Assembly: GCF_028368975.1 (NCBI RefSeq)
Contig: NZ_JAQNDM010000002.1
Span: forward strand, 3,186,425-3,218,424
Reading direction: 5' to 3'
DNA from: Stigmatella ashevillensis
GTDB taxonomy: Bacteria; Myxococcota; Myxococcia; Myxococcales; Myxococcaceae
DNA: 32,000 nucleotides
Each line of letters begins with the position of its first letter. Within the stretch, counting starts at the first letter, position 1. The position numbers were made by a program, and so were the translations under genes. Shown here in pieces: positions 1 to 32,000 of this stretch. Below the pieces are notes generated by a model. That model had not been told where the DNA came from and did not search any database. It saw nothing but the letters and a program-made list of their open reading frames with translations.

Positions 1-315
1 CTCGGAGACGGTCTTGATGGTGTCCACCGCCTTGAGCACCTGCTCGCTGCCCTTGGTCTGCTCCTTCTGGGCCCGGTTCAGGTGGGTGACCATCTCGTTG
101 ATGCTCTCGATGGAGCGGGTGATCTGCTTGCTGCCCTGCGTCTGCTCCTGGCTGCTGCGCTGCACGTGCGCGGTGATGACCTTCATCCGCTCGGCGCTCT
201 TGATGATCTGCTCACTGCCCTTGGCCTGCTCGTTGGAGGCCTTGGAGATCATCTGCACCGTCTCCGAGATGCGCTGGATGGCCGTCGTCACCTGACGGCT
301 GCCGCGGGCCTGCTC
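1..315 (-). repeat. In-frame 84-nt (28-aa, four-heptad) tandem repeats in the C-terminal arm of the MCP, each opening with EQxxGSxQ
   Basis: Translated units: EQARGSRQVTTAIQRISETVQMISKASN / EQAKGSEQIIKSAERMKVITAHVQRSSQ / EQTQGSKQITRSIESINEMVTHLNRAQK / EQTKGSEQVLKAVDTIKTVSE (cut by the window edge). Unit boundaries fall at nt 315, 231, 147 and 63. Confidence 0.7.
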
Positions 316-1953
316 CACCGTGGCGCGCGCAATCGCCTTCACCATCTGCGTGGCCTTCTGGGCGCTGTCGTTGATCTTCCACAGGGCCCCTTCCGCGTCC
401 CGGCCCAGCAACACGCCCTCCTCCACGTTCTTCACACCCTGGTTCATCACCGAGACGGCGTTGCGGCTCTCCTCCTGAATGCTGCGGATGAGCTCGGCGA
501 TCTCCTTGGTGGACGCGCCCGTGCGCTCGGCCAGGTCCTTGATCTCCTCGGCCACCACGGCGAAGCCCTTGCCGTGCTCGCCCGCCTGCGCGGCGATGAT
601 GGCGGCGTTGAGCGCCAGCAGGTTGGTCTGCTCGGCCACGTCATCGATGACGTTCAGGATGTTGCCGATCTCCAAGATGCGCCGACCCAGGCTTTCGATG
701 ACGCCCGCGGCGGTGCGGCTCGTCTCCTTGATCCGGTCGATGCCACTGAGCGTCTTCTGCAGCGACTCCACGCCCGACTGCGCGTCCTCGGACACCTGCT
801 CGGACAGCCGCGCCGTCTCGTTGGCGTTCGTCTCCACCTGCCCGATGGAGGAGTCCATCCGCTTGATGGAGACGGACGTCTCCTCCGTGGAGGCCGACAG
901 GCCGGAGATGTTGGTGGCCACCTCGCGGATGGAGAACGACATCTCCTCGATGGCGCTCGTGGTCTCCTCCACGCTGGCCGTCATGGACTGCACGTTCTCG
1001 GCCACCTCATCGTTGGTGGCGGCCATCTCCATGATGGAGGAGCTGCTCTGCTCGGCGCTCTGGTAGAGCACCTCCACGTTCTCCGCGATGCCCCGGAGGC
1101 TCGCCAGCATCTCCACCATGGAGGTGGAGGTCTCCTCCACGCGGGACTGGACGGTGGAGGCACCCGAGGACACCGTGGTCCCCGTCCGGGAGATCTGTTC
1201 AATCACCCCCGCCAGGCTCTCCGACACGCCCCGGACCCGGCCCAGCGTCTCCCGCCAGCTCAGCGCAATGCGGTTGAGGGCCTCGGCCAGCTTCCCCAAC
1301 TCGTCCACCGCCCCCACCTCCACGCGCCCCGTCAGGTCTGACTCGGCCAGCCGGCGCGCCATGGACATCATCGCTTCCAAGGGATGGAGGATGAGCACCC
1401 GGGAGATGGGGAAGAAGAAGAGCATGACGAGAAACAGGCCGGAGCCGAAGATGGCCAGCACCGTCCACCGCAGGGAGACGACCTCCGACGTCAATGCGTC
1501 GGGGTTCATCGCCAGCACCACCCAGCCCGCCCCGTTGTCGAGCGGCTCGGCGATGAGCCGTGTGTCCCCGGTCAGCTCGGGATCCGTCCCCAGGCGGTTG
1601 CGGAGCAAGCGCTCGACCGAGGCCTCGACCCCTGGAGGACGCGTGCCGCTGGAGGCCACGGACACCCCGTTGCGGTCCAGCAACGCCGCGAACCGGACGT
1701 CGTCGTCCCCCCGCAGGGAATCGAAGAACCCTTGCAGGTGCTCTCCCTGGCGGACCTCCATCTTCTGGCTGAAGACGGAGCGGGCAAGCTGCTGGGCCTT
1801 GAGGTGCCCATGCTTGGAGAGATCCTTGTCGAGGAAGTCCTCCACCCGCTCCTGAACGACGAAGGCCAGCACCAGGAACAGGACGGCCTGCGCCACGGTG
1901 AAGTACCCGAAAAGAACCCCTCGAAGACCCAATCTCTGGAAGCGGCGTGCCAA
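1..1953 (-). CDS. Methyl-accepting chemotaxis protein (two TM segments, HAMP, MCP signalling domain); 3' end runs off the left edge of the window
   Basis: Absent from the ORF track because it has no stop in the window. The minus frame with codons at 1-3, 4-6... reads ...VAEQTNLLALNAAIIAAQAGEHGKGFAVVAEEIKDLAERT... (MCP hairpin tip, about nt 540-650). N-terminus is MARRFQRLGLRGVLFGYFTVAQAVLFLVLAFVV, with a second TM (WTVLAIFGSGLFLVMLFFF) followed by a HAMP-like linker. Putative TTG start at 1953-1951; no ATG/GTG further upstream in frame, so the start is uncertain. Confidence 0.88.
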   Translation of the reverse strand, partial: MARRFQRLGLRGVLFGYFTVAQAVLFLVLAFVVQERVEDFLDKDLSKHGHLKAQQLARSVFSQKMEVRQGEHLQGFFDSLRGDDDVRFAALLDRNGVSVASSGTRPPGVEASVERLLRNRLGTDPELTGDTRLIAEPLDNGAGWVVLAMNPDALTSEVVSLRWTVLAIFGSGLFLVMLFFFPISRVLILHPLEAMMSMARRLAESDLTGRVEVGAVDELGKLAEALNRIALSWRETLGRVRGVSESLAGVIEQISRTGTTVSSGASTVQSRVEETSTSMVEMLASLRGIAENVEVLYQSAEQSSSSIMEMAATNDEVAENVQSMTASVEETTSAIEEMSFSIREVATNISGLSASTEETSVSIKRMDSSIGQVETNANETARLSEQVSEDAQSGVESLQKTLSGIDRIKETSRTAAGVIESLGRRILEIGNILNVIDDVAEQTNLLALNAAIIAAQAGEHGKGFAVVAEEIKDLAERTGASTKEIAELIRSIQEESRNAVSVMNQGVKNVEEGVLLGRDAEGALWKINDSAQKATQMVKAIARATVEQARGSRQVTTAIQRISETVQMISKASNEQAKGSEQIIKSAERMKVITAHVQRSSQEQTQGSKQITRSIESINEMVTHLNRAQKEQTKGSEQVLKAVDTIKTVSE

Positions 1954-2102
1954 GGGGCCGCAATCTACGGAGGGAATCCGACAAAGGGCAAGGAACGGAG
2001 AGGGCGTGTTCCCTCGAAGAAGGTAAGATGGGGGGTTACCCAGGGAGCCCATCCCCCGCGGCGAGTAGGTCCCGGGTTGCCGACGCTCCGAGTCTCTCCG
2101 CC

Positions 2103-3131
2103 ATGACGCCACCGACCCTCCTGCTGACGGATCCCCTCTTCCTGCAACACGACCCGGGCCAGGGGCACCCCGAGAGTCCTGCCCGGCTCAAGAGCATCCT
2201 CTCGGTGCTCGCGCGCACCCCGGTGGCGGGCACCCAGGTGCGTTCGCCCCGCTCGGCCACCGCGGCGGAGCTGACCGCCGTCCACACGCCCGAACTGCGC
2301 CAGACGCTGCTCGGAATGGCCGGGCACCGGGCGGTGATCGACGAGGACACCCGGCTCTCCCCGGACAGCTACGACGCGGCCGTCCTGGCCGCGGGGGCCG
2401 CGGTGGGCGCCGTAGAGGAAGTCATGGCGGGCCGGGCCCGCAATGCCTTCGCGCTGGTCCGCCCCCCCGGGCACCATGCCGAGCCCGGGCGGTCCATGGG
2501 GTTCTGCCTCTTCAACAACGTGGCGATCGCCGCTGAAGCGGGGCGGCGGCTGGGCGCCGAGCGCGTGATGGTGCTCGACTGGGACGTGCACCACGGCAAC
2601 GGCACCCAGGCCGCCTTCGAGGGAAGGCGGGACGTGCTCTACCAGTCCGTTCACCAATATCCCTACTACCCGGGCACGGGCGCGCCGCGGGAGGTGGGCC
2701 ACGGCGCGGGCGAGGGTTTCAACGTCAACTGCGGGCTGCCCGGGGGCGCCACGGACTCGGATTACCGGTCCATCTTCGAGGATCTGCTGCTGCCCATCGC
2801 GGATGCGTTCCAGCCCCAGCTCATGCTGGTGTCCGCGGGGTTCGATCCCCACCGGAATGATCCCCTTGGGGGCATGCTGGTCACCGAGCGGGGCTTCGCC
2901 GCGATGTGCGCCGGGCTCCGGTCCCTGGCCGAGCGGGTGTGTGGGGGCAAGCTGGTCCTGGTCCTGGAAGGGGGATACTCCTTGGAAGGGCTCTCCCAGT
3001 CCGTCCATGCCTGCATCGAGGTCCTCGCCGGCCGAAGCGACTCCTTCCCCGGTGGGGAGACGTCCTCGGACGCGGCCCACGCCATCGCCCAGAGCCGCGC
3101 GGCGCTTCGGCCCTACTGGGCCTGCCTCTGA
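2103..3131 (+). CDS. Histone deacetylase-family (class II HDAC / acetylpolyamine amidohydrolase-like) zinc deacetylase
   Basis: Motifs RPPGHHA, DWDVHHGNGTQ, GFDPHRNDPLGG and EGGYSL. I use the internal ATG at 2103 (MTPPTLLLTDPLFLQHDPG...). The track ORF opens at GTG 1947, which would overlap the MCP start region. Confidence 0.9.
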   Translation: MTPPTLLLTDPLFLQHDPGQGHPESPARLKSILSVLARTPVAGTQVRSPRSATAAELTAVHTPELRQTLLGMAGHRAVIDEDTRLSPDSYDAAVLAAGAAVGAVEEVMAGRARNAFALVRPPGHHAEPGRSMGFCLFNNVAIAAEAGRRLGAERVMVLDWDVHHGNGTQAAFEGRRDVLYQSVHQYPYYPGTGAPREVGHGAGEGFNVNCGLPGGATDSDYRSIFEDLLLPIADAFQPQLMLVSAGFDPHRNDPLGGMLVTERGFAAMCAGLRSLAERVCGGKLVLVLEGGYSLEGLSQSVHACIEVLAGRSDSFPGGETSSDAAHAIAQSRAALRPYWACL

Positions 3132-3141
3132 GCACCGCGGA

Positions 3142-3549
3142 TCACCACGAGGCGACACTGGCCGATTCCGAGGGCCCCTCCGGCGAGGCGAACCGCTCGA
3201 CCGTGTTCAGCAGGTCGTCGAGATCCACGGGCTTTCGCAGGTAACCCGCCACGCCCAGCCGAGCCACATCCCGAGAGCTGACACCCTGGCCGGAGACGAC
3301 CACCACGGGAATGGAGGCGATCTCCGCATCGGAGCGCTGCTCGGCCCGGAAGGCCCATCCACTGACGTCGGGCATCATCAGATCCAGCAGGATGAGCTCC
3401 GGGCGAAGTCCCCCCTTCAGCTGATCCAGCGCCTCGCGCCCATCGTGTGCGACGGCCACCTGGTACCCTTCCGTCTCCAGCGCATCCTGGAGCGCGAGCA
3501 AGATGTCATGGTCGTCGTCAACGACAAGCAAGCCGCTCGAATGCTCCAT
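3142..3549 (-). CDS. Single-domain CheY-like response regulator (receiver only)
   Basis: LLVVDDDHDILLAL...ILLDLMMPDVSG...PVVVVSG...GYLRKP gives the acidic pocket, phospho-acceptor Asp, and conserved Ser/Thr and Lys. Strong SD (GGAGGAGGAG) lies just upstream of the ATG. Confidence 0.93.
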   Translation of the reverse strand: MEHSSGLLVVDDDHDILLALQDALETEGYQVAVAHDGREALDQLKGGLRPELILLDLMMPDVSGWAFRAEQRSDAEIASIPVVVVSGQGVSSRDVARLGVAGYLRKPVDLDDLLNTVERFASPEGPSESASVASW

Positions 3550-3774
3550 TGGTCACTCCTCCTCCCCTCTGACGGTGAGGACGGCCTCAAGCAGGCGCCA
3601 CCCCAAAGCGTGCGCTGGATGCCCAGCAAGGGAGCAGGCAACGCTCGGAGATCCCTCTCGGAGGGTCTGACACTCCGTGTCACCGTCCATGCAGCCGAGG
3701 GCGGCGAAGCACACCCGGCGGCTCGTACTTACCTAGAAAGGGATGCCTCTTTCCCTTCAGGACAGCTGACACCC

Positions 3775-5646
3775 ATGTCGCCCACTCCCAACATTCCTCT
3801 CTTCGAAGAGGAGCCCCAGCAATGGACGGCCCAGGATGCCGGGGACCCGGGTGAGCATGCCGGGCAAGCCCTGCGACTCTTGGCCAGGGCAGGCCGCCTG
3901 CTCTCCGTCCAGCGAGGCAGCCTGAAGCCCATCTTGCGGCGGGTTGCCCGCTTGACGACCTCCGGACTGGCCAGCTTCTGCATGGTGGAGCTGGTCCGTC
4001 CCAACGGCCAATTCGAGCGGGTGGCCCTGGCCCATCATGATCCCCAGGCCGAATCCCAGCTTCGGGCCCTTCATCCTCATTCTCCCCAGGACAGCTCGTG
4101 CAGCCCCTGGGTGGATGCCCTTCACAGTGGGACGTCGCAACTGCTGGTGGACTATCCAGTGGAGATCCGCCGACGGCTGACCACGCTGCCCGAGCACCTC
4201 TCCCAGCTCGAAGGGCTGGATCCCCGGTCCCTGATGGTGGTGCCCCTGGTGGGGCATCGGCGGGTGCTGGGCTTGATGCTGCTGGCCCGCGATGGCTCCC
4301 TGCCTCCTTTTGATGCCACGGATCTCATCGTCGCCGAGGAGCTGGCGCGCAGCATGGCCGTCGCGCTCGATGACTCCCGCCTCCTGCGGGAAGCCCGGCG
4401 TGCCGAGCGACGTGCCCGGTTCCTGGCCCGCTCCAGCCGTGTGCTCGCGGGCTCCCTCAACTATCGCGCCACGCTGGATCAGGTCGCCCGGCTCGCGGTG
4501 CCCACCGTGGCGGACCTGTGCGCGGTGGACATGCTCGAAGAGGACGGGAGCATCAGCCGACTGGCCGTGGCGCACCGGGTTCCCGAAAAGGCCGCGCTGG
4601 TCTGGGAGCTGGCACAGCGCTGGCCCTCGCACCTCCAGGATCTCTACGGCTCGGGACATGTCATTCAGACGGGCGAGCCCGAGCTGCGCGGAGAGGTCCA
4701 GGAGACAGGCCTGCCGCGCGCGGCACGGGACCCGGAACACCTGCGCGCCCTGCGTGCCCTGGGGCTGGAGTCCTACCTCGTAGCCCCCCTCCGGGCCCGA
4801 GGCCGGACGCTGGGGGTCATCACCTTCGCCTATACAGGCTCTCACCGCTCCTATCGCCAATCGGATCTGCGGCTGGCGATGGAGCTGGCGGCCCGGGCGG
4901 CCCTGGCCGTGGACAACGCGCTCTTGTACGGCGCCTCTCAAGAAGCCGTGAGACTTCGGGATGAGTTCCTCGCCGTCGCCTCGCACGAGCTGAAAACCCC
5001 GCTCACGCCCCTCAACCTGCGGCTACAGAGCCTGCGGCGCGAGCTGGACCGGAGGGGCTCTCCCGTGGATCCCGCCCGTGTGAAGGAGCACGTCGCCGCG
5101 CTCCAGCGTCAATGCAAGCGGCTGGGCACGCTGGTGGACAGTCTTCTGGATGTCTCGCGCCTGGAAGCCGGCGTGTTGGAACTCGACCTGGAGTTTCTGG
5201 ATCTGGCGGCGCTGGTCCGTGAAGTCATCAGCCGCTTCGCGCCCCAGGCGGCACGCACGGGCACCTTGCTGAACATCCAGGCCGGAGAGCCCATCGTGGG
5301 GCACTGGGACCGGGTGCGGCTGGAGCAGGTGGTGAGCAGCCTGCTCAGCAACGCCCTCAAGTACGGAGTGGGCCACCCCGTTCACATCCGGGCCGGGCGA
5401 GGCCCCCAGGGCGCGCGCCTCACGGTACGGGATGAAGGCATCGGCATCTCCCCCGAGCACCTGCCCCGCATCTTCGAGCGCTTTGAACGGGCGGTCTCCG
5501 CGGAGCATTTCGGGGGCCTGGGCCTGGGGCTCTACCTCACACGCCACCTGGTCGAGGCTTTCGGAGGAACCATCCTCGCCACCAGCGAGCCCGGCCATGG
5601 GTCCACTTTCCAAGTAGACCTTCCCCTGGCCTCCCCCGCTTCTTGA
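3775..5646 (+). CDS. Cytoplasmic sensor histidine kinase with two GAF domains, HisKA and HATPase_c
   Basis: H-box FLAVASHELKTPLTPL, N-box LLSNALKYG, G-boxes DEGIGI and GGLGLGLYL. Two GAF-like blocks (VARLTTSGLASFCMVELV...; VARLAVPTVADLCAVDML...). No TM segment. Start taken at ATG 3775; the in-frame sequence upstream has poor third-position G+C (about 60%). Confidence 0.9.
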   Translation: MSPTPNIPLFEEEPQQWTAQDAGDPGEHAGQALRLLARAGRLLSVQRGSLKPILRRVARLTTSGLASFCMVELVRPNGQFERVALAHHDPQAESQLRALHPHSPQDSSCSPWVDALHSGTSQLLVDYPVEIRRRLTTLPEHLSQLEGLDPRSLMVVPLVGHRRVLGLMLLARDGSLPPFDATDLIVAEELARSMAVALDDSRLLREARRAERRARFLARSSRVLAGSLNYRATLDQVARLAVPTVADLCAVDMLEEDGSISRLAVAHRVPEKAALVWELAQRWPSHLQDLYGSGHVIQTGEPELRGEVQETGLPRAARDPEHLRALRALGLESYLVAPLRARGRTLGVITFAYTGSHRSYRQSDLRLAMELAARAALAVDNALLYGASQEAVRLRDEFLAVASHELKTPLTPLNLRLQSLRRELDRRGSPVDPARVKEHVAALQRQCKRLGTLVDSLLDVSRLEAGVLELDLEFLDLAALVREVISRFAPQAARTGTLLNIQAGEPIVGHWDRVRLEQVVSSLLSNALKYGVGHPVHIRAGRGPQGARLTVRDEGIGISPEHLPRIFERFERAVSAEHFGGLGLGLYLTRHLVEAFGGTILATSEPGHGSTFQVDLPLASPAS

Positions 5647-5702
5647 CGTGCGGAGCCCGCTGACCCAGCGTGCAGGACAGACTCGGTGCCCAGGGGAAAC
5701 AG

Positions 5703-6464
5703 ATGGCGGAGATGCACTATAGAACGGCGTTGGTCACAGGGGCCTCGAGTGGGCTAGGACGCGGCCTGGCCCTGTGGCTCGCTCGGCGCGGCACGCGCGT
5801 GTTCGCCGCGGCCCGGCGGCAGGAACCCCTCCAGGCCCTGGCCCAGGAGGCCCAGGCAGCGGGCGCCACGCTGGAGCCCCTGGACATGGACGTGGCCCGG
5901 GCGGAGGAGACCGTCGCCCGCATCCGCCAGCTCGACGCGGACTGTGGGGGGCTGGACCTGGTGATTGCTAACGCCGGCGTGGGCGGAGAGACCTCCGGCA
6001 AGCGCTTCCCCTGGGAGCGCACGAAACAGATGATCGACATCAACGTCACCGGCGCGGCGGCCACCCTGAGCGCCGTGCTTCCCCAGATGGTGGAGCGCGG
6101 CCGAGGGCACCTGGTGGGCGTGTCCAGCCTGGCGGCGTTCCGGGGCATGCCCACCCATGCCGCCTATTCCGCCTCGAAGATCTTCCTCTCCACTTTCCTG
6201 GAGAGCCTGCGCGTGGACCTGCGCAACACGGGCGTGCGCGTCACCTGTATCTACCCCGGCTTCGTCAAGAGCGAGATGACAGCGAACAACCGCTTCCCCA
6301 TGCCCTTCCTGCTGGAAACAGAGGATGCGGTGGAGCGCATGGGCCGCGCCATCGTGCGCGGAGCGCCCGTGTTCGCCTTCCCCTGGCCGACCGCGCGGTT
6401 CGCGCAGTTGGTCCACTCGCTGCCCGACGCCCTCTTCGATTCCCTGGCGGGCCGACTCCTCTGA
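5703..6464 (+). CDS. Short-chain dehydrogenase/reductase (classical SDR)
   Basis: TGASSGLG cofactor motif, NAG, and catalytic YSASK. Start at ATG 5703 (MAEMHYRTALVTGASSGLG); the track ORF opens 33 nt earlier. Confidence 0.9.
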   Translation: MAEMHYRTALVTGASSGLGRGLALWLARRGTRVFAAARRQEPLQALAQEAQAAGATLEPLDMDVARAEETVARIRQLDADCGGLDLVIANAGVGGETSGKRFPWERTKQMIDINVTGAAATLSAVLPQMVERGRGHLVGVSSLAAFRGMPTHAAYSASKIFLSTFLESLRVDLRNTGVRVTCIYPGFVKSEMTANNRFPMPFLLETEDAVERMGRAIVRGAPVFAFPWPTARFAQLVHSLPDALFDSLAGRLL

Positions 6465-6494
6465 GACAGGGTTCGCGAAGCACTCTGGGTCTTG

Positions 6495-7022
6495 CTACCG
6501 GACAAACACGGGCGCGAACAGGCTGACGGAGTACGGCACCGCTGCCGCGCCCCCCGCTCGAACCCGGACGAAGAACCCGTTTTGGGACTCGGCCCGAAGC
6601 AGGCGTATCTCGCCCGGTTGGCGTTGGACGATGTCTCCAGGTGCGCTCAACGGGATCGGTTGGCCACTGGCATCCACGAGCTCCACCTCCAGTGGACCCC
6701 GCGAGGCCTCCCAGCGCACGGTCGCACCCGCCGGGTGACAGCAGTCCACCCAGGCCTGAATCCAGTCCGCATCGCCAGGGCACGCCACCCTTCCCTCCTG
6801 CACCAAGGGCCCGTGGTTGTAGATGTGGGAGAGAGGAGGGGTCGCCAACCCTTGCTCCAGCGTGTCGTCGTCCTCCCACGCATCATCCGCACACGGGGAC
6901 TCGTTCTCAGTCTGAGCTTGGCTTCCACTCGGGGGGCCGCCTTCTCCCCCATGGGCACGGCACGCTCCCACCCCACTCAGTGTCACCAGCATCAGCGCGA
7001 GGCATGGAAATCTCATGGCCAT
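6495..7022 (-). CDS. Secreted protein or probable lipoprotein with a pre-peptidase C-terminal (PPC)-like domain
   Basis: Signal peptide MAMRFPCLALMLVTLSGVGAC. The body follows the PPC pattern: DAWEDDDTLEQGLA, CPGDADWIQAWV, LEVELVDASGQPI, GFFVRVRA...VPYSVSL. Starts 6 nt after the kinase stop, so it is probably co-transcribed. Confidence 0.6.
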   Translation of the reverse strand: MAMRFPCLALMLVTLSGVGACRAHGGEGGPPSGSQAQTENESPCADDAWEDDDTLEQGLATPPLSHIYNHGPLVQEGRVACPGDADWIQAWVDCCHPAGATVRWEASRGPLEVELVDASGQPIPLSAPGDIVQRQPGEIRLLRAESQNGFFVRVRAGGAAAVPYSVSLFAPVFVR

Positions 7023-7028
7023 GAAGGT

Positions 7029-8435
7029 TCAGGGATACTCGGAGGTTCCTAAAGGGACCGGTGCGAGCACCGGGTAATAGCAAGCGCCCCGCCACTCGTA
7101 GTTTCCTTCTGCACAGGGAGGTGTGGCTTCCCGGGGTACCCCCCAGCAGCCCCCATTGAGTTCTATTTCACGCTTCCTGCATGGAGGCCTTAACTGTCCC
7201 GGTAGATGCTTTTTTGGAACGTCGAGACCGATGCGCTCCGAACCAGATTCCGGGGCTTGCACGGACTCACCCGAAGGGAGCGCATCCTTCGCGAGCCCGG
7301 CGGTCCCCGCGTCTGCCTCGGCCGCGTCTCGGCCGAGGGAATGGACGCCTTCCGCACGCCAGGGCCTCGGCTGCTGCCATAGGTTCCAGGCTCCCTGAAG
7401 CACCAGAGAGGCGGCGAGCCCAGCCACAGCCCCCAACCACGCTCCTCTGAGATGGGAAGGGGGAGAAGGGTTGGGCCGACGAGCCCGTAGAGCAACCGCT
7501 GGCCTCAGACGATGGGTGATGGGCTGATCCGCCTCCGGGCCCGCGGACTCCGCCGCCTGTTCGAGCGCACGGGCCACCTGCGCCGCGCTGCCTCGGGCTG
7601 AGGGCTTCTTCGCGAGCATCTGGCGGATGAGCCTTGCCAGTTCCGGACAGAGCGTCACCCATTCCTCGGGCGGAACCTGGACGGGAACGGAGACGGAAGC
7701 CTCTCCTCGAGAGGCCTTCAGCGTCACCTGGGCGGGGGGATAGACGCCCGCGACGAGGCGATAGGCTGTCACGCCCAGCGCGTAGACGTCGTCCGCCGGT
7801 CCAGGCGCATAGTGCGTGCTCCGCTCACGCCAGAATCGCCACTGGAACTGCACGGCCTCGGGACTGCGGTACGGAGAGGTTCCTGGAGGCAGCACCTCGT
7901 CCGTGAGCGGCGGCGCGCCGCGAAAACTGCCCGCACCGAAGTCGATCAGCACGGCGTGGGCATCCGCGGAACGGACGAGGAGATTGCCCCCCTTCACGTC
8001 CCGGTGCACGCCCTCCGCCTCGTGGGTCGCGGCCAGGGCGCGCGCGGCCTGGGCCAGCACTCGCAGCACAAGCCTGGACGTGAGGACACGTCCCTGGCCC
8101 CAGGCGTACAACGGGATGCCTTCCACCCAATCCATGACAATGAAGGGAATGGGGCCGGCCCGATGGGCCCATTGCCCGCGGTCTCGCAGGCCCGGCACGT
8201 TCGGCTGAGACAGGCGCGAGAGCAGCTCCGCCTCCCGCTCGAAGCGCGGATCCCTGGGATGGCGGGCCAGCTTCAACGCGAAGGGTCCGCTTCCCTCCTC
8301 ACCCCGCCGCTCGGCGCGGTAGACCACCCCATAGGTGCCGTACCCCTTCAGCTCCCCAATTCTCCAGGAGCCGATCTCCGTGCCCGGAGGAAGACAGGAC
8401 AGTTCCCGAGCCTGAGCGCTCCCATGCGTCGCCAC
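7029..8435 (-). CDS. Eukaryotic-like Ser/Thr protein kinase with one TM segment and a Cys-rich extracytoplasmic tail
   Basis: G-loop GYGTYGVVY, FALKL, catalytic HRDVKGGN, DFGAGSF, SPYRSPE. TM segment GAWLGAVAGLAASLVLQGAW. C-terminal PPCRKREIELNGGCWGVPREATPPCAEGNYEWRGACYYP has four Cys. GTG start. Confidence 0.9.
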   Translation of the reverse strand: MATHGSAQARELSCLPPGTEIGSWRIGELKGYGTYGVVYRAERRGEEGSGPFALKLARHPRDPRFEREAELLSRLSQPNVPGLRDRGQWAHRAGPIPFIVMDWVEGIPLYAWGQGRVLTSRLVLRVLAQAARALAATHEAEGVHRDVKGGNLLVRSADAHAVLIDFGAGSFRGAPPLTDEVLPPGTSPYRSPEAVQFQWRFWRERSTHYAPGPADDVYALGVTAYRLVAGVYPPAQVTLKASRGEASVSVPVQVPPEEWVTLCPELARLIRQMLAKKPSARGSAAQVARALEQAAESAGPEADQPITHRLRPAVALRARRPNPSPPSHLRGAWLGAVAGLAASLVLQGAWNLWQQPRPWRAEGVHSLGRDAAEADAGTAGLAKDALPSGESVQAPESGSERIGLDVPKKHLPGQLRPPCRKREIELNGGCWGVPREATPPCAEGNYEWRGACYYPVLAPVPLGTSEYP

Positions 8436-8536
8436 GTGAGGACTCTACCTCTGTCTGGCTGGCTGCCCTGCAAGGGGCCTTCAGAAAAAAGGTAAGGCCT
8501 GCTTGTGGAGGGGGCACAAGCGGTTATCTCGAAGAC

Positions 8537-8737
8537 ATGACTGGATTCCAGCCCCGATCCGAGGTGAGCGAGTACACGATTCCGGAAGGATGCCCGGGGT
8601 GCGGTGCCGACCTGCCCGTGCGTGTGTCCGAGAAGGGCGCCATGAGCGTGTGCACCCACTGCCACTGGATGGGACGGCCCGTATTGACCGTCACCCACCG
8701 GGGCCTGAGCGTGGAAGTGAAGGCCCTCCAGGCCTGA
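8537..8737 (+). CDS. Small zinc-ribbon-like protein (66 aa), function unknown
   Basis: CPGC...(20 aa)...CTHC forms a four-Cys knuckle pair. Third-position G+C is about 83% by hand count, consistent with coding. No homolog recognised. Confidence 0.5.
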   Translation: MTGFQPRSEVSEYTIPEGCPGCGADLPVRVSEKGAMSVCTHCHWMGRPVLTVTHRGLSVEVKALQA

Positions 8738-8763
8738 TAAGCGCCCAGCCCGCCGATGGCCGC

Positions 8764-9225
8764 TTAGTCCACCGGGCCGAAATGGATTCGCGCAGAGGTG
8801 TGCCCATCCGCCGGGTCCAAGGCGAAACGGAGCCGCTCCAAGAAACCGGTGAAGCCCAGAATGTTCGGGCCCGGCCACGTCTTCAAGGCAAGGCACGTGG
8901 CGTCGACCGTGATGTCCTTTCCCTGGTCCGCGAGAAGCCGGATGGGAAGGCGATGGAGCGTGCCTGGAAACCGCCCGATCCGGGTCGACATGGTGATGGC
9001 TTCCAGCCCCTCGCCAAGTTCATCCCCCAGCAGTTCGATGTGCTCTGGGCCAATCAGGGTCCAGCGCGCCCCTGTATCCAGCATCGCGAGTTCGTCCGAT
9101 TGAGAGCCGAACCGGCAGCGCACGGCCACGCAAAGGGTCCCCGTCGGACGCGGCTGATCGAGAAAGACCTCGGCACTGCCGCTGCTCCAGGGACGGCTCC
9201 CCGAAGTATCTACCCAATGGAGCAC
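8764..9225 (-). CDS. Retropepsin-like (clan AA) aspartic protease domain protein
   Basis: AMLDTGARWTLI contains the D-T-G-A catalytic signature after a hydrophobic strand. The C-terminal ILGFTGFLERLRFALDP matches the usual (L/I)LG.dfL..f...D ending of single-lobe bacterial and archaeal retropepsin homologs. Last gene of a three-gene minus-strand module. Confidence 0.65.
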   Translation of the reverse strand: MLHWVDTSGSRPWSSGSAEVFLDQPRPTGTLCVAVRCRFGSQSDELAMLDTGARWTLIGPEHIELLGDELGEGLEAITMSTRIGRFPGTLHRLPIRLLADQGKDITVDATCLALKTWPGPNILGFTGFLERLRFALDPADGHTSARIHFGPVD

Positions 9226-9239
9226 CCCACCCCTCCTGC

Positions 9240-9875
9240 TCAGAGACGAACGAAGGTGATGCCCTCCAAGGCGTTGGCTTGCGCCAACCGCCGTTGCAGG
9301 ACCACTCGGCTCGGATCCTCATCTACCAGGGAGCCCTCCCGGAGTGCCACCCACTTGCCGACATGGTCTTCCGAGTTCTGGCGGAGCCATTCCGCATTGC
9401 GCGCAAACGGAGAGGCAGTGGCTTCATTCTCTGAATGGACAACCGGTGGCGCGAGCACTTGGGACCACCGCTCCAACGAGGGTGCAGGAGAGGCCTGAGC
9501 CAGAAGTCCCACGAGCTGTCGGGCCTCTGTGATGCGGCCGACCTCCACCAGTGAAGCCACAGGCCCCGCTACACCGCGCTCTTTGAGTGAAGCCAACTCG
9601 GCCTTGATGGCGGCATTCTCCTTTTCCAGCGCCGCGACACGGCCTTCCAGCTTCGTCCGAGGAGCCCCTGAGCGCGCATTTCGCCGCTCCTGCTGATCTC
9701 TGGAACGGCGCAATTTGAGCGCCATGTCCGCCGCGACCTGGGTTTCGGAACGGTTCATGGGCGGTGGAAAAGGGCTCTCTGGCACAAGGGTCTGAGCAAG
9801 CACCTTCTCCCAACTGACGGTCACCGCTTCGGTTTCGACCGGCGGGGCTTCAGGAAGATCCTCAGGCCGTCCCAT
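9240..9875 (-). CDS. Hypothetical protein: disordered Pro-rich N-terminus, leucine-zipper-like coiled coil, small C-terminal beta-rich module
   Basis: Coiled coil LEGRVAALEKENAAIKAELASLKERG. C-terminus is ...HVGKWVALREGSLVDEDPSRVVLQRRLAQANALEGITFVRL. ATG 9875 overlaps the upstream gene by 55 nt. An alternative GTG at 9824 gives a GTGA start/stop overlap with that gene, which is typical translational coupling. Confidence 0.6.
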   Translation of the reverse strand: MGRPEDLPEAPPVETEAVTVSWEKVLAQTLVPESPFPPPMNRSETQVAADMALKLRRSRDQQERRNARSGAPRTKLEGRVAALEKENAAIKAELASLKERGVAGPVASLVEVGRITEARQLVGLLAQASPAPSLERWSQVLAPPVVHSENEATASPFARNAEWLRQNSEDHVGKWVALREGSLVDEDPSRVVLQRRLAQANALEGITFVRL

Positions 9876-10561
9876 ATCGCGCCATCCACTTCATTCAAAA
9901 AGCGGGGAGTCCACTGGAGAGTATAGTTACCTCGGCCTTGAAGAACGAAGCTCTTCCCGGAAGGAGCTTTGCTCTGCTGGGAAATTTCTCTGACGCAACC
10001 ACTCGGCGGGTTGATCGTCCAGACAGAGGGATTCACATTGAGAATCTGCTCCCCTGCTACGACATGCTGTGCTCGCGCTGGGGCCAGTGTGAACCTTAAG
10101 TCCTCGCCCAGGATTAAGTAATTGGCCCTGATCTCCGCATCTACAGGGCGAGTGACAGGCCACAAGGCGCCAAGCCGATCCAGAACACTTGGGAAGCTGC
10201 CCACCGTCCGACTGCTCTCCACCATGACCTCTGGGGGCGAATCGTCCGGGCTACGACTCCAGCGAAAGTCCCAAGTCGCCGTCCCCGGCATGTCCTTGTC
10301 CCAAGCCACCAGTGTGGTCATGAAGGGGCGGAACTGCTCCAACCGCTCCGGGAGCGAAAAGAAGGCAGCGCGGCACCTCTGGCCGTCATCAAGGACTTCG
10401 AGATTCAGTTTGGCAAGAACCTCGTGCCAGTGGGCCAGTTCGGACTGGACCTGGAAACGAACGTGAAGTTTCGAGAGTCCCACGCCCCTGGTCCGGAAGA
10501 AGAAGACCTCGTCTGTGTGCGTGGCATCTTCGGGAAAGGACACCTGGGTTTCCGCGCTCAT
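9821..10561 (-). CDS. Hypothetical protein (246 aa), no recognisable domain; compositionally atypical
   Basis: Uninterrupted ORF with no signal peptide or TM. Uses host-rare codons (two TTA, plus ATA, AGA, AGT). Local G+C is 54% and 57% in two 100-nt hand counts (9901-10100), against 69% in the adjacent PBP1A gene. Confidence 0.6.
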   Translation of the reverse strand: MSAETQVSFPEDATHTDEVFFFRTRGVGLSKLHVRFQVQSELAHWHEVLAKLNLEVLDDGQRCRAAFFSLPERLEQFRPFMTTLVAWDKDMPGTATWDFRWSRSPDDSPPEVMVESSRTVGSFPSVLDRLGALWPVTRPVDAEIRANYLILGEDLRFTLAPARAQHVVAGEQILNVNPSVWTINPPSGCVREISQQSKAPSGKSFVLQGRGNYTLQWTPRFLNEVDGAIWDGLRIFLKPRRSKPKR

Positions 10562-10696
10562 CGGGCAGTGGGTTCCCAGCTTGCCTGTCTGTCTGCCCGG
10601 GCACCCAGCTCCACCATTATCCAGCTCCGGCGCAGGCTCAAGGCTTGAGTCCCAGAATGCCCACTGGGCTCAACGATTTCCGGAACAGGTTTGGCC

Positions 10697-13333
10697 CTAC
10701 TGCTGGCCCATCAGGAAGTCGTTGACGTTGACCTGTCCCTTCTCGGGAGTGGCCTCCTTCGGCTGGGTGCCCTTCTTGAAGAACATGAGTTCCATGTTCT
10801 TGGAGCTGTTGGAGGCAATCTTGCCCGTCTTCTCATCGATGGGCAGGCGCACCAATTCCATGGAAGGCCACGGGTAGAACTCCGGCTGGGGCCGGCCCGC
10901 GAGCGCCTTCTTCATGTAGTCCAGCCAGATGGGCAGCGCCGCGCGGCCACCGGTCTCGTACCGGTTGAGCGGGTGCGGGTTCAGGTCGTACCCCACCCAC
11001 GCCACCGTCACCAGATCCCTCGTGAAGGCGGAGAACCACGCATCGAACGAGTCGTTGGTGGTGCCCGTCTTGCCCGCGGCCGGCTTGCCCAGACGCGAGG
11101 CGGGCCCGCCCGTGCCCTCCTGCACCACGCCGCGCATCAGGTGCGTGATGATGAAGCCCGTCTCCGGCGACATGACCTGCTCGCCGGGCTCGAAGAGGCG
11201 CGCGTAGCCCGCCGCCACCCGGTCCTGCAAGGGGGCCCACGGGTCATCGAACGCGGTGTGGTCCTCCAGCGTGCGCCCGAACCGGTCTTCGATCTTCCGG
11301 ATGAAGTACGTGGGCTTCTTGCGGCCATAGCGGTTGAAGGTCGCGTAGACCTGCGCCAGGTCATACGGATAGACGCACGAGGAGCCGAGCGCCGCCGAGA
11401 AGTCCATGTTCATCGGCGTCGTCAGCCCGAGCAGCCGGGACCACTCGGACATCATCTTGGTCCCCACCGCCCCGAACGTCTTCACCGCCGGGATGTTCAT
11501 GGAGTTGACCAGCGCGGTGCGCAGCACCACGTCGCCCTGGAACTCCTCGGAGAAGTTCTCCGGCTTCCAGGAGACCTTGTTGTCCGGATCATGCTCGACG
11601 ATGGGCGAGTCCACGATGATGGTGGCCTCCGTCCAGTTGAGCTTCTCGATGGCCGCCGCGTACACCAGCGGCTTGAAGGCACTGCCCGGCTGGCGGCACG
11701 CCTGGAAGGCGCGGTTGAACTCGTTGTCGTCGAAGTCGTAGCCGCCCACCATGGCCGTCAGGTACTGCCGGTGGGGATCAATCGAGACGAGCGCGCTCTG
11801 GGGCTCGGGCTGCTGCTCCAGCCGGAAGAGCTTCGGGCCGTTCGGAATCCGCACCGGCTCCGCCGGGACAGCCGAGCCCTCCACGGGCTTCACCGTGTCA
11901 TCGGGAATCGTCTCGGCCAGCTTCTTGTCCCACTGCTCCTTGTCGTCCGTCAGGTCCCGCTTCGTCACGTGGCGGACGACCACCAAGTCCCCCTCGGCGA
12001 CGGCCCGCTTCACCGCGGAGATCATCCCGCCCGGTGCGTAGTAAGACTCCGGATTCACCTTGCGCGCCCAGCGCATGCCCAGCAACGGCAGCCGCGCCTT
12101 GTGCGGCCCCACCTGGATGTCGGCGCCCTTGCCGTCGTCGTCCAGCCGCGTCACCAGCCCCACGTAGAGCCGGTTCAGGACGAGTTCCTCGTTCCCCATG
12201 GCCTTCTTCGCGCGCGCGACGAAGTCGTCCCGCTCCTTGCCGGGGGGCAGGTTCCCGAGCGGGCCCCGCCAGCCCTGGCGCTTGTCCAGCGACAGCAGGC
12301 CTTCGAGCACCGCCTCCTGGGCCGCGCGCTGCCGCTCGCTGTCCATGGTGGTGAAGACCTTCAGCCCCTGCTCCAGGAGCACCGGGTTGCCGTAGCGGTC
12401 GACGATGTCGCGGCGCGCCTGCTCCACGAAGTACGGGGCGAACTCGTGGAACACGTCCTCCACGGGGTACACCTGGACGGGCTCGGCCTTGGCCTCGTCG
12501 TGCTCCGCCTTCGTGATCATCCCCTCATCGAGCATGCGGCGCAGCACGTAGGAGCGGCGGTTCTTGGCCGCCTCGGGCTTGAGGAAGGGCGAGTAGCGGC
12601 TGGGCGCCTGGGGCAGCCCGGCGATGAGGGTCATCTCTCCCAGTGTCAAATCCCGGACGTCCTTGCGGTAGTAGTTCTCCGCGGCGCTCTGCACCCCGTA
12701 GCTGTGGTGCCCCAGGAAGACGTTGTTGAGGTAGAGGTAGAGGATCTCCTCCTTCGTCAGCGCCGCCTCCAGGCGCCGGGCCAGGAGGGCCTCGCGAATC
12801 TTGCGCTTGAGCGTCTTGGCCGTGGCGTCCTTGTAGCCCTCGGCGCCGATCAGCACCGCCTTGGCGGTCTGCTGCGTCAGCGTGGAGCCGCCCTGCATAC
12901 CGCCGCTGCGCAGGCCCAGCTTGGAGGTAATCGTCTTGAAGCCGGCGCGGGCCGTTCCCAGGATGTCCACGCCCATGTGGTCGAAGAAGCTGGAGTCCTC
13001 GCTGGCGATGAACGCCTGCACCAGCCGCTTCGGGATGCGCTCGTAGGGCACCACCTTGCGCCGCTGGTTGTAGAACTCCCCGGCCAGCACCGCATCGTCG
13101 GTGTAGACCTCGGTGACGATGGGCGGCCAGTACTGGTCCACCTTCGGGATGGCGGGCAGCCCGGGGGAGTAGATGTAGTACAGCGCCACCAAGCCCACCG
13201 CGCCCGCGGTGGCGCCCGTGAAGGCCAACCACCCCGCGAGCTTGAGGGGAAAGAGCCACCAGCGGCCCTTTTTCACCCCGTCGAGAACGAGCTTGGAGCG
13301 GCTGCGATCGATGTTCGAGTTGGAAGTGCTCAT
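10697..13333 (-). CDS. mrcA: Penicillin-binding protein 1A (class A bifunctional transglycosylase/transpeptidase)
   Basis: GT51 motifs EDSSFFDHMGVD, GGSTLTQQ and RKIREALLARRLE. Transpeptidase motifs SAFKP (SxxK), SMN (SxN) and KTGTT. Start at ATG 13333 (MSTSNSNIDRS...) forms an ATGA overlap with the stop of the upstream pseudouridine synthase gene. Confidence 0.95.
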   Translation of the reverse strand: MSTSNSNIDRSRSKLVLDGVKKGRWWLFPLKLAGWLAFTGATAGAVGLVALYYIYSPGLPAIPKVDQYWPPIVTEVYTDDAVLAGEFYNQRRKVVPYERIPKRLVQAFIASEDSSFFDHMGVDILGTARAGFKTITSKLGLRSGGMQGGSTLTQQTAKAVLIGAEGYKDATAKTLKRKIREALLARRLEAALTKEEILYLYLNNVFLGHHSYGVQSAAENYYRKDVRDLTLGEMTLIAGLPQAPSRYSPFLKPEAAKNRRSYVLRRMLDEGMITKAEHDEAKAEPVQVYPVEDVFHEFAPYFVEQARRDIVDRYGNPVLLEQGLKVFTTMDSERQRAAQEAVLEGLLSLDKRQGWRGPLGNLPPGKERDDFVARAKKAMGNEELVLNRLYVGLVTRLDDDGKGADIQVGPHKARLPLLGMRWARKVNPESYYAPGGMISAVKRAVAEGDLVVVRHVTKRDLTDDKEQWDKKLAETIPDDTVKPVEGSAVPAEPVRIPNGPKLFRLEQQPEPQSALVSIDPHRQYLTAMVGGYDFDDNEFNRAFQACRQPGSAFKPLVYAAAIEKLNWTEATIIVDSPIVEHDPDNKVSWKPENFSEEFQGDVVLRTALVNSMNIPAVKTFGAVGTKMMSEWSRLLGLTTPMNMDFSAALGSSCVYPYDLAQVYATFNRYGRKKPTYFIRKIEDRFGRTLEDHTAFDDPWAPLQDRVAAGYARLFEPGEQVMSPETGFIITHLMRGVVQEGTGGPASRLGKPAAGKTGTTNDSFDAWFSAFTRDLVTVAWVGYDLNPHPLNRYETGGRAALPIWLDYMKKALAGRPQPEFYPWPSMELVRLPIDEKTGKIASNSSKNMELMFFKKGTQPKEATPEKGQVNVNDFLMGQQ

Positions 13334-14295
13334 GAAGGTTCTAGCGCAGCGCGTTTGAGGGTGTCCTTCAGCTCTGGAGGCAACCTCGCCTCCACCGTCA
13401 CCTTCCCGCCGTGCTGGGGGTGCGGAAATTCGATGCGCTCCGCGTGCAGGAACAAACGCTTCAACCCCCACCGGGCCCGCACATCCCGGTTGAAGGCAAA
13501 GTCACCATACTTCCTGTCTCCAGCCACGGGGTGACCAACAGCGGCCAGATGCCTTCTTATCTGATGGGTGCGTCCTGTCTCGATGGAGCAGGAGAGGAGC
13601 GCCGCCTCGCTCGACTGGCGGATGACCTTCCACCGGGTGAGGGCCTCCTGCATGTTCACCCCCCGGCGGGCCTTGGACTCGGCGGTCTGCTGGTGCTCCG
13701 AGAGGGGAAGTTCGATGACCCCCGAGTCCTTGGGCATCTTGCCCTTGACCAGGGTGATGTAGCGCTTGCGGGCAAGGCCTTCCGTGAACACTTCGGTGAA
13801 GTGCACCATCGCCGGGCGGCGCTTGGCCACGAGGATGACGCCCGAGGTCTCCCGGTCCAGCCGGTGGGCAGGTGAGGCGGTGAAGTCGTTTCTCACCGCC
13901 TTGGGGCCCAGGTAGGCACGCACATAGTCCACCAGGGTTCCCCCGGTAATCCCGCTCCCGGTGTGCACGGCCATGCCGCTGGGCTTGTCCACGGCCATCA
14001 TCCAGTCGTCCTCCAGGAGGATGACCAGCTCGGAGGGGTCCACGGGGGGTGGGGGGGGAGGCAGGCGCTCGCCGCCCTGGGCCGGGCCGAGCAGTTGCTG
14101 CTCATCCCCCCGGATGGCGATGACGTCCCCGGCGACGAGCAGCTGCTCGGGCTGGGCCCGTTTTCCGTTCACCCGGACCTTCTTGACCCGGATCATCTTG
14201 AACAGATGACTGGTGGGCATGTTGGCCAGGCGTTTGCGGAGGTACTTGTCCAGCCGCATCCCCACACTGTCTTCTTCGATTCGGTACTCGATCAT
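13330..14295 (-). CDS. RluA-family 23S rRNA pseudouridine synthase (RluC/RluD-like, N-terminal S4 domain)
   Basis: S4-like MRLDKYLRKRL...VRVNGKRA and catalytic HRLDRETSGVILVAK. ATG 14295 is used here; an alternative GTG lies at 14322. Confidence 0.9.
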   Translation of the reverse strand: MIEYRIEEDSVGMRLDKYLRKRLANMPTSHLFKMIRVKKVRVNGKRAQPEQLLVAGDVIAIRGDEQQLLGPAQGGERLPPPPPPVDPSELVILLEDDWMMAVDKPSGMAVHTGSGITGGTLVDYVRAYLGPKAVRNDFTASPAHRLDRETSGVILVAKRRPAMVHFTEVFTEGLARKRYITLVKGKMPKDSGVIELPLSEHQQTAESKARRGVNMQEALTRWKVIRQSSEAALLSCSIETGRTHQIRRHLAAVGHPVAGDRKYGDFAFNRDVRARWGLKRLFLHAERIEFPHPQHGGKVTVEARLPPELKDTLKRAALEPS

Positions 14296-14340
14296 TTGTT
14301 CTTGGCGGCCGGACCAGAGCACACGAATAATGACCGGTCC

Positions 14341-15801
14341 ATGCCGAAGGCTCCCAGTATCGAGAAGCTCCTCCAGAGCGGTTCAGCGGAGTGGAACAAG
14401 CTCCGCAAGTCCGGACAGGTCTCCACCGACCACACGGGCGCTACCTTCACGCAGCTGTTCTCCGCCAATGCGGACCTCTCGGGCCTAGAGCTCGTGGGCT
14501 CCGAATGGGAGCGCTGCGACCTGTCCAAGATGAACTTCCGCGACGCGGACCTGTCCAACGCCTACTTCCATGGCGGCCGGCTCCAGGACTGTGACTTCCG
14601 CGGGGCCAACCTCGAGGGCGCCACCTTCGAGAAGTTGAAGTTGCTGCGCTGTGACTTCACGGGCGCCAAGGGGCTGGACGACCTGGAAATGGAGGATGTG
14701 GACATGGACCGGGTGCAGGGCCTGGACGGCGAGGAAGCCCCGCCCCCGCCCCCGCCCCCCGCCCAGGGCATCACCGCCTTCACCCGCGAGCAGCGGGAGA
14801 AGGCCATGGGGGCCGCCGCGGCCGCCGTGGCAGGCCCCGCCGCGGAGGAGCTGCCCCCCTTCAAGCCCCAGGATCCTCCGGGCTCACTGCTCTTCCGGGC
14901 CTTGAAGCGGCTCCCGGCGCCGCCCCCCTGGGTGCTGGACGTCCCCGGCCTGCGCCCGTTGCTCCCGCAGCGCCTGCCCCCCGGCTCCTCGCTGGAGGCG
15001 ATGTACCGCGAGGCGGTGAAGACGCGGCTGGAGAACAAGAAGCCCGGGGCGGACCCGGGCGCGGTGGAGCGGGCGCAGAAGGCGCTGCGGCTGGGCGGGA
15101 AGGACTCGGCCGTGGCGGCCATGTACCTGCGCGAGGTGGGCGTGCTCCCGCTGTCGCGCTTCTCCGCGGCCAAGGTGCTCAAGGATGCGCTGCGCGCCGA
15201 GGTGGATGTGGATGATCTGACGGGCTCCATCGACCCGCGGGTGGCCGGGGCGCTCTTGGAGCTGCGGCTGACGCACGAGGTGGTGGAGCACCTGCAAGAG
15301 GCCCGGCGCCGCCTGGCCGCCACGCAGCTCTACACCGCGCTGCTGGAGGCGGGCTTCACCCCGGAGAACAACTGGGACGAAGCGCTGGAGTCGGCCGAGC
15401 CCGCCCTGGAGCTGGCACAACTGGCCACGGGCGATGACCGCAACGCGCTCTTCGAGGCCTTCCAGGTGTTCGCCGCCCTGCCGGACGAGGCCCGGCTGCG
15501 GCGGTTGGCGTACCTGGCCGAGACGGTGACGAACCTGGAGCTGGTGAGCCGACTGCCCGAGGGCATGGAGCCGCAGTGGCTCACCGGGCCCGAGACGCGC
15601 GAGTGCCACGACCGGGAGATGACGTACGTTCAGGCGCTCCGGGCACAGGACATTCCCACCAAGGTGCCCGCCCTGGCCCAGGCAGAGCTCGGCGTTCCCG
15701 AGGGTCAGGTGCCCGAGGACAGCGACGACGACCTGTTCGTCCACCTGCGCTGTGACGTGTGCGGCAAGGAGAAGCTCATCGTTCAATCCCGGATCGACTG
15801 A
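14341..15801 (+). CDS. Pentapeptide-repeat protein with a poly-Pro linker and a long helical C-terminal region of unknown function
   Basis: A(D/N)LxX repeats: ANADLSGLELVGSEWERCDLSKMNFRDADLSNAYFHGGRLQDCDFRGANLEGATFEKLKLLRCDFTGAKGL. These are followed by EEAPPPPPPPAQG. Start at ATG 14341 (residue 127 of the track ORF). Confidence 0.8.
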   Translation: MPKAPSIEKLLQSGSAEWNKLRKSGQVSTDHTGATFTQLFSANADLSGLELVGSEWERCDLSKMNFRDADLSNAYFHGGRLQDCDFRGANLEGATFEKLKLLRCDFTGAKGLDDLEMEDVDMDRVQGLDGEEAPPPPPPPAQGITAFTREQREKAMGAAAAAVAGPAAEELPPFKPQDPPGSLLFRALKRLPAPPPWVLDVPGLRPLLPQRLPPGSSLEAMYREAVKTRLENKKPGADPGAVERAQKALRLGGKDSAVAAMYLREVGVLPLSRFSAAKVLKDALRAEVDVDDLTGSIDPRVAGALLELRLTHEVVEHLQEARRRLAATQLYTALLEAGFTPENNWDEALESAEPALELAQLATGDDRNALFEAFQVFAALPDEARLRRLAYLAETVTNLELVSRLPEGMEPQWLTGPETRECHDREMTYVQALRAQDIPTKVPALAQAELGVPEGQVPEDSDDDLFVHLRCDVCGKEKLIVQSRID

Positions 15802-15817
15802 GCCGGGCATCCTTCCC

Positions 15818-15839
15818 CCCTCCCGTGCAGGGGGGAGGG
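15818..15839. terminator. Candidate bidirectional stem-loop between convergent genes
   Basis: CCCTCCC (15818-15824) pairs with GGGAGGG (15833-15839) around an 8-nt loop. It sits between the stop at 15801 (+) and the stop at 15857 (-). No U-tract. Confidence 0.3.
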
Positions 15840-15856
15840 CCCTCTGCGTGGCGGAC

Positions 15857-16429
15857 TCAAGGCAAGGAGTACGTCACGGCGGGGGGCAGCAGAATCCTCA
15901 CCGGGTCTCCTGGCCGGATGACGCCCGGGCGATCCACCCACCCCACCAGCCCTCGCCGCTGGTGCGCGGCCTTCACGAAGCGGCTCGCCAGGCCTTCCCG
16001 GTCCGGATACCAGGGCTGCAGCGCCCGCCCCGCCTTCCGGCACGGCGTGTTCTCCCCTTCCATCGTCAGGATGACCTCTTCGGGGAAGAACAGGCGCGTC
16101 CCGGGAGGCAGGTGCGTCAGCCGGGGCACCCCCGCCAGCTCCAGGTTCGCGCCCAGCCAGGCCGCCTCCACCCGGGGCACCTCCAGCGCCGCCGCGATGA
16201 GCGCCAGTTCCTCCGTGGACACGAGGGAGACCTGGCGCGTGTTGCGCACGAGCGCGCCCTTGGGACACCAGGGCGTGCGCACATCCGACGTGCGTGTCAG
16301 CCCCGCGTGCCGGTCTCCCACGAAACCTTCCAGGGACACCTTCCCCTCGGGCACCTCGCGCGCAGGGTGATTCTTTGGCTCGGAGCCGATGAGGACGCGA
16401 ACCGTGTGCCCGGTGAGGTGCGTGCGCAT
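15857..16429 (-). CDS. MOSC domain-containing protein
   Basis: EGFVGDRHAG...RQVSLVSTEEL...LGANLELAG...PPGTRL...LTMEGENTPCRKAG fits the MOSC beta-barrel pattern, including the conserved Cys. Start at ATG 16429 (MRTHLTGHTV), 8 nt after the upstream stop. The longer track ORF (to 17038) is an out-of-frame run through the MBL gene. Confidence 0.85.
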   Translation of the reverse strand: MRTHLTGHTVRVLIGSEPKNHPAREVPEGKVSLEGFVGDRHAGLTRTSDVRTPWCPKGALVRNTRQVSLVSTEELALIAAALEVPRVEAAWLGANLELAGVPRLTHLPPGTRLFFPEEVILTMEGENTPCRKAGRALQPWYPDREGLASRFVKAAHQRRGLVGWVDRPGVIRPGDPVRILLPPAVTYSLP

Positions 16430-16437
16430 GAAGGGCC

Positions 16438-17412
16438 TCAGAAGAGCGAGAGCTGCTGGGGCTTGCCCAGCGTGCGCGCGTCGATGCCTTCCTCCCGCAG
16501 CAGCCGCGCCAGCTCCTCCGCGAAGCCGTGGTGCGTGATGACCTCGCGAGCCCCCGTGGCCTTCACATAGCCCACCAGCGAGGGGCAGTCCGCATGGTCC
16601 GAGAGGGGAAAGGCCACCTGCGCGCCATAGCGATGCGCGGCGCCTGGATCCAACGCCCACCCCGTGAGCACCGCGGTGGCGCGCGGCCACACGGGCGCCA
16701 GGGCCCCCGTGCGCGCCTGATGCGGTGGGAAGAAGAGCACCTCTCCCGGCTGCACCGTCCCCTCGAAGCGCCGCAGCGGCTCGATGCGCACGCCCAGCTC
16801 CGCGTAGAGCTGTGTCACCTCGAAGATGGAGGGGTGCGCCACCAGCGGGAAGCCGCGTCCAGAGAGGTACTTCATCGCCTCCTGGCTCTTGCCCAGGGGA
16901 TAGCCCAGCAACACGGGCACCGCCCCCCGTTCGAGCTGCTGGCGCACCCACGCCTCCACCCTGCCCAGCACTTCGTCCTTCGGCGGAAAGCGGTACCGCG
17001 GATGGCCGAACGTGGCCTCGATGACGAGCGTGTCGCACTCGGCCACCTGCACCGGCTCCGCCGTGAGCGAGGGCGTGACGTTCAGATCCCCCGTATAGAC
17101 GATGCGACGCCCATCCCCCCGGATGACGCGGAGCTGGGCACTGCCCAGGATGTGGCCCGCCGAGAGCAACTCCAACGTCAGGGGACCCAGCTCGAACGGC
17201 TGGTTGTAGGCCACCGCCACCGGGTCCTTCACCCGGCCCAGCCGGTGCGTCATGAAGCGCAGGGTGGCGGCCGTGGCGATGGTCCGCTCATGGCGCGCGA
17301 TGTGGTCCGAGTGCCCGTGGCTGACGAAGGACAGCGGCGTCTTGCGCATCGCATCCAGCGCCAGCGGGGTACCCGTCAGGTGAAGTCCGGTTCGCCTCAA
17401 CTCGACGCTCAT
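16438..17412 (-). CDS. MBL-fold metallo-hydrolase, beta-CASP-like (COG1236-type nuclease/hydrolase)
   Basis: VSHGHSDHI (HxHxDH), SAGHILGS and IEATFG, with a C-terminal PLSDHAD...VITHHG typical of beta-CASP motifs. Start taken at ATG 17412 (MSVELRRTGLHLTG). Confidence 0.82.
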   Translation of the reverse strand: MSVELRRTGLHLTGTPLALDAMRKTPLSFVSHGHSDHIARHERTIATAATLRFMTHRLGRVKDPVAVAYNQPFELGPLTLELLSAGHILGSAQLRVIRGDGRRIVYTGDLNVTPSLTAEPVQVAECDTLVIEATFGHPRYRFPPKDEVLGRVEAWVRQQLERGAVPVLLGYPLGKSQEAMKYLSGRGFPLVAHPSIFEVTQLYAELGVRIEPLRRFEGTVQPGEVLFFPPHQARTGALAPVWPRATAVLTGWALDPGAAHRYGAQVAFPLSDHADCPSLVGYVKATGAREVITHHGFAEELARLLREEGIDARTLGKPQQLSLF

Positions 17413-17502
17413 GGGGAAGCCTGGATATAGCGCGCCTGGGACCGCAGGGGGGGACATGCTCCACGACGCGCCCGCCCGCCCGTCCGCCCTGCCTGCGAAA
17501 CC

Positions 17503-18420
17503 TCAGGCCCCCGCCAGGGGCCGCTCGCGCCAGCGGTCCCACAAGGCCGAGCCCACCTCCGACACCAGCACGCCCAGCACGATGAGGCTGCCCCCGCTCC
17601 ACTCCCGGGGGCCCAGCGTCTCGTATCCCAGCGACACCGAGAAGAGCGCGGCGAACACCGGCTCCAGCGCATAGATGAGGGCCGCGCGCACCGCGCCCGT
17701 GCGGGCCTGGGCCCACGTCTGCACGCTGATCGCGACGGCGCTGCCGAGGACGCCACAGAAGAACACGGCCCCCACGAAAGCCCCTGTCCACGCCACCCGC
17801 GTCTCCACGAAGGGCAGGCACGCCGCCGAGAGCAGCGCCACGCCCCAGAGCTGCACGGCGACGAGCGCGCTGGCCCCTTCCTTCGGCGCGAACCGCCCCG
17901 TCAGGACAATGTGGAGGGCATAGGACACCGAGCCCGCCAGCGTGAGCAGGTCTCCCGAGGAGATCCCCCCGGAGGCCTCCTCGCCCGCGTGCGTGAGAAA
18001 GAAGAGCCCCACGGTCGAGAGCACCACCCCCACCAGCGAGGGGACGCGAGGAACCCGGCGAAAGAGCACCAAGGTCAGCAGCGGAACGAAGAGGACACAC
18101 AGGCCCGTGATGAAGGCCGAGCGCGCGGGCGAGGTGTGCGTCAGCCCCACCGTCTGAAACACGTACCCGCTGAAGAGGAAGAGGGACAGCAGGCCCCCTC
18201 GCCGCAGGTAATCCCCGGAGAGCATCCGCCGCCCCGCCACGGCGCTCAGCACCACGGCCCCCAGGCCAAAGCGCAGCACGAGGAACGAGAAGGGATCTCC
18301 ATGGCCCAACGCGTCCTTCACCACCACGAAGGTGGTGCCCCAAAACACGGTGAGCAGCGCCAGGGCGCCGTCCGCCTGGAGATGGGCGCGACGCTCCCGC
18401 GGTGAAGTCACTTCGGCCAT
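17503..18420 (-). CDS. EamA/DMT-family transporter (about 10 TM)
   Basis: Two EamA-like halves. The sequence is hydrophobic throughout: LLTVFWGTTFVVVKDAL..., ...ALIYALEPVFAALFSVSLGYE... Start at ATG 18420 (MAEVTSPRERRAHLQ). Confidence 0.88.
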   Translation of the reverse strand: MAEVTSPRERRAHLQADGALALLTVFWGTTFVVVKDALGHGDPFSFLVLRFGLGAVVLSAVAGRRMLSGDYLRRGGLLSLFLFSGYVFQTVGLTHTSPARSAFITGLCVLFVPLLTLVLFRRVPRVPSLVGVVLSTVGLFFLTHAGEEASGGISSGDLLTLAGSVSYALHIVLTGRFAPKEGASALVAVQLWGVALLSAACLPFVETRVAWTGAFVGAVFFCGVLGSAVAISVQTWAQARTGAVRAALIYALEPVFAALFSVSLGYETLGPREWSGGSLIVLGVLVSEVGSALWDRWRERPLAGA

Positions 18421-18454
18421 GACGGAGGTCCAGCTAGCACACTTCCCTCGCCCA

Positions 18455-19420
18455 TCAATCCAATGCGCGCTCCAACACCACCAAGGGCTTGCTGCCCCCC
18501 GAGGCATCCCACTCGGCGTTGACCCGCCGGATAAGCTCTGGGGGCGAGAAGCGAAACCCCACCCTCCGGAACGTCCTCAGGGAGGCGGCGTTGTCCTCAT
18601 CGACATCCGCGAAGATGCATTCCTCGCCCTGCTTTCGCGCCGCTTCCACCAGACAGGTAAGGAGCTGGTGGGCCACCCCCATCCTCCGGGCTCTCGGCGC
18701 CACCACCAACGAGCGGACCCAGAGCCCGTCCAGCGCCAGCCCTTCCTCGCGGTAGCTGTCCAGGTAGGCGAACCCACACAGGCGGCCCGCCGAGTCGAAG
18801 GCTCCCGCCGAAGCCCCCACCGCCCCTCCCTCCCGCGCCCACCGGCCCAGCAGTTGGCGGCGCAGGAACACCGAGGAGACCAGGAGCCGTTCCCCGGCGA
18901 ACACCAGGAGCGCGTCCAGATCCTCGGCCCGAAGCAGGCGCACCTCCAGCCGCCCCAACCACCGCGCCCGCACGGGGCGGGACCACCCCGAGAAGGTGAA
19001 GTCCCGCAGCCGCCGAGCCGCGCCCCTCGCCACGGGACGGGCCCACAACGCGGAAGCCAACCGCTGCCCCAGAAAGAGCGAAGGCCGCGTCACGCGGGGC
19101 AAGGGCAAAATCCACCACCCCCGGCGCAGGGCCGTCACACGCCCGAGCGGAACTCCCTCGGGATCTCCGTGGCCCAGCAAGGAGGCCGTCACCAAGGGGC
19201 CCGTGGAAACCACCACGTGCGCGATGAGCCGACGCCCCACCCTCACCAGCGCCACATCGCCCCGGGACAGCTCCTCCGGCCCACAGCGAAGCACCTGGAT
19301 CGAATCTCCGCTGCGCAGCAAGGGATACAGGCTCCGGCCCGCCCCTCGCAGCCAGAGCCGACGGCCCAGAGACGTGGACTCGACGAAGGCCGCGAGATCA
19401 ACCGGGTGTGTGCCAACCAT
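18455..19420 (-). CDS. Fusion protein: N-terminal S24/S26 (signal-peptidase/LexA-like) peptidase domain plus C-terminal GNAT acetyltransferase
   Basis: GRSLYPLLRSGD matches the G-x-S-[ML]-x-P-x-L-x-x-G-D catalytic-Ser box (Ser30). GDVALVRVGRRLIAHVVV resembles the GD...I.HRV strand of His-type S26B enzymes (His68). C-terminal GLWVRSLVVAPRARRMGVAHQLL is GNAT motif A, followed by DNAASLRTFRRVGF. ATG 19420 overlaps the kinase gene by 23 nt. Confidence 0.78.
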   Translation of the reverse strand: MVGTHPVDLAAFVESTSLGRRLWLRGAGRSLYPLLRSGDSIQVLRCGPEELSRGDVALVRVGRRLIAHVVVSTGPLVTASLLGHGDPEGVPLGRVTALRRGWWILPLPRVTRPSLFLGQRLASALWARPVARGAARRLRDFTFSGWSRPVRARWLGRLEVRLLRAEDLDALLVFAGERLLVSSVFLRRQLLGRWAREGGAVGASAGAFDSAGRLCGFAYLDSYREEGLALDGLWVRSLVVAPRARRMGVAHQLLTCLVEAARKQGEECIFADVDEDNAASLRTFRRVGFRFSPPELIRRVNAEWDASGGSKPLVVLERALD

Positions 19421-20165
19421 GAAGCCAGTCCCTCACGAAGCCCGCCGCGGCGGCGTCCTTCCGGAAGACGAACCTGCGGATTTCGACACATGAGAGGATG
19501 CGAACCAACCGCTGGAGCACCTCCCCCTGCGACGCCTCGCCCGGCAGCGGACGGAAGACCTGCGCCATCATCGCCGCAATGGCCTCGGGGGCTGCCACCG
19601 CCTCCAACCGCTCCTCGCCGCCCTTCTCCAGCAACAGCACCGCGGCCAACTGCGCCCGGGCGAGCGACGAGGGCAGATCCAGATCCGAGCAGAACGGGCT
19701 GCCCTCGACGCGCGCCCCGGGGTAGAGCCCGAGCACTTCGTCCGAGAGCACTTCGGCCCCGGCCTCCCGGGCGCACAGCCGGGTGAAGGTGGACTTGCCC
19801 GCCCCGCTGGGCCCGATGGCCACCACCGCCCGTCCCTGGAAGGCCACCCCGGCGGCATGCAGCAACAGGCCTCCCTGGCGCAGCGTGGCCAGTTGCATCC
19901 CCACCCGCAGCGCCAGTTCAGTATCTAGGAAGGCCTGAGGGGGCTCCACCCGCACCACATCGCCCTCTACCCGGAAGCGGGGACCCGAGGGCCGACGAGG
20001 GTCGAGGGGCATGCTCGGCCCCTCGGGCAAGGCCCCCGCCCGGAGACTCAGGCGGGGAGCGCCGTCTTCGGCCAGGAACGGGGCCAACGCGCACCGTGCC
20101 CCTACCTGGGTCAGCAGCCCCTCATCCACTCCCACGCTCCACTCCCCGAACCGCAGTCGCCGCAT
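19398..20165 (-). CDS. HprK-like P-loop kinase (HPr kinase C-terminal-domain family), stand-alone
   Basis: LHAAGVAFQGRAVVAIGPSGAGKSTFTRLCAR..GAEVLSDEVLGL parallels the HprK catalytic core (lHg..v...g.GvLi.G.SG.GKS...L...G..lvaDD). No N-terminal HprK domain is present. Confidence 0.78.
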   Translation of the reverse strand: MRRLRFGEWSVGVDEGLLTQVGARCALAPFLAEDGAPRLSLRAGALPEGPSMPLDPRRPSGPRFRVEGDVVRVEPPQAFLDTELALRVGMQLATLRQGGLLLHAAGVAFQGRAVVAIGPSGAGKSTFTRLCAREAGAEVLSDEVLGLYPGARVEGSPFCSDLDLPSSLARAQLAAVLLLEKGGEERLEAVAAPEAIAAMMAQVFRPLPGEASQGEVLQRLVRILSCVEIRRFVFRKDAAAAGFVRDWLHGWHTPG

Positions 20166-20184
20166 CCGGGACCCTGCCGCCTCT

Positions 20185-20322
20185 TCAGCAGGCCCCCGTC
20201 TCTGGATCGATGATGCAGCTGGGCGTGAAGAGGTCCGGAACGAGAATCCGCTCCGAGCGCACCTGGGGAGGGGCGTAAGCCTTCTTCTTCTCCGCCTTCA
20301 CCGGCTGCACCGTGGTTGCCAT
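20185..20322 (-). CDS. 45-aa candidate precursor/substrate peptide: MATTVQPVKAEKKKAYAPPQVRSERILVPDLFTPSCIIDPETGAC
   Basis: Internal ATG (residue 26) of track ORF 20185..20397. Third-position G+C is 38/45 (84%) by hand count. AAGGAG lies directly upstream. It sits between the giant lipoprotein gene and the kinase gene on the same strand. The 75-nt upstream extension overlaps the giant gene and reads as junk (MEKWTWPWVIVSRIQPGSWC). Confidence 0.6.
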   Translation of the reverse strand: MATTVQPVKAEKKKAYAPPQVRSERILVPDLFTPSCIIDPETGAC

Positions 20323-20325
20323 GGT

Positions 20326-20331
20326 CTCCTT
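20326..20331 (-). promoter_or_regulatory. Shine-Dalgarno (AAGGAG) for the 45-aa peptide gene
   Basis: The minus strand reads GTG TAT TAC TAA GGA GAC C ATG. The SD overlaps the TAA stop of the giant gene. Spacing to the ATG is only 3 nt, which is short. Full AAGGAG sites are uncommon elsewhere in this window. Confidence 0.55.
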
Positions 20332-23300
20332 AGTAATACACCACGACCCGGGCTGGATTCGACTGACTATCACCCACGGCCAGGTCCATTTTTCCATCCC
20401 CGTTGAAGTCCAGAATGGTCAAACTGATTCCAAGCGACGTCGTGGATGCCAGCTTGGACTGCCAGAAGCCATTCTCCTGGGCAAGGTCGAACTCGGCCCC
20501 CGGAATGCCCTGGTTGTAGAAGACGGCCGCGGCGTTCTGCCCGACGACGTTCTGGCCCACGGCGATGTCGACGCGTCCATCTCCGTTCAAGTCCCCCAGG
20601 GCCAGGGCGTTGCCGAAACGGCCGCCACCGACGATCTCCACCGGCGCCGTGGGGAAGCCCGAAGGGCCTCCATCCCGGAACACGAAGACCTTGCTCTGGG
20701 TGGCCGAGGAGGCCACCAGATCCAGCCCCGCGCCCCCCACCAGGTTCACCCCGCCAAAGGCCTCGGTGCCAAAGCCGTTCTGCGAGTTGCCGGTCGTATC
20801 GGGCCCCTGGTGAATCACCTGGAGCGCGTCCGTCGTGGACACGTTCCGGCCCAGGGCGTGAACCGCGGCGCCTGAATAGACATAGAGGTTGTTGACCCGC
20901 TCATGGGAGGCCGGGACGGTGAAATCCGCGACGCCATCGCCCGTGATGTCCCCCAGGCGCACGTAGCCACGGGAGCGTCCGAAGAAGACCATCCCCGTGG
21001 GGGCCGTGAAGACCTTGTCGGACTTGCTCGTGGGCACGACGCAGGCGGAGGTGGCGTTGCAGCCTGTTCCCAAGGCCCGCCAAGCCTCCGGCGTGCGGCT
21101 GTAGAAGAGGTAGACCTTTCCGGGCGTCTCGCCGTGCGAGCTGAGCAGCAGCTCATGAAGCCCGTCCCCGTTGATGTCCTGGATCATCTTCACCGAGCCG
21201 CCCAGCGTGGCCCCGGTGATGGCCGTGTCATGCCGGAACTCGATGGGGGCCGTCGTGTCCAGCACCTGGCCCTTCCGGCCAAAGTAGAGGAACGCCCGGC
21301 CGGAGTTGGACGTCCAGCCACGAGAGCCCACCAGCAGGTCCGCCACCGGCTCCGAGGTGGCGTTGCCGACATCACCGACATCGAAGTCACTCCCATAGGC
21401 TTGAGCGCCCGTCTCCGGGACCGTCAATTCCTGCCGAACCGGCGGGGAGCCCACCGGATCGCTGCTGCCGTAGTACACGTACGCCGAGCCCGGATTGCCC
21501 AGGACGCCTGTCACGATCAGGTCTTCCCTGCCATCCGCGTTCAGATCTCCCCGGGCGGTAATATAGGTGGCGTAGCTGTTGCTCGGGACGCCTGGGTTCG
21601 TCACCGTCACCTGCCGCCAGAAGTTGTCGATCTGTGGCTGCACCGCGAAGGGCGCGTAGTTGCCAATCTCGTCCCGGGGACGGAGCTGGATGGAGTAACG
21701 GGCCAGGGGCGGCAACGTCAGCGTGTAGGCCGTGGACGTGGCAGGCAGCAGCGCTCCCGTTTCCTGCTTCACCTTCCCGCCGAAGAAGGTCGCCTCGTTC
21801 TCGATGCCGTTCAGAAGCTGGGCGTTGACCGTCCACCGCAGGTCATAGCCCACCCCCATGCCGGACAGCCCGTCATCTCCACTCGCCGTCCACGACACCT
21901 GCACCTTGGCCGCCCGCTCCTGGCCGGGCACCAACGCCATCGTCACGGTGGGCGCCGCGGGAGGCACCACGTCCACGGTGGCCGTGACGGTGTGGCGCGC
22001 CGTGTTCCCGGACGCATCCACCACGCGCACCTCGAGCGTGCCATCCGTGTTGTGCGGCAACGTCACGGGAAGCTCCAGGGTCTCCGGCGAGGCGGAGATC
22101 GTGAACTCCGAGGAGACGGAAGCTCCCTTGTAGAGCGCCTGCACCGTGCTGCCCACGCCCTGCGTCACGGTGAGTGTGAACACCGCATTGGCATCCCCGC
22201 CCGGGGACATGTCCACCACGCGGTCCGGTGCAGGAGATGGGAAGAGATAGGCGTTGGTGCTCGCGACGAAGAAGAGCGCCGTGGGGGAGGGAGAGATGGA
22301 GGTGATGAGCGGGGGCGTGATGTCCACCGTCACGTCCACGAAGTCGACAGCCCTCAGCCCCGAGATGTTGAACACCTCCACGGCCAGGCGTGTCTGATCG
22401 CCGTCCGCGAGCGTCACATCGAAGAAGAACGCCCCCGTCGCCGGATCCGCGGTGACGGCATCCTCCGGTGTGGTCGAGCCTCCCTTGTAGAGAATCACCT
22501 CGCGGCCATTGCATGCCGGCGTGATACCGGCCAGGCGGTACTGCAACCCCGCCGCCGAGGGGTCCAGATCGTCCTGGGCAAGCAACGTGGCCACCGGCTC
22601 ACTCGGCGTGGTGAGCGTGATGGCACAGCCAGGGATTTTCACATCGACGTTGGCCTTGGAATCACTGCCCGCGTTTCCAGCGGTATCACGGGCCACGGCC
22701 GAGACGGTCTGCACGCCCACGGGGAAGTTGAGCGTGCCTTGCGCGACTCCCGAGACGACCGGCAGGGTCCCCACCACCGCGGCGGGAGCGCTCCCCACCT
22801 GCGAGAGGATGCTCACCGTGCTCACGTCCCCTCCTGCCACATTGACCTGAACGGGGATGTCCGTGTTGTCGTAGACAGCGCTCGCCGCGGGGGCCACCAG
22901 CGTCACGGTGGGGGCTTCCAGATCCACCGTCAGGGTCCGGACCACCGAGGTCTCGTTGCCCGAGGTGTCCACGGCAACCACCGAGAGCGTGTACTCCGTC
23001 TTGCCTGTGCCCGGCACGGTGAACTCATGCGTGGCCACCAGCTCGGAAGGCGTCAGCGACACCGGATTTCCCCCCGGGGAGAGCAACATCCGCACACCGC
23101 CCGCGCCCACGTCCGCGCTCGTGTTGATGGCCGCCCGGAGCTGGAAGCCGACGGCCGTCGAGCCGTCATCCGCGAGGCCGAACTCGGTGCGCGTGGGCGC
23201 GCTCACCACCAACGAAGGCGGGACTCGGTCCAGGCGGAAGGCGAAGAAGGCCGCCGTGTTGAGCGGATAGAAGGGGGTCGGATTGAGCACCCGGTTCTGA

Positions 23301-26134
23301 TTGCCCGCAGCGTCCGTCACGGTCACGACGAGCGCGTAGTCCGCCTCGATACCGGTGGGCATCGCATCGAGGGAGACGGTGGCCAGGCCACCGCCGGCAT
23401 TGCCCTGGCCATAGACGATGCCGGGATTGCTGGCGTTGCGAACCTGGACCGGCCGCCCATCTTCCAGACCGTCAATGGTCACCCGGAGCTGCACGGAGCC
23501 TGTGGGCCACTCGACGGCATTCAGCCGCCGATCCCCGTTGACGTCTCCCACCAGTTCCACGGCACGCACCACCGGCTCGGTGCTGTCCACGGTGATGTTC
23601 ACCGACTGAGACACGGAGATGGCCCCGTCGTCGAGAACGGCGCGCAGGGCGTAGCGCCCATCGGGGTAGGTGAAATCCGGGGTGAAGGCCGGCACGTTGG
23701 CGGCCAGGGTGTACCAGCCCGAGCCATCCCGGCAGGGCGCGGCATCCTGGCTCGGCGCCACGCTCGCGCAGATGTCCACGACGGCGTTCGCCGAACGTCC
23801 ATTCGCGGCGTACTTCAGGGGCGCCTGGATGCCCGACTCCTCGGGCGTGACGTCGGAGTTCACGACGTAGACCGGGGCGGGGGAAGCCGCGGGAATCTCC
23901 AGGGCGATGTTGCCCGGCTGGGTGTCCACCAGGAGCAGCACCGTGGCGCAGGCCACCGTGCCTCCGGGGCCGATGAGCTCGGCGCGCAGCACGTTGGAGC
24001 CCTCTTCCAGCTCCACGGTGTTGAACCGCTTCGTCCGCTCGTTCGCGGCGACATCCACCACGGCGATCTCGGTGGCCCCGCGCAGCAATCGCAGCTTGCT
24101 GGCCGCCTGGGTGTCCACGCTCAGGGTGACCGAGACACTCAACCCGCCGTTGGGCAGCACGATGCCATCCGTGGCCCCCAGGTACCGGCCAATCGCGGGG
24201 GTCTCGAAGGCCAGCGAACTCGGAGAGAAGGCCAGGGTCAGCGCCCGGACTTGCTCGCTGGTGTTGCCCGCCAGATCCGTGGAGGCGACTTGCAACAGAC
24301 ATTCGCCGCTGAGCGGCACGGAGACGTCCCTCAACACGAGCGCCCCGTGGTCATCGGCCTGTCCCGCCACCCCCGCGGCCAGGGCGCACCCCGTGACGAG
24401 CACCGAGGCGTACGGCTCGGTCTCCACCTCGAGGGCCACTTGCATGCCCGGAGCCAGAGACGTGTCGTTGAGCCCGAAGCCCAGAACAGTCTCTCCGGCG
24501 GGCACACCGCGCACCTGGAACGCCAGCACCGGCGGCGTGGAGTCCAGCTCCAGGGAGAGCAGCTGACTCGTGGCGCCCCCTGGACAGGAGGCCAGGAGCC
24601 GGTACGCGCCATCGCTCTCCAAGAGGAGCGAAACCAGCGCCGACCCCGAAGATGCGACGGCGGTGCTCCGTCCCCGCTCATTGCCATTCACATCCAAGGC
24701 CACCACGGTGACCGGCCCGGCCCCCGACTCCACGCGGACCGAGGTGTTCATGCCCGTGGTGGGAATCAGGGTGCCATTGTCCGGCGAGATGATGCGGCAG
24801 ACGGGCTGGCCCGTGGTGACCGTGACGGTCTCCGCCAGGCACTGCTCCAAACCCGCTGCATTGCGGACACAGGCCTGAACGGCATTGGCGCCCCCCGCCA
24901 GTTGCACGGTGAAGGCCGCCTCGCGCCCACCGTTCGTCACCGCCCGCTGCGGCTGGGCGAACTTGCCGGTGACGCTGGTGAAGAGCGTCACCTGGGTGCC
25001 AGGAGGCAGCGAGTCCACCTGGACGGTCACCGGTACCTGCACGCCGTTGTCGAGCCGGCCGTCCACCGGATCCTCCGAGAGGCTCTTCGGCACCACCAAT
25101 TTGAGGGTTGGCGTCGTGCTGGCCACCGTGACGGGAACCTGCCGGGTGGAGACATTGCCCCCCGCATCGGAGACTTTCAGCGTGAAGAGGTAATCCCCAT
25201 CCACCGGCACCGTGACGGCGGGGAACGTCACGCCTCCGGAAATGACGGGGGCGGACAGATCCGGCGCGCCAACCCGGGACAGGGTGGCCAACACACCGGG
25301 CTCGGTACACCCCACGGTGGCCTCCACCCGGAACGTCGTGGACGCCACCGCCGCCACTGGCCAGGCCAGTTCCACGCGCGGAGACACCGTGTCCAACGTG
25401 ATGTGGCGCCGGCCGGACGTCACCTCGTCATCGCCATTGCGGACCACCGCGTAGCACTGGGCTTCCTGGGACTCGCATGCGAACTGGGACAGCGTCACCT
25501 CGACCTGGGTGGCCCCATTGCCCGCCACGGTGAAGTCCGTGGGAGGCACCCCACACGCCTGCTCGCAATAGATCGTGCCCTTTCTTCCCGACAGGCCCAC
25601 GGCATTCACGCTGAAGCGCAGCTGGTAGCCGGGCGAATCCGGGTTCGCGTCATCCGCCTCGAGCAGCACCTCGCCTTCGGGGGGCTGCGTCAGATCCACC
25701 GATGGCGGCTCCGAGGTCACCGTGACGCTGATGCGCTGGGTGGCCGTGCGCCGCGAGCTGGCCTCCTCCACCGTCACCTGCAGCACGTTGGTGCGCGACT
25801 GCAACAGCGCCGCCGGGAAGCGGGCCGTGTCCCCCTCGATGAGGGCCTTGGGCCCCTCCGTCCATCCCTGCTCGGACGGCGTGCGCACCTCCAGCTTCGC
25901 GCTGGCCAGCTTCACCGCCCGGCCCGAGGTGTCCCGGGCCCGCACCACCACCTCGTGCTGGAAGCCGTCGGTGGCCGTGTCCTCATCATCGGAGAGCACC
26001 AGCCGCTGCCCGTCCACGGGCTTCTCGAACCCCACCTCCAGCTCCGACTCCACCGGTGGCTCGCCGCAGCTGCATCCGGACGCACTCCACAGCGCGAGCC
26101 CCATCAACAGCCACTGCCACATCGATCGGCGCAT
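20330..26134 (-). CDS. Giant (about 1,934 aa) secreted protein or probable lipoprotein: tandem bacterial Ig-like domains, an FN3-like domain, and a C-terminal seven-repeat FG-GAP/VCBS beta-propeller
   Basis: Signal peptide MRRSMWQWLLMGLALWSASGC from ATG 26134 (GGGAGA SD 4 nt upstream); an alternative GTG 26203 overlaps the PqqD stop. Recurrent Ig-domain ends carry D.AGN/D.SGN (VSDAGGN, STDLAGN, VTDAAGN, AVDTSGN, ARDTAGN, VVDASGN). The last ~430 aa (about 20333-21625) carry FG-GAP calcium-loop repeats: GDLNADGREDLIV, QDINGDGLHELLL, GDITGDGVADFTV, GDLNGDGRVDIAV, LDFNGDGKMDLAV. Confidence 0.9.
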   Translation of the reverse strand: MRRSMWQWLLMGLALWSASGCSCGEPPVESELEVGFEKPVDGQRLVLSDDEDTATDGFQHEVVVRARDTSGRAVKLASAKLEVRTPSEQGWTEGPKALIEGDTARFPAALLQSRTNVLQVTVEEASSRRTATQRISVTVTSEPPSVDLTQPPEGEVLLEADDANPDSPGYQLRFSVNAVGLSGRKGTIYCEQACGVPPTDFTVAGNGATQVEVTLSQFACESQEAQCYAVVRNGDDEVTSGRRHITLDTVSPRVELAWPVAAVASTTFRVEATVGCTEPGVLATLSRVGAPDLSAPVISGGVTFPAVTVPVDGDYLFTLKVSDAGGNVSTRQVPVTVASTTPTLKLVVPKSLSEDPVDGRLDNGVQVPVTVQVDSLPPGTQVTLFTSVTGKFAQPQRAVTNGGREAAFTVQLAGGANAVQACVRNAAGLEQCLAETVTVTTGQPVCRIISPDNGTLIPTTGMNTSVRVESGAGPVTVVALDVNGNERGRSTAVASSGSALVSLLLESDGAYRLLASCPGGATSQLLSLELDSTPPVLAFQVRGVPAGETVLGFGLNDTSLAPGMQVALEVETEPYASVLVTGCALAAGVAGQADDHGALVLRDVSVPLSGECLLQVASTDLAGNTSEQVRALTLAFSPSSLAFETPAIGRYLGATDGIVLPNGGLSVSVTLSVDTQAASKLRLLRGATEIAVVDVAANERTKRFNTVELEEGSNVLRAELIGPGGTVACATVLLLVDTQPGNIALEIPAASPAPVYVVNSDVTPEESGIQAPLKYAANGRSANAVVDICASVAPSQDAAPCRDGSGWYTLAANVPAFTPDFTYPDGRYALRAVLDDGAISVSQSVNITVDSTEPVVRAVELVGDVNGDRRLNAVEWPTGSVQLRVTIDGLEDGRPVQVRNASNPGIVYGQGNAGGGLATVSLDAMPTGIEADYALVVTVTDAAGNQNRVLNPTPFYPLNTAAFFAFRLDRVPPSLVVSAPTRTEFGLADDGSTAVGFQLRAAINTSADVGAGGVRMLLSPGGNPVSLTPSELVATHEFTVPGTGKTEYTLSVVAVDTSGNETSVVRTLTVDLEAPTVTLVAPAASAVYDNTDIPVQVNVAGGDVSTVSILSQVGSAPAAVVGTLPVVSGVAQGTLNFPVGVQTVSAVARDTAGNAGSDSKANVDVKIPGCAITLTTPSEPVATLLAQDDLDPSAAGLQYRLAGITPACNGREVILYKGGSTTPEDAVTADPATGAFFFDVTLADGDQTRLAVEVFNISGLRAVDFVDVTVDITPPLITSISPSPTALFFVASTNAYLFPSPAPDRVVDMSPGGDANAVFTLTVTQGVGSTVQALYKGASVSSEFTISASPETLELPVTLPHNTDGTLEVRVVDASGNTARHTVTATVDVVPPAAPTVTMALVPGQERAAKVQVSWTASGDDGLSGMGVGYDLRWTVNAQLLNGIENEATFFGGKVKQETGALLPATSTAYTLTLPPLARYSIQLRPRDEIGNYAPFAVQPQIDNFWRQVTVTNPGVPSNSYATYITARGDLNADGREDLIVTGVLGNPGSAYVYYGSSDPVGSPPVRQELTVPETGAQAYGSDFDVGDVGNATSEPVADLLVGSRGWTSNSGRAFLYFGRKGQVLDTTAPIEFRHDTAITGATLGGSVKMIQDINGDGLHELLLSSHGETPGKVYLFYSRTPEAWRALGTGCNATSACVVPTSKSDKVFTAPTGMVFFGRSRGYVRLGDITGDGVADFTVPASHERVNNLYVYSGAAVHALGRNVSTTDALQVIHQGPDTTGNSQNGFGTEAFGGVNLVGGAGLDLVASSATQSKVFVFRDGGPSGFPTAPVEIVGGGRFGNALALGDLNGDGRVDIAVGQNVVGQNAAAVFYNQGIPGAEFDLAQENGFWQSKLASTTSLGISLTILDFNGDGKMDLAVGDSQSNPARVVVYY

Positions 26135-26199
26135 TCGTCTCCCACCCTCTCCAGCGGCAGGCCGTGGGCCTGCGGCTCGCGACATCAGCGCAAGGGACC

Positions 26200-26550
26200 T
26201 CACGGCCCCAGCACCAGCACCTTCTTCGCCACGAGGAGCCGGAGGAAGGCGACCGTGTCCGCTTCACACGCCTCCGGTTCCACCTCGAATTCGTCACACA
26301 GCACCGCCACGATGTCCGCCACCGTCCGGCGGCCATCCACCAACTCCACGATGCGCTCGGCCACCTCGGACACCTGACCCCGGGCGTCCTCGAACAGGTG
26401 CAGGTGCTCATCGGGCCCCGCAGCCATCAGCCGCCCACCCACGCGCTGCACCCCCGTCTCCGGATGCAGCCGAGGCACGGCGCGCAGCACCTCCCGGCCC
26501 GCCTCCGCGGGAGCTTTCGTTCCATCTTTGTTGGAAACGAATCCAGCCAC
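26200..26550 (-). CDS. PqqD-family protein (RiPP recognition element-type peptide chaperone)
   Basis: ...HLHLFEDARGQVSEVAERIVELVDGRRTVADIVAVLCDEFEVEPEACEADTVAFLRLLVAKKVL fits the PqqD winged-helix pattern (LN.tg..iw.l.DG.rtv.eI...l..ey.v......Dv..fl..L). GTG start with a GGGAGA SD 6 nt upstream. First gene after a 250-bp divergent intergenic region. Confidence 0.8.
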   Translation of the reverse strand: MAGFVSNKDGTKAPAEAGREVLRAVPRLHPETGVQRVGGRLMAAGPDEHLHLFEDARGQVSEVAERIVELVDGRRTVADIVAVLCDEFEVEPEACEADTVAFLRLLVAKKVLVLGP

Positions 26551-26672
26551 TTGAATCTCCCGGAGGCCTGCCCCCCGGCCTGGAGCTTCCCGGCCTCACG
26601 GAATCTGAAGGCATGCTATCCGCGAAGATCCGGCCCGGCCAAATCCCTGATCTCCTCAGTCCCCTCACGGAT

Positions 26673-26744
26673 CAAGGTTTTGGAAGAAATCCCCGGAACT
26701 CCCCAGGGCCCGCACAAGGATTTGGGCGGAAACCGCGAAACCGC
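26673..26744. promoter_or_regulatory. Direct repeats in the divergent control region upstream of the PqqD operon
   Basis: CAAGGtTTTGG at 26673 and CAAGGaTTTGG at 26715 are 42 bp apart; the 27-nt units match 19/27. A tandem GAAACCGC GAAACCGC sits at 26729-26744. Confidence 0.35.
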
Positions 26745-26800
26745 TATGACGGGGCGGCGCCAGACTCCCACGAGGGAGGGCGACACGATGGGGAGGGCGG

Positions 26801-27376
26801 ATGAACACGACGCCGGAAGGCAACATGGCGCCACGGCAGGGCTGGTGGAGCCGCAATTGGAAGTGGGTCGTTCCTGTTGGCTGTCTGACACCCGTGCTGA
26901 TGTGCGGGTGTTTCGGGGCGCTCGTCTTCTACTTCGTCACGAGCACCATCAAGTCCACGGATGCCTACCAGCAGGCCGTCACCCTCGTTTCGGCGAACCC
27001 CGAAGTCCAGGAGGCGCTGGGCACCCCCATCGACTTCGGATGGCCGCGGGGCTCCGTGAACGCCACAAACGGAGAGGGCCGCGCCAGCGTCAGCGTGCCC
27101 GTCGAAGGCCCCAAGGGCAGCGGGACCTTGCGCCTCGAAGCCGTCTCGGAGGGCGAGAATTGGACCTTTGATCTGCTTCAAGTGGAGGTCCCCGGCAGGC
27201 CGGCCATCGATCTGATGGATCAGGTGGGCGGACGCCCGGAGCCGGAGCTGGAACCCCTCCCGGACGACGAACCGCCGCCCACGATGGATGAGGAGATGCT
27301 TCCCCCGGAAGAGGAAGTCCTCCCCCCCTCCGAAGAGGAAGCCCCCGCCAAGAAGGGCTCCGAGATCGACCTGTAG
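26801..27376 (+). CDS. Membrane-anchored Coa1-like (cytochrome oxidase assembly factor 1 family) protein with an acidic Pro/Glu-rich tail
   Basis: [16 protein letters not shown]... TM segment, then [77 protein letters not shown] matches the bacterial Coa1-family pattern. GGGGAGGG SD lies upstream of the ATG. Confidence 0.72.
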
Positions 27377-27390
27377 CCCGCAACGCAAGA

Positions 27391-27423
27391 GGGGCGGCGC
27401 GGGCCTGAGCCTCGCACCACCCC
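27391..27423. terminator. Candidate imperfect GC-rich hairpin between convergent genes
   Basis: GGGGCGGCGCGGGC-CTGA-GCCTCGCACCACCCC forms about 14 pairs with two C-A mismatches and one bulge. It sits between stops at 27376 (+) and 27453 (-). No U-tract. Confidence 0.3.
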
Positions 27424-27452
27424 TTCCGCGTGCCACACCGGAATGGACCGGC

Positions 27453-28418
27453 CTACTTCAGGGCGTGGAGCGCCTGGCGCAGCTCGGGCAGCACCTTGAA
27501 GAGATCCGCCACGAGGCCGTAATCGGCCACCTGGAAGATGGGGGCCTCGGCGTCCTTGTTGATGGCCACGATGGTCTTCGAGCTCTTCATGCCCGCCAGG
27601 TGCTGGATGGCACCGCTGATGCCCGCGGCGATGTAGAGCTGCGGGGCCACGACCTTGCCCGTCTGACCGATCTGCAAGTCGTTGGGCACCCAGCCGGCGT
27701 CACACACCGCGCGCGAGGCGCCCACCGCGGCGCCCAGCTCGTCGGCCAGGGCTTCAATCTCCTTGAAGTCACCCTTGGTGCCACGGCCACCGGACACCAC
27801 CACCCGGGCCTCGGTCAGCTCCGGACGGGCGCTCTTCACTTCCTTGAAGTCGATGAACTTCGTCTTGGACGGTTCGATCTTCGCGGTGAAGGTCTTCACC
27901 TCGGCGGCCGCCTGACCGCTGGCGGCGGCGGGGAACTCGGTGGCGCGCAGGCTGAGCACCTTCACGGGCGTGGTGAGCTTCACCTCGGCGATGACGTTGC
28001 CGGCCCACATGGGGCGGGTGAAGGTGACGTCCGCGCCACTGCCGTTGATGGCGGTGACGTCGGTGGCCATGGCGGCCTTGAGGCGGGCGGCCACGCGGGG
28101 CAACAGGTCCTTGCCCAGGGCGGTGGAGGCCGCGCCCACGTAGTCGGCCTTCAGCTCCTGCGCCAGGGTGGCGACGACAGGGGCGTAGACCTCGGCCAGG
28201 TAGTGCTCGAACTCGGGGGCCGCGGCGGTGTGCACCGCCTTGGCGCCCAGGCCCTTGAGCTCCTCGGCCAGCTTGGAAGGATCCTTGGACAGCAGCACCA
28301 GGTGCAGCTCGGCGCCCGCCTTCTGCGCCAGCTGGCTGCCGGCGGAGATGGCGTTGAGGGTGGCCTTGCGCAGGTTCCCGTCAGGTTGCTGCTCGGCGAC
28401 GATGAGAACGATCGGCAT
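27453..28418 (-). CDS. etfA: Electron transfer flavoprotein subunit alpha
   Basis: [11 protein letters not shown]...; the C-terminal FAD-binding region is [10 protein letters not shown]...[47 protein letters not shown]. It lies directly downstream of etfB. Confidence 0.95.
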
Positions 28419-28457
28419 TTGGGACTCCAGTCTCTCGAAGCGGTTGAAGGGACAGGC

Positions 28458-29255
28458 CTAGACGGCCTTGGCCTCGTTGCGCAGCTTGTCCACCAGCGAC
28501 GCCACGTCCGGCACCTTGATGCCAGCCTTGCGCGGCGGCGGCGAGGACAGCTTCAGCACCTGGATCTTCAGGGCGACATCCACCCCGAGCTTCTGGGGCG
28601 TCAGCTCCTCGATGGGCTTGCTCTTGGCCTTCATGATGCCGGGGAGGCTCGCGTAGCGCGGCATGTTCAGGCGCAGGTCCGTGGTGACGACGGCCGGCAG
28701 CGTGCACTCCAGCGTGGTCAGCCCGTTGTCGACCTCGCGCACCACGCGCACCGTCTTGCCATCGGCGCCCACCTGGAGGGCCGGCGCCTTGTTCTTCTCC
28801 TGCTCACTCTCCAGGGACTCGACCTTGGAGGCAAACGTGGCCTGACCCCAGCCCAGGAACTCGGCCAGGTACTGGCCCACTTGGTTCTGGTCGTCGTCGA
28901 TGGACTGCTTGCCCAGCAGGACGAGGTCCGGCTTCTCCTTCTCCACCACCTTCTGGAGCAGCCCGGCGATGCCCAGCTGATCCAGCGGCCCCACGTGGTT
29001 CACCCACACCGCGCGGTGGGCGCCCATGGCCAGCGCGTGCCGGAGCGACTCCTGCACTTCCTTGGCCCCGATGGAGACAACCACCACCTCACCGCCGTGC
29101 TTGGCGGCCAGACGCAGCCCCTCCTCCACGCCGATCTCATCGAAGGGGTTGATCTTGTACTTCAAGCCCTCTTGCACGATGCCCGAGCCGTCGGGCTTGA
29201 CCTTGATCTTGGACTCGGGATCTTCCACGCGCTTGGCGGTGACGAGGATCTTCAC
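28458..29255 (-). CDS. etfB: Electron transfer flavoprotein subunit beta
   Basis: MKILVTAKRVEDPESKIKVKPDGSGI....KYKINPFDEIGVEEGLRL, then LVLLGKQSIDDDQNQVGQ.LAE.LGW. GTG start with a GGAGAGGG SD. Confidence 0.95.
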   Translation of the reverse strand: MKILVTAKRVEDPESKIKVKPDGSGIVQEGLKYKINPFDEIGVEEGLRLAAKHGGEVVVVSIGAKEVQESLRHALAMGAHRAVWVNHVGPLDQLGIAGLLQKVVEKEKPDLVLLGKQSIDDDQNQVGQYLAEFLGWGQATFASKVESLESEQEKNKAPALQVGADGKTVRVVREVDNGLTTLECTLPAVVTTDLRLNMPRYASLPGIMKAKSKPIEELTPQKLGVDVALKIQVLKLSSPPPRKAGIKVPDVASLVDKLRNEAKAV

Positions 29256-29282
29256 GGGGTCCCTCTCCTGTGGGGTGGCCTC

Positions 29283-29298
29283 TTGATTGGTGAATCAA
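29283..29298. promoter_or_regulatory. Perfect palindrome TTGATTggtgAATCAA in the AT-rich acyl-CoA dehydrogenase/etfB spacer (operator-like)
   Basis: 6-bp arms with a 4-nt spacer, extendable to 7/8. It lies in a 119-bp intergenic gap whose G+C is much lower than the flanks. Confidence 0.3.
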
Positions 29299-29374
29299 TA
29301 AGAGCGGGCAGGAGTAATAGGCCCCACGTCCCGCGCCGGCAATGGGAAACGACGCGGAACAGGGATTAACTTTT

Positions 29375-30511
29375 CTACTTGAACAATTCCCTCGCGATGA
29401 CGAGCCGCTGCACCTGACTGGTGCCCTCGTAGATCTGGATGAGCTTGGCGTCGCGCATCAGCTTCTCGACGGGGTATTCCTTGATGTAGCCGTAACCGCC
29501 GTAAACCTGGACGGCATCGGTGGTCACCTTCATGGCCATGTCGGCGGCGAAGCACTTGGCGTAGCTGGAGATGAGGGTGTTCTTCTGGCCCTCGTCCAGC
29601 AGCAGCGCGCTCTGGTAGGTGAGCAGGCGGGCGGCCTGAATGTTCATGCCCATGTCGGCGAGCATGAACTGGACGCCCTGATGCTCGCGGATGGCCTTGC
29701 CGAAGGTGCGGCGCTGGGAGCTGTACTCGAGGCTGTGCTCGAGGGCGGCGCGGGCAATGCCCACGGAGAACATGGCCGTCAGCGGACGGCTGTTGTCCAG
29801 CGTCTCCATGGCGATGAGGAAACCCTGGCCCTCTTCGCCGATGCGGTTTTCCACCGGAACGCGCACGTCCTCGAACGTGAGGGTGACGGTGTTGCTGGCG
29901 CGCTGGCCCATCTTGTTCTCGTGCTTGCCAATGGTGAGCCCCGGCGGCTGGCCCTCCACCACGAAGCAGCTGATGCCCTTGTGCTTCCGGTCTTTGTCCA
30001 CCGTGGCGAAGACCGTGTACTGCTCCGCGTAGGTGCCGTTGGTGATGAAGCACTTGGAGCCGTTGAGGACGTAGTGGTCGCCATCAAGACGGGCCGTGGT
30101 GGACAGGCCCGCCACGTCCGAGCCAGCCCCCGGCTCGGTGAGACAGAACGAGGCGAACTTCAGCTTCTCGGTGAAGGGCGTCAAAAGCCGCCGCTTCTGA
30201 TCCGGGGTGCCCGCCAGGATGATGGGCAGGTTCGCCAGATCATTGGCCACGATGGTGGTGGCCACCGAGGCATCGCCCCAGCTCAGCTCCTCGCACACGA
30301 TGACCTGCTCGAGGTGGGACAGCCCCAGGCCGTTGTACTCCTGGGGAATGGCCATGTTGATGAGCCCCAGCTCGTGCGCGGTGGCGATCAGCGCCTTGGG
30401 AAACTCGGCCGTCTCGTCGTGGTGGGCGGACTTGGGACGCACCACCTCGCGGGCGTACTTGCGGGCGGTCTCCTGGAGTGCGCGTTGAGAGTCGGAGAGC
30501 TGGAAGTCCAT
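29375..30511 (-). CDS. Acyl-CoA dehydrogenase (short/medium-chain, butyryl-CoA dehydrogenase-like)
   Basis: FCLTEPGAGSDVAGL, DHYVLNGSKCFITNG and QVYGGYGYIKEYPVEKLMRDAKLIQIYEGTSQVQRLVIAREL, including the C-terminal catalytic Glu context. Lies upstream of etfBA. Confidence 0.95.
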   Translation of the reverse strand: MDFQLSDSQRALQETARKYAREVVRPKSAHHDETAEFPKALIATAHELGLINMAIPQEYNGLGLSHLEQVIVCEELSWGDASVATTIVANDLANLPIILAGTPDQKRRLLTPFTEKLKFASFCLTEPGAGSDVAGLSTTARLDGDHYVLNGSKCFITNGTYAEQYTVFATVDKDRKHKGISCFVVEGQPPGLTIGKHENKMGQRASNTVTLTFEDVRVPVENRIGEEGQGFLIAMETLDNSRPLTAMFSVGIARAALEHSLEYSSQRRTFGKAIREHQGVQFMLADMGMNIQAARLLTYQSALLLDEGQKNTLISSYAKCFAADMAMKVTTDAVQVYGGYGYIKEYPVEKLMRDAKLIQIYEGTSQVQRLVIARELFK

Positions 30512-30551
30512 GCGTTCCTCGTGATTCGAGAGCGGAAGGAATGTTGCTGTT

Positions 30552-30579
30552 TTGACGAAGGGTGAAGAGTCGCAATACT
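30552..30579 (+). promoter_or_regulatory. Candidate sigma70-type promoter for the Ig-like lipoprotein gene
   Basis: TTGACG (30552-30557), 16-nt spacer, AATACT (30574-30579). The ATG lies about 40 nt downstream, preceded by AGGAG at 30604-30608. Confidence 0.3.
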
Positions 30580-30618
30580 GTTCGAACCCCCACGTTTTTC
30601 ATCAGGAGTTCACCCTTA

Positions 30619-32000
30619 ATGCAACGTTCTATTTTTTCCGCGGGCGCCTGCCTGGTGCTCGCGCTGGCGATAGGTGTCGCCTGTGGTGGAGATGACGGAG
30701 GAGACAAGGAGCCCGAGGACAACGTGAGCCTCCGCGCCGCCCCCACGCGCATCTCGGATCAGGGGGAGAGCTCCACCCTCACCGTGACGGCCGAGTCCGC
30801 CGACGGCTCCGACGGCACGGGTGAGGTCACCCTCACGGCGGCGGCCGGCCTGCTGGGCAATGGCGAAAAGGAAGAAACGCTGTCGCTCGCGGATGGCAAG
30901 GCGACCACGACGTTCACCTGTGCCAAGGCCTCGGACGCGAAGTGCACGGGCAACGTGCGCATCACGGCGGAGTGGAAGGACGCCACCGCCAGCGTCACGG
31001 TGGTGATCTCTGGGCCGGATGGCGGCACGGATGGCGGTACCGACGGCGGCACGGATGGTGGCACCGACGGCGGCACGGATGGTGGCACCGGCACCACGCT
31101 GGGCGATTACGTCGTGAACCTGTCGACGGGCAAGGCCCTGCTGATTGCGAAGACGGGCGACCAGACCCCGGTCACCCTCTCCGTGGCCCGCAAGAACGGC
31201 GGCGATCCCGCTCCCGGGCAGGAAGTCACCTTCACGACCACGCGGGGCTCCTTCGCCCCCTCTGCGGGAACCACCAGCATCAAGGTGACCACCAACACCT
31301 CGGGCATCGCCTCGACGCCCCTCTATGCCGCCAACATGGATCCCGGCTCCGCAGAGATCACTGCGGCGCTGACTGGGGTCAATGGGAGCGTCAAGACGAC
31401 CATCGCCTTCACGGCGATCTCCACCCTGGTGTACGACGCCACCAACAAGGCCACCAAGGCCCTGATCGGCATCGAGTCCTCGGGCCGGGATACGACGACG
31501 CCCCTCTTCTTCAAGATCACCGATTCCGCCCAGAAGCCCGTGCCCGGCGTCGAGTTGACCTTCACCGTCTCTGGAGCAGCGCAAGCCAACGTCACCGACA
31601 AGGCCGTGACCAACGGGGACGGCATCGCCTCCACCACGCTGCGCGCGGGCAACACGGTGGGTGTCGCCATCGTCAAGGCGACCGTCACCGCCACGATTGG
31701 CTCGACGCCCGAGCTGAGCGTCTCCCACCCGGGAACGCCCATCGTGGGTGGCAAGCCCTCGGACCGAGGCCTGTTGGTGGACTGCGTCCGGAAGAACCTG
31801 GGCGCGCTGCACGCCACCCCTCCTCCCAGGGCCCTCAGCACCAACTGCACGGCCTCGTTGTCGGACCGCTTCGGCAATCCCATCGGCCTGACCACCACCG
31901 TGCAGTGGTACCCGGAGGCAGGGAAGATCACCAGCCCAGTCGATTCCAGGCCCCAGGCGGGCACCACGCCGTCCGCGGAGACGGGCGTGGCCACCACCGT
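30619..32000 (+). CDS. Secreted protein or probable lipoprotein with invasin/intimin-type (Big_1-like) Ig domains; 3' end runs off the right edge
   Basis: Absent from the ORF track because it has no stop in the window. Signal peptide MQRSIFSAGACLVLALAIGVACGG. Repeated modules end with T.(S/N)G.A(S/T)T.L.A....G.A.(I/V).A (TNTSGIASTPLYAANMDPGSAEITAAL; TNGDGIASTTLRAGNTVGVAIVKATV). The long minus-strand ORFs over this span are antisense shadows. Confidence 0.8.
   Translation, partial: MQRSIFSAGACLVLALAIGVACGGDDGGDKEPEDNVSLRAAPTRISDQGESSTLTVTAESADGSDGTGEVTLTAAAGLLGNGEKEETLSLADGKATTTFTCAKASDAKCTGNVRITAEWKDATASVTVVISGPDGGTDGGTDGGTDGGTDGGTDGGTGTTLGDYVVNLSTGKALLIAKTGDQTPVTLSVARKNGGDPAPGQEVTFTTTRGSFAPSAGTTSIKVTTNTSGIASTPLYAANMDPGSAEITAALTGVNGSVKTTIAFTAISTLVYDATNKATKALIGIESSGRDTTTPLFFKITDSAQKPVPGVELTFTVSGAAQANVTDKAVTNGDGIASTTLRAGNTVGVAIVKATVTATIGSTPELSVSHPGTPIVGGKPSDRGLLVDCVRKNLGALHATPPPRALSTNCTASLSDRFGNPIGLTTTVQWYPEAGKITSPVDSRPQAGTTPSAETGVATT
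31018..31089 (+). repeat. In-frame 12-nt tandem repeat (six units) encoding (DGGT)6; the last 48 nt are an exact 24-nt duplication
   Basis: gatggcggcacg gatggcggtacc gacggcggcacg gatggtggcacc gacggcggcacg gatggtggcacc. The unit gacggcggcacggatggtggcacc occurs twice exactly (31042-31065 and 31066-31089). It forms a linker between Ig-like domains. Confidence 0.85.

Follow-up and report, generated by a model that had tools for sequence, protein, structure and literature searches.

What are three tightly packed genes of foreign composition, the last of them encoding a predicted retropepsin-like protease, doing between a Ser/Thr kinase gene and the gene for PBP1A in Stigmatella ashevillensis? Bacterial aspartic proteases with the HIV protease fold have barely been studied, and the pair of a DUF5678 gene with a retropepsin gene is among the more widespread two-gene cassettes without an assigned function; the Stigmatella locus presents a three-gene version of it in a cultivable genus, and its sharp borders, the comparison with the empty site, a protease model of high confidence, a conserved linker that could serve for cleavage or inhibition, and a leader bearing a palindrome all offer handles for experiments. 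We analysed this locus within a stretch of 32,000 nucleotides (the window), following a sequence-only reading that had proposed a horizontally acquired accessory module, possibly of a protease-based toxin-antitoxin (TA)-like or defence type. The genes, here called A, B and C in order of transcription, and the features discussed below are listed in Table 1.

Table 1 Features of the three-gene island and its flanks (window positions; residue numbers for the parts of protein B).
Feature	Position	Strand	Basis
Ser/Thr kinase gene	7029-8435		
Inserted island (genes A, B and C with upstream region)	8747..10696	-	homology breakpoints against same-genus genomes
Gene C, 153 aa	8764-9225	-	ORF
Gene B, 211 aa	9240-9875	-	ORF
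Gene A, 246 aa	9821-10561	-	ORF
Conserved non-coding leader, putative promoter/operator	10562..10657	-	identity to L006 and L004
6-1-6 palindrome CTCAAG-n-CTTGAG, candidate operator	10637..10649	.	sequence comparison
PBP1A gene	10697-13471	-	
B, conserved N-terminal peptide	residues before basic stretch	-	alignments
B, basic stretch	about residues 54-70	-	alignments
B, heptad coiled coil	about residues 74-103	-	alignments
B, TPR-like hairpin	about residues 105-140	-	alignments
B, LAPPxV linker	about residues 141-146	-	alignments
B, divergent DUF5678 domain (predicted)	about residues 160-211	-	alignments; relatives' Pfam matches

Comparison with 40 related genomes, 10 of which belong to the same genus, revealed A, B and C in none of them. 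In the same-genus genome G007, homology to the window ended at position 8746 and restarted at 10697, the PBP1A stop codon, and the onset near 10697 was common to all same-genus genomes compared. The island thus delimited is 1.95 kb long and sits in a variable slot flanked in the Stigmatella genome by an SDR gene and PBP1A; in same-genus genomes this slot was either empty or occupied by other cargo, the cargo found in relatives being metabolic. The composition of the island was also atypical, with G+C at 0.56 in positions 9750-10199 against 0.66-0.71 in the neighbours, an overall GC content of 62.0% (genome, 67.0 ± 3.0%; 6th percentile of 1950-nt windows), and GC3 values of 0.70, 0.67 and 0.77 for A, B and C (against about 0.88). 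The codon adaptation index (CAI) of the three genes was 0.42, 0.44 and 0.55, respectively, against 0.72 ± 0.07; because only genes with GC3 > 0.8 entered the reference, the percentiles are approximate. Gene A contained two TTA, one ATA and one AGA, all rare codons in this host.

The absence from 40 relatives, the empty or refilled site in same-genus genomes and the atypical composition together strongly support horizontal acquisition of the island, which we read as a self-contained three-gene operon. The sequence-only reading had argued for acquisition from the low G+C of the upstream end and the host-rare codons of A, and both observations held; so did its statement that neither tRNA nor direct repeats mark the borders, as there was no tRNA in the whole window, no meaningful direct repeat at the island borders and no long target-site duplication at the island. 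The presence/absence polymorphism among close relatives that it had proposed to look for was likewise evident from the variable slot. We found no second copy of B or C elsewhere in the genome, and both families were rare in Myxococcota, with C-family members in 3 of 301 genomes and A-family members in 4 of 401. The kinase and lipoprotein genes adjoining the island, which lie within the same variable slot, were also compositionally atypical (CAI 0.50-0.53).

The packing of the three minus-strand genes was as first described. A and B overlap by 55 nt if B starts at ATG, or by 4 nt (GTGA) if it starts at the alternative GTG; the ATG alone was conserved in 17/17 full-length homologues, and codon 18 is CTG in the locus L004. 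The 14-nt gap between B and C contains an AGGAGG Shine-Dalgarno sequence. All three ORFs are intact, and dN/dS ratios of 0.23-0.31 for A, 0.20-0.32 for B and 0.10-0.13 for C indicate that purifying selection acts on each of them. PBP1A is encoded on the same strand immediately upstream of the operon, from where transcription may read through.

The module is accompanied by a leader of about 96 nt, which travels with it and retains 75-77% identity to the loci L006 and L004; the third codon positions of the module genes fall below this, at 55-71%, and the leader is thus conserved more strongly than the synonymous sites of the genes that follow it. Within the leader, the block AGCTGGATAATGGTGG was unchanged in 4 loci, and a simple scan revealed no sigma-70 consensus promoter. 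The palindrome was exact in the window and in L006, carried one arm mismatch in L004 and L005, and was not found in more distant triplets; the 10.95-Mb genome contains just 3 copies of it. We regard the palindrome as a candidate operator, at which a protein may bind.

We then turned to the three proteins. Scanned directly against Pfam, NCBIfam, PADLOC and PHROGs, none of them gave a significant match. For C, AF2 yielded a high-confidence model (pLDDT 91.6). A Foldseek search with this model returned 151 PDB matches at E <= 1e-3, all of them retropepsins, with APRc of Rickettsia conorii (RC1339, PDB 5c9f) as the best match (prob 1.0, TMt 0.63), followed by the HIV and FIV proteases. The catalytic motif of C is D50-T-G-A; across the family, D50 was present in 76/76 members, T or S at the next position in 72/76, and G at the third in 64/76, with A otherwise. 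These results place C, as modelled, in the retropepsin fold of clan AA (PF13650 / PF13975 / TIGR02281), as the sequence-only reading had proposed. Since C possesses a single DTG lobe, a homodimer is predicted to be needed for activity. In Pfam, C itself scored 13.1-13.7 bits, under the curated cutoffs of 24.3 and 28.2, and its membership in the clan AA families at curated cutoffs appears to hold through relatives only: 45/76 relatives matched PF13650 and 19/76 matched TIGR02281 (E <= 0.01 for the former), and the C' protein of the locus G305 scored above a clan AA family cutoff. Among the profiles named at the outset, PF13650 and DUF5678 (see below) were recovered through relatives; TIGR03698 did not come up at any point, and TIGR02281 did.

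C resembles APRc in having one DTG lobe and a requirement for dimerisation (predicted in the case of C), at a sequence identity of only about 20%. APRc is a membrane-embedded, autoprocessing enzyme that acts on surface autotransporters; C, in contrast, showed neither a signal peptide nor a transmembrane segment on reading of its sequence. To our knowledge, APRc has no DUF5678 partner.

The assignment of B is transitive. Among the relatives of its C-terminal module, 51/83 matched Pfam DUF5678 (PF18929) at E <= 0.01, with a best E of 1e-9, and the proteins of L044 and L071 together with the B' protein of G305 exceeded the cutoff over the whole model; the window B gave no DUF5678 match even at E <= 10, and matched the B family profile at E 1e-26. 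No canonical DUF5678 was found in this Stigmatella genome or in the control genomes. Through these relatives, the C-terminus of B is best described as a divergent DUF5678 domain, which agrees with the earlier suggestion of a DUF5678-type end beside a retropepsin gene. Further upstream in the protein, insertions and deletions in the zipper came in multiples of 7 residues, and the layout of B resembles that of bZIP proteins. Membership in the bZIP family was not supported: bZIP_1 scored 18 bits (E 0.003) against a cutoff of 27.6 and covered the zipper part only, and bZIP entries in PDB searches with B reached E values of 0.1-0.5; the resemblance is thus statistically weak, and coiled coils give biased scores. 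Otherwise, PDB profile searches with A and B produced nothing beyond coiled-coil/TPR noise and a match to an agglutinin that was not significant.

A B-type gene was located directly upstream of a C-type gene on the same strand in 77/79 named-genome loci, which makes B and C an obligate pair. These loci were spread over at least 6 phyla, including Myxococcota, Acidobacteriota, Chloroflexota, Cyanobacteria and Desulfobacterota, and several held tandem duplicated B-C pairs. The sequence-only reading had treated the three genes as equal parts; B and C instead form an ancient obligate pair, to which A, belonging to a family of its own, is added in some lineages only.

The pairing of DUF5678 with a retropepsin-like protease (PF13650/PF13975/TIGR02281) was already known, and the island shares with those pairs the same families, a partner gene upstream and a protease gene downstream, tight coupling, horizontal mobility and a patchy distribution. 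It also differs from them. Its B protein is much longer (211 aa), with a TPR-like hairpin, the LAPPxV linker, a coiled coil and a basic stretch preceding DUF5678; this domain is, unlike that of the other pairs, too divergent for the Pfam model; C is extended at its N-terminus by about 35 aa of beta structure and bears an invariant signature of its own, LERxRFAxDP; and the pair is led by a third gene of a new family behind a conserved palindrome leader. What this locus adds is the A family, the longer form of B and the conserved leader. A literature search on DUF5678, TIGR04255 and bacterial retropepsins together with toxin-antitoxin found nothing relevant. A retropepsin-domain protein has been listed near type III CRISPR systems in Sulfolobales (PMC3973734).

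We tentatively favour the reading that A-B-C is an autoregulated protease-based toxin-antitoxin or abortive-defence-type module, to which we assign a little less than an even chance. The order of partner then enzyme, the small sizes, the translational coupling, the patchy spread and the tandem copies amount to type II TA-like genetics, being shared with type II TA operons such as Phd-Doc and the RHH-antitoxin systems, and the candidate palindromic operator is TA-like as well, albeit seen only in the closest loci. The module departs from type II operons in having a third gene, and its charges (median +3 for the B module and -7 for C) are inverted relative to classical TA pairs. Also counting against this reading are the absence of PADLOC matches for the window proteins, surroundings that are no defence island in this genome, the weak bZIP-like resemblance of B, the imperfect or missing palindrome in other triplets, the negative promoter scan and the possible read-through from PBP1A. 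We know of no TA toxin that is an aspartic protease; should the module prove to be a protease-based TA or defence system, it would represent a new catalytic effector class for such systems.

Under the TA-like reading, C would be the effector, a cytoplasmic retropepsin-like aspartic protease active as a homodimer, which when freed would cleave cellular or invader proteins. B would serve as a dedicated partner restraining C through its DUF5678 domain, possibly aided by the LAPPxV linker, which C might bind as a pseudo-substrate or cut. B would dimerise via its coiled coil, and the basic stretch next to it may allow B to bind the upstream palindrome and so repress the operon. A would have an accessory part, perhaps in sensing or modulation. 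That C is toxic, that B inhibits it and binds DNA, and what A does are all inferred.

The linker lends itself to a different explanation, namely that C is a maturation protease and not a toxin, with B (and perhaps A) as its sole substrate and LAPPxV as the site of cutting, which we consider unlikely. The motif lies between two domains of B and is strongly conserved across phyla (L in 72/83, the first P in 69/83 and the second in 63/83), and retropepsins of clan AA typically process their own polyprotein partners; both points favour this explanation. Such a cut would part the variable N-terminal region of B from the TPR/DUF5678 portion and release a piece with a regulatory or structural job. 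B-type proteins differ greatly in the length and content of their N-terminal regions beside a constant C-terminal module, which fits a cargo joined to a recognition module. Numerous B-type partners, however, are short proteins in which hardly anything precedes the module (median about 78 residues), so that there would often be no cargo to release. Mobility, patchy occurrence and tandem copies are also more in keeping with a selfish module than with a physiological pathway.

Protein A had no match in Pfam, NCBIfam, PADLOC or PHROGs, and its AF2 model (pLDDT 70, pTM 0.71) had no neighbour in fold searches of PDB and BFVD (TM <= 0.41). A founds an unnamed protein family, comprising 116 representative clusters, without a detectable fold relative. 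The A-B-C order and an A/B overlap of 55-58 nt were kept in L004, L005, L006 and G305, and the triplet with A at its head recurs in further myxobacteria and in metagenomes. In G305 and L130, the A-family gene is followed by genes for a genuine DUF5678 protein and for an Asp_protease_2 protein; in L123 and L128, it leads a different pair, a coiled-coil protein and a small protein, with a methyltransferase and a TnsA-like gene, or a transposase, as neighbours. The different pairs in L123 and L128 suggest swappable effectors: this new 246-aa family seems to head triplets whose other two genes can be exchanged. A HEPN-like second domain in the L123/L128 partners was a by-eye likeness that no tool supported.

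The position of A is occupied by other genes elsewhere. Genes of TIGR04255 (sporadTIGR04255), 240-280 aa and translationally coupled upstream of B-C, filled it in Chloroflexota, Polyangiales and Calditrichota loci, and another unnamed gene of 220 aa filled the same upstream, translationally coupled position in other lineages. A was rejected as a member of TIGR04255, given no NCBIfam match, an hhalign probability of 0.3% and no hit with a broadened A-family HMM; homology of A to the 220-aa cluster was likewise rejected. Both rejections hold at the sensitivity of these hhalign and HMM comparisons, whose alignments were shallow (Neff about 2), so that the families may still be akin in fold.

These exchanges bear on the proposal that the module serves strictly in anti-phage defence and not in plain addiction, with A sensing infection, B relaying the signal and C acting as an abortive-infection protease. 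An A family with different downstream pairs would correspond to effector swapping as in known defence systems, TIGR04255 or the 220-aa gene takes the same coupled position in other lineages, and some contexts hold a DNA methyltransferase, a TnsA-like gene or TA genes, as in one cyanobacterial B-C copy found amid MNT/HepT, DUF5615 and DUF2283 genes. Nevertheless, no defence genes were found in the neighbourhood of the island in the Stigmatella genome, which is not a defence island, and the PADLOC matches for this subfamily were negligible. None of the PADLOC-DB v2 models matched A, B or C; the B components of the PADLOC candidates PDC-M52 and PDC-M08 (PDC-M52B and PDC-M08B) were weakly similar to a few C-family members (1-3/76 relatives, E 9e-4 to 6e-3), and membership in either was rejected, as the window proteins did not match. 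We hold a strict defence role to be improbable on this balance.

A more elaborate scheme, to which we give a slim chance, combines these elements into a tripartite protease-based abortive-defence system of an undescribed kind, in which A senses, B represses and cages, and C cleaves. Here A would sense an invader cue, and dimeric B would repress the operon at the palindrome via a bZIP-like basic region while caging C by means of its DUF5678 domain and of LAPPxV as a pseudo-substrate; once released, the C dimer would cleave proteins of the host or the phage. In this scheme, A-family proteins would provide a sensor cassette of general use that can be connected to one effector pair or another.

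Finally, the foreign composition of the island and a weak match of B to a PHROG head maturation protease family (E 0.007) might suggest a decaying phage or mobile-element fragment, a scaffold-like coiled coil with a maturation protease and no function for the host, yet this is highly improbable, for the match is insignificant and falls within the coiled coil, border repeats and tRNA are absent, none of the three genes is disrupted and purifying selection acts on each, and the compact unit recurs with the same leader at unrelated chromosomal sites without phage genes.

The three tightly packed minus-strand genes that the sequence-only reading placed between a Ser/Thr kinase and PBP1A lie exactly so in the six-frame ORF list (see table); they are gene A (a new family), gene B (a coiled-coil/DUF5678 protein) and gene C (a predicted retropepsin-like protease). 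Counted from its ATG, B overlapped A by 55 nt, and the 14-nt gap between B and C contained AGGAGG 8 nt ahead of the GTG start of C. We took this long form of B because the ATG was kept in 17/17 full-length homologues, and the alternative GTG (GTGA overlap) was replaced by CTG in one of them (L004). Composition was atypical in both G+C and codon adaptation: G+C was 62.0% in the island (genome, 67.0 ± 3.0%) and fell to 0.56 at 9750–10199; GC3 was 0.67–0.77 in A, B and C (genome, about 0.88), and CAI was 0.42–0.55 (reference, 0.72 ± 0.07), the CAI percentiles being approximate since the reference consisted of long ORFs filtered by GC3. The earlier reading had described this drop in G+C, and the rare codons it counted in A are present.

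Features of the window and of the homologous loci discussed here (A, B and C from the six-frame ORF list)
Feature	Position	Strand	Length	Remark
SDR gene	5670–6464			flank of variable slot
Hotspot	6465–10696			variable cargo
Lipoprotein gene	6495–7022			variable cargo of SDR–PBP1A slot
Ser/Thr kinase gene	7029–8435			flanks A-B-C on one side; Pkinase E 6e-25
Zinc-ribbon ORF	8537–8737		66 aa	four-Cys; variable cargo of SDR–PBP1A slot
A-B-C island	8747–10696			
Gene C	8764–9225	minus	153 aa	
Gene B	9240–9875	minus	211 aa	
Gene A	9821–10561	minus	246 aa	
PBP1A gene	10697–13471			flanks A-B-C on other side
Locus L123	4001–5801			A-family gene, different coiled-coil protein, small helical protein; adjoins N6/N4 methyltransferase and Tn7 TnsA-like gene
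Locus L128	1067–2861			A-family gene, different coiled-coil protein, small helical protein; adjoins gene reading as IS-type transposase
Locus L006	1246–2804			A-B-C on metagenomic contig
Locus L032	7883–8318			C homologue on 216-kb contig
Window genome	G000:C1:4455681–4455959			other Asp_protease_2 domain, outside window

The same reading had proposed horizontal acquisition, and searches of 40 relatives detected neither A nor B nor C, including 10 same-genus genomes that are 92–100% complete. DNA homology with every same-genus genome started exactly at the PBP1A stop codon; in the closest relative sharing the kinase (G007), homology ran up to window position 8746 and again from 10697, and an oxidoreductase gene occupied the place of A-B-C. 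The SDR gene nearly abutted PBP1A in G010 and G002, and an MFS transporter and a GH16-like gene (identities read from the sequences) filled the slot in G001 and G006. These results indicate that A-B-C was inserted, with sharply defined borders, into a slot whose content varies; the differing contents among relatives define the hotspot and island limits in the table, and the whole SDR–PBP1A interval is an integration hotspot with cargo differing by species. Neither repeats, tRNA nor target duplication, including a long one, was found at the island borders, as already noted for tRNA and direct repeats. The lipoprotein, kinase and zinc-ribbon genes were present in G007 and missing from G010, G002 and G006, while G001 retained only the zinc-ribbon region of the 6465–8746 cargo, whose genes are also codon-atypical (CAI 0.50–0.64). 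Of 301 sampled Myxococcota genomes, 3 had the C family, and 4 of 401 sampled genomes had the A family; both counts are lower bounds because few first-look candidates were scored per genome.

Window C scored below the Pfam threshold (E 0.1–0.2); at E ≤ 0.01, 45 of 76 C-family members matched Asp_protease_2 and 19 of 76 TIGR02281. In the PDB, the family profile matched retroviral and DDI1 proteases and nothing else, and the confident AlphaFold model (pLDDT 91.6) retrieved 151 retropepsin structures with Foldseek at E ≤ 1e-3, with Rickettsia APRc (5c9f) and HIV/FIV proteases ranking highest. Profile, model and Foldseek thus settle C as a predicted retropepsin-like protease, as first called. The catalytic Asp was invariant across the 76 members from many phyla, as was a signature, L-E-R-x-R-F-A-x-D-P, located after the psi-psi-Gly motif. 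Clan AA enzymes with one DTG lobe need dimerisation for activity; having a single lobe, C would have to dimerise. One homologue (L032) was broken across two frames near residue 45, by frameshift or assembly error. Elsewhere in the window's genome, a single further Asp_protease_2 domain passes the Pfam cutoff, within a 566-aa open frame; B and C family profiles gave no second match in that genome, so this domain is unrelated to B-C.

A scan of named genomes for the C family yielded 79 loci in Myxococcota (including Sorangium cellulosum So0157-2), Acidobacteriota, Chloroflexota, Cyanobacteria, Desulfobacterota, Proteobacteria and others. Directly upstream on the same strand, 77 of the 79 carried an ORF ending in the C-terminal module of B, and five had tandem duplicated B-C pairs; B and C are an obligate pair. 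The module opens with a TPR-like helical hairpin, followed by the conserved motif L-A-P-P-x-V and its linker of ~15 residues, and then by a domain with the pattern W..N...YRG.WVAL..G.LL. Pfam DUF5678 matched 51 of 83 module members at E ≤ 0.01 (best 1e-9), some exceeding the curated cutoff across the whole model; window B alone had no DUF5678 match, and fits the family profile at E 1e-26. The earlier DUF5678 lead was therefore right, and the C-terminus of B is a predicted divergent DUF5678 domain, for which we found no literature and detected no solved structure by sequence. The N-terminal half begins with 22 conserved residues, under partial constraint from the A overlap, followed by a variable stretch, a basic stretch with conserved R57, R65, R68 and R79, and a coiled coil in which indels among homologues were multiples of seven residues, preserving the heptad register. 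This layout is similar to that of a basic-region leucine zipper, but the likeness is only an analogy (Pfam bZIP_1 below cutoff; weak PDB bZIP matches, E 0.1–0.5).

A had no match in any family library scanned, and its moderately confident model (pLDDT 70, pTM 0.71), with two similar beta-sheet-plus-helix halves, had no fold neighbour in PDB or BFVD. Exhaustive HMMER against 1.84 billion representatives gave 116 A clusters at E ≤ 1e-3, most 220–250 aa and matched over full length. Close relatives (L004, L005, L006) kept the order A, B, C and the 55-nt overlap at unrelated sites. In G305, of the same family as the window genome, an A-family gene precedes a bona fide DUF5678 protein (41 bits; 58-nt overlap) and an Asp_protease_2 protein above cutoff; the order recurs in L130 (Asp_protease_2 a weak precomputed match), and in G233 a coiled-coil protein and a D-S-G protein follow. 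A is a new family leading such triplets. The downstream pairs of L123 and L128 showed no detected similarity to one another or to known structures; their helical proteins look HEPN-like by eye, an identity confirmed by no tool. Other genes, translationally coupled to B, take the position of A: TIGR04255-family genes (E 1e-29 to 6e-43) in 9 loci and an unnamed 220-aa family in 12, neither with detectable kinship to A. In three Anaerolineae (Chloroflexota) loci (L093, L094, L101), a conserved ~435-aa gene upstream of the TIGR04255-B-C triplet resembles by eye a portion of some larger defence-island gene of ATPase type.

The proteins of the window and L004, L005 and L006 shared 58–85% identity (dS 0.5–1.1), and despite this divergence the ~96 nt upstream of A were 75–77% identical. 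A block invariant in all four loci, AGCTGGATAATGGTGG, reads as a putative −10-like element; just upstream lies a 6-1-6 palindrome, CTCAAG-n-CTTGAG, exact in two of three distinct sequences and with one mismatch in the third. DNA similarity among the loci stopped at the stop codon of C. The module brings its own leader. Purifying selection acts on each of the three genes (dN/dS: A, 0.23–0.31; B, 0.20–0.32; C, 0.10–0.13).

We tentatively favour, among overlapping readings, a toxin-antitoxin or abortive module in the broad sense, in which protease C would be the effector and B its keeper. The genetics fit such a module: a small partner gene precedes the enzyme, coupling between the genes is tight, the module is mobile and patchily distributed, at times tandem-duplicated and at times among toxin-antitoxin genes, and a conserved palindromic leader of its own comes with it. 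In B, the LAPPxV linker is a natural candidate pseudo-substrate or cleavage site, and the coiled coil and basic stretch may serve dimerisation and operator binding. Against toxin-antitoxin stands the inverted charge pattern; against this and defence alike, PADLOC recognised no component of the module (PDC-M52 and PDC-M08 being only marginally related to this C subfamily), and its neighbourhood in this genome is no defence island. A strict sensor-relay-effector defence system appears unlikely, and a dedicated processing system similarly improbable. New from the window are a version of the module with three genes, together with the A family; the TIGR04255 and 220-aa genes that stand in the place of A elsewhere; the longer architecture of B; and the conserved leader. 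In L006, A-B-C adjoins a Cytotoxic-domain gene (PF09000, colicin-type) and a DUF7683 gene, surroundings that look like a polymorphic-toxin/immunity neighbourhood.

Follow-up and report, generated by a model that had tools for sequence, protein, structure and literature searches.

Several described systems resemble, each in part, the locus reported here. The SynChlorMet (SCM) cassette, which has been defined by bioinformatics only, comprises ScmC (TIGR04249), the PqqD-like ScmD (TIGR04248) and two radical SAM/SPASM enzymes, ScmE and ScmF (TIGR04250/51), and to our knowledge no precursor has been identified and no substrate assigned for it. In the quinohemoprotein amine dehydrogenase (QHNDH) the small subunit QhpC is cross-linked by the radical SAM/SPASM enzyme QhpD and is then assembled with a beta-propeller subunit. 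Acetylation is also found in RiPP pathways, the GNAT MdnD of microviridin being responsible for N-terminal acetylation. In albusnodin, lysine is acetylated by AlbT (PMC9266682). Paeninodin-type lasso clusters combine a discrete RRE (PadeB1) with an HprK-like kinase (PadeK/ThcoK) which acts on the linear precursor (PMC9266682, PMC5067487); these HprK-homologous kinases phosphorylate a conserved C-terminal Ser and carry a His-Lys-Asp-Asp motif (PMC9266682). Finally, ER-type or SipW-like signal peptidases (S26B) and the S24 LexA-like clan have in common with the peptidase-like domain of the locus the nucleophile motif G-x-S-[M/L]-x-P, a beta-barrel fold of similar size and, in the case of S26B, His in place of Lys as the general base.

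The locus lies between positions 18455 and 26550 of the window, by which the whole 32,000-nucleotide stretch of Stigmatella ashevillensis DNA that was analysed is meant, and sequence comparison leads us to regard it as a previously undescribed variant of RRE-dependent peptide maturation. Its five genes are all on the minus strand and run from a PqqD-family RRE gene (26200..26550; the longest open reading frame starts at GTG and the true start may be a few codons downstream) through a giant FG-GAP lipoprotein gene (20330..26134 from ATG), a 45-aa precursor peptide gene (20185..20322) and the gene of a ScmC-family (PF27840) HprK/PEPCK-like P-loop protein (19398..20165) to a gene in which an S24/S26-like peptidase domain is fused to a GNAT (18455..19420). 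An alternative lipoprotein start, GTG 26203, overlaps the TGA of the PqqD gene. The lipoprotein stop TAA (20332-20330) is immediately 5' of a GGAG Shine-Dalgarno sequence (SD), and the peptide ATG (20322) follows 7 nt past this stop; the spacer between the peptide gene and the ATG of the ScmC gene (20165) is 19 nt, and the ScmC gene shares 23 nt with the start of the fusion gene. This layout had been proposed in an earlier note on the same DNA, and the gene coordinates bear it out in all its overlaps and spacers. Directly downstream of the fusion gene an EamA/DMT transporter (17503..18507, minus strand; Pfam EamA, 1e-31; longest open reading frame, the start being probably internal) is a possible exporter and a candidate member of the operon. 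The presumed promoter region of the operon, placed by gene layout only, is the divergent intergenic region (26551..26800) between the PqqD gene on the minus strand and a Coa1-like gene on the plus strand; no sigma-70-type consensus was found in it, and a promoter and terminator scan gave no usable operon boundaries.

Loci of the window type, with the order PqqD-FG-GAP-peptide-ScmC-fusion, are the window itself, L001, L002 and L017, the last of which has a different downstream context, keeps the ScmC/fusion overlap and lacks EamA. Their relatives, hosted by Polyangia-type myxobacteria and by bacteria outside this group, have the order ScmC-PqqD-radical SAM/SPASM-FG-GAP lipoprotein-precursor, often followed by an S24 or S24::GNAT gene (L007, L018, L021, L040, L041, L047, L057, L076, L085-87). 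Among 80 metagenome loci anchored on the radical SAM gene, PqqD was detected in 73 of the 79 with room, ScmC in 53 of 58, and FG-GAP, with HMMs built in this analysis, in 25 of the 34 with room downstream; seven of the nine FG-GAP exceptions fall among the ten most distant radical SAM matches (30-39% identity). To judge by their sequences, these ScmC-PqqD-radical SAM/SPASM cassettes are distant relatives of Haft's SynChlorMet cassette (TIGR04248-04251). Shared with it are a Pfam ScmC-family P-loop protein that resembles HprK and, beside this, a PqqD-family chaperone. The relatives, though not the window, share the radical SAM/SPASM enzyme as well; SynChlorMet has two such enzymes, the relatives one, scoring below the ScmE/F cutoffs, and the window none. 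The SCM equivalog cutoffs are not reached by the window and its relatives for ScmC (16.7-38.8 bits vs 125; window 16.7) or for ScmD (20.5-40.6 vs 100; window 20.5) and, beyond the SynChlorMet components, there are here a family of precursor peptides, the giant FG-GAP lipoprotein and the fusion of S24 with GNAT. Literature searches on SynChlorMet/ScmC, on PqqD with FG-GAP and radical SAM, and on HPr kinase with SPASM and a precursor peptide found nothing relevant.

The earlier note had seen a RiPP-like leader-peptide unit without a class-defining enzyme, and no radical SAM, lasso cyclase or B2 protein was indeed found within the 32 kb. The unit itself stands, with its RRE, conserved precursor, HprK-like P-loop protein and peptidase::GNAT fusion, and homologs of the genes do co-occur in loci of other genomes; the claim that the combination matches no known class or cassette has to be given up, as it derives from the large family just described. 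Read against that family, the class-defining enzyme missing here is a radical SAM maturase and not a lasso cyclase. PqqD, FG-GAP, peptide and ScmC form a separable four-gene module: Myxococcus xanthus and Corallococcus exiguus do not have it, yet retain at the corresponding position the fusion gene together with EamA, MBL and MOSC; EamA is thus found 3' of the fusion gene in genomes without the module as well. A scan of genomes with the P-loop pattern GPSGAGKST gave at least six distant, mostly irrelevant loci; the informative one among the matches listed is L009 (Anaerolineales), where the genes of a radical SAM and an HprK-like protein are neighbours.

The peptide encoded by the small gene (MATTVQPVKAEKKKAYAPPQVRSERILVPDLFTPSCIIDPETGAC) has a leader made of a basic patch and the motif Y-x-x-P-x-V-x-S-E-x-I, of which the family form is Y-x-x-P-x-[V/I], and a core, CIIDPETGAC, with two Cys (C-x8-C) and a C-terminal Cys (...ETGAC). 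The family has been traced to more than 20 loci, across which the leader is conserved while the core varies, and the leader and the two Cys are kept in all cassette types. In six frames, the leader motif occurs exactly once in each cassette locus searched (window, L001-L008, L017, L018) and in none of the eight control loci. Compared with the ortholog in L002 (unclassified Myxococcaceae genome GXIMD 01537) dN/dS is 0.15 at dS 1.36, which places the gene, as far as substitution patterns tell, under purifying selection. A chance open reading frame is ruled out by conservation and dN/dS, and together with the SD placement and the orthologs these mark the 45-aa reading frame, whose conservation across loci had been named as a check, as a genuine precursor. 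No Pfam or NCBIfam family matches the peptide, and phmmer against 1.84 billion representatives returned two true relatives and a spurious repetitive protein (P0301); searches with one peptide as query lack the sensitivity that this family requires. The C-terminal residue is Ser in 12 of 14 relatives with a radical SAM gene and Cys in four of six precursors of the window type, the ends of the orthologs being GAC, GVC, DDC, ECI and GEL. Of the general marks of a RiPP pathway, a gene-encoded precursor, a conserved leader, a variable core and adjoining putative maturation enzymes are present, and by this comparison the five genes are a conserved, predicted peptide-modification operon, a RiPP-like unit.

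The PqqD protein, predicted as such in the earlier note, passes the Pfam gathering threshold of PF05402 (49.6 bits, cutoff 23.4, E 5.2e-13) and aligns with the PqqD of all related cassettes, including an N-terminal 'VPRLHPE..RV.G' segment. The lipoprotein, 1,934 aa from its ATG, starts with a lipobox-bearing segment (…WSASG-C), continues in Ig-like arrays and ends in an FG-GAP beta-propeller (FG-GAP/FG-GAP_3, 1.6e-18, and Big_13 in Pfam); it is collinear with the FG-GAP proteins of the radical SAM-type cassettes. It had been taken for an oddity embedded in the middle of the operon. Its conservation in the related loci rules out an insertion and marks it as a core member of the cassette, always directly upstream of the precursor; a precursor follows FG-GAP in all eight radical SAM-anchored loci in which the FG-GAP 3' end is on the contig. 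Gene linkage is what suggests a role for the lipoprotein in the pathway.

The P-loop protein was expected to match Hpr_kinase_C (PF07475), and no match was obtained in Pfam at E<=0.1. Its assignment to PF27840 (ScmC) is made through its orthologs, for which matches to this family are precomputed: the 93%-identical P0001, most other homologs listed, and the genes of L001 and L002. The kinship with HprK is confined to the P-loop in the NCBIfam HprK_rel_A match (1.5e-6, 27.6 bits vs a cutoff of 200) and in a PDB profile search (E 0.0016). The AF2 model (pLDDT 94) is closest to ATP-PEPCK in Foldseek against PDB (5e-7), with HprK/P weaker (5e-4). In the family alignment His103 and Lys124 are invariant and Asp142 is nearly so, followed by Glu or Asp (Glu143 in the window), which gives His-Lys-Asp-Glu here vs the His-Lys-Asp-Asp of the lasso kinases, a comparison with the motif as described for PadeK/ThcoK-type kinases (PMC9266682). 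Alignment and fold suggest that the ScmC-family protein is probably a peptide kinase. The lasso kinases act on a precursor that ends in Ser, a feature shared by the 12 relatives mentioned above; the analogy is weaker in the window because its precursor has no C-terminal Ser.

The fusion protein consists of a Ser/His peptidase-like domain (aa ~20-110, ~19091-19363), a helical linker and a C-terminal GNAT (aa ~157-320, ~18458-18952), both domains being encoded on the minus strand. The GNAT half is secure (PF00583, aa 208-289, 50.5 bits vs a cutoff of 20.7, E 3e-13), as the earlier note had supposed, and in the AF2 model (pLDDT 84) it resembles N-acetyltransferases with a Foldseek TM-score of 0.7 relative to the target, the best structural matches including the N-alpha-acetyltransferases RimI, Ard1 and Naa60; the query being the whole fusion model, GNAT matches dominate and the result is uninformative on the N-terminal domain. 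The S26/S24 peptidase also proposed there has no significant Pfam match by itself (Peptidase_S24 PF00717, 11.6 bits, E 0.24, below the cutoff of 23.3) and was recovered through homologs: the N-terminus is 31% identical (E 2e-8) to the stand-alone Peptidase_S24 of cassette L018, which itself passes PF00717 (31.2 bits, 1.9e-7), as does the homolog in L057 (24.1 bits). Ser30 in GRSLYP and His68 in AHVV are the predicted catalytic residues and correspond to the pattern of the clan, namely Ser in G-x-S-M-x-P with Lys (S24/S26A) or His (S26B); both are kept in all 13 homologs linked to cassettes and in 65 of the 90 homologs of the fusion, and the Arg that follows the catalytic-type His in most relatives is not found in the window. 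The N-terminus is thus, from homology, an S24/S26-type Ser/His peptidase domain which is detectable only through its homologs. It differs from the signal peptidases in being predicted as cytoplasmic, without a membrane anchor, fused to a GNAT and below the Pfam threshold, and its substrate is presumably a RiPP leader and not a signal peptide. Ser and His are intact in all fusion homologs of Stigmatella, Hyalangium, Archangium, Myxococcaceae GXIMD 01537 and Pyxidicoccus xibeiensis, the same taxa that gave ScmC matches (the module as such was observed in the window, L001, L002 and L017), and every substitution falls in the Myxococcus/Corallococcus/Pyxidicoccus clade. The window fusion is homologous over its full length to that of L021, and a second S24::GNAT fusion is present in L040; a metagenome scan with the L021 fusion as query gave no match. 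The operon resembles the MdnD and AlbT pathways in encoding a GNAT along with peptide maturation; the difference is the covalent fusion of this GNAT to a putative leader peptidase, and we know of no described RiPP pathway with such a fusion.

The reading we lean towards, and place just on the probable side, is that the locus is a functional derivative, without radical SAM, of a widespread and uncharacterised peptide-maturation cassette. PqqD would bind the Y-x-x-P-x-V leader of the precursor and present the peptide to the partner enzymes. The ScmC-family protein would then phosphorylate the peptide with ATP, the likely acceptor in radical SAM-containing relatives being the C-terminal Ser; the window type, with Cys at this end, would need a different acceptor. 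Leader removal may be the task of the S24-like Ser/His domain in the fusion, plausibly just before the first Cys, where the residues are small (T-P-S followed by C in the window, A-L-[A/S/G] followed by C in many relatives), and the fused GNAT may acetylate the product, most simply at the newly exposed amine. Without a radical SAM enzyme the two core Cys of CIIDPETGAC would form a disulfide in place of an enzyme-made cross-link. The matured peptide would most likely be a ligand or small subunit of the surface lipoprotein, not a free antibiotic; joint action of the two is most likely because the peptide gene is predicted to be translationally coupled to the FG-GAP gene in every lineage.

It is also conceivable that the pathway is split. 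The gene of its radical SAM/SPASM maturase would then lie at another site of the Stigmatella genome, and the product would be cross-linked as in the radical SAM-type relatives. Myxobacteria carry many radical SAM/SPASM genes, the gene stands in cis in every more distant relative, and both core Cys are retained in the window. Nevertheless, no radical SAM domain is encoded in the 32-kb window or in the 10-kb flanks of L001, L002 and L017, and the names Stigmatella, Hyalangium, Archangium and Myxococcus are missing from the best 120 homologs of the myxobacterial cassette enzyme (all at least 48% identical). The overlap of the PqqD stop with the FG-GAP start leaves no remnant of the gene, and the core sequence and C-terminus have changed together with its loss, which makes a split unlikely. 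A decaying relic, in which the genes left after the loss are non-functional and kept by synteny only, is improbable. In its favour, the class-defining enzyme is gone, four genes have been lost from Myxococcus and Corallococcus, a sister clade, and the peptidase residues decay there; yet the module is conserved and its reading frames are intact in Stigmatella, Hyalangium, Archangium, Pyxidicoccus xibeiensis and GXIMD 01537, the peptide is constrained as its dN/dS shows, the ScmC His/Lys/Asp and the S24 Ser/His are retained, and gene overlaps and SD placement are preserved.

The persistence of the fusion, EamA and MBL genes in Myxococcus without the module counts against the preferred reading, and the GNAT may therefore have an independent job. 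Were it part of a separate unit for small-molecule acetylation and export with EamA, MBL and MOSC, the cassette would be limited to PqqD, FG-GAP, peptide and ScmC, and the conservation of the GNAT domain in Myxococcus/Corallococcus fusion homologs would be explained. We regard this as distinctly unlikely, given that full-length-homologous S24::GNAT fusions adjoin radical SAM-type cassettes in unrelated contexts (L021, L040), a stand-alone S24 homolog is encoded 3' of the precursor gene in L018 and in L047, the ScmC/fusion overlap is found in the window and persists in L017 though EamA is absent there, and the S24 Ser/His decays only in the clade without the module. Very improbable is a split canonical lasso pathway with PqqD as B1, the HprK-like protein as tailoring kinase, and the genes of the cyclase and the B2 protease at a distant site. 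Its points of support are that the leader, with Y-x-x-P-x-V, is similar to the YxxPxL motif of lasso leaders, PqqD matches lasso_PqqD_Bac weakly (1.7e-6, below the cutoff), and HprK-type kinases are present in paeninodin-type clusters. Against this, the window lacks a lasso cyclase and a B2 protease and its putative kinase belongs to ScmC, not Hpr_kinase_C; neither an Asn-synthetase-like macrolactam cyclase nor a transglutaminase-like B2-type (PF13471) leader protease is found in the Pfam lists of the related loci, so that the arrangement which the earlier note had named as a refuting condition, a cyclase/B2 pair accompanying the PqqD/HprK pair, was seen in none of them and the lasso pathway was rejected. 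The only Transglut_core gene seen, in L003, is an unrelated TgpA-type one, ~9 kb downstream beside MoxR and DUF58, and the recurrent partner is a radical SAM/SPASM enzyme. The likely cleavage site leaves a two-Cys core of 11 residues at most, which does not suffice for a threaded-tail lasso.

Beyond the radical SAM-less derivative preferred above, a bolder and still doubtful proposal is that the cassette family is a new kind of RRE-dependent maturation in which the peptide is dedicated to the lipoprotein co-translated with it, as ligand or small subunit and with a QHNDH-like logic, and in which the RRE, ScmC kinase and fused leader-peptidase/N-acetyltransferase of Myxococcaceae/Archangiaceae would be sufficient without radical SAM chemistry. 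The likeness to QhpC/QhpD, an analogy drawn by description only, is that of a small, Cys-containing, leader-bearing peptide which is matured, and is encoded and partnered with a periplasmic beta-propeller protein; the window differs in having no quinone-forming Trp, heme subunit or radical SAM enzyme.

The locus supplies a precursor family for the type of cassette that unites HprK-like, PqqD and radical SAM proteins, of which SynChlorMet is the nearest curated relative. A surface beta-propeller lipoprotein as the obligatory genetic partner of a RiPP-like peptide would point to a peptide-protein partnership rather than an antibiotic. The distribution amounts to a natural experiment, with Polyangia-type cassettes that have the radical SAM enzyme, those of Stigmatella, Hyalangium and Archangium that do without it, and Myxococcus and Corallococcus, which are without the four-gene module and have kept the fusion. 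M. xanthus, genetically tractable and naturally devoid of the module, would be a clean host for testing the contribution of each gene.

The window has a G+C content of 66-71%, and the layout of five minus-strand genes claimed in the earlier note was reproduced exactly in its coordinates, overlaps and spacers. The PqqD gene (26200-26550) is followed by that of the giant lipoprotein (20330-26134 from an ATG, with an alternative start at GTG 26203 overlapping the PqqD stop), and a GGAG Shine-Dalgarno directly after the lipoprotein TAA serves the 45-aa ORF (20185-20322). After 19 nt of spacer comes the ‘kinase’ gene (19398-20165), and 23 nt are shared between it and the fusion gene (18455-19420). 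The encoded fusion is 100% identical to a Stigmatella sp. ncwal1 protein. Profile searches agreed with the earlier domain calls of PqqD (E 5e-13), GNAT (3e-13) and an FG-GAP lipoprotein, in which FG-GAP and Ig-like repeats were found. The ‘kinase’ gives no match to the Hpr_kinase_C profile, and the half of the fusion called an S26 peptidase has no significant Pfam match itself, although it is homologous to a Peptidase_S24 protein of the metagenome contig L018. The RiPP-like reading of the operon is supported by sequence comparison, but it needs to be re-anchored to a family of cassettes encoding a radical SAM enzyme (rSAM). On the plus strand, a 1,824-aa ORF at 20903-26377, antisense to the FG-GAP gene, shows a codon-position G+C pattern that is not gene-like; it is a shadow ORF of the kind usual opposite high-G+C coding sequence. 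Elsewhere in the window G+C falls to 0.61-0.62 (about 8500-10600); no Pfam match was obtained for the ORFs in this stretch (8503-9498 (+), 9240-9875 (-), 9821-10561 (-)), which may be acquired or fast-evolving DNA.

More distant homologs of the ‘kinase’, which is similar to ScmC, have a radical SAM/SPASM enzyme encoded in the same cassette. The family joins ScmC and PqqD to this enzyme and also includes both an FG-GAP lipoprotein and a precursor. In a Myxococcales MAG (L003) the order is ScmC-PqqD-rSAM-FG-GAP lipoprotein (1,593 aa), then a 53-aa precursor, and the same order is found in L020 and L021. The metagenome contigs L005, L007 and L018 show ScmC-PqqD-rSAM/SPASM-precursor, with a 175-aa ORF without Pfam match in the PqqD position of L005; L018 and L007 include an S24 peptidase, and L007 also a PQQ_2 beta-propeller protein. 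A metagenome scan anchored on the rSAM family gave 80 loci, which were annotated with custom HMMs. Counting only loci whose contig extends far enough, PqqD lies directly upstream of rSAM in 73/79, ScmC upstream in 53/58 and an FG-GAP gene downstream in 25/34, and a precursor follows the FG-GAP 3' end within about 50 nt in 8/8. The exceptions come mostly from the rSAM matches least similar to the query; of the 9 loci without FG-GAP, 7 have an rSAM that is 30-39% identical to it. Together with the relatives, these counts point to a radical SAM/SPASM maturase as the class-defining enzyme, to the FG-GAP lipoprotein as a core component and to the window as a derived form, PqqD-FG-GAP-precursor-ScmC-S24::GNAT, that has lost the rSAM gene. 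No rSAM gene is present anywhere in the window, nor within 10 kb on either side in the loci of the same type (L001, L002, L017), and none of the best 120 homologs of the myxobacterial cassette rSAM (at least 48% identity) is named Stigmatella, Hyalangium, Archangium or Myxococcus; it is possible that a more divergent rSAM enzyme acts in trans. Among curated entries, the SynChlorMet cassette and the NCBIfam families GeoRSP and HprK_rel come nearest to this one, and no equivalog cutoff was reached by the window proteins or by those scanned from L003, L005 and L018. A lasso pathway was rejected: no cyclase and no B2 protease occurs in any related locus. No paper on this cassette was found in the literature searched.

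Several rSAM-type loci carry additional genes. In the three Polyangia-type cassettes a gene with a cNMP-binding domain, preceded by a patatin gene, stands immediately upstream of ScmC (L003 8618-9976, L020 7261-8595, L021 7925-8827) and may encode a cyclic-nucleotide-responsive cassette regulator; the window is without a counterpart. Extra tailoring candidates are an NTP_transf_5 nucleotidyltransferase (L007 15982-17184) and a sulfotransferase (L021 15682-16629, minus strand), types which also occur in phosphorylated lasso clusters. On the metagenome contig L085 (8354-19579), about 5-8 kb downstream of S24-ScmC-PqqD-rSAM, PqqD is matched again, as is ScmC in another and much longer ORF; the cassette may be duplicated or composite. 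Another HprK-like/radical SAM pairing with a different large partner is seen in an Anaerolineales MAG (L009 8162-14046), where the rSAM gene accompanies an HprK-like gene (weak PF07475 match) and a 1,180-aa C25 (gingipain-type) peptidase.

The 45-aa ORF is predicted to be a real precursor. The same ORF occupies the same position in the orthologous loci of Archangium lansingense (L001), Myxococcaceae GXIMD 01537 (L002) and L017, and two more orthologs were recovered as called proteins. Common to all of them are a basic patch, then Y-x-x-P-x-[V/I]-x-S-E-x-I, and a core that varies but holds two or more Cys; this leader resembles that of lasso peptides, whose motif is YxxPxL. Between the window and L002, dN is 0.197 and dS 1.356 (ratio 0.15). 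The leader regular expression matched once in each of the cassette loci scanned (the window, L001-L008, L017 and L018) and gave 0 matches in all six frames of eight cassette-free loci. There is no Pfam or NCBIfam model for the peptide. In almost all loci examined, 5-63 nt separate the lipoprotein stop from the precursor start (7 nt in the window), and this proximity argues for coupled production of peptide and lipoprotein; only in L076 does the start-codon call overlap the lipoprotein gene.

In Pfam, the ‘kinase’ homologs belong to a recent family, PF27840 ‘ScmC’, and their alignment has the invariant core LLHA…G-P-S-G-A-G-K-S-T…L-S-D-E, with His103, Lys124 and Asp142. The AlphaFold model (pLDDT 94) matches best ATP-dependent PEP carboxykinase (E 5e-7) and next HPr kinase/phosphorylase (5e-4), the predicted fold being of the PEPCK/HprK-like P-loop type. 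Many orthologs are labelled ‘potassium transporter TrkH’ by NCBI (window 19398-20165; P0002, P0006, P0018 and others), and ‘ATP-binding membrane transport protein’ or ‘Aldolase’ in UniRef; these names seem to be misannotations of what is a soluble P-loop protein of the HprK/PEPCK-like kind.

Residues 21-151 of the fusion share 31% identity (E 2e-8) with the stand-alone L018 protein, which exceeds the Pfam Peptidase_S24 threshold at 31.2 bits. G-x-S-[M/L]-x-P and a downstream His are kept in 13/13 cassette-linked homologs, the His standing in [A/V/I/L]-H-R-V in most relatives as against A-H-V-V in the window; such a Ser/His arrangement is also found in ER-type/SipW-like signal peptidases. The C-terminus is a GNAT whose structural neighbours include N-alpha-acetyltransferases. 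The chromosomal surroundings of the window genes recur in Myxococcus xanthus (L015) and in Corallococcus exiguus (L019), with acyl-CoA dehydrogenase, ETF-beta, ETF-alpha and Coa1 on one side and the fusion, EamA, MBL and MOSC on the other. PqqD, FG-GAP, peptide and ScmC are all absent there, and these four therefore form a separable module.

The persistence of the fusion in both genomes without the module speaks against its membership in the cassette. However, a full-length S24::GNAT homolog (26% identity over 303 aa) adjoins the rSAM-type cassette L021 in an unrelated context, and a second such fusion stands beside L040, likewise in an unrelated context. Stand-alone S24 homologs come after the precursor in L018 and L047, with further ones close by in L007, L041, L057, L076 and L085-87. 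In L017 the ScmC and fusion genes still overlap while EamA is absent. Finally, among 90 fusion homologs all Ser/His substitutions fall within the Myxococcus/Corallococcus/Pyxidicoccus clade: in C. exiguus, for example, Cys and Gln replace the peptidase Ser and His. Ser and His are intact in all the homologs of Stigmatella, Hyalangium, Archangium, GXIMD 01537 and P. xibeiensis. This is suggestive of an ancestral cassette member left over after module deletion, with its peptidase half then under relaxed constraint. The correlation between module loss and Ser/His decay is suggestive but not strict, because M. xanthus still has both residues despite lacking the module. Genes for an EamA transporter, an MBL-fold hydrolase and MOSC follow the fusion in the window (15857-18507) and L002, and also in the module-less Myxococcus and Corallococcus genomes; in L001 EamA and MBL are there, and no MOSC gene lies within the stretch covered. 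EamA may either export the peptide or serve a separate GNAT-linked function.

We infer every step of the mechanism proposed here. Signal-peptidase-like enzymes prefer small residues at -3/-1, and the small residues before the first Cys (A-L-[A/S/G]-C in many relatives, T-P-S-C in the window) fit this preference. Cleavage there would leave a 10-residue core, CIIDPETGAC, whose new amine could be acetylated by the fused GNAT and whose two terminal Cys could be joined by a disulfide. PqqD-family RREs (RiPP recognition elements) bind leader peptides and pass precursors to partner enzymes (PMC5067487). In lasso clusters, HprK-homologous kinases with a His-Lys-Asp-Asp motif act on the linear precursor, phosphorylating the Ser conserved at its C-terminus (PMC9266682). 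A C-terminal Ser kinase is the best guess for ScmC in rSAM-type cassettes, because 12 of 14 precursors there end in Ser (GRS, TYS, STS, RLS, RRS, TNS, SAS, SLS, SAS, STS, GSS, GPS), like the lasso kinase substrates. The L021 precursor was left out of this count as uncertain; its ORF (15381-15692) runs ~40 residues beyond the relatives' end (…TARRS/LQGRL…, the slash marking that end), which could reflect either a frameshift in the assembly or a genuinely longer peptide. The window-type ScmC keeps His, Lys and Asp although the precursors there mostly end in Cys (GAC, GAC, GVC, DDC; variants ECI, GEL). By analogy with QhpC of quinohemoprotein amine dehydrogenase, the surface beta-propeller lipoprotein may have the peptide as its ligand or as a small subunit. 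We place the window locus in the rSAM-less branch of this large uncharacterised cassette family, a branch found in Myxococcaceae and Archangiaceae.

Follow-up and report, generated by a model that had tools for sequence, protein, structure and literature searches.

The gene at positions 18455-19420 (minus strand) of the window, the 32,000-nt stretch of Stigmatella ashevillensis DNA analysed here, encodes a 321-aa protein in which an N-terminal S26B/SipW-type peptidase domain is followed by a linker and a C-terminal GNAT domain. Sequence comparisons suggest that this S26-GNAT protein is probably, though far from certainly, a bifunctional enzyme that carries out maturation in a myxobacterial relative of the linear polyphosphorylated peptide (LPP) RiPP pathway, which was described together with its enzyme LppS in Paenibacillus alginolyticus (Popov et al., Nat Commun 2026, May; PMC13381572). 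The analysis establishes the domain identities, the alignment of a catalytic triad, and the composition and conservation of the surrounding gene cassette. In particular, the peptidase domain comprises residues 1-110 (19091..19420, minus strand), as supported by Foldseek matches, transitive Pfam/NCBIfam membership and an hhalign alignment to LppS; a basic two-helix linker spans residues 111-156 (18953..19090, minus strand; AlphaFold helices at 113-127, 129-144 and 148-155) and is the least conserved segment of the protein; and the GNAT acyltransferase domain comprises residues 157-321 and, with the stop codon, occupies 18455..18952 (minus strand), as supported by Pfam, PDB sequence and fold matches, and motif A. 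The fusion is retained in frame across dozens of genomes at 35-90% identity, so its retention is far beyond chance. The initial annotation had read the same ORF as an S24/S26-type peptidase fused to a GNAT and had not recognised the architecture as a described family. Profile, fold and hhalign evidence bears out the ORF and both domains, while the novelty holds in part: a SipW-like leader peptidase accompanied by an RRE and an HprK-like kinase was published in 2026 from Bacillota, but our literature search found no paper describing either an S24/S26-GNAT fusion or a myxobacterial PqqD/HprK cassette.

The N-terminal ~110 aa match no Pfam or NCBIfam model at E ≤ 1, and both a full-protein phmmer search and an hmmsearch with a narrow 24-sequence N-domain profile returned only GNATs or noise from the PDB sequences. 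A separate AlphaFold model of residues 1-140 (pLDDT 77) was compared to the PDB using Foldseek, the full-length model's matches being swamped by GNATs. Essentially all of the matches listed for the N-domain model are the LexA C-domain, lambda cI, UmuD, SipA and SpsB/LepB, with a best E of 4.8e-4 and a TM-score (target) of up to 0.69 among them. Moreover, across 115 relatives collected by phmmer, 59 match Pfam Peptidase_S24 (PF00717), a profile that the window protein itself does not match; 41 match TIGR02228, the archaeal-type signal peptidase I model (best E 1e-15), 13 match the NiSOD maturation protease model and six match the SipW model. Aligned by hhalign, the domain pairs with LppS at a probability of 94.8% (E 5e-8), with ~26-27% identity over 59-85 residues. 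Fold matches, the family profiles of relatives and the LppS alignment agree that the domain belongs to the S24/S26 clan, and it is a predicted S26B-type Ser/His(/Asp) peptidase. Its lack of a transmembrane anchor and of a DNA-binding domain, both noted initially, is borne out by hydropathy, which reveals no N-terminal hydrophobic anchor, and by the Pfam and NCBIfam scans, which contain no DNA-binding domain; hydropathy peaks at two 19-mers (Kyte-Doolittle 1.66 and 1.64), and both fall within strands and a helix predicted for the folded domains. The protein has no terminal hydrophobic segment and is therefore no secretory signal peptidase. A bona fide type I signal peptidase would need a membrane anchor that puts its active site on the trans side, and this is missing here.

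The gene belongs to a cassette whose order (PqqD RRE, giant FG-GAP lipoprotein, 45-aa precursor, HprK-like kinase, S26-GNAT, EamA) is conserved down to ~35% identity in remote genera. Together with its flanks, the region reads ETF, Coa1-like, PqqD, giant lipoprotein, peptide, kinase, S26-GNAT, EamA, MBL exonuclease and MOSC, and contains no NTP-transferase or ABC exporter. The first cassette gene (26200..26550, minus strand) encodes a discrete 116-aa RiPP recognition element of the PqqD family (PF05402, E 5.2e-13, above cut-off), with weak PDB sequence matches to PqqD and two lasso B1 proteins, TbiB1 and TfuB1; wherever the flank of a cassette-bearing locus reaches far enough, this gene is present upstream of the giant one, and it is missing from Myxococcus-type loci. 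The giant gene (20330..26203, minus strand) encodes an Ig-like/FG-GAP surface lipoprotein of ~1,950 aa (Pfam FG-GAP, FG-GAP_3 and Big_13) that carries a lipobox-like LWSASGC at its N-terminus. It always sits between the RRE gene and the peptide gene; in all cassette loci, remote genera included, its 3' end directly precedes the peptide gene, and its TAA stop codon adjoins the AAGGAG that precedes the peptide's ATG. This invariable lipoprotein gene is unaccounted for by the maturation-enzyme model.

Downstream of the precursor gene, the 255-aa HprK-like peptide kinase (19398..20165, minus strand) has a P-loop GPSGAGKST, and its 3' end overlaps the start of S26-GNAT by 23 nt. Its assignment to the HprK-like peptide kinases is a sequence-based one, derived from NCBIfam matches that fall below cut-off (HprK_rel_A, 1.5e-6; HprK_rel_B, 2.3e-5) and from a profile of 31 cassette kinases with which BsfK, a characterised lasso kinase, scores 42.6 bits. 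The same profile scores 61 bits against a Chondromyces kinase-RRE protein neighbouring an SpI, and a search of PDB sequences with the kinase returned P-loop noise and no HprK. In at least 14 further genomes, which belong to other genera, the kinase gene lies next to the S26-like one. On the other side, an EamA/DMT-family transporter gene (17503..18420, minus strand; Pfam EamA, E 1e-31) follows S26-GNAT in most loci, sometimes with ~1.2-2 kb between them. It is a possible exporter with a weaker association to the cassette; it is still present at orphan loci, where S26-GNAT stands without its partners, so the linkage may be plain synteny.

The best candidate substrate of the peptidase domain is the 45-aa precursor peptide (20185..20322, minus strand), a conserved small ORF two genes upstream of S26-GNAT that occurs in 32 distinct versions. 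Its predicted leader, M1-F32, contains the motif Y16-A-P-P19-Q-V21 and ends in L31-F32 at positions -2/-1, and its predicted core, T33-C45, has 13 residues (TPSCIIDPETGAC). All 32 versions share a [Y/W]xxPx[LVI] leader motif and an even number of cysteines in the core. When the lasso/LPP register (PMC10368454 and PMC13381572) is applied with Tyr at -17, Leu stands at -2 in 29 versions and Phe at -1 in 26; a core Ser/Thr is found at +3 in 24 versions and within +1 to +3 in 29; and leader conservation stops precisely at the predicted -1 residue, the C-terminus being variable. No Lys is conserved among the cores. Classical signal-peptidase sites have small residues at -1/-3, which a Phe or Leu at -1 does not resemble. 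The suggestion that a leader-type peptidase acts on this ORF is well supported at the level of sequence, because the triad aligns with that of LppS, the ORF carries a YxxPxV leader and sits with an RRE and a kinase in a conserved cassette, and the triad decays only in orphans, where the partner genes have been deleted.

Two other readings of the locus bear on this choice of substrate. The peptidase domain could cut itself, as LexA and UmuD do, or cut the giant FG-GAP lipoprotein instead of the 45-aa peptide; its closest solved folds are the self-cleaving LexA, lambda cI and UmuD, and the giant gene is linked to the enzyme as tightly as the peptide gene is. However, only ~20 residues precede the domain and it has no LexA-type cleavage-site segment, the giant protein is a predicted exported lipoprotein while the enzyme has neither signal nor anchor, and an RRE combined with a YxxPxV leader fits an LPP-like presentation of the peptide, all of which makes cleavage of another substrate improbable. 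Alternatively, the peptide could be a lasso precursor whose maturation relies on B2 and C enzymes from another locus, with S26-GNAT as an accessory tailoring enzyme; the leader motif is of the lasso type (YxxPxL), and phosphorylated lasso clusters are known to include both a PqqD RRE and an HprK-like kinase. Against this, the genome, which is 100% complete, contains no B2-type peptidase above the Pfam cut-off (the best PF13471 match has 22.1 bits versus a cut-off of 26), no cyclase lies within the cassette, several orthologous cores are devoid of Asp and Glu (for example, ATHCTSCTPQCPQLC), and the core in the window spans only 13 residues; a lasso core would need an acidic residue at position 7-9 and a tail long enough to thread. 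A lasso peptide pathway was rejected on the first three of these grounds, and we give the reading as a whole hardly any credence. The S26-like gene in the window is the only such copy in the genome.

Under the preferred reading, in which the peptidase domain cleaves the 45-aa peptide, its active site would consist of Ser30 (codon 19331-19333), His68 (codon 19217-19219) and Asp86 (codon 19163-19165; all coordinates checked), which lie in a GxSMxP box, an AH(R/V)V box and downstream of these, respectively. The three residues align by hhalign onto S29, H68 and D93 of LppS, where mutation of each abolished leader cleavage (PMC13381572). Ser30 and His68, proposed as the catalytic pair in the initial annotation, are also at least 90% conserved in the 115 diverse relatives, and alignment and conservation speak against a non-catalytic barrel lacking a dyad, the outcome named in advance as contradicting that proposal. 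Among the closer orthologues, the residue differs from Ser30 in 9 of the 29 aligned sequences and from His68 in 8 of 30. Such differences go with the absence of the cassette. Where a kinase gene is adjacent, every row retains the triad (36 with Ser/His and three with Cys/His), and all loci with peptide, RRE and kinase keep His68, Asp86 and either Ser30 or a Cys in its place; in contrast, the triad is lost in 19 of 34 orphan rows, and loss of Ser, His or Asp is limited to orphan copies apart from the Cys in the three kinase-adjacent rows. These locus counts are not independent, as they draw on genomes that are related and in part duplicated. Myxococcus/Pyxidicoccus-type loci show a clean deletion of the RRE, giant, peptide and kinase genes, and where orphans have decayed, the N-domain has evolved at a higher rate than the GNAT (identity ratio 0.86-0.94, versus mostly at least 1.0 elsewhere). 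Retention of the catalytic triad depends on the presence of the cassette, and the Myxococcus-type orphans amount to a natural deletion experiment that ties the triad to the presence of the peptide.

The orphans also furnish an argument for a different role, in which the S26-like domain, comparable to the signal-peptidase homologue SipA of Streptococcus pyogenes, has no catalytic activity and binds peptides or acts as a chaperone, delivering a substrate to the GNAT as the sole enzyme: many Myxococcus/Pyxidicoccus orthologues lack the Ser and/or the His in a domain that is still ~60% identical, and SipA (4n31) is among the fold matches. We consider this role rather improbable, given the retained residues at every locus with peptide, RRE and kinase, their conservation among the diverse relatives and the essential nature of the equivalent positions in LppS. 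A housekeeping fusion with unrelated genomic contexts was likewise rejected, the context being conserved wherever the triad is intact.

The C-terminal half matches Pfam PF00583 (residues ~157-321, E 3e-13, 50.5 bits versus a cut-off of 20.7), and four further GNAT models (PF13302, PF13508, PF08445 and PF13673) are also above cut-off. Motif A, the acyl-CoA-binding motif (R/Q-x-x-G-x-G/A), reads R245-R-M-G248-V-A250, with R245 invariant and G248 at least 90% conserved in 30 orthologues; thus the GNAT with a motif A recognised initially is upheld by five profiles and by conservation. PDB sequence and fold matches include PA4866, YncA, RimI, Ard1 and Naa60, and the fold matches of the full-length model to GNATs reach an E of 7e-8. 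From these data we can only infer that the GNAT would acetylate the peptide after cleavage, as had been proposed. Some cassette-bearing lineages (L025-L027, L063 and L073) have lost the domain or retain it truncated, so acylation is not essential to the pathway, and the domain stays conserved in orphans without peptide or intact triad, so another or an additional, peptide-independent substrate is possible.

These two observations support a reading in which the peptidase is indeed the leader peptidase but the GNAT does not act on the peptide's new N-terminus; it would instead modify a small molecule, a side chain or a target for self-protection, or transfer a longer acyl chain, with the fusion serving only co-expression or scaffolding. 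The orphans that keep the GNAT also lack RRE and kinase, and the best sequence matches of the domain are small-molecule acetyltransferases (PA4866/phosphinothricin-type, ArsN and YncA). However, a stable in-frame fusion occurs in 40 of 148 representative clusters and across many genera, the structural neighbours, if loosely, include the N-terminal acetyltransferases RimI, Ard1 and Naa60, and, with no Lys conserved among the cores, the alpha-amine is the sole amine common to them. On balance, a target elsewhere is unlikely, though it deserves to be kept in mind.

If the S26-GNAT protein is a bifunctional maturation enzyme, the following pathway is envisaged. By homology, the PqqD RRE would bind the Y16-x-x-P-x-V21 motif of the leader, and the HprK-like kinase would phosphorylate a Ser or Thr early in the core, with Ser35 at core position 3 the most likely target, because BsfK and LppK both act on Ser3. 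Ser30, His68 and Asp86 of the S26B-type domain would then cut the RRE-presented peptide after Leu31-Phe32, with the N-terminal helix of the domain (residues 9-15) probably docking on the RRE-leader sheet as in LppS. The fused GNAT would acylate the released core, most plausibly at the new alpha-amine of Thr33, which is the weakest step. Finally, and speculatively, the Cys pair could form a disulfide after export, possibly via the EamA transporter.

The cassette may even yield a new class of small, phosphorylated, N-acylated and disulfide-locked peptides, made by one peptidase-acyltransferase and tied in function to the co-translated giant FG-GAP (integrin-like) surface lipoprotein, although this is a doubtful extension of the sequence data. 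If it were true, the peptide could be, for example, a ligand, cofactor or partner signal of the giant lipoprotein in myxobacterial cell-cell or predator-prey contact, and the S26-GNAT fusion would define a new RiPP family, more than an LPP variant. More generally, SipW-like serine peptidases joined the known RiPP leader peptidases only in 2026, and the combination of RRE, kinase and S26B peptidase is widespread in Myxococcota. The cassettes point to a myxobacterial family of short peptides that are constrained by disulfides and whose genes always lie behind a giant adhesin-like one, and a peptidase-acyltransferase fusion would be a one-protein "cut and cap" enzyme that could serve peptide engineering.

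Several known systems share parts of this arrangement. SodX, the NiSOD maturation protease, is a soluble S26 enzyme that removes an N-terminal propeptide. SodX and the SipW/Sec11/archaeal signal peptidase I (S26B) enzymes have in common with the window protein the GxSMxP box, the AH(R/V)V box and the downstream Asp, and the domain's relatives match the TIGR02228, SipW and sod_Ni_protease models; the window protein, however, is too diverged to match these models directly, has no membrane anchor and no Sec-type substrate, and is fused to a GNAT. On the acyltransferase side, HaaN of the cyclophane RiPPs (NCBIfam NF041716) is likewise a RiPP-acetylating GNAT, which the window protein matches weakly (E 0.13) and two relatives match at E ≤ 1e-3. 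GodH (goadsporin) and MdnD (microviridin) are further stand-alone RiPP N-acetyltransferases, and all three act after or around leader removal. HaaN, GodH and MdnD are separate proteins, whereas the GNAT here is covalently joined to a leader peptidase and its peptide substrate is putative.

Phosphorylated lasso peptide clusters (Bradymonas sediminis bsf; paeninodin type) share a YxxPxL leader with Tyr at -17, Pro at -14 and Leu at -12, a PqqD-type B1 protein, which there also stimulates the kinase, and an HprK-like kinase, which there acts on core Ser3; the cassette kinase profile matches BsfK. They differ in that the genome here has no B2 cysteine peptidase above cut-off and the cassette no C cyclase, in the clan of the leader peptidase (serine S26 here versus transglutaminase-like) and in the cores, which here are incompatible with a lasso fold.

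The LPP pathway is the nearest counterpart. LppS is the RRE-dependent leader peptidase of LPPs, which were termed restricted to Bacillota (PMC13381572). Both systems have a soluble SipW/archaeal-type signal peptidase I homologue with nearly equal triad numbering (S30/H68/D86 here versus S29/H68/D93 in LppS), a discrete PqqD RRE, an HprK-like kinase, a YxxPxV leader, a Ser at core position 3 and no macrolactam cyclase. Unlike the LPP systems, the cassette here has its peptidase fused to a GNAT, lacks the NTP-transferase (LppN) and the MsbA-like exporter (LppD), both LPP core genes, while an EamA gene lies downstream, and has a gene for a giant FG-GAP lipoprotein lying between those for the RRE and the precursor. 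Further, its short cores are rich in Cys, always in even number, its leaders end in Leu-Phe rather than F-E-T and have Tyr at -17 rather than -16, its precursors do not share the extended LPP consensus VLxHQxIxFET, and its host belongs to Myxococcota rather than Bacillota. Overall, the locus is most likely a fused, myxobacterial variant of the peptide-maturation pathway described from Bacillota in 2026, with a GNAT fusion and a cassette that are new relative to the literature found.

The S26-GNAT gene (window 18455..19420, minus strand; window G+C of ~67%) is a 321-aa ORF with a 23-nt overlap between its start and the upstream gene's end; among named relatives, a Stigmatella erecta protein is the closest (89% identity), which points to a Stigmatella-like myxobacterium as the host. 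Its N-terminal domain is an S24/S26 peptidase domain, according to its fold, its relatives and its catalytic residues. No Pfam or NCBIfam model matched the N-terminal ~110 residues, even at E ≤ 1, and the motif-based peptidase call in the initial annotation therefore needed independent tests. In particular, an AlphaFold model of residues 1-140 (24 orthologues from the fetched comparison loci, pLDDT 77) had PDB matches that are almost exclusively LexA C-domains, lambda repressor, UmuD, SipA and SpsB/LepB (best E of 4.8e-4). Moreover, a phmmer search of 1.84 billion cluster representatives, with residues 1-147 as the query, retrieved 242 relatives; among the 115 that were aligned, 59 match Pfam Peptidase_S24, 41 match TIGR02228 (archaeal/S26B-type signal peptidase I; best E of 1e-15), 13 match the NiSOD maturation protease model and 6 match SipW. 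Over these 115 sequences, Ser30 and His68 each reach at least 90% conservation, and more distant relatives carry the textbook boxes GxSMxPxL ... AHRV ... RGDxxxxxDP. The fold matches, family memberships and Ser30/His68 conservation bear out the S24/S26-type assignment; likewise, neither a terminal membrane anchor nor a DNA-binding domain was found in the 321-aa protein, as had been claimed.

The C-terminal GNAT also proved correct: residues ~157-321 are an ordinary GNAT (Pfam PF00583 E of 3e-13, with four further GNAT models above cut-off) with a conserved motif A (R245-R-M-G248-V-A250), and its PDB matches by sequence and fold are PA4866, YncA, RimI, Ard1 and Naa60. Among 148 representative relatives, the GNAT is present in only 40, and three have a C-terminal PqqD in its place; such S26-PqqD RRE proteins are P0159, P0175 and P0177, and another lies at L082:7769-8497. 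Further, some cassette-bearing lineages, including Archangium (L025-L027, L063, L073), have a truncated GNAT half or none, so the fusion is not obligatory for the pathway; at these Archangium-type and other loci, EamA follows directly. Two genomes contain a second, diverged S26-GNAT paralogue with Ser and His kept, one immediately downstream of the first copy (L065:7770-8540) and one ~6 kb downstream (L064:5698-6360), and a second locus of a Citreicoccus-like genome has an 877-aa ORF with an S26-like domain and a GNAT (L081:7366-9996).

The surrounding cassette lies on the minus strand and comprises a PqqD-family RRE (26200-26550; Pfam PqqD 5e-13), an Ig-like/FG-GAP lipoprotein of ~1,950 aa (20330-26203), a 45-aa precursor ORF (20185-20322), an HprK-like kinase (19398-20165) and S26-GNAT, with an EamA transporter next. 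The precursor's ATG is a few bases past the giant gene's TAA-GGAG; at 20323-20335 the TAA abuts the peptide gene's AAGGAG Shine-Dalgarno with a 7 nt stop-to-ATG gap, which suggests translational coupling of the peptide to the ~1,950-codon ORF. After EamA come, also on the minus strand, a ligase-associated DNA-damage-response MBL exonuclease (16438-17457; TIGR04122 E of 1e-62, below its cut-off) and a MOSC protein (15857-16432), which are probably not cassette members because their synteny persists even in loci where S26-GNAT has no adjacent kinase (orphans). The RRE-giant-peptide-kinase-S26(GNAT) block recurs in Stigmatella, Hyalangium, Archangium, Vitiosangium, Citreicoccus and MAGs, and in 14 further genomes, mostly from remoter genera of the GTDB family, with only 30-45% identity. 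Other Myxococcota families have GNAT-less S26-like genes within a few kb of HprK-like kinases, and a PqqD domain is also present at 4 of 6 such loci, once fused to the S26-like domain. One open frame of 604 aa (L071; G009:C1:6823007-6824173) contains both kinase and S26-like matches, suggesting a kinase-peptidase fusion in that genus.

In all 32 distinct precursor versions collected, the N-terminus is basic, a [Y/W]xxPx[L/V/I] motif and a hydrophobic stretch follow, and the variable tail is rich in Cys. In lasso leaders, positions -17, -14 and -12 are Tyr, Pro and Leu, respectively (PMC10368454), and these positions set the cleavage register. Sequence conservation stops exactly at the predicted cleavage point, with Leu at -2 in 29/32 and Phe at -1 in 26/32 precursors, while Ser/Thr occurs at +3 in 24/32 and within +1 to +3 in 29/32. 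The window's precursor resembles a leader-core peptide placed in the lasso/LPP register, with a predicted leader of M1-F32 and a predicted core of TPSCIIDPETGAC. The number of core Cys is even in every version (2, 4, 6 or 8), which suggests disulfides in the core. One alternative is that a lasso pathway is completed in trans, but a lasso product is unlikely: acidic residues are missing from some cores, no cyclase is encoded in the cassette and no B2-type peptidase scores above the Pfam cut-off in the complete genome. The genome's sole B2 family match, at G000:C1:3247641-3247856 and ~29 kb past the window end, is sub-threshold (22 bits) within a 508-aa frame.

At the orphan loci of the Myxococcus/Pyxidicoccus type, the RRE, giant gene, peptide and kinase are cleanly missing; ETF-alpha and a Coa1-like gene still border S26-GNAT at one end, and in most of these loci EamA and the MBL exonuclease still do so at the opposite end. 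Compared with window 19421-26800, ~7 kb is deleted between the Coa1-like and S26-GNAT genes in L007, L008, L010-L017 and L023 (for example, L015:7100-8000); L032, a genome belonging to that GTDB genus group, retains both kinase and peptide. Across all fetched loci, counted as partly redundant and phylogenetically related rows, 36 rows of kinase-adjacent copies have Ser/His, 3 have Cys/His and none has lost His; of the rows for copies without an adjacent kinase, 15 keep Ser/His and 19 have lost one or both of Ser and His. The decayed copies show D/R, G/Q, G/H, C/H, S/Q, C/Q or D/Q at these positions, some with Asp86 replaced by E or A; their N-domain/GNAT identity ratio is 0.86-0.94, versus mostly at least 1.0 elsewhere, and their GNAT motif A is still conserved. 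This pattern ties selective maintenance of the triad to loci that have the peptide, RRE and kinase. It also speaks against the alternative that the S26-like domain is a non-catalytic SipA-like module, in favour of which SipA is among the fold matches: the missing dyad that would have refuted the initial annotation occurs in orphans only, and kinase-adjacent copies keep Ser or Cys together with His. Two intact-cassette lineages (L019/L061 and L068) have Cys at the nucleophile position (equivalent to window 19331-19333) in GGCM and GHCM boxes, with His and Asp kept, and may represent a natural Ser-to-Cys swap.

Popov et al. (Nat Commun 2026; PMC13381572) described "linear polyphosphorylated peptides" (LPPs), which they called restricted to Bacillota, and stated that SpI-like peptidases were previously undescribed in RiPP pathways. 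The core genes encode LppS, which is a SipW-like homologue of signal peptidase I, the discrete RRE LppB, the HprK-like kinase LppK, an NTP-transferase (LppN) and a pump resembling MsbA (LppD). LPP precursors carry YxxPxVLxHQxIxFETxxS; LppK polyphosphorylates core Ser3, and LppS removes the leader only with the RRE present and is killed by S29A, H68A and D93A. Their supplementary table includes a few stand-alone Myxococcota SpI homologues, one a Chondromyces protein beside a kinase-RRE fusion; "acetyltransferase" is absent from the main text, and neither GNAT fusions nor Myxococcaceae entries were found in the supplements.

Overall, we lean towards a maturation mechanism in which the RRE would bind the YxxPxV leader, the kinase would phosphorylate Ser35 (core position 3), the S26B domain would cut after Leu31-Phe32 and the fused GNAT would acylate the released core, followed by export and disulfide formation. 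The peptidase step is likely, given homology to a characterised enzyme and comparative genomics; self-cleavage, or cleavage of the giant protein, is a much less likely alternative. Acylation of the core is proposed only tentatively, probably at the new alpha-amine because no Lys is common to the cores, and the GNAT, whose motif A outlasts the cassette in orphans, may instead act on another substrate. None of these explanations accounts for the giant FG-GAP lipoprotein gene, which is constant between RRE and precursor.

The interpretation in the initial annotation, cleavage followed by acetylation by an undescribed architecture, was largely right; the peptidase type and pathway logic have been described since May 2026 in the LPP paper. 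Our literature search did not find the S26B domain covalently joined to a GNAT, the distribution of this fusion across the GTDB family Myxococcaceae, or the Cys-rich cores, embedded giant lipoprotein gene and LppN/LppD absence. In contrast to the LPP pathway, the myxobacterial cassette has neither LppN nor LppD. The core at L070 begins AQSN, as does the LppA core (AQSNWK). When 31 cassette kinases were combined into a profile, it scored 42.6 bits with BsfK, which phosphorylates Ser3 in the Bradymonas lasso pathway (BsfK translated from the gene sequence in PMC10368454), and 61 bits with the Chondromyces kinase-RRE protein. For comparison with CHARACTERISED enzymes, the LppS sequence was taken from Supplementary Data 1 of PMC13381572; BLASTP aligns the N-domain to it with 27% identity (E of 6e-7), and hhalign with a 24-sequence N-domain alignment gives a probability of 94.8% (E of 5e-8, 85 columns), pairing Ser30 with S29, His68 with H68 and Asp86 with D93. 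Moreover, in an AlphaFold3 model LppS docks its N-terminal helix onto the RRE-leader sheet (PMC13381572), and a predicted N-terminal helix of S26-GNAT, at residues 9-15, matches it in position.

Follow-up and report, generated by a model that had tools for sequence, protein, structure and literature searches.

In the bsf cluster of Bradymonas sediminis, the lasso precursor BsfA is encoded together with the PqqD-type recognition protein BsfB1 and the HprK-like kinase BsfK, and BsfK phosphorylates Ser3 of the BsfA core in a reaction that is accelerated by BsfB1 (PMC10368454). The motif by which B1 proteins recognise lasso leaders is Y(-17)/P(-14)/L(-12), and phosphorylated lasso precursors of the Bradymonadales type carry Ile or Val at position -2 in place of the usual Thr; clusters of the paeninodin/ThcoK type are cited in the same work as relatives of bsf (PMC10368454). 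A second described arrangement is the SynChlorMet cassette (TIGR04248-04251), which consists of ScmC, the PqqD homolog ScmD and the radical SAM/SPASM proteins ScmE and ScmF; our literature search found no paper on this cassette and nothing relevant on ScmC or on RRE or ranthipeptide systems with an HPr kinase. GNAT N-acetyltransferases are also known to tailor modified peptides, for example in the microviridin, goadsporin and albusnodin pathways. Among the leader peptidases of modified peptides covered by a 2023 review, there is no mention of signal-peptidase, S24 or S26 enzymes.

The DNA analysed here is a 32-kb stretch (32,000 nucleotides, the window) of Stigmatella ashevillensis, in which a 45-codon open reading frame runs on the minus strand from ATG (20322-20320) to TGA (20187-20185) and translates as MATTVQPVKAEKKKAYAPPQVRSERILVPDLFTPSCIIDPETGAC. 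Judging from sequence comparison, this frame probably encodes the precursor of an uncharacterised ribosomally synthesised modified peptide (RiPP) of the Myxococcota, with a lasso-type leader (residues 1-32) and a variable core (residues 33-45), processed by a variant of the RRE-dependent systems. The features on which this reading is based are collected in Table 1; an earlier note on the same DNA had reported the coordinates and sequence of the frame and the AAGGAG 3 nt 5' of its start codon, overlapping the preceding stop, all of which were reproduced upon re-translation (the AAGGAG at 20331-20326).

Table 1. Features of the putative precursor locus, in window coordinates
Feature	Position (nt)	Strand	Basis
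Discrete PqqD-family protein, predicted peptide recognition element	26200..26550	(-)	Pfam PF05402; 116 codons from GTG, start uncertain
Giant FG-GAP / bacterial Ig-like lipoprotein	20330..26134	(-)	Pfam FG-GAP, FG-GAP_3, Big_13; position 5' of peptide in every locus
AAGGAG, Shine-Dalgarno-like	20326..20331	(-)	3 nt before peptide ATG; overlaps FG-GAP stop TAA (20332-20330)
Precursor peptide gene, 45 codons + stop	20185..20322	(-)	Translation, homologs, alignment, dN/dS, metagenome loci
Predicted leader, residues 1-32	20227..20322	(-)	Lys-rich N-terminus, then Y16-x-x-P19-x-V21-R-S-E-R-I-L-V-P-D-L-F32; invariant columns; BsfA register
YxxPxV motif, residues 16-21	20260..20277	(-)	Lasso-type recognition motif for PqqD-type proteins; invariance in alignments
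Predicted core, residues 33-45, TPSCIIDPETGAC	20188..20226	(-)	Conservation falls after F32; core dN/dS 0.56
Ser35, predicted phosphorylation site	codon 20218-20220	(-)	Aligned with BsfA core Ser3
HprK/ScmC-like P-loop protein, 255 aa, predicted peptide kinase	19398..20165	(-)	Profile, fold and hhalign similarity
Fusion protein, 321 aa	18455..19420	(-)	S24/S26-like N-terminal domain, helical linker, C-terminal GNAT
N-terminal S24/S26-like peptidase domain, ~residues 19-108, Ser30 + His68	19097-19366	(-)	Transitive homology via L019 protein
GNAT acetyltransferase domain, residues 157-321	18458-18952	(-)	PF00583, 50.5 bits vs cutoff 20.7

The 45-codon frame is a real gene under purifying selection, and the decisive evidence is its conservation. 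A protein search recovered 29 homologs of 45-50 amino acids, intact ones being present in Stigmatella, in Hyalangium, in Archangium and in metagenomes of Myxococcaceae; the peptide is encoded, in the same gene context, by all of the 10 metagenome loci that a degenerate DNA pattern picked out. The frame is unbroken in every syntenic locus examined (more than 20), and its overall dN/dS across these loci is 0.28 at a dS of ~0.9. The frame is not "unannotated", as it had been called, since GenBank lists an identical protein from Stigmatella sp. ncwal1 under the name "hypothetical protein POL68_15655", and no Pfam, NCBIfam or PADLOC family was found for it or for the distant precursors described below. 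Its third-position G+C, previously given as 84%, is indeed 38/45 without the stop codon (82.6% with it), and that of the neighbouring genes is 0.82-0.88; on its own, this is weak evidence for a gene, as the value is reached by 26% of the 138-nt windows across this sequence. The shortness of the frame and this 26% are what an untranslated chance reading frame in G+C-rich DNA would have in its favour, an explanation to which we attach practically no weight given a frame that stays intact over that synonymous distance, indels that are exclusively in frame, a dN/dS of 0.12 over residues 16-35 and a ribosome-binding site upstream of the ATG.

The distribution of constraint within the peptide supports the bipartite leader/core layout proposed earlier, with the conservation dropping after F32. 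The pattern is the reverse of the expected one, in which the C-terminal motif would be conserved and the leader would drift: the low dN/dS lies in residues 16-35, and the C-terminal core evolves far more freely (Table 1). Y16, P19 and V21 are invariant in both alignments of the peptide family, close and wider, which upholds the suggestion of a lasso-type, YxxPxL-like motif, and they fall in the BsfA register with a PqqD gene in the same operon. The lasso register Y(-17)/P(-14)/L(-12) places the start of the core at T33, and not at S35 as had been assumed, with L31 at position -2 and S35 as core residue 3. The earlier reading of T33 as the "Thr at -2" therefore fails: T33 varies among homologs (T/Q/M/S), and it is L31 that occupies this position and is invariant, its hydrophobic side chain resembling the Ile/Val(-2) of the phosphorylated lasso subtype. 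Altogether the peptide shares with BsfA the register, a basic N-terminus, the pattern Y16-x-x-P19-x-L/V21, a leader of 32 residues, a hydrophobic residue at -2 and a Ser at core position 3. This Ser, S35, is identical in 29 of 29 homologs, and a Ser or Thr is found no more than three residues past the LF motif in all 20 members of the wider-family alignment.

The predicted core comprises 13 residues, with C-x-x-D and E-x-x-x-C spacing. Among close relatives Cys36 and Cys45 are invariant and are the only residues that the otherwise drifting core retains; the number of Cys in the wider family varies, with four in some cores and none in others, and since some family cores are devoid of Cys, the pair is not a class-defining feature. 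The peptide is hydrophilic and without a signal sequence. An AYA↓PP signal-peptidase site, which had been considered and argued against, is ruled out, as the AxA pattern is not kept across homologs (KKPYAPP, KKVYTPP, RRPYRPP). A further candidate, cleavage directed by small residues at -1 and -3 before the first Cys, with TPS↓C, ALA↓C and VLA↓C among the examples, held in six loci and was rejected in the wider family, where ATQ↓C, SHN↓C, PTR↓C and Cys-free cores are exceptions to it; because this pattern failed, the lasso register is preferred for the position of the core. A small open reading frame beside genes for a PqqD protein and tailoring enzymes, with a conserved leader followed by a variable core, has the composition of an RRE-dependent modified-peptide precursor.

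The kinase-like and PqqD proteins of the window are homologous to the biochemically validated pair BsfK/BsfB1. The PqqD protein matches PF05402 with an E-value of 5e-13 (49.6 bits, cutoff 23.4), is 27% identical to BsfB1 over 98 amino acids (E 4e-5) and has weak NCBIfam matches to lasso_PqqD_Bac and ScmD. Its gene, described in the earlier note as an RRE gene adjacent to the peptide, actually lies 5.9 kb upstream with the giant FG-GAP gene in between, and this position upstream of the FG-GAP gene is kept in related loci. The kinase-like protein contains H103, the P-loop GPSGAGKST (118-126, nt 19788-19814) and D142 as conserved residues, corresponding to the PEPCK/HprK feature set of a His, a GxSGxGKS P-loop and a downstream Asp. 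The NCBIfam model HprK_rel_A (TIGR04352) matches it with an E-value of 1.5e-6 and 27.6 bits against a cutoff of 200, a cutoff that is uninformative for this branch because even BsfK, a validated kinase, reaches no more than 25.7 bits. The AlphaFold2 (AF2) model (pLDDT 95.6) has ATP-PEPCK (3e-7) and HprK/P (1e-4) as top Foldseek matches, the region aligns to L. casei HprK/P, and a profile of the ScmC-like family aligns to BsfK by hhalign with 98.3% probability and an E-value of 2.6e-14 over 146 columns. As in bsf, the PqqD protein is discrete and an FG-GAP gene stands beside the cluster; the homology to BsfK extends over the whole catalytic domain. Homologs of the kinase-like protein carry the PF27840 (ScmC) domain and are named "potassium transporter TrkH" in GenBank, a widespread misannotation that is hereby corrected.

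Next to these similarities, there are clear differences from bsf: the window encodes no B2 protease, C cyclase or ABC exporter and has instead a fusion of an S26-like peptidase domain with a GNAT; its core is short, Cys-flanked and variable; and its FG-GAP gene is located inside the cluster, directly 5' of the precursor gene. A genuine lasso peptide precursor, for which the YxxPxV leader in the lasso register, the PqqD partner and an HprK-like kinase of the kind found in phosphorylated lasso clusters would speak, is hence extremely improbable. Neither a transglutaminase-like B2 protease nor an asparagine-synthetase-like C cyclase was found in the window (Pfam, NCBIfam) or among the called genes of related loci, and because these enzymes, as well as a radical SAM enzyme, are absent, we do not regard the peptide as a lasso, in keeping with the prior view that the peptide is too short for a normal threaded lasso. 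Counting T33 as residue 1, moreover, puts the acidic residues at D7 and E9 and leaves just 4-6 residues after D39 or E41 as a tail, the Thr(-2) of typical lasso leaders is replaced by L31, and the cores of the family are too variable for a fixed ring.

The SynChlorMet cassette offers a second comparison. Apart from the PF27840 domain of the kinase-like homologs, the resemblance lies in distant loci, in which peptides with related leaders (profile E-values of 3e-4 to 2.6e-3 among 1,414 small ORF segments) have genes for ScmC, PqqD and radical SAM/SPASM proteins as neighbours; a stand-alone S26B-type peptidase is encoded as well in one such locus. The window itself differs in having no radical SAM gene and in scoring far below the equivalog cutoffs, with 16.7 against 125 bits for ScmC and 20.5 against 100 bits for ScmD. 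These distant clusters, in which precursors similar to ours are paired with radical SAM/SPASM and PqqD proteins, together with the C-x-x-D and E-x-x-x-C spacing of the core, could be taken to mean that a radical SAM/SPASM enzyme from another part of the genome links the two Cys to carbons of Asp, Glu or Thr, as in sactipeptide- or ranthipeptide-type thioethers. We consider this very unlikely, as no radical SAM enzyme was found in the 32-kb window (Pfam, NCBIfam) or in the syntenic loci of the Stigmatella, Hyalangium and Archangium type, radical SAM/SPASM genes being confined to the distant relatives L013, L015, L017 and L019, and Cys is missing from some cores of the family.

The fusion protein downstream of the kinase-like gene combines a securely assigned domain with a putative one. 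The matches of the C-terminal domain in PDB profile and Foldseek searches are to GNATs, with the N-alpha-acetyltransferases Ard1, RimI and NatF among the neighbours. The N-terminal domain reached no Pfam or NCBIfam peptidase threshold (Peptidase_S24, E 0.25) and had no match in a PDB profile search; it is 32% identical over 127 amino acids (E 2e-9; hhalign 95%, E 3.7e-8) to a protein of locus L019, which narrowly passes the model for archaeal-type signal peptidase I (TIGR02228; 53.2 bits against a cutoff of 51.85). The peptidase assignment is thus transitive, because it runs through a single protein that lies 1.3 bits over the cutoff. Consistent with a relationship to the S26B signal peptidases I (Sec11/SipW type, Ser-His), the motifs GxS(L/M)xP, GD(V/I) and xH(V/R)(V/I)V appear in the same order, and residues 21-106 are all-beta in the AF2 model of the fusion (pLDDT 85), for which the Foldseek search was dominated by the GNAT domain. 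Unlike the S26B enzymes, the domain has no membrane anchor, the model showing no N-terminal hydrophobic helix, and is joined to a cytoplasmic acetyl-CoA enzyme; the predicted cleavage site F32↓T33 is not AxA-like and differs from the classical signal-peptidase-I site with its small residues at -1 and -3. In comparison with the GNATs of peptide tailoring, the domain is likewise encoded in a precursor-peptide cluster, but it is fused to a putative leader peptidase, and the fusion outlives the peptide in some genomes.

Ser30 and His68 are kept wherever the module is present and are intact in 65 of 84 full-length homologs. The 19 homologs with substitutions in the dyad (S to G/C/D, H to Q/R) all come from the Myxococcus/Corallococcus/Pyxidicoccus group, from which almost no matches are named in searches with the ScmC-like protein and the peptide (the exception being a ScmC-like protein of Pyxidicoccus xibeiensis); in the one locus of this group that was inspected, the module is absent. 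Myxococcus xanthus retains the peptidase-GNAT fusion, at 61% identity, without a peptide gene, and because of this persistence the fusion must have, or have acquired, a function that is independent of the peptide.

The genes for the PqqD, FG-GAP, peptide, kinase-like and peptidase-like proteins co-occur. Their order, in loci with enough flanking sequence, is PqqD, FG-GAP, peptide, HprK/ScmC-like and peptidase-like(-GNAT), the last two being swapped in the divergent locus L024. The module is found in Stigmatella, Hyalangium, Myxococcaceae, Archangium, a lineage of ~45% identity (L028, L032, L034) and L024, and in M. xanthus the PqqD, FG-GAP, peptide and ScmC-like genes are jointly missing from an otherwise collinear locus. 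The grouping of the peptide with the PqqD, kinase-like, peptidase-like and GNAT functions made in the earlier note thus holds in every related locus, even if the synteny reflects in part shared ancestry, since all module-bearing loci are from Myxococcota. Genes for EamA, metallo-beta-lactamase-fold (MBL) and MOSC proteins were considered as core parts of the cluster and rejected, as they are still present in M. xanthus, which lacks the module. A scan for promoters and terminators gave no convincing signals within the gene block.

The peptide gene is strictly associated with the FG-GAP gene, a link absent from the earlier note. Its open reading frame has 1,957 codons from GTG 26203, with the likely start at M24 (26134; MRRSMWQWLLMGLALWSASGC...), and the encoded protein carries a lipoprotein signal. 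In every module locus it is found directly upstream of the peptide gene, and 5-11 nt separate its stop from the ATG of the peptide in 12 related loci. This spacing holds in every lineage, also in two deeply divergent loci, L024 and L013, the latter with a collinear FG-GAP homolog of 24% identity. It suggests another reading, namely that the peptide acts as a small partner of the FG-GAP protein to which it is translationally coupled (a subunit, ligand, assembly factor or regulator), whose conserved middle segment is functional rather than part of a discarded leader, with the PqqD and kinase-like proteins acting as chaperone and regulator and no natural product being released. It would fit with residues 16-32 being the best-conserved part of the peptide and with the highly variable C-terminus, at times without Cys, and also with the different beta-propeller protein that adjoins the peptide in the distant locus L017 and the FG-GAP gene that borders the Bradymonas bsf lasso cluster. 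We nevertheless judge it unlikely: loci L015 and L019 have peptides with related leaders together with ScmC, PqqD and radical SAM genes but no FG-GAP gene, the FG-GAP protein bears a lipoprotein signal whereas the peptide has no signal sequence, and removal of the leader is favoured by the register shared with a genuine lasso leader and by the presence of a dedicated peptidase-like domain. An intermediate idea, which we put forward only tentatively and with slightly less conviction still, is that the PqqD protein, the HprK-like kinase and the S26-like peptidase make a small modified peptide that acts with the FG-GAP/Ig-like lipoprotein, as its dedicated ligand, as an insert resembling a cofactor or as an adduct covalently attached to the propeller. 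Such an arrangement, a modified peptide made for a protein partner, may also apply to the FG-GAP protein by the Bradymonas lasso cluster and to the beta-propeller protein of L017.

Under the preferred reading, that of an RRE-dependent modified peptide, the discrete PqqD protein would, by homology, bind the YxxPxV leader, and by analogy with BsfK, BsfB1 and BsfA the HprK/ScmC-like protein would phosphorylate the core at its start, on a Ser or Thr residue, with Ser35 as the most likely target. The cytoplasmic S26-like domain, with its Ser30/His68 pair, may then remove the leader at F32↓T33, replacing the lasso B2 protease, and the fused GNAT may acetylate the newly formed N-terminus or another amine. 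More speculatively, the two Cys could form a disulfide after export. With neither a lasso cyclase nor a radical SAM enzyme in the window, a macrolactam or thioether ring is not expected. The proposed pathway assigns no role to the embedded FG-GAP gene.

If correct, this reading would define a new myxobacterial family of ribosomally made, modified peptides, in which lasso-type leader, recognition protein and kinase are redeployed as a trio in the absence of the lasso protease and cyclase. It would also be the first case found of an S26-type (signal-peptidase-like) domain dedicated to removing a leader in the cytoplasm, in this instance as a fusion with an acetyltransferase. The pathway makes predictions that are precise and cheap to check: phosphorylation of Ser35, cleavage at F32↓T33 and a mass shift of +42 Da. 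Finally, the invariant position of the gene for the ~1,950-aa FG-GAP surface protein, between the PqqD and precursor genes, suggests that peptide maturation could be connected with a protein of the cell surface in these social bacteria.

The 45-codon ORF is, judged from sequence comparisons, a real gene. Its position and translation, MATTVQPVKAEKKKAYAPPQVRSERILVPDLFTPSCIIDPETGAC, are as the earlier note gave them, and so are the AAGGAG three nucleotides ahead of the ATG, which shares bases with the TAA of the preceding 1,957-codon ORF, and a third-position G+C of 84% (stop codon excluded), in line with the neighbouring genes (0.82–0.88). Composition alone proves little, because in DNA this rich in G+C 26% of all 138-nt windows score at least as high. 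We nevertheless regard a chance ORF as scarcely credible alongside the pattern of conservation: the ORF is intact in each of the nine syntenic loci compared, with all indels in frame, and Nei-Gojobori counting over these loci shows the proposed bias to synonymous sites (dS about 0.9, overall dN/dS 0.28). A search of 5.8 billion proteins returned 29 homologs of 45–50 aa from Stigmatella, Hyalangium and Myxococcaceae metagenome-assembled genomes, and all ten metagenome contigs matched by a degenerate DNA pattern for the leader encode the peptide. The ORF had been described as of unannotated size; GenBank already lists an identical protein, hypothetical protein POL68_15655 from Stigmatella sp. 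ncwal1, annotated though without a name.

Features of the window and of related loci (L numbers, loci from other genomes)
Feature	Position	Strand	Remarks
Histone-deacetylase-family protein	1947-3131	+	
GAF-domain histidine kinase	2803-5646	+	
ORF	3757-4986	-	no Pfam match
Ser/Thr protein kinase	7029-8435	-	
ORF	8503-9498	+	no Pfam match
ORF	9821-10561	-	no Pfam match
ORF	13963-15801	+	syntenic loci encode a pentapeptide-repeat protein here; assigned by synteny alone
MBL-fold protein	16438-17457	-	TIGR04122 (ligase-associated DNA-damage-response exonuclease) 211 bits, below the 325 cutoff; no ligase gene seen adjoining
EamA transporter	17503-18507	-	from first ATG overlaps GNAT gene 3' end by 53 nt; true start probably further downstream, e.g. 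MAEVTSPRE...
MOSC		-	with EamA and MBL, after the 321-aa gene in window order
321-aa protein, C-terminal GNAT	18455-19420	-	downstream of ScmC-like gene
ScmC-like P-loop protein, 255 aa	19398-20165	-	weak HprK_rel_A and ScmC matches
Peptide ORF	20322-20185	-	ATG to TGA
AAGGAG	20331-20326	-	
Giant FG-GAP/Ig-like lipoprotein	20330-26134	-	Pfam; directly upstream of peptide gene
PqqD-family protein	26200-26550	-	PF05402, E 5e-13
M. xanthus locus (L022/L023)	8293-11034		collinear with window 17503-27376
L013 FG-GAP gene	11725-16506		directly upstream of small ORF
L015, part of a ScmC plus radical SAM/SPASM cluster	9786-10471	+	cluster without PqqD gene
L017 PQQ_2/CBM96 beta-propeller, 767 aa	11564-13867		directly after peptide
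L020 ScmC-like gene	2514-3362		
L020 uncalled small ORF	~7800-7990	-	MKKAYERPELKTTEIKFGVFGDYGTDNSGGGCDEGG..., YxxPxL-type leader
L024 FG-GAP gene	3505-8826		directly upstream of peptide ORF
L024 uncalled peptide ORF	8817-9014	+	65 aa, six Cys, MAVVERAESARRREKKSYRPPAVASLTLSELPPLLMVTCTPGQEFCATCGNCRPIGACPPDPLDC; begins at FG-GAP stop codon

The order PqqD, FG-GAP, peptide, ScmC-like gene and peptidase-like/GNAT fusion recurs in Hyalangium, other Myxococcaceae and Archangium (peptide MTTRETRKQRRPYRPPIVRSEKILVANLFASKDPGQGCEPNCDFAPPDGEL), and is kept in a lineage about 45% identical (L028, L032, L034), where the core has four Cys and the FG-GAP protein is shorter. The more divergent L024 has the same five components with the last two swapped; its peptide ORF runs into the start called for the peptidase-like gene, so that this start was probably placed too far upstream. 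A natural deletion is seen in Myxococcus xanthus, whose collinear locus runs ETF, Coa1, fusion, EamA, MBL, MOSC, pentapeptide protein, RluA and PBP1A, and misses the PqqD, FG-GAP, peptide and ScmC-like genes as one block. Because all four are absent together, we treat them as one unit, and EamA, MBL and MOSC, present there without the four, fall outside it.

Within the peptide, M1, P7, K13, Y16, P19, V21, R22, S23, E24, L27–F32, S35, C36 and C45 are invariant in the homolog alignment. The earlier note had expected a conserved C-terminal motif and a drifting leader; the opposite is observed, with dN/dS over the nine loci of 0.12 for residues 16–35, 0.38 for the basic N-terminus and 0.56 for residues 36–45. 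Only 16 clusters emerged when 1.84 billion representative proteins were searched with the profile, and one of them, a 394-aa repeat protein, probably matched by chance. The others are peptides of 38–55 aa sharing the leader KKPYRPPxVRSEKILVPxLF; their C-termini differ widely, some with two Cys, some with four and some without Cys. A Ser or Thr lies within three residues after the LF motif in all 20 members of the wider family. Pfam, NCBIfam and PADLOC contain no model that matches the peptide.

The locus can be linked to a CHARACTERISED system, the bsf lasso cluster of Bradymonas sediminis. In that cluster, core Ser3 of the precursor BsfA is phosphorylated by the HprK-like kinase BsfK, and faster so with the PqqD-type protein BsfB1; the BsfA leader has Y(-17)xxP(-14)xL(-12) and, unusually, Ile(-2) (Duan et al. 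2023, PMC10368454). Translated from the published sequences, BsfA reads MEMKKAKNKISRKLIYKKPQLTYHSTLAAIIR followed by GTSGNEVDG..., in which Y16, P19 and L21 follow a basic N-terminus, the leader spans 32 residues and the core opens with G33-T-S35. The window peptide is in the same register residue for residue: its N-terminus is likewise basic, it has Y16, P19 and V21, and conservation extends to F32, with T33-P-S35 next. By this register L31 is position -2 and the invariant S35 occupies the place of the phosphorylated Ser3. The window PqqD protein is 27% identical to BsfB1 over 98 aa (E 4e-5), and hhalign aligns the ScmC-like family with BsfK across the catalytic domain (98.3%, E 2.6e-14, 146 columns); BsfK also gives the same weak NCBIfam profile. 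In Foldseek, the best match of the AF2 model of the ScmC-like protein (pLDDT 95.6) is ATP-dependent PEP carboxykinase (E 3e-7), with HPr kinase/phosphorylase next (1e-4). Its homologs carry Pfam PF27840 ScmC; H103, the P-loop G118–T126 and D142 are conserved across 54 of them and can be aligned with the core of L. casei HprK/P. Their frequent GenBank name (P0031, P0035, P0047, P0052, others), "potassium transporter TrkH", looks like a propagated misannotation of soluble PEPCK/HprK-fold P-loop proteins. For all the likeness to BsfA, a true lasso peptide is very improbable: neither a lasso ring nor a thioether is expected, because a cyclase and a radical SAM enzyme are absent from the window.

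The distant Myxococcales locus L013 does have a radical SAM gene, in the order ScmC, PqqD, radical SAM, FG-GAP and a small ORF with YQAPRVDQSG and two Cys; its FG-GAP protein is a collinear homolog of the window's (24% identical), and the small ORF resembles the peptide family at motif level only (profile E 7.5). Comparison with L013, L015, L017 and L019 suggests that the Stigmatella type is a branch lacking the radical SAM maturase and having the fusion. A radical SAM enzyme could still act on the peptide in trans, which we think unlikely. In L015, a predicted 175-aa membrane protein lies between ScmC and the 53-aa precursor MSTEQGRGRRLPYVPPKIESEMIQDLSAGGCGKCPTGGVDTSQCPPEDPQSTS. The small ORF of the Krumholzibacteria locus L020, near the ScmC-like gene and a 1,342-aa S8 peptidase/CARDB/FlgD_ig protein, may be another precursor type.

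In the fusion, residues 157–321 form the GNAT and residues 21–106 are all-beta in the predicted model. The N-terminal domain is 32% identical over 127 aa (E 2e-9; hhalign 95%, E 3.7e-8) to a 171-aa protein beside the L019 cluster, which narrowly passes NCBIfam TIGR02228 (archaeal-type signal peptidase I; 53.2 versus 51.85 bits). GRS30LYP aligns with GTSMQP of the L019 protein and AH68VV with its VHRI, positions that we equate with the Ser and the His of Ser/His signal peptidases. Because direct Pfam, NCBIfam and PDB searches with this domain gave no match, its signal-peptidase-like identity is likely but not secure. The fusion should be cytoplasmic, since it has no membrane anchor and is joined to an acetyl-CoA enzyme. 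Among 84 full-length homologs, 65 keep the putative catalytic Ser30 and His68. Substitutions (S to G/C/D, H to Q/R, variously combined) occur in the other 19, every one of them from the Myxococcus/Corallococcus/Pyxidicoccus group and with its GNAT still intact. These genera are nearly absent among ScmC-like and peptide matches (the exception is a Pyxidicoccus xibeiensis ScmC-like protein), and the module is missing at the single locus of the group inspected; every homolog with a verified module-bearing locus, Archangium and L024 included, keeps the dyad. As far as one module-less locus and a comparison that ignores phylogeny allow, this pattern connects the peptide with the peptidase-like domain more than with the GNAT.

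We propose that the PqqD protein would bind the leader YxxPxV, that the kinase-like protein would phosphorylate the core at its start, where Ser35 is the favoured candidate, that the Ser/His peptidase-like domain, in place of the lasso B2 protease, would remove the leader near the F32-T33 junction, and that the fused GNAT would acetylate the new amine; should the product exit the cytoplasm, its two Cys may pair in a disulfide. A leader-directed modified-peptide pathway with these steps is probable, the individual chemical steps much less certain. Against it, the fusion survives in genomes without the peptide (61% identity in M. xanthus), F-T is atypical as a signal-peptidase site, and Cys is absent from some family cores. 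Signal-peptidase-like enzymes are not mentioned in a 2023 review of leader peptidases, and our literature search on this gene set found no paper. The FG-GAP gene always lies between the PqqD and peptide genes, 5–11 nt from the peptide ATG, an arrangement that points to translational coupling and to a functional pairing for which the pathway offers no explanation. The main rival, that the peptide works with or on the FG-GAP protein and is not a released natural product, seems to us rather improbable; the bsf cluster, too, is "bordered at one end by an FG-GAP repeat protein", presumed uninvolved by its authors. L017 instead has the beta-propeller gene after its peptide. On the favoured pathway reading, the system belongs to the modified peptides that depend on a recognition element, with phosphorylated lasso systems as relatives, and its mechanism is not categorically new.
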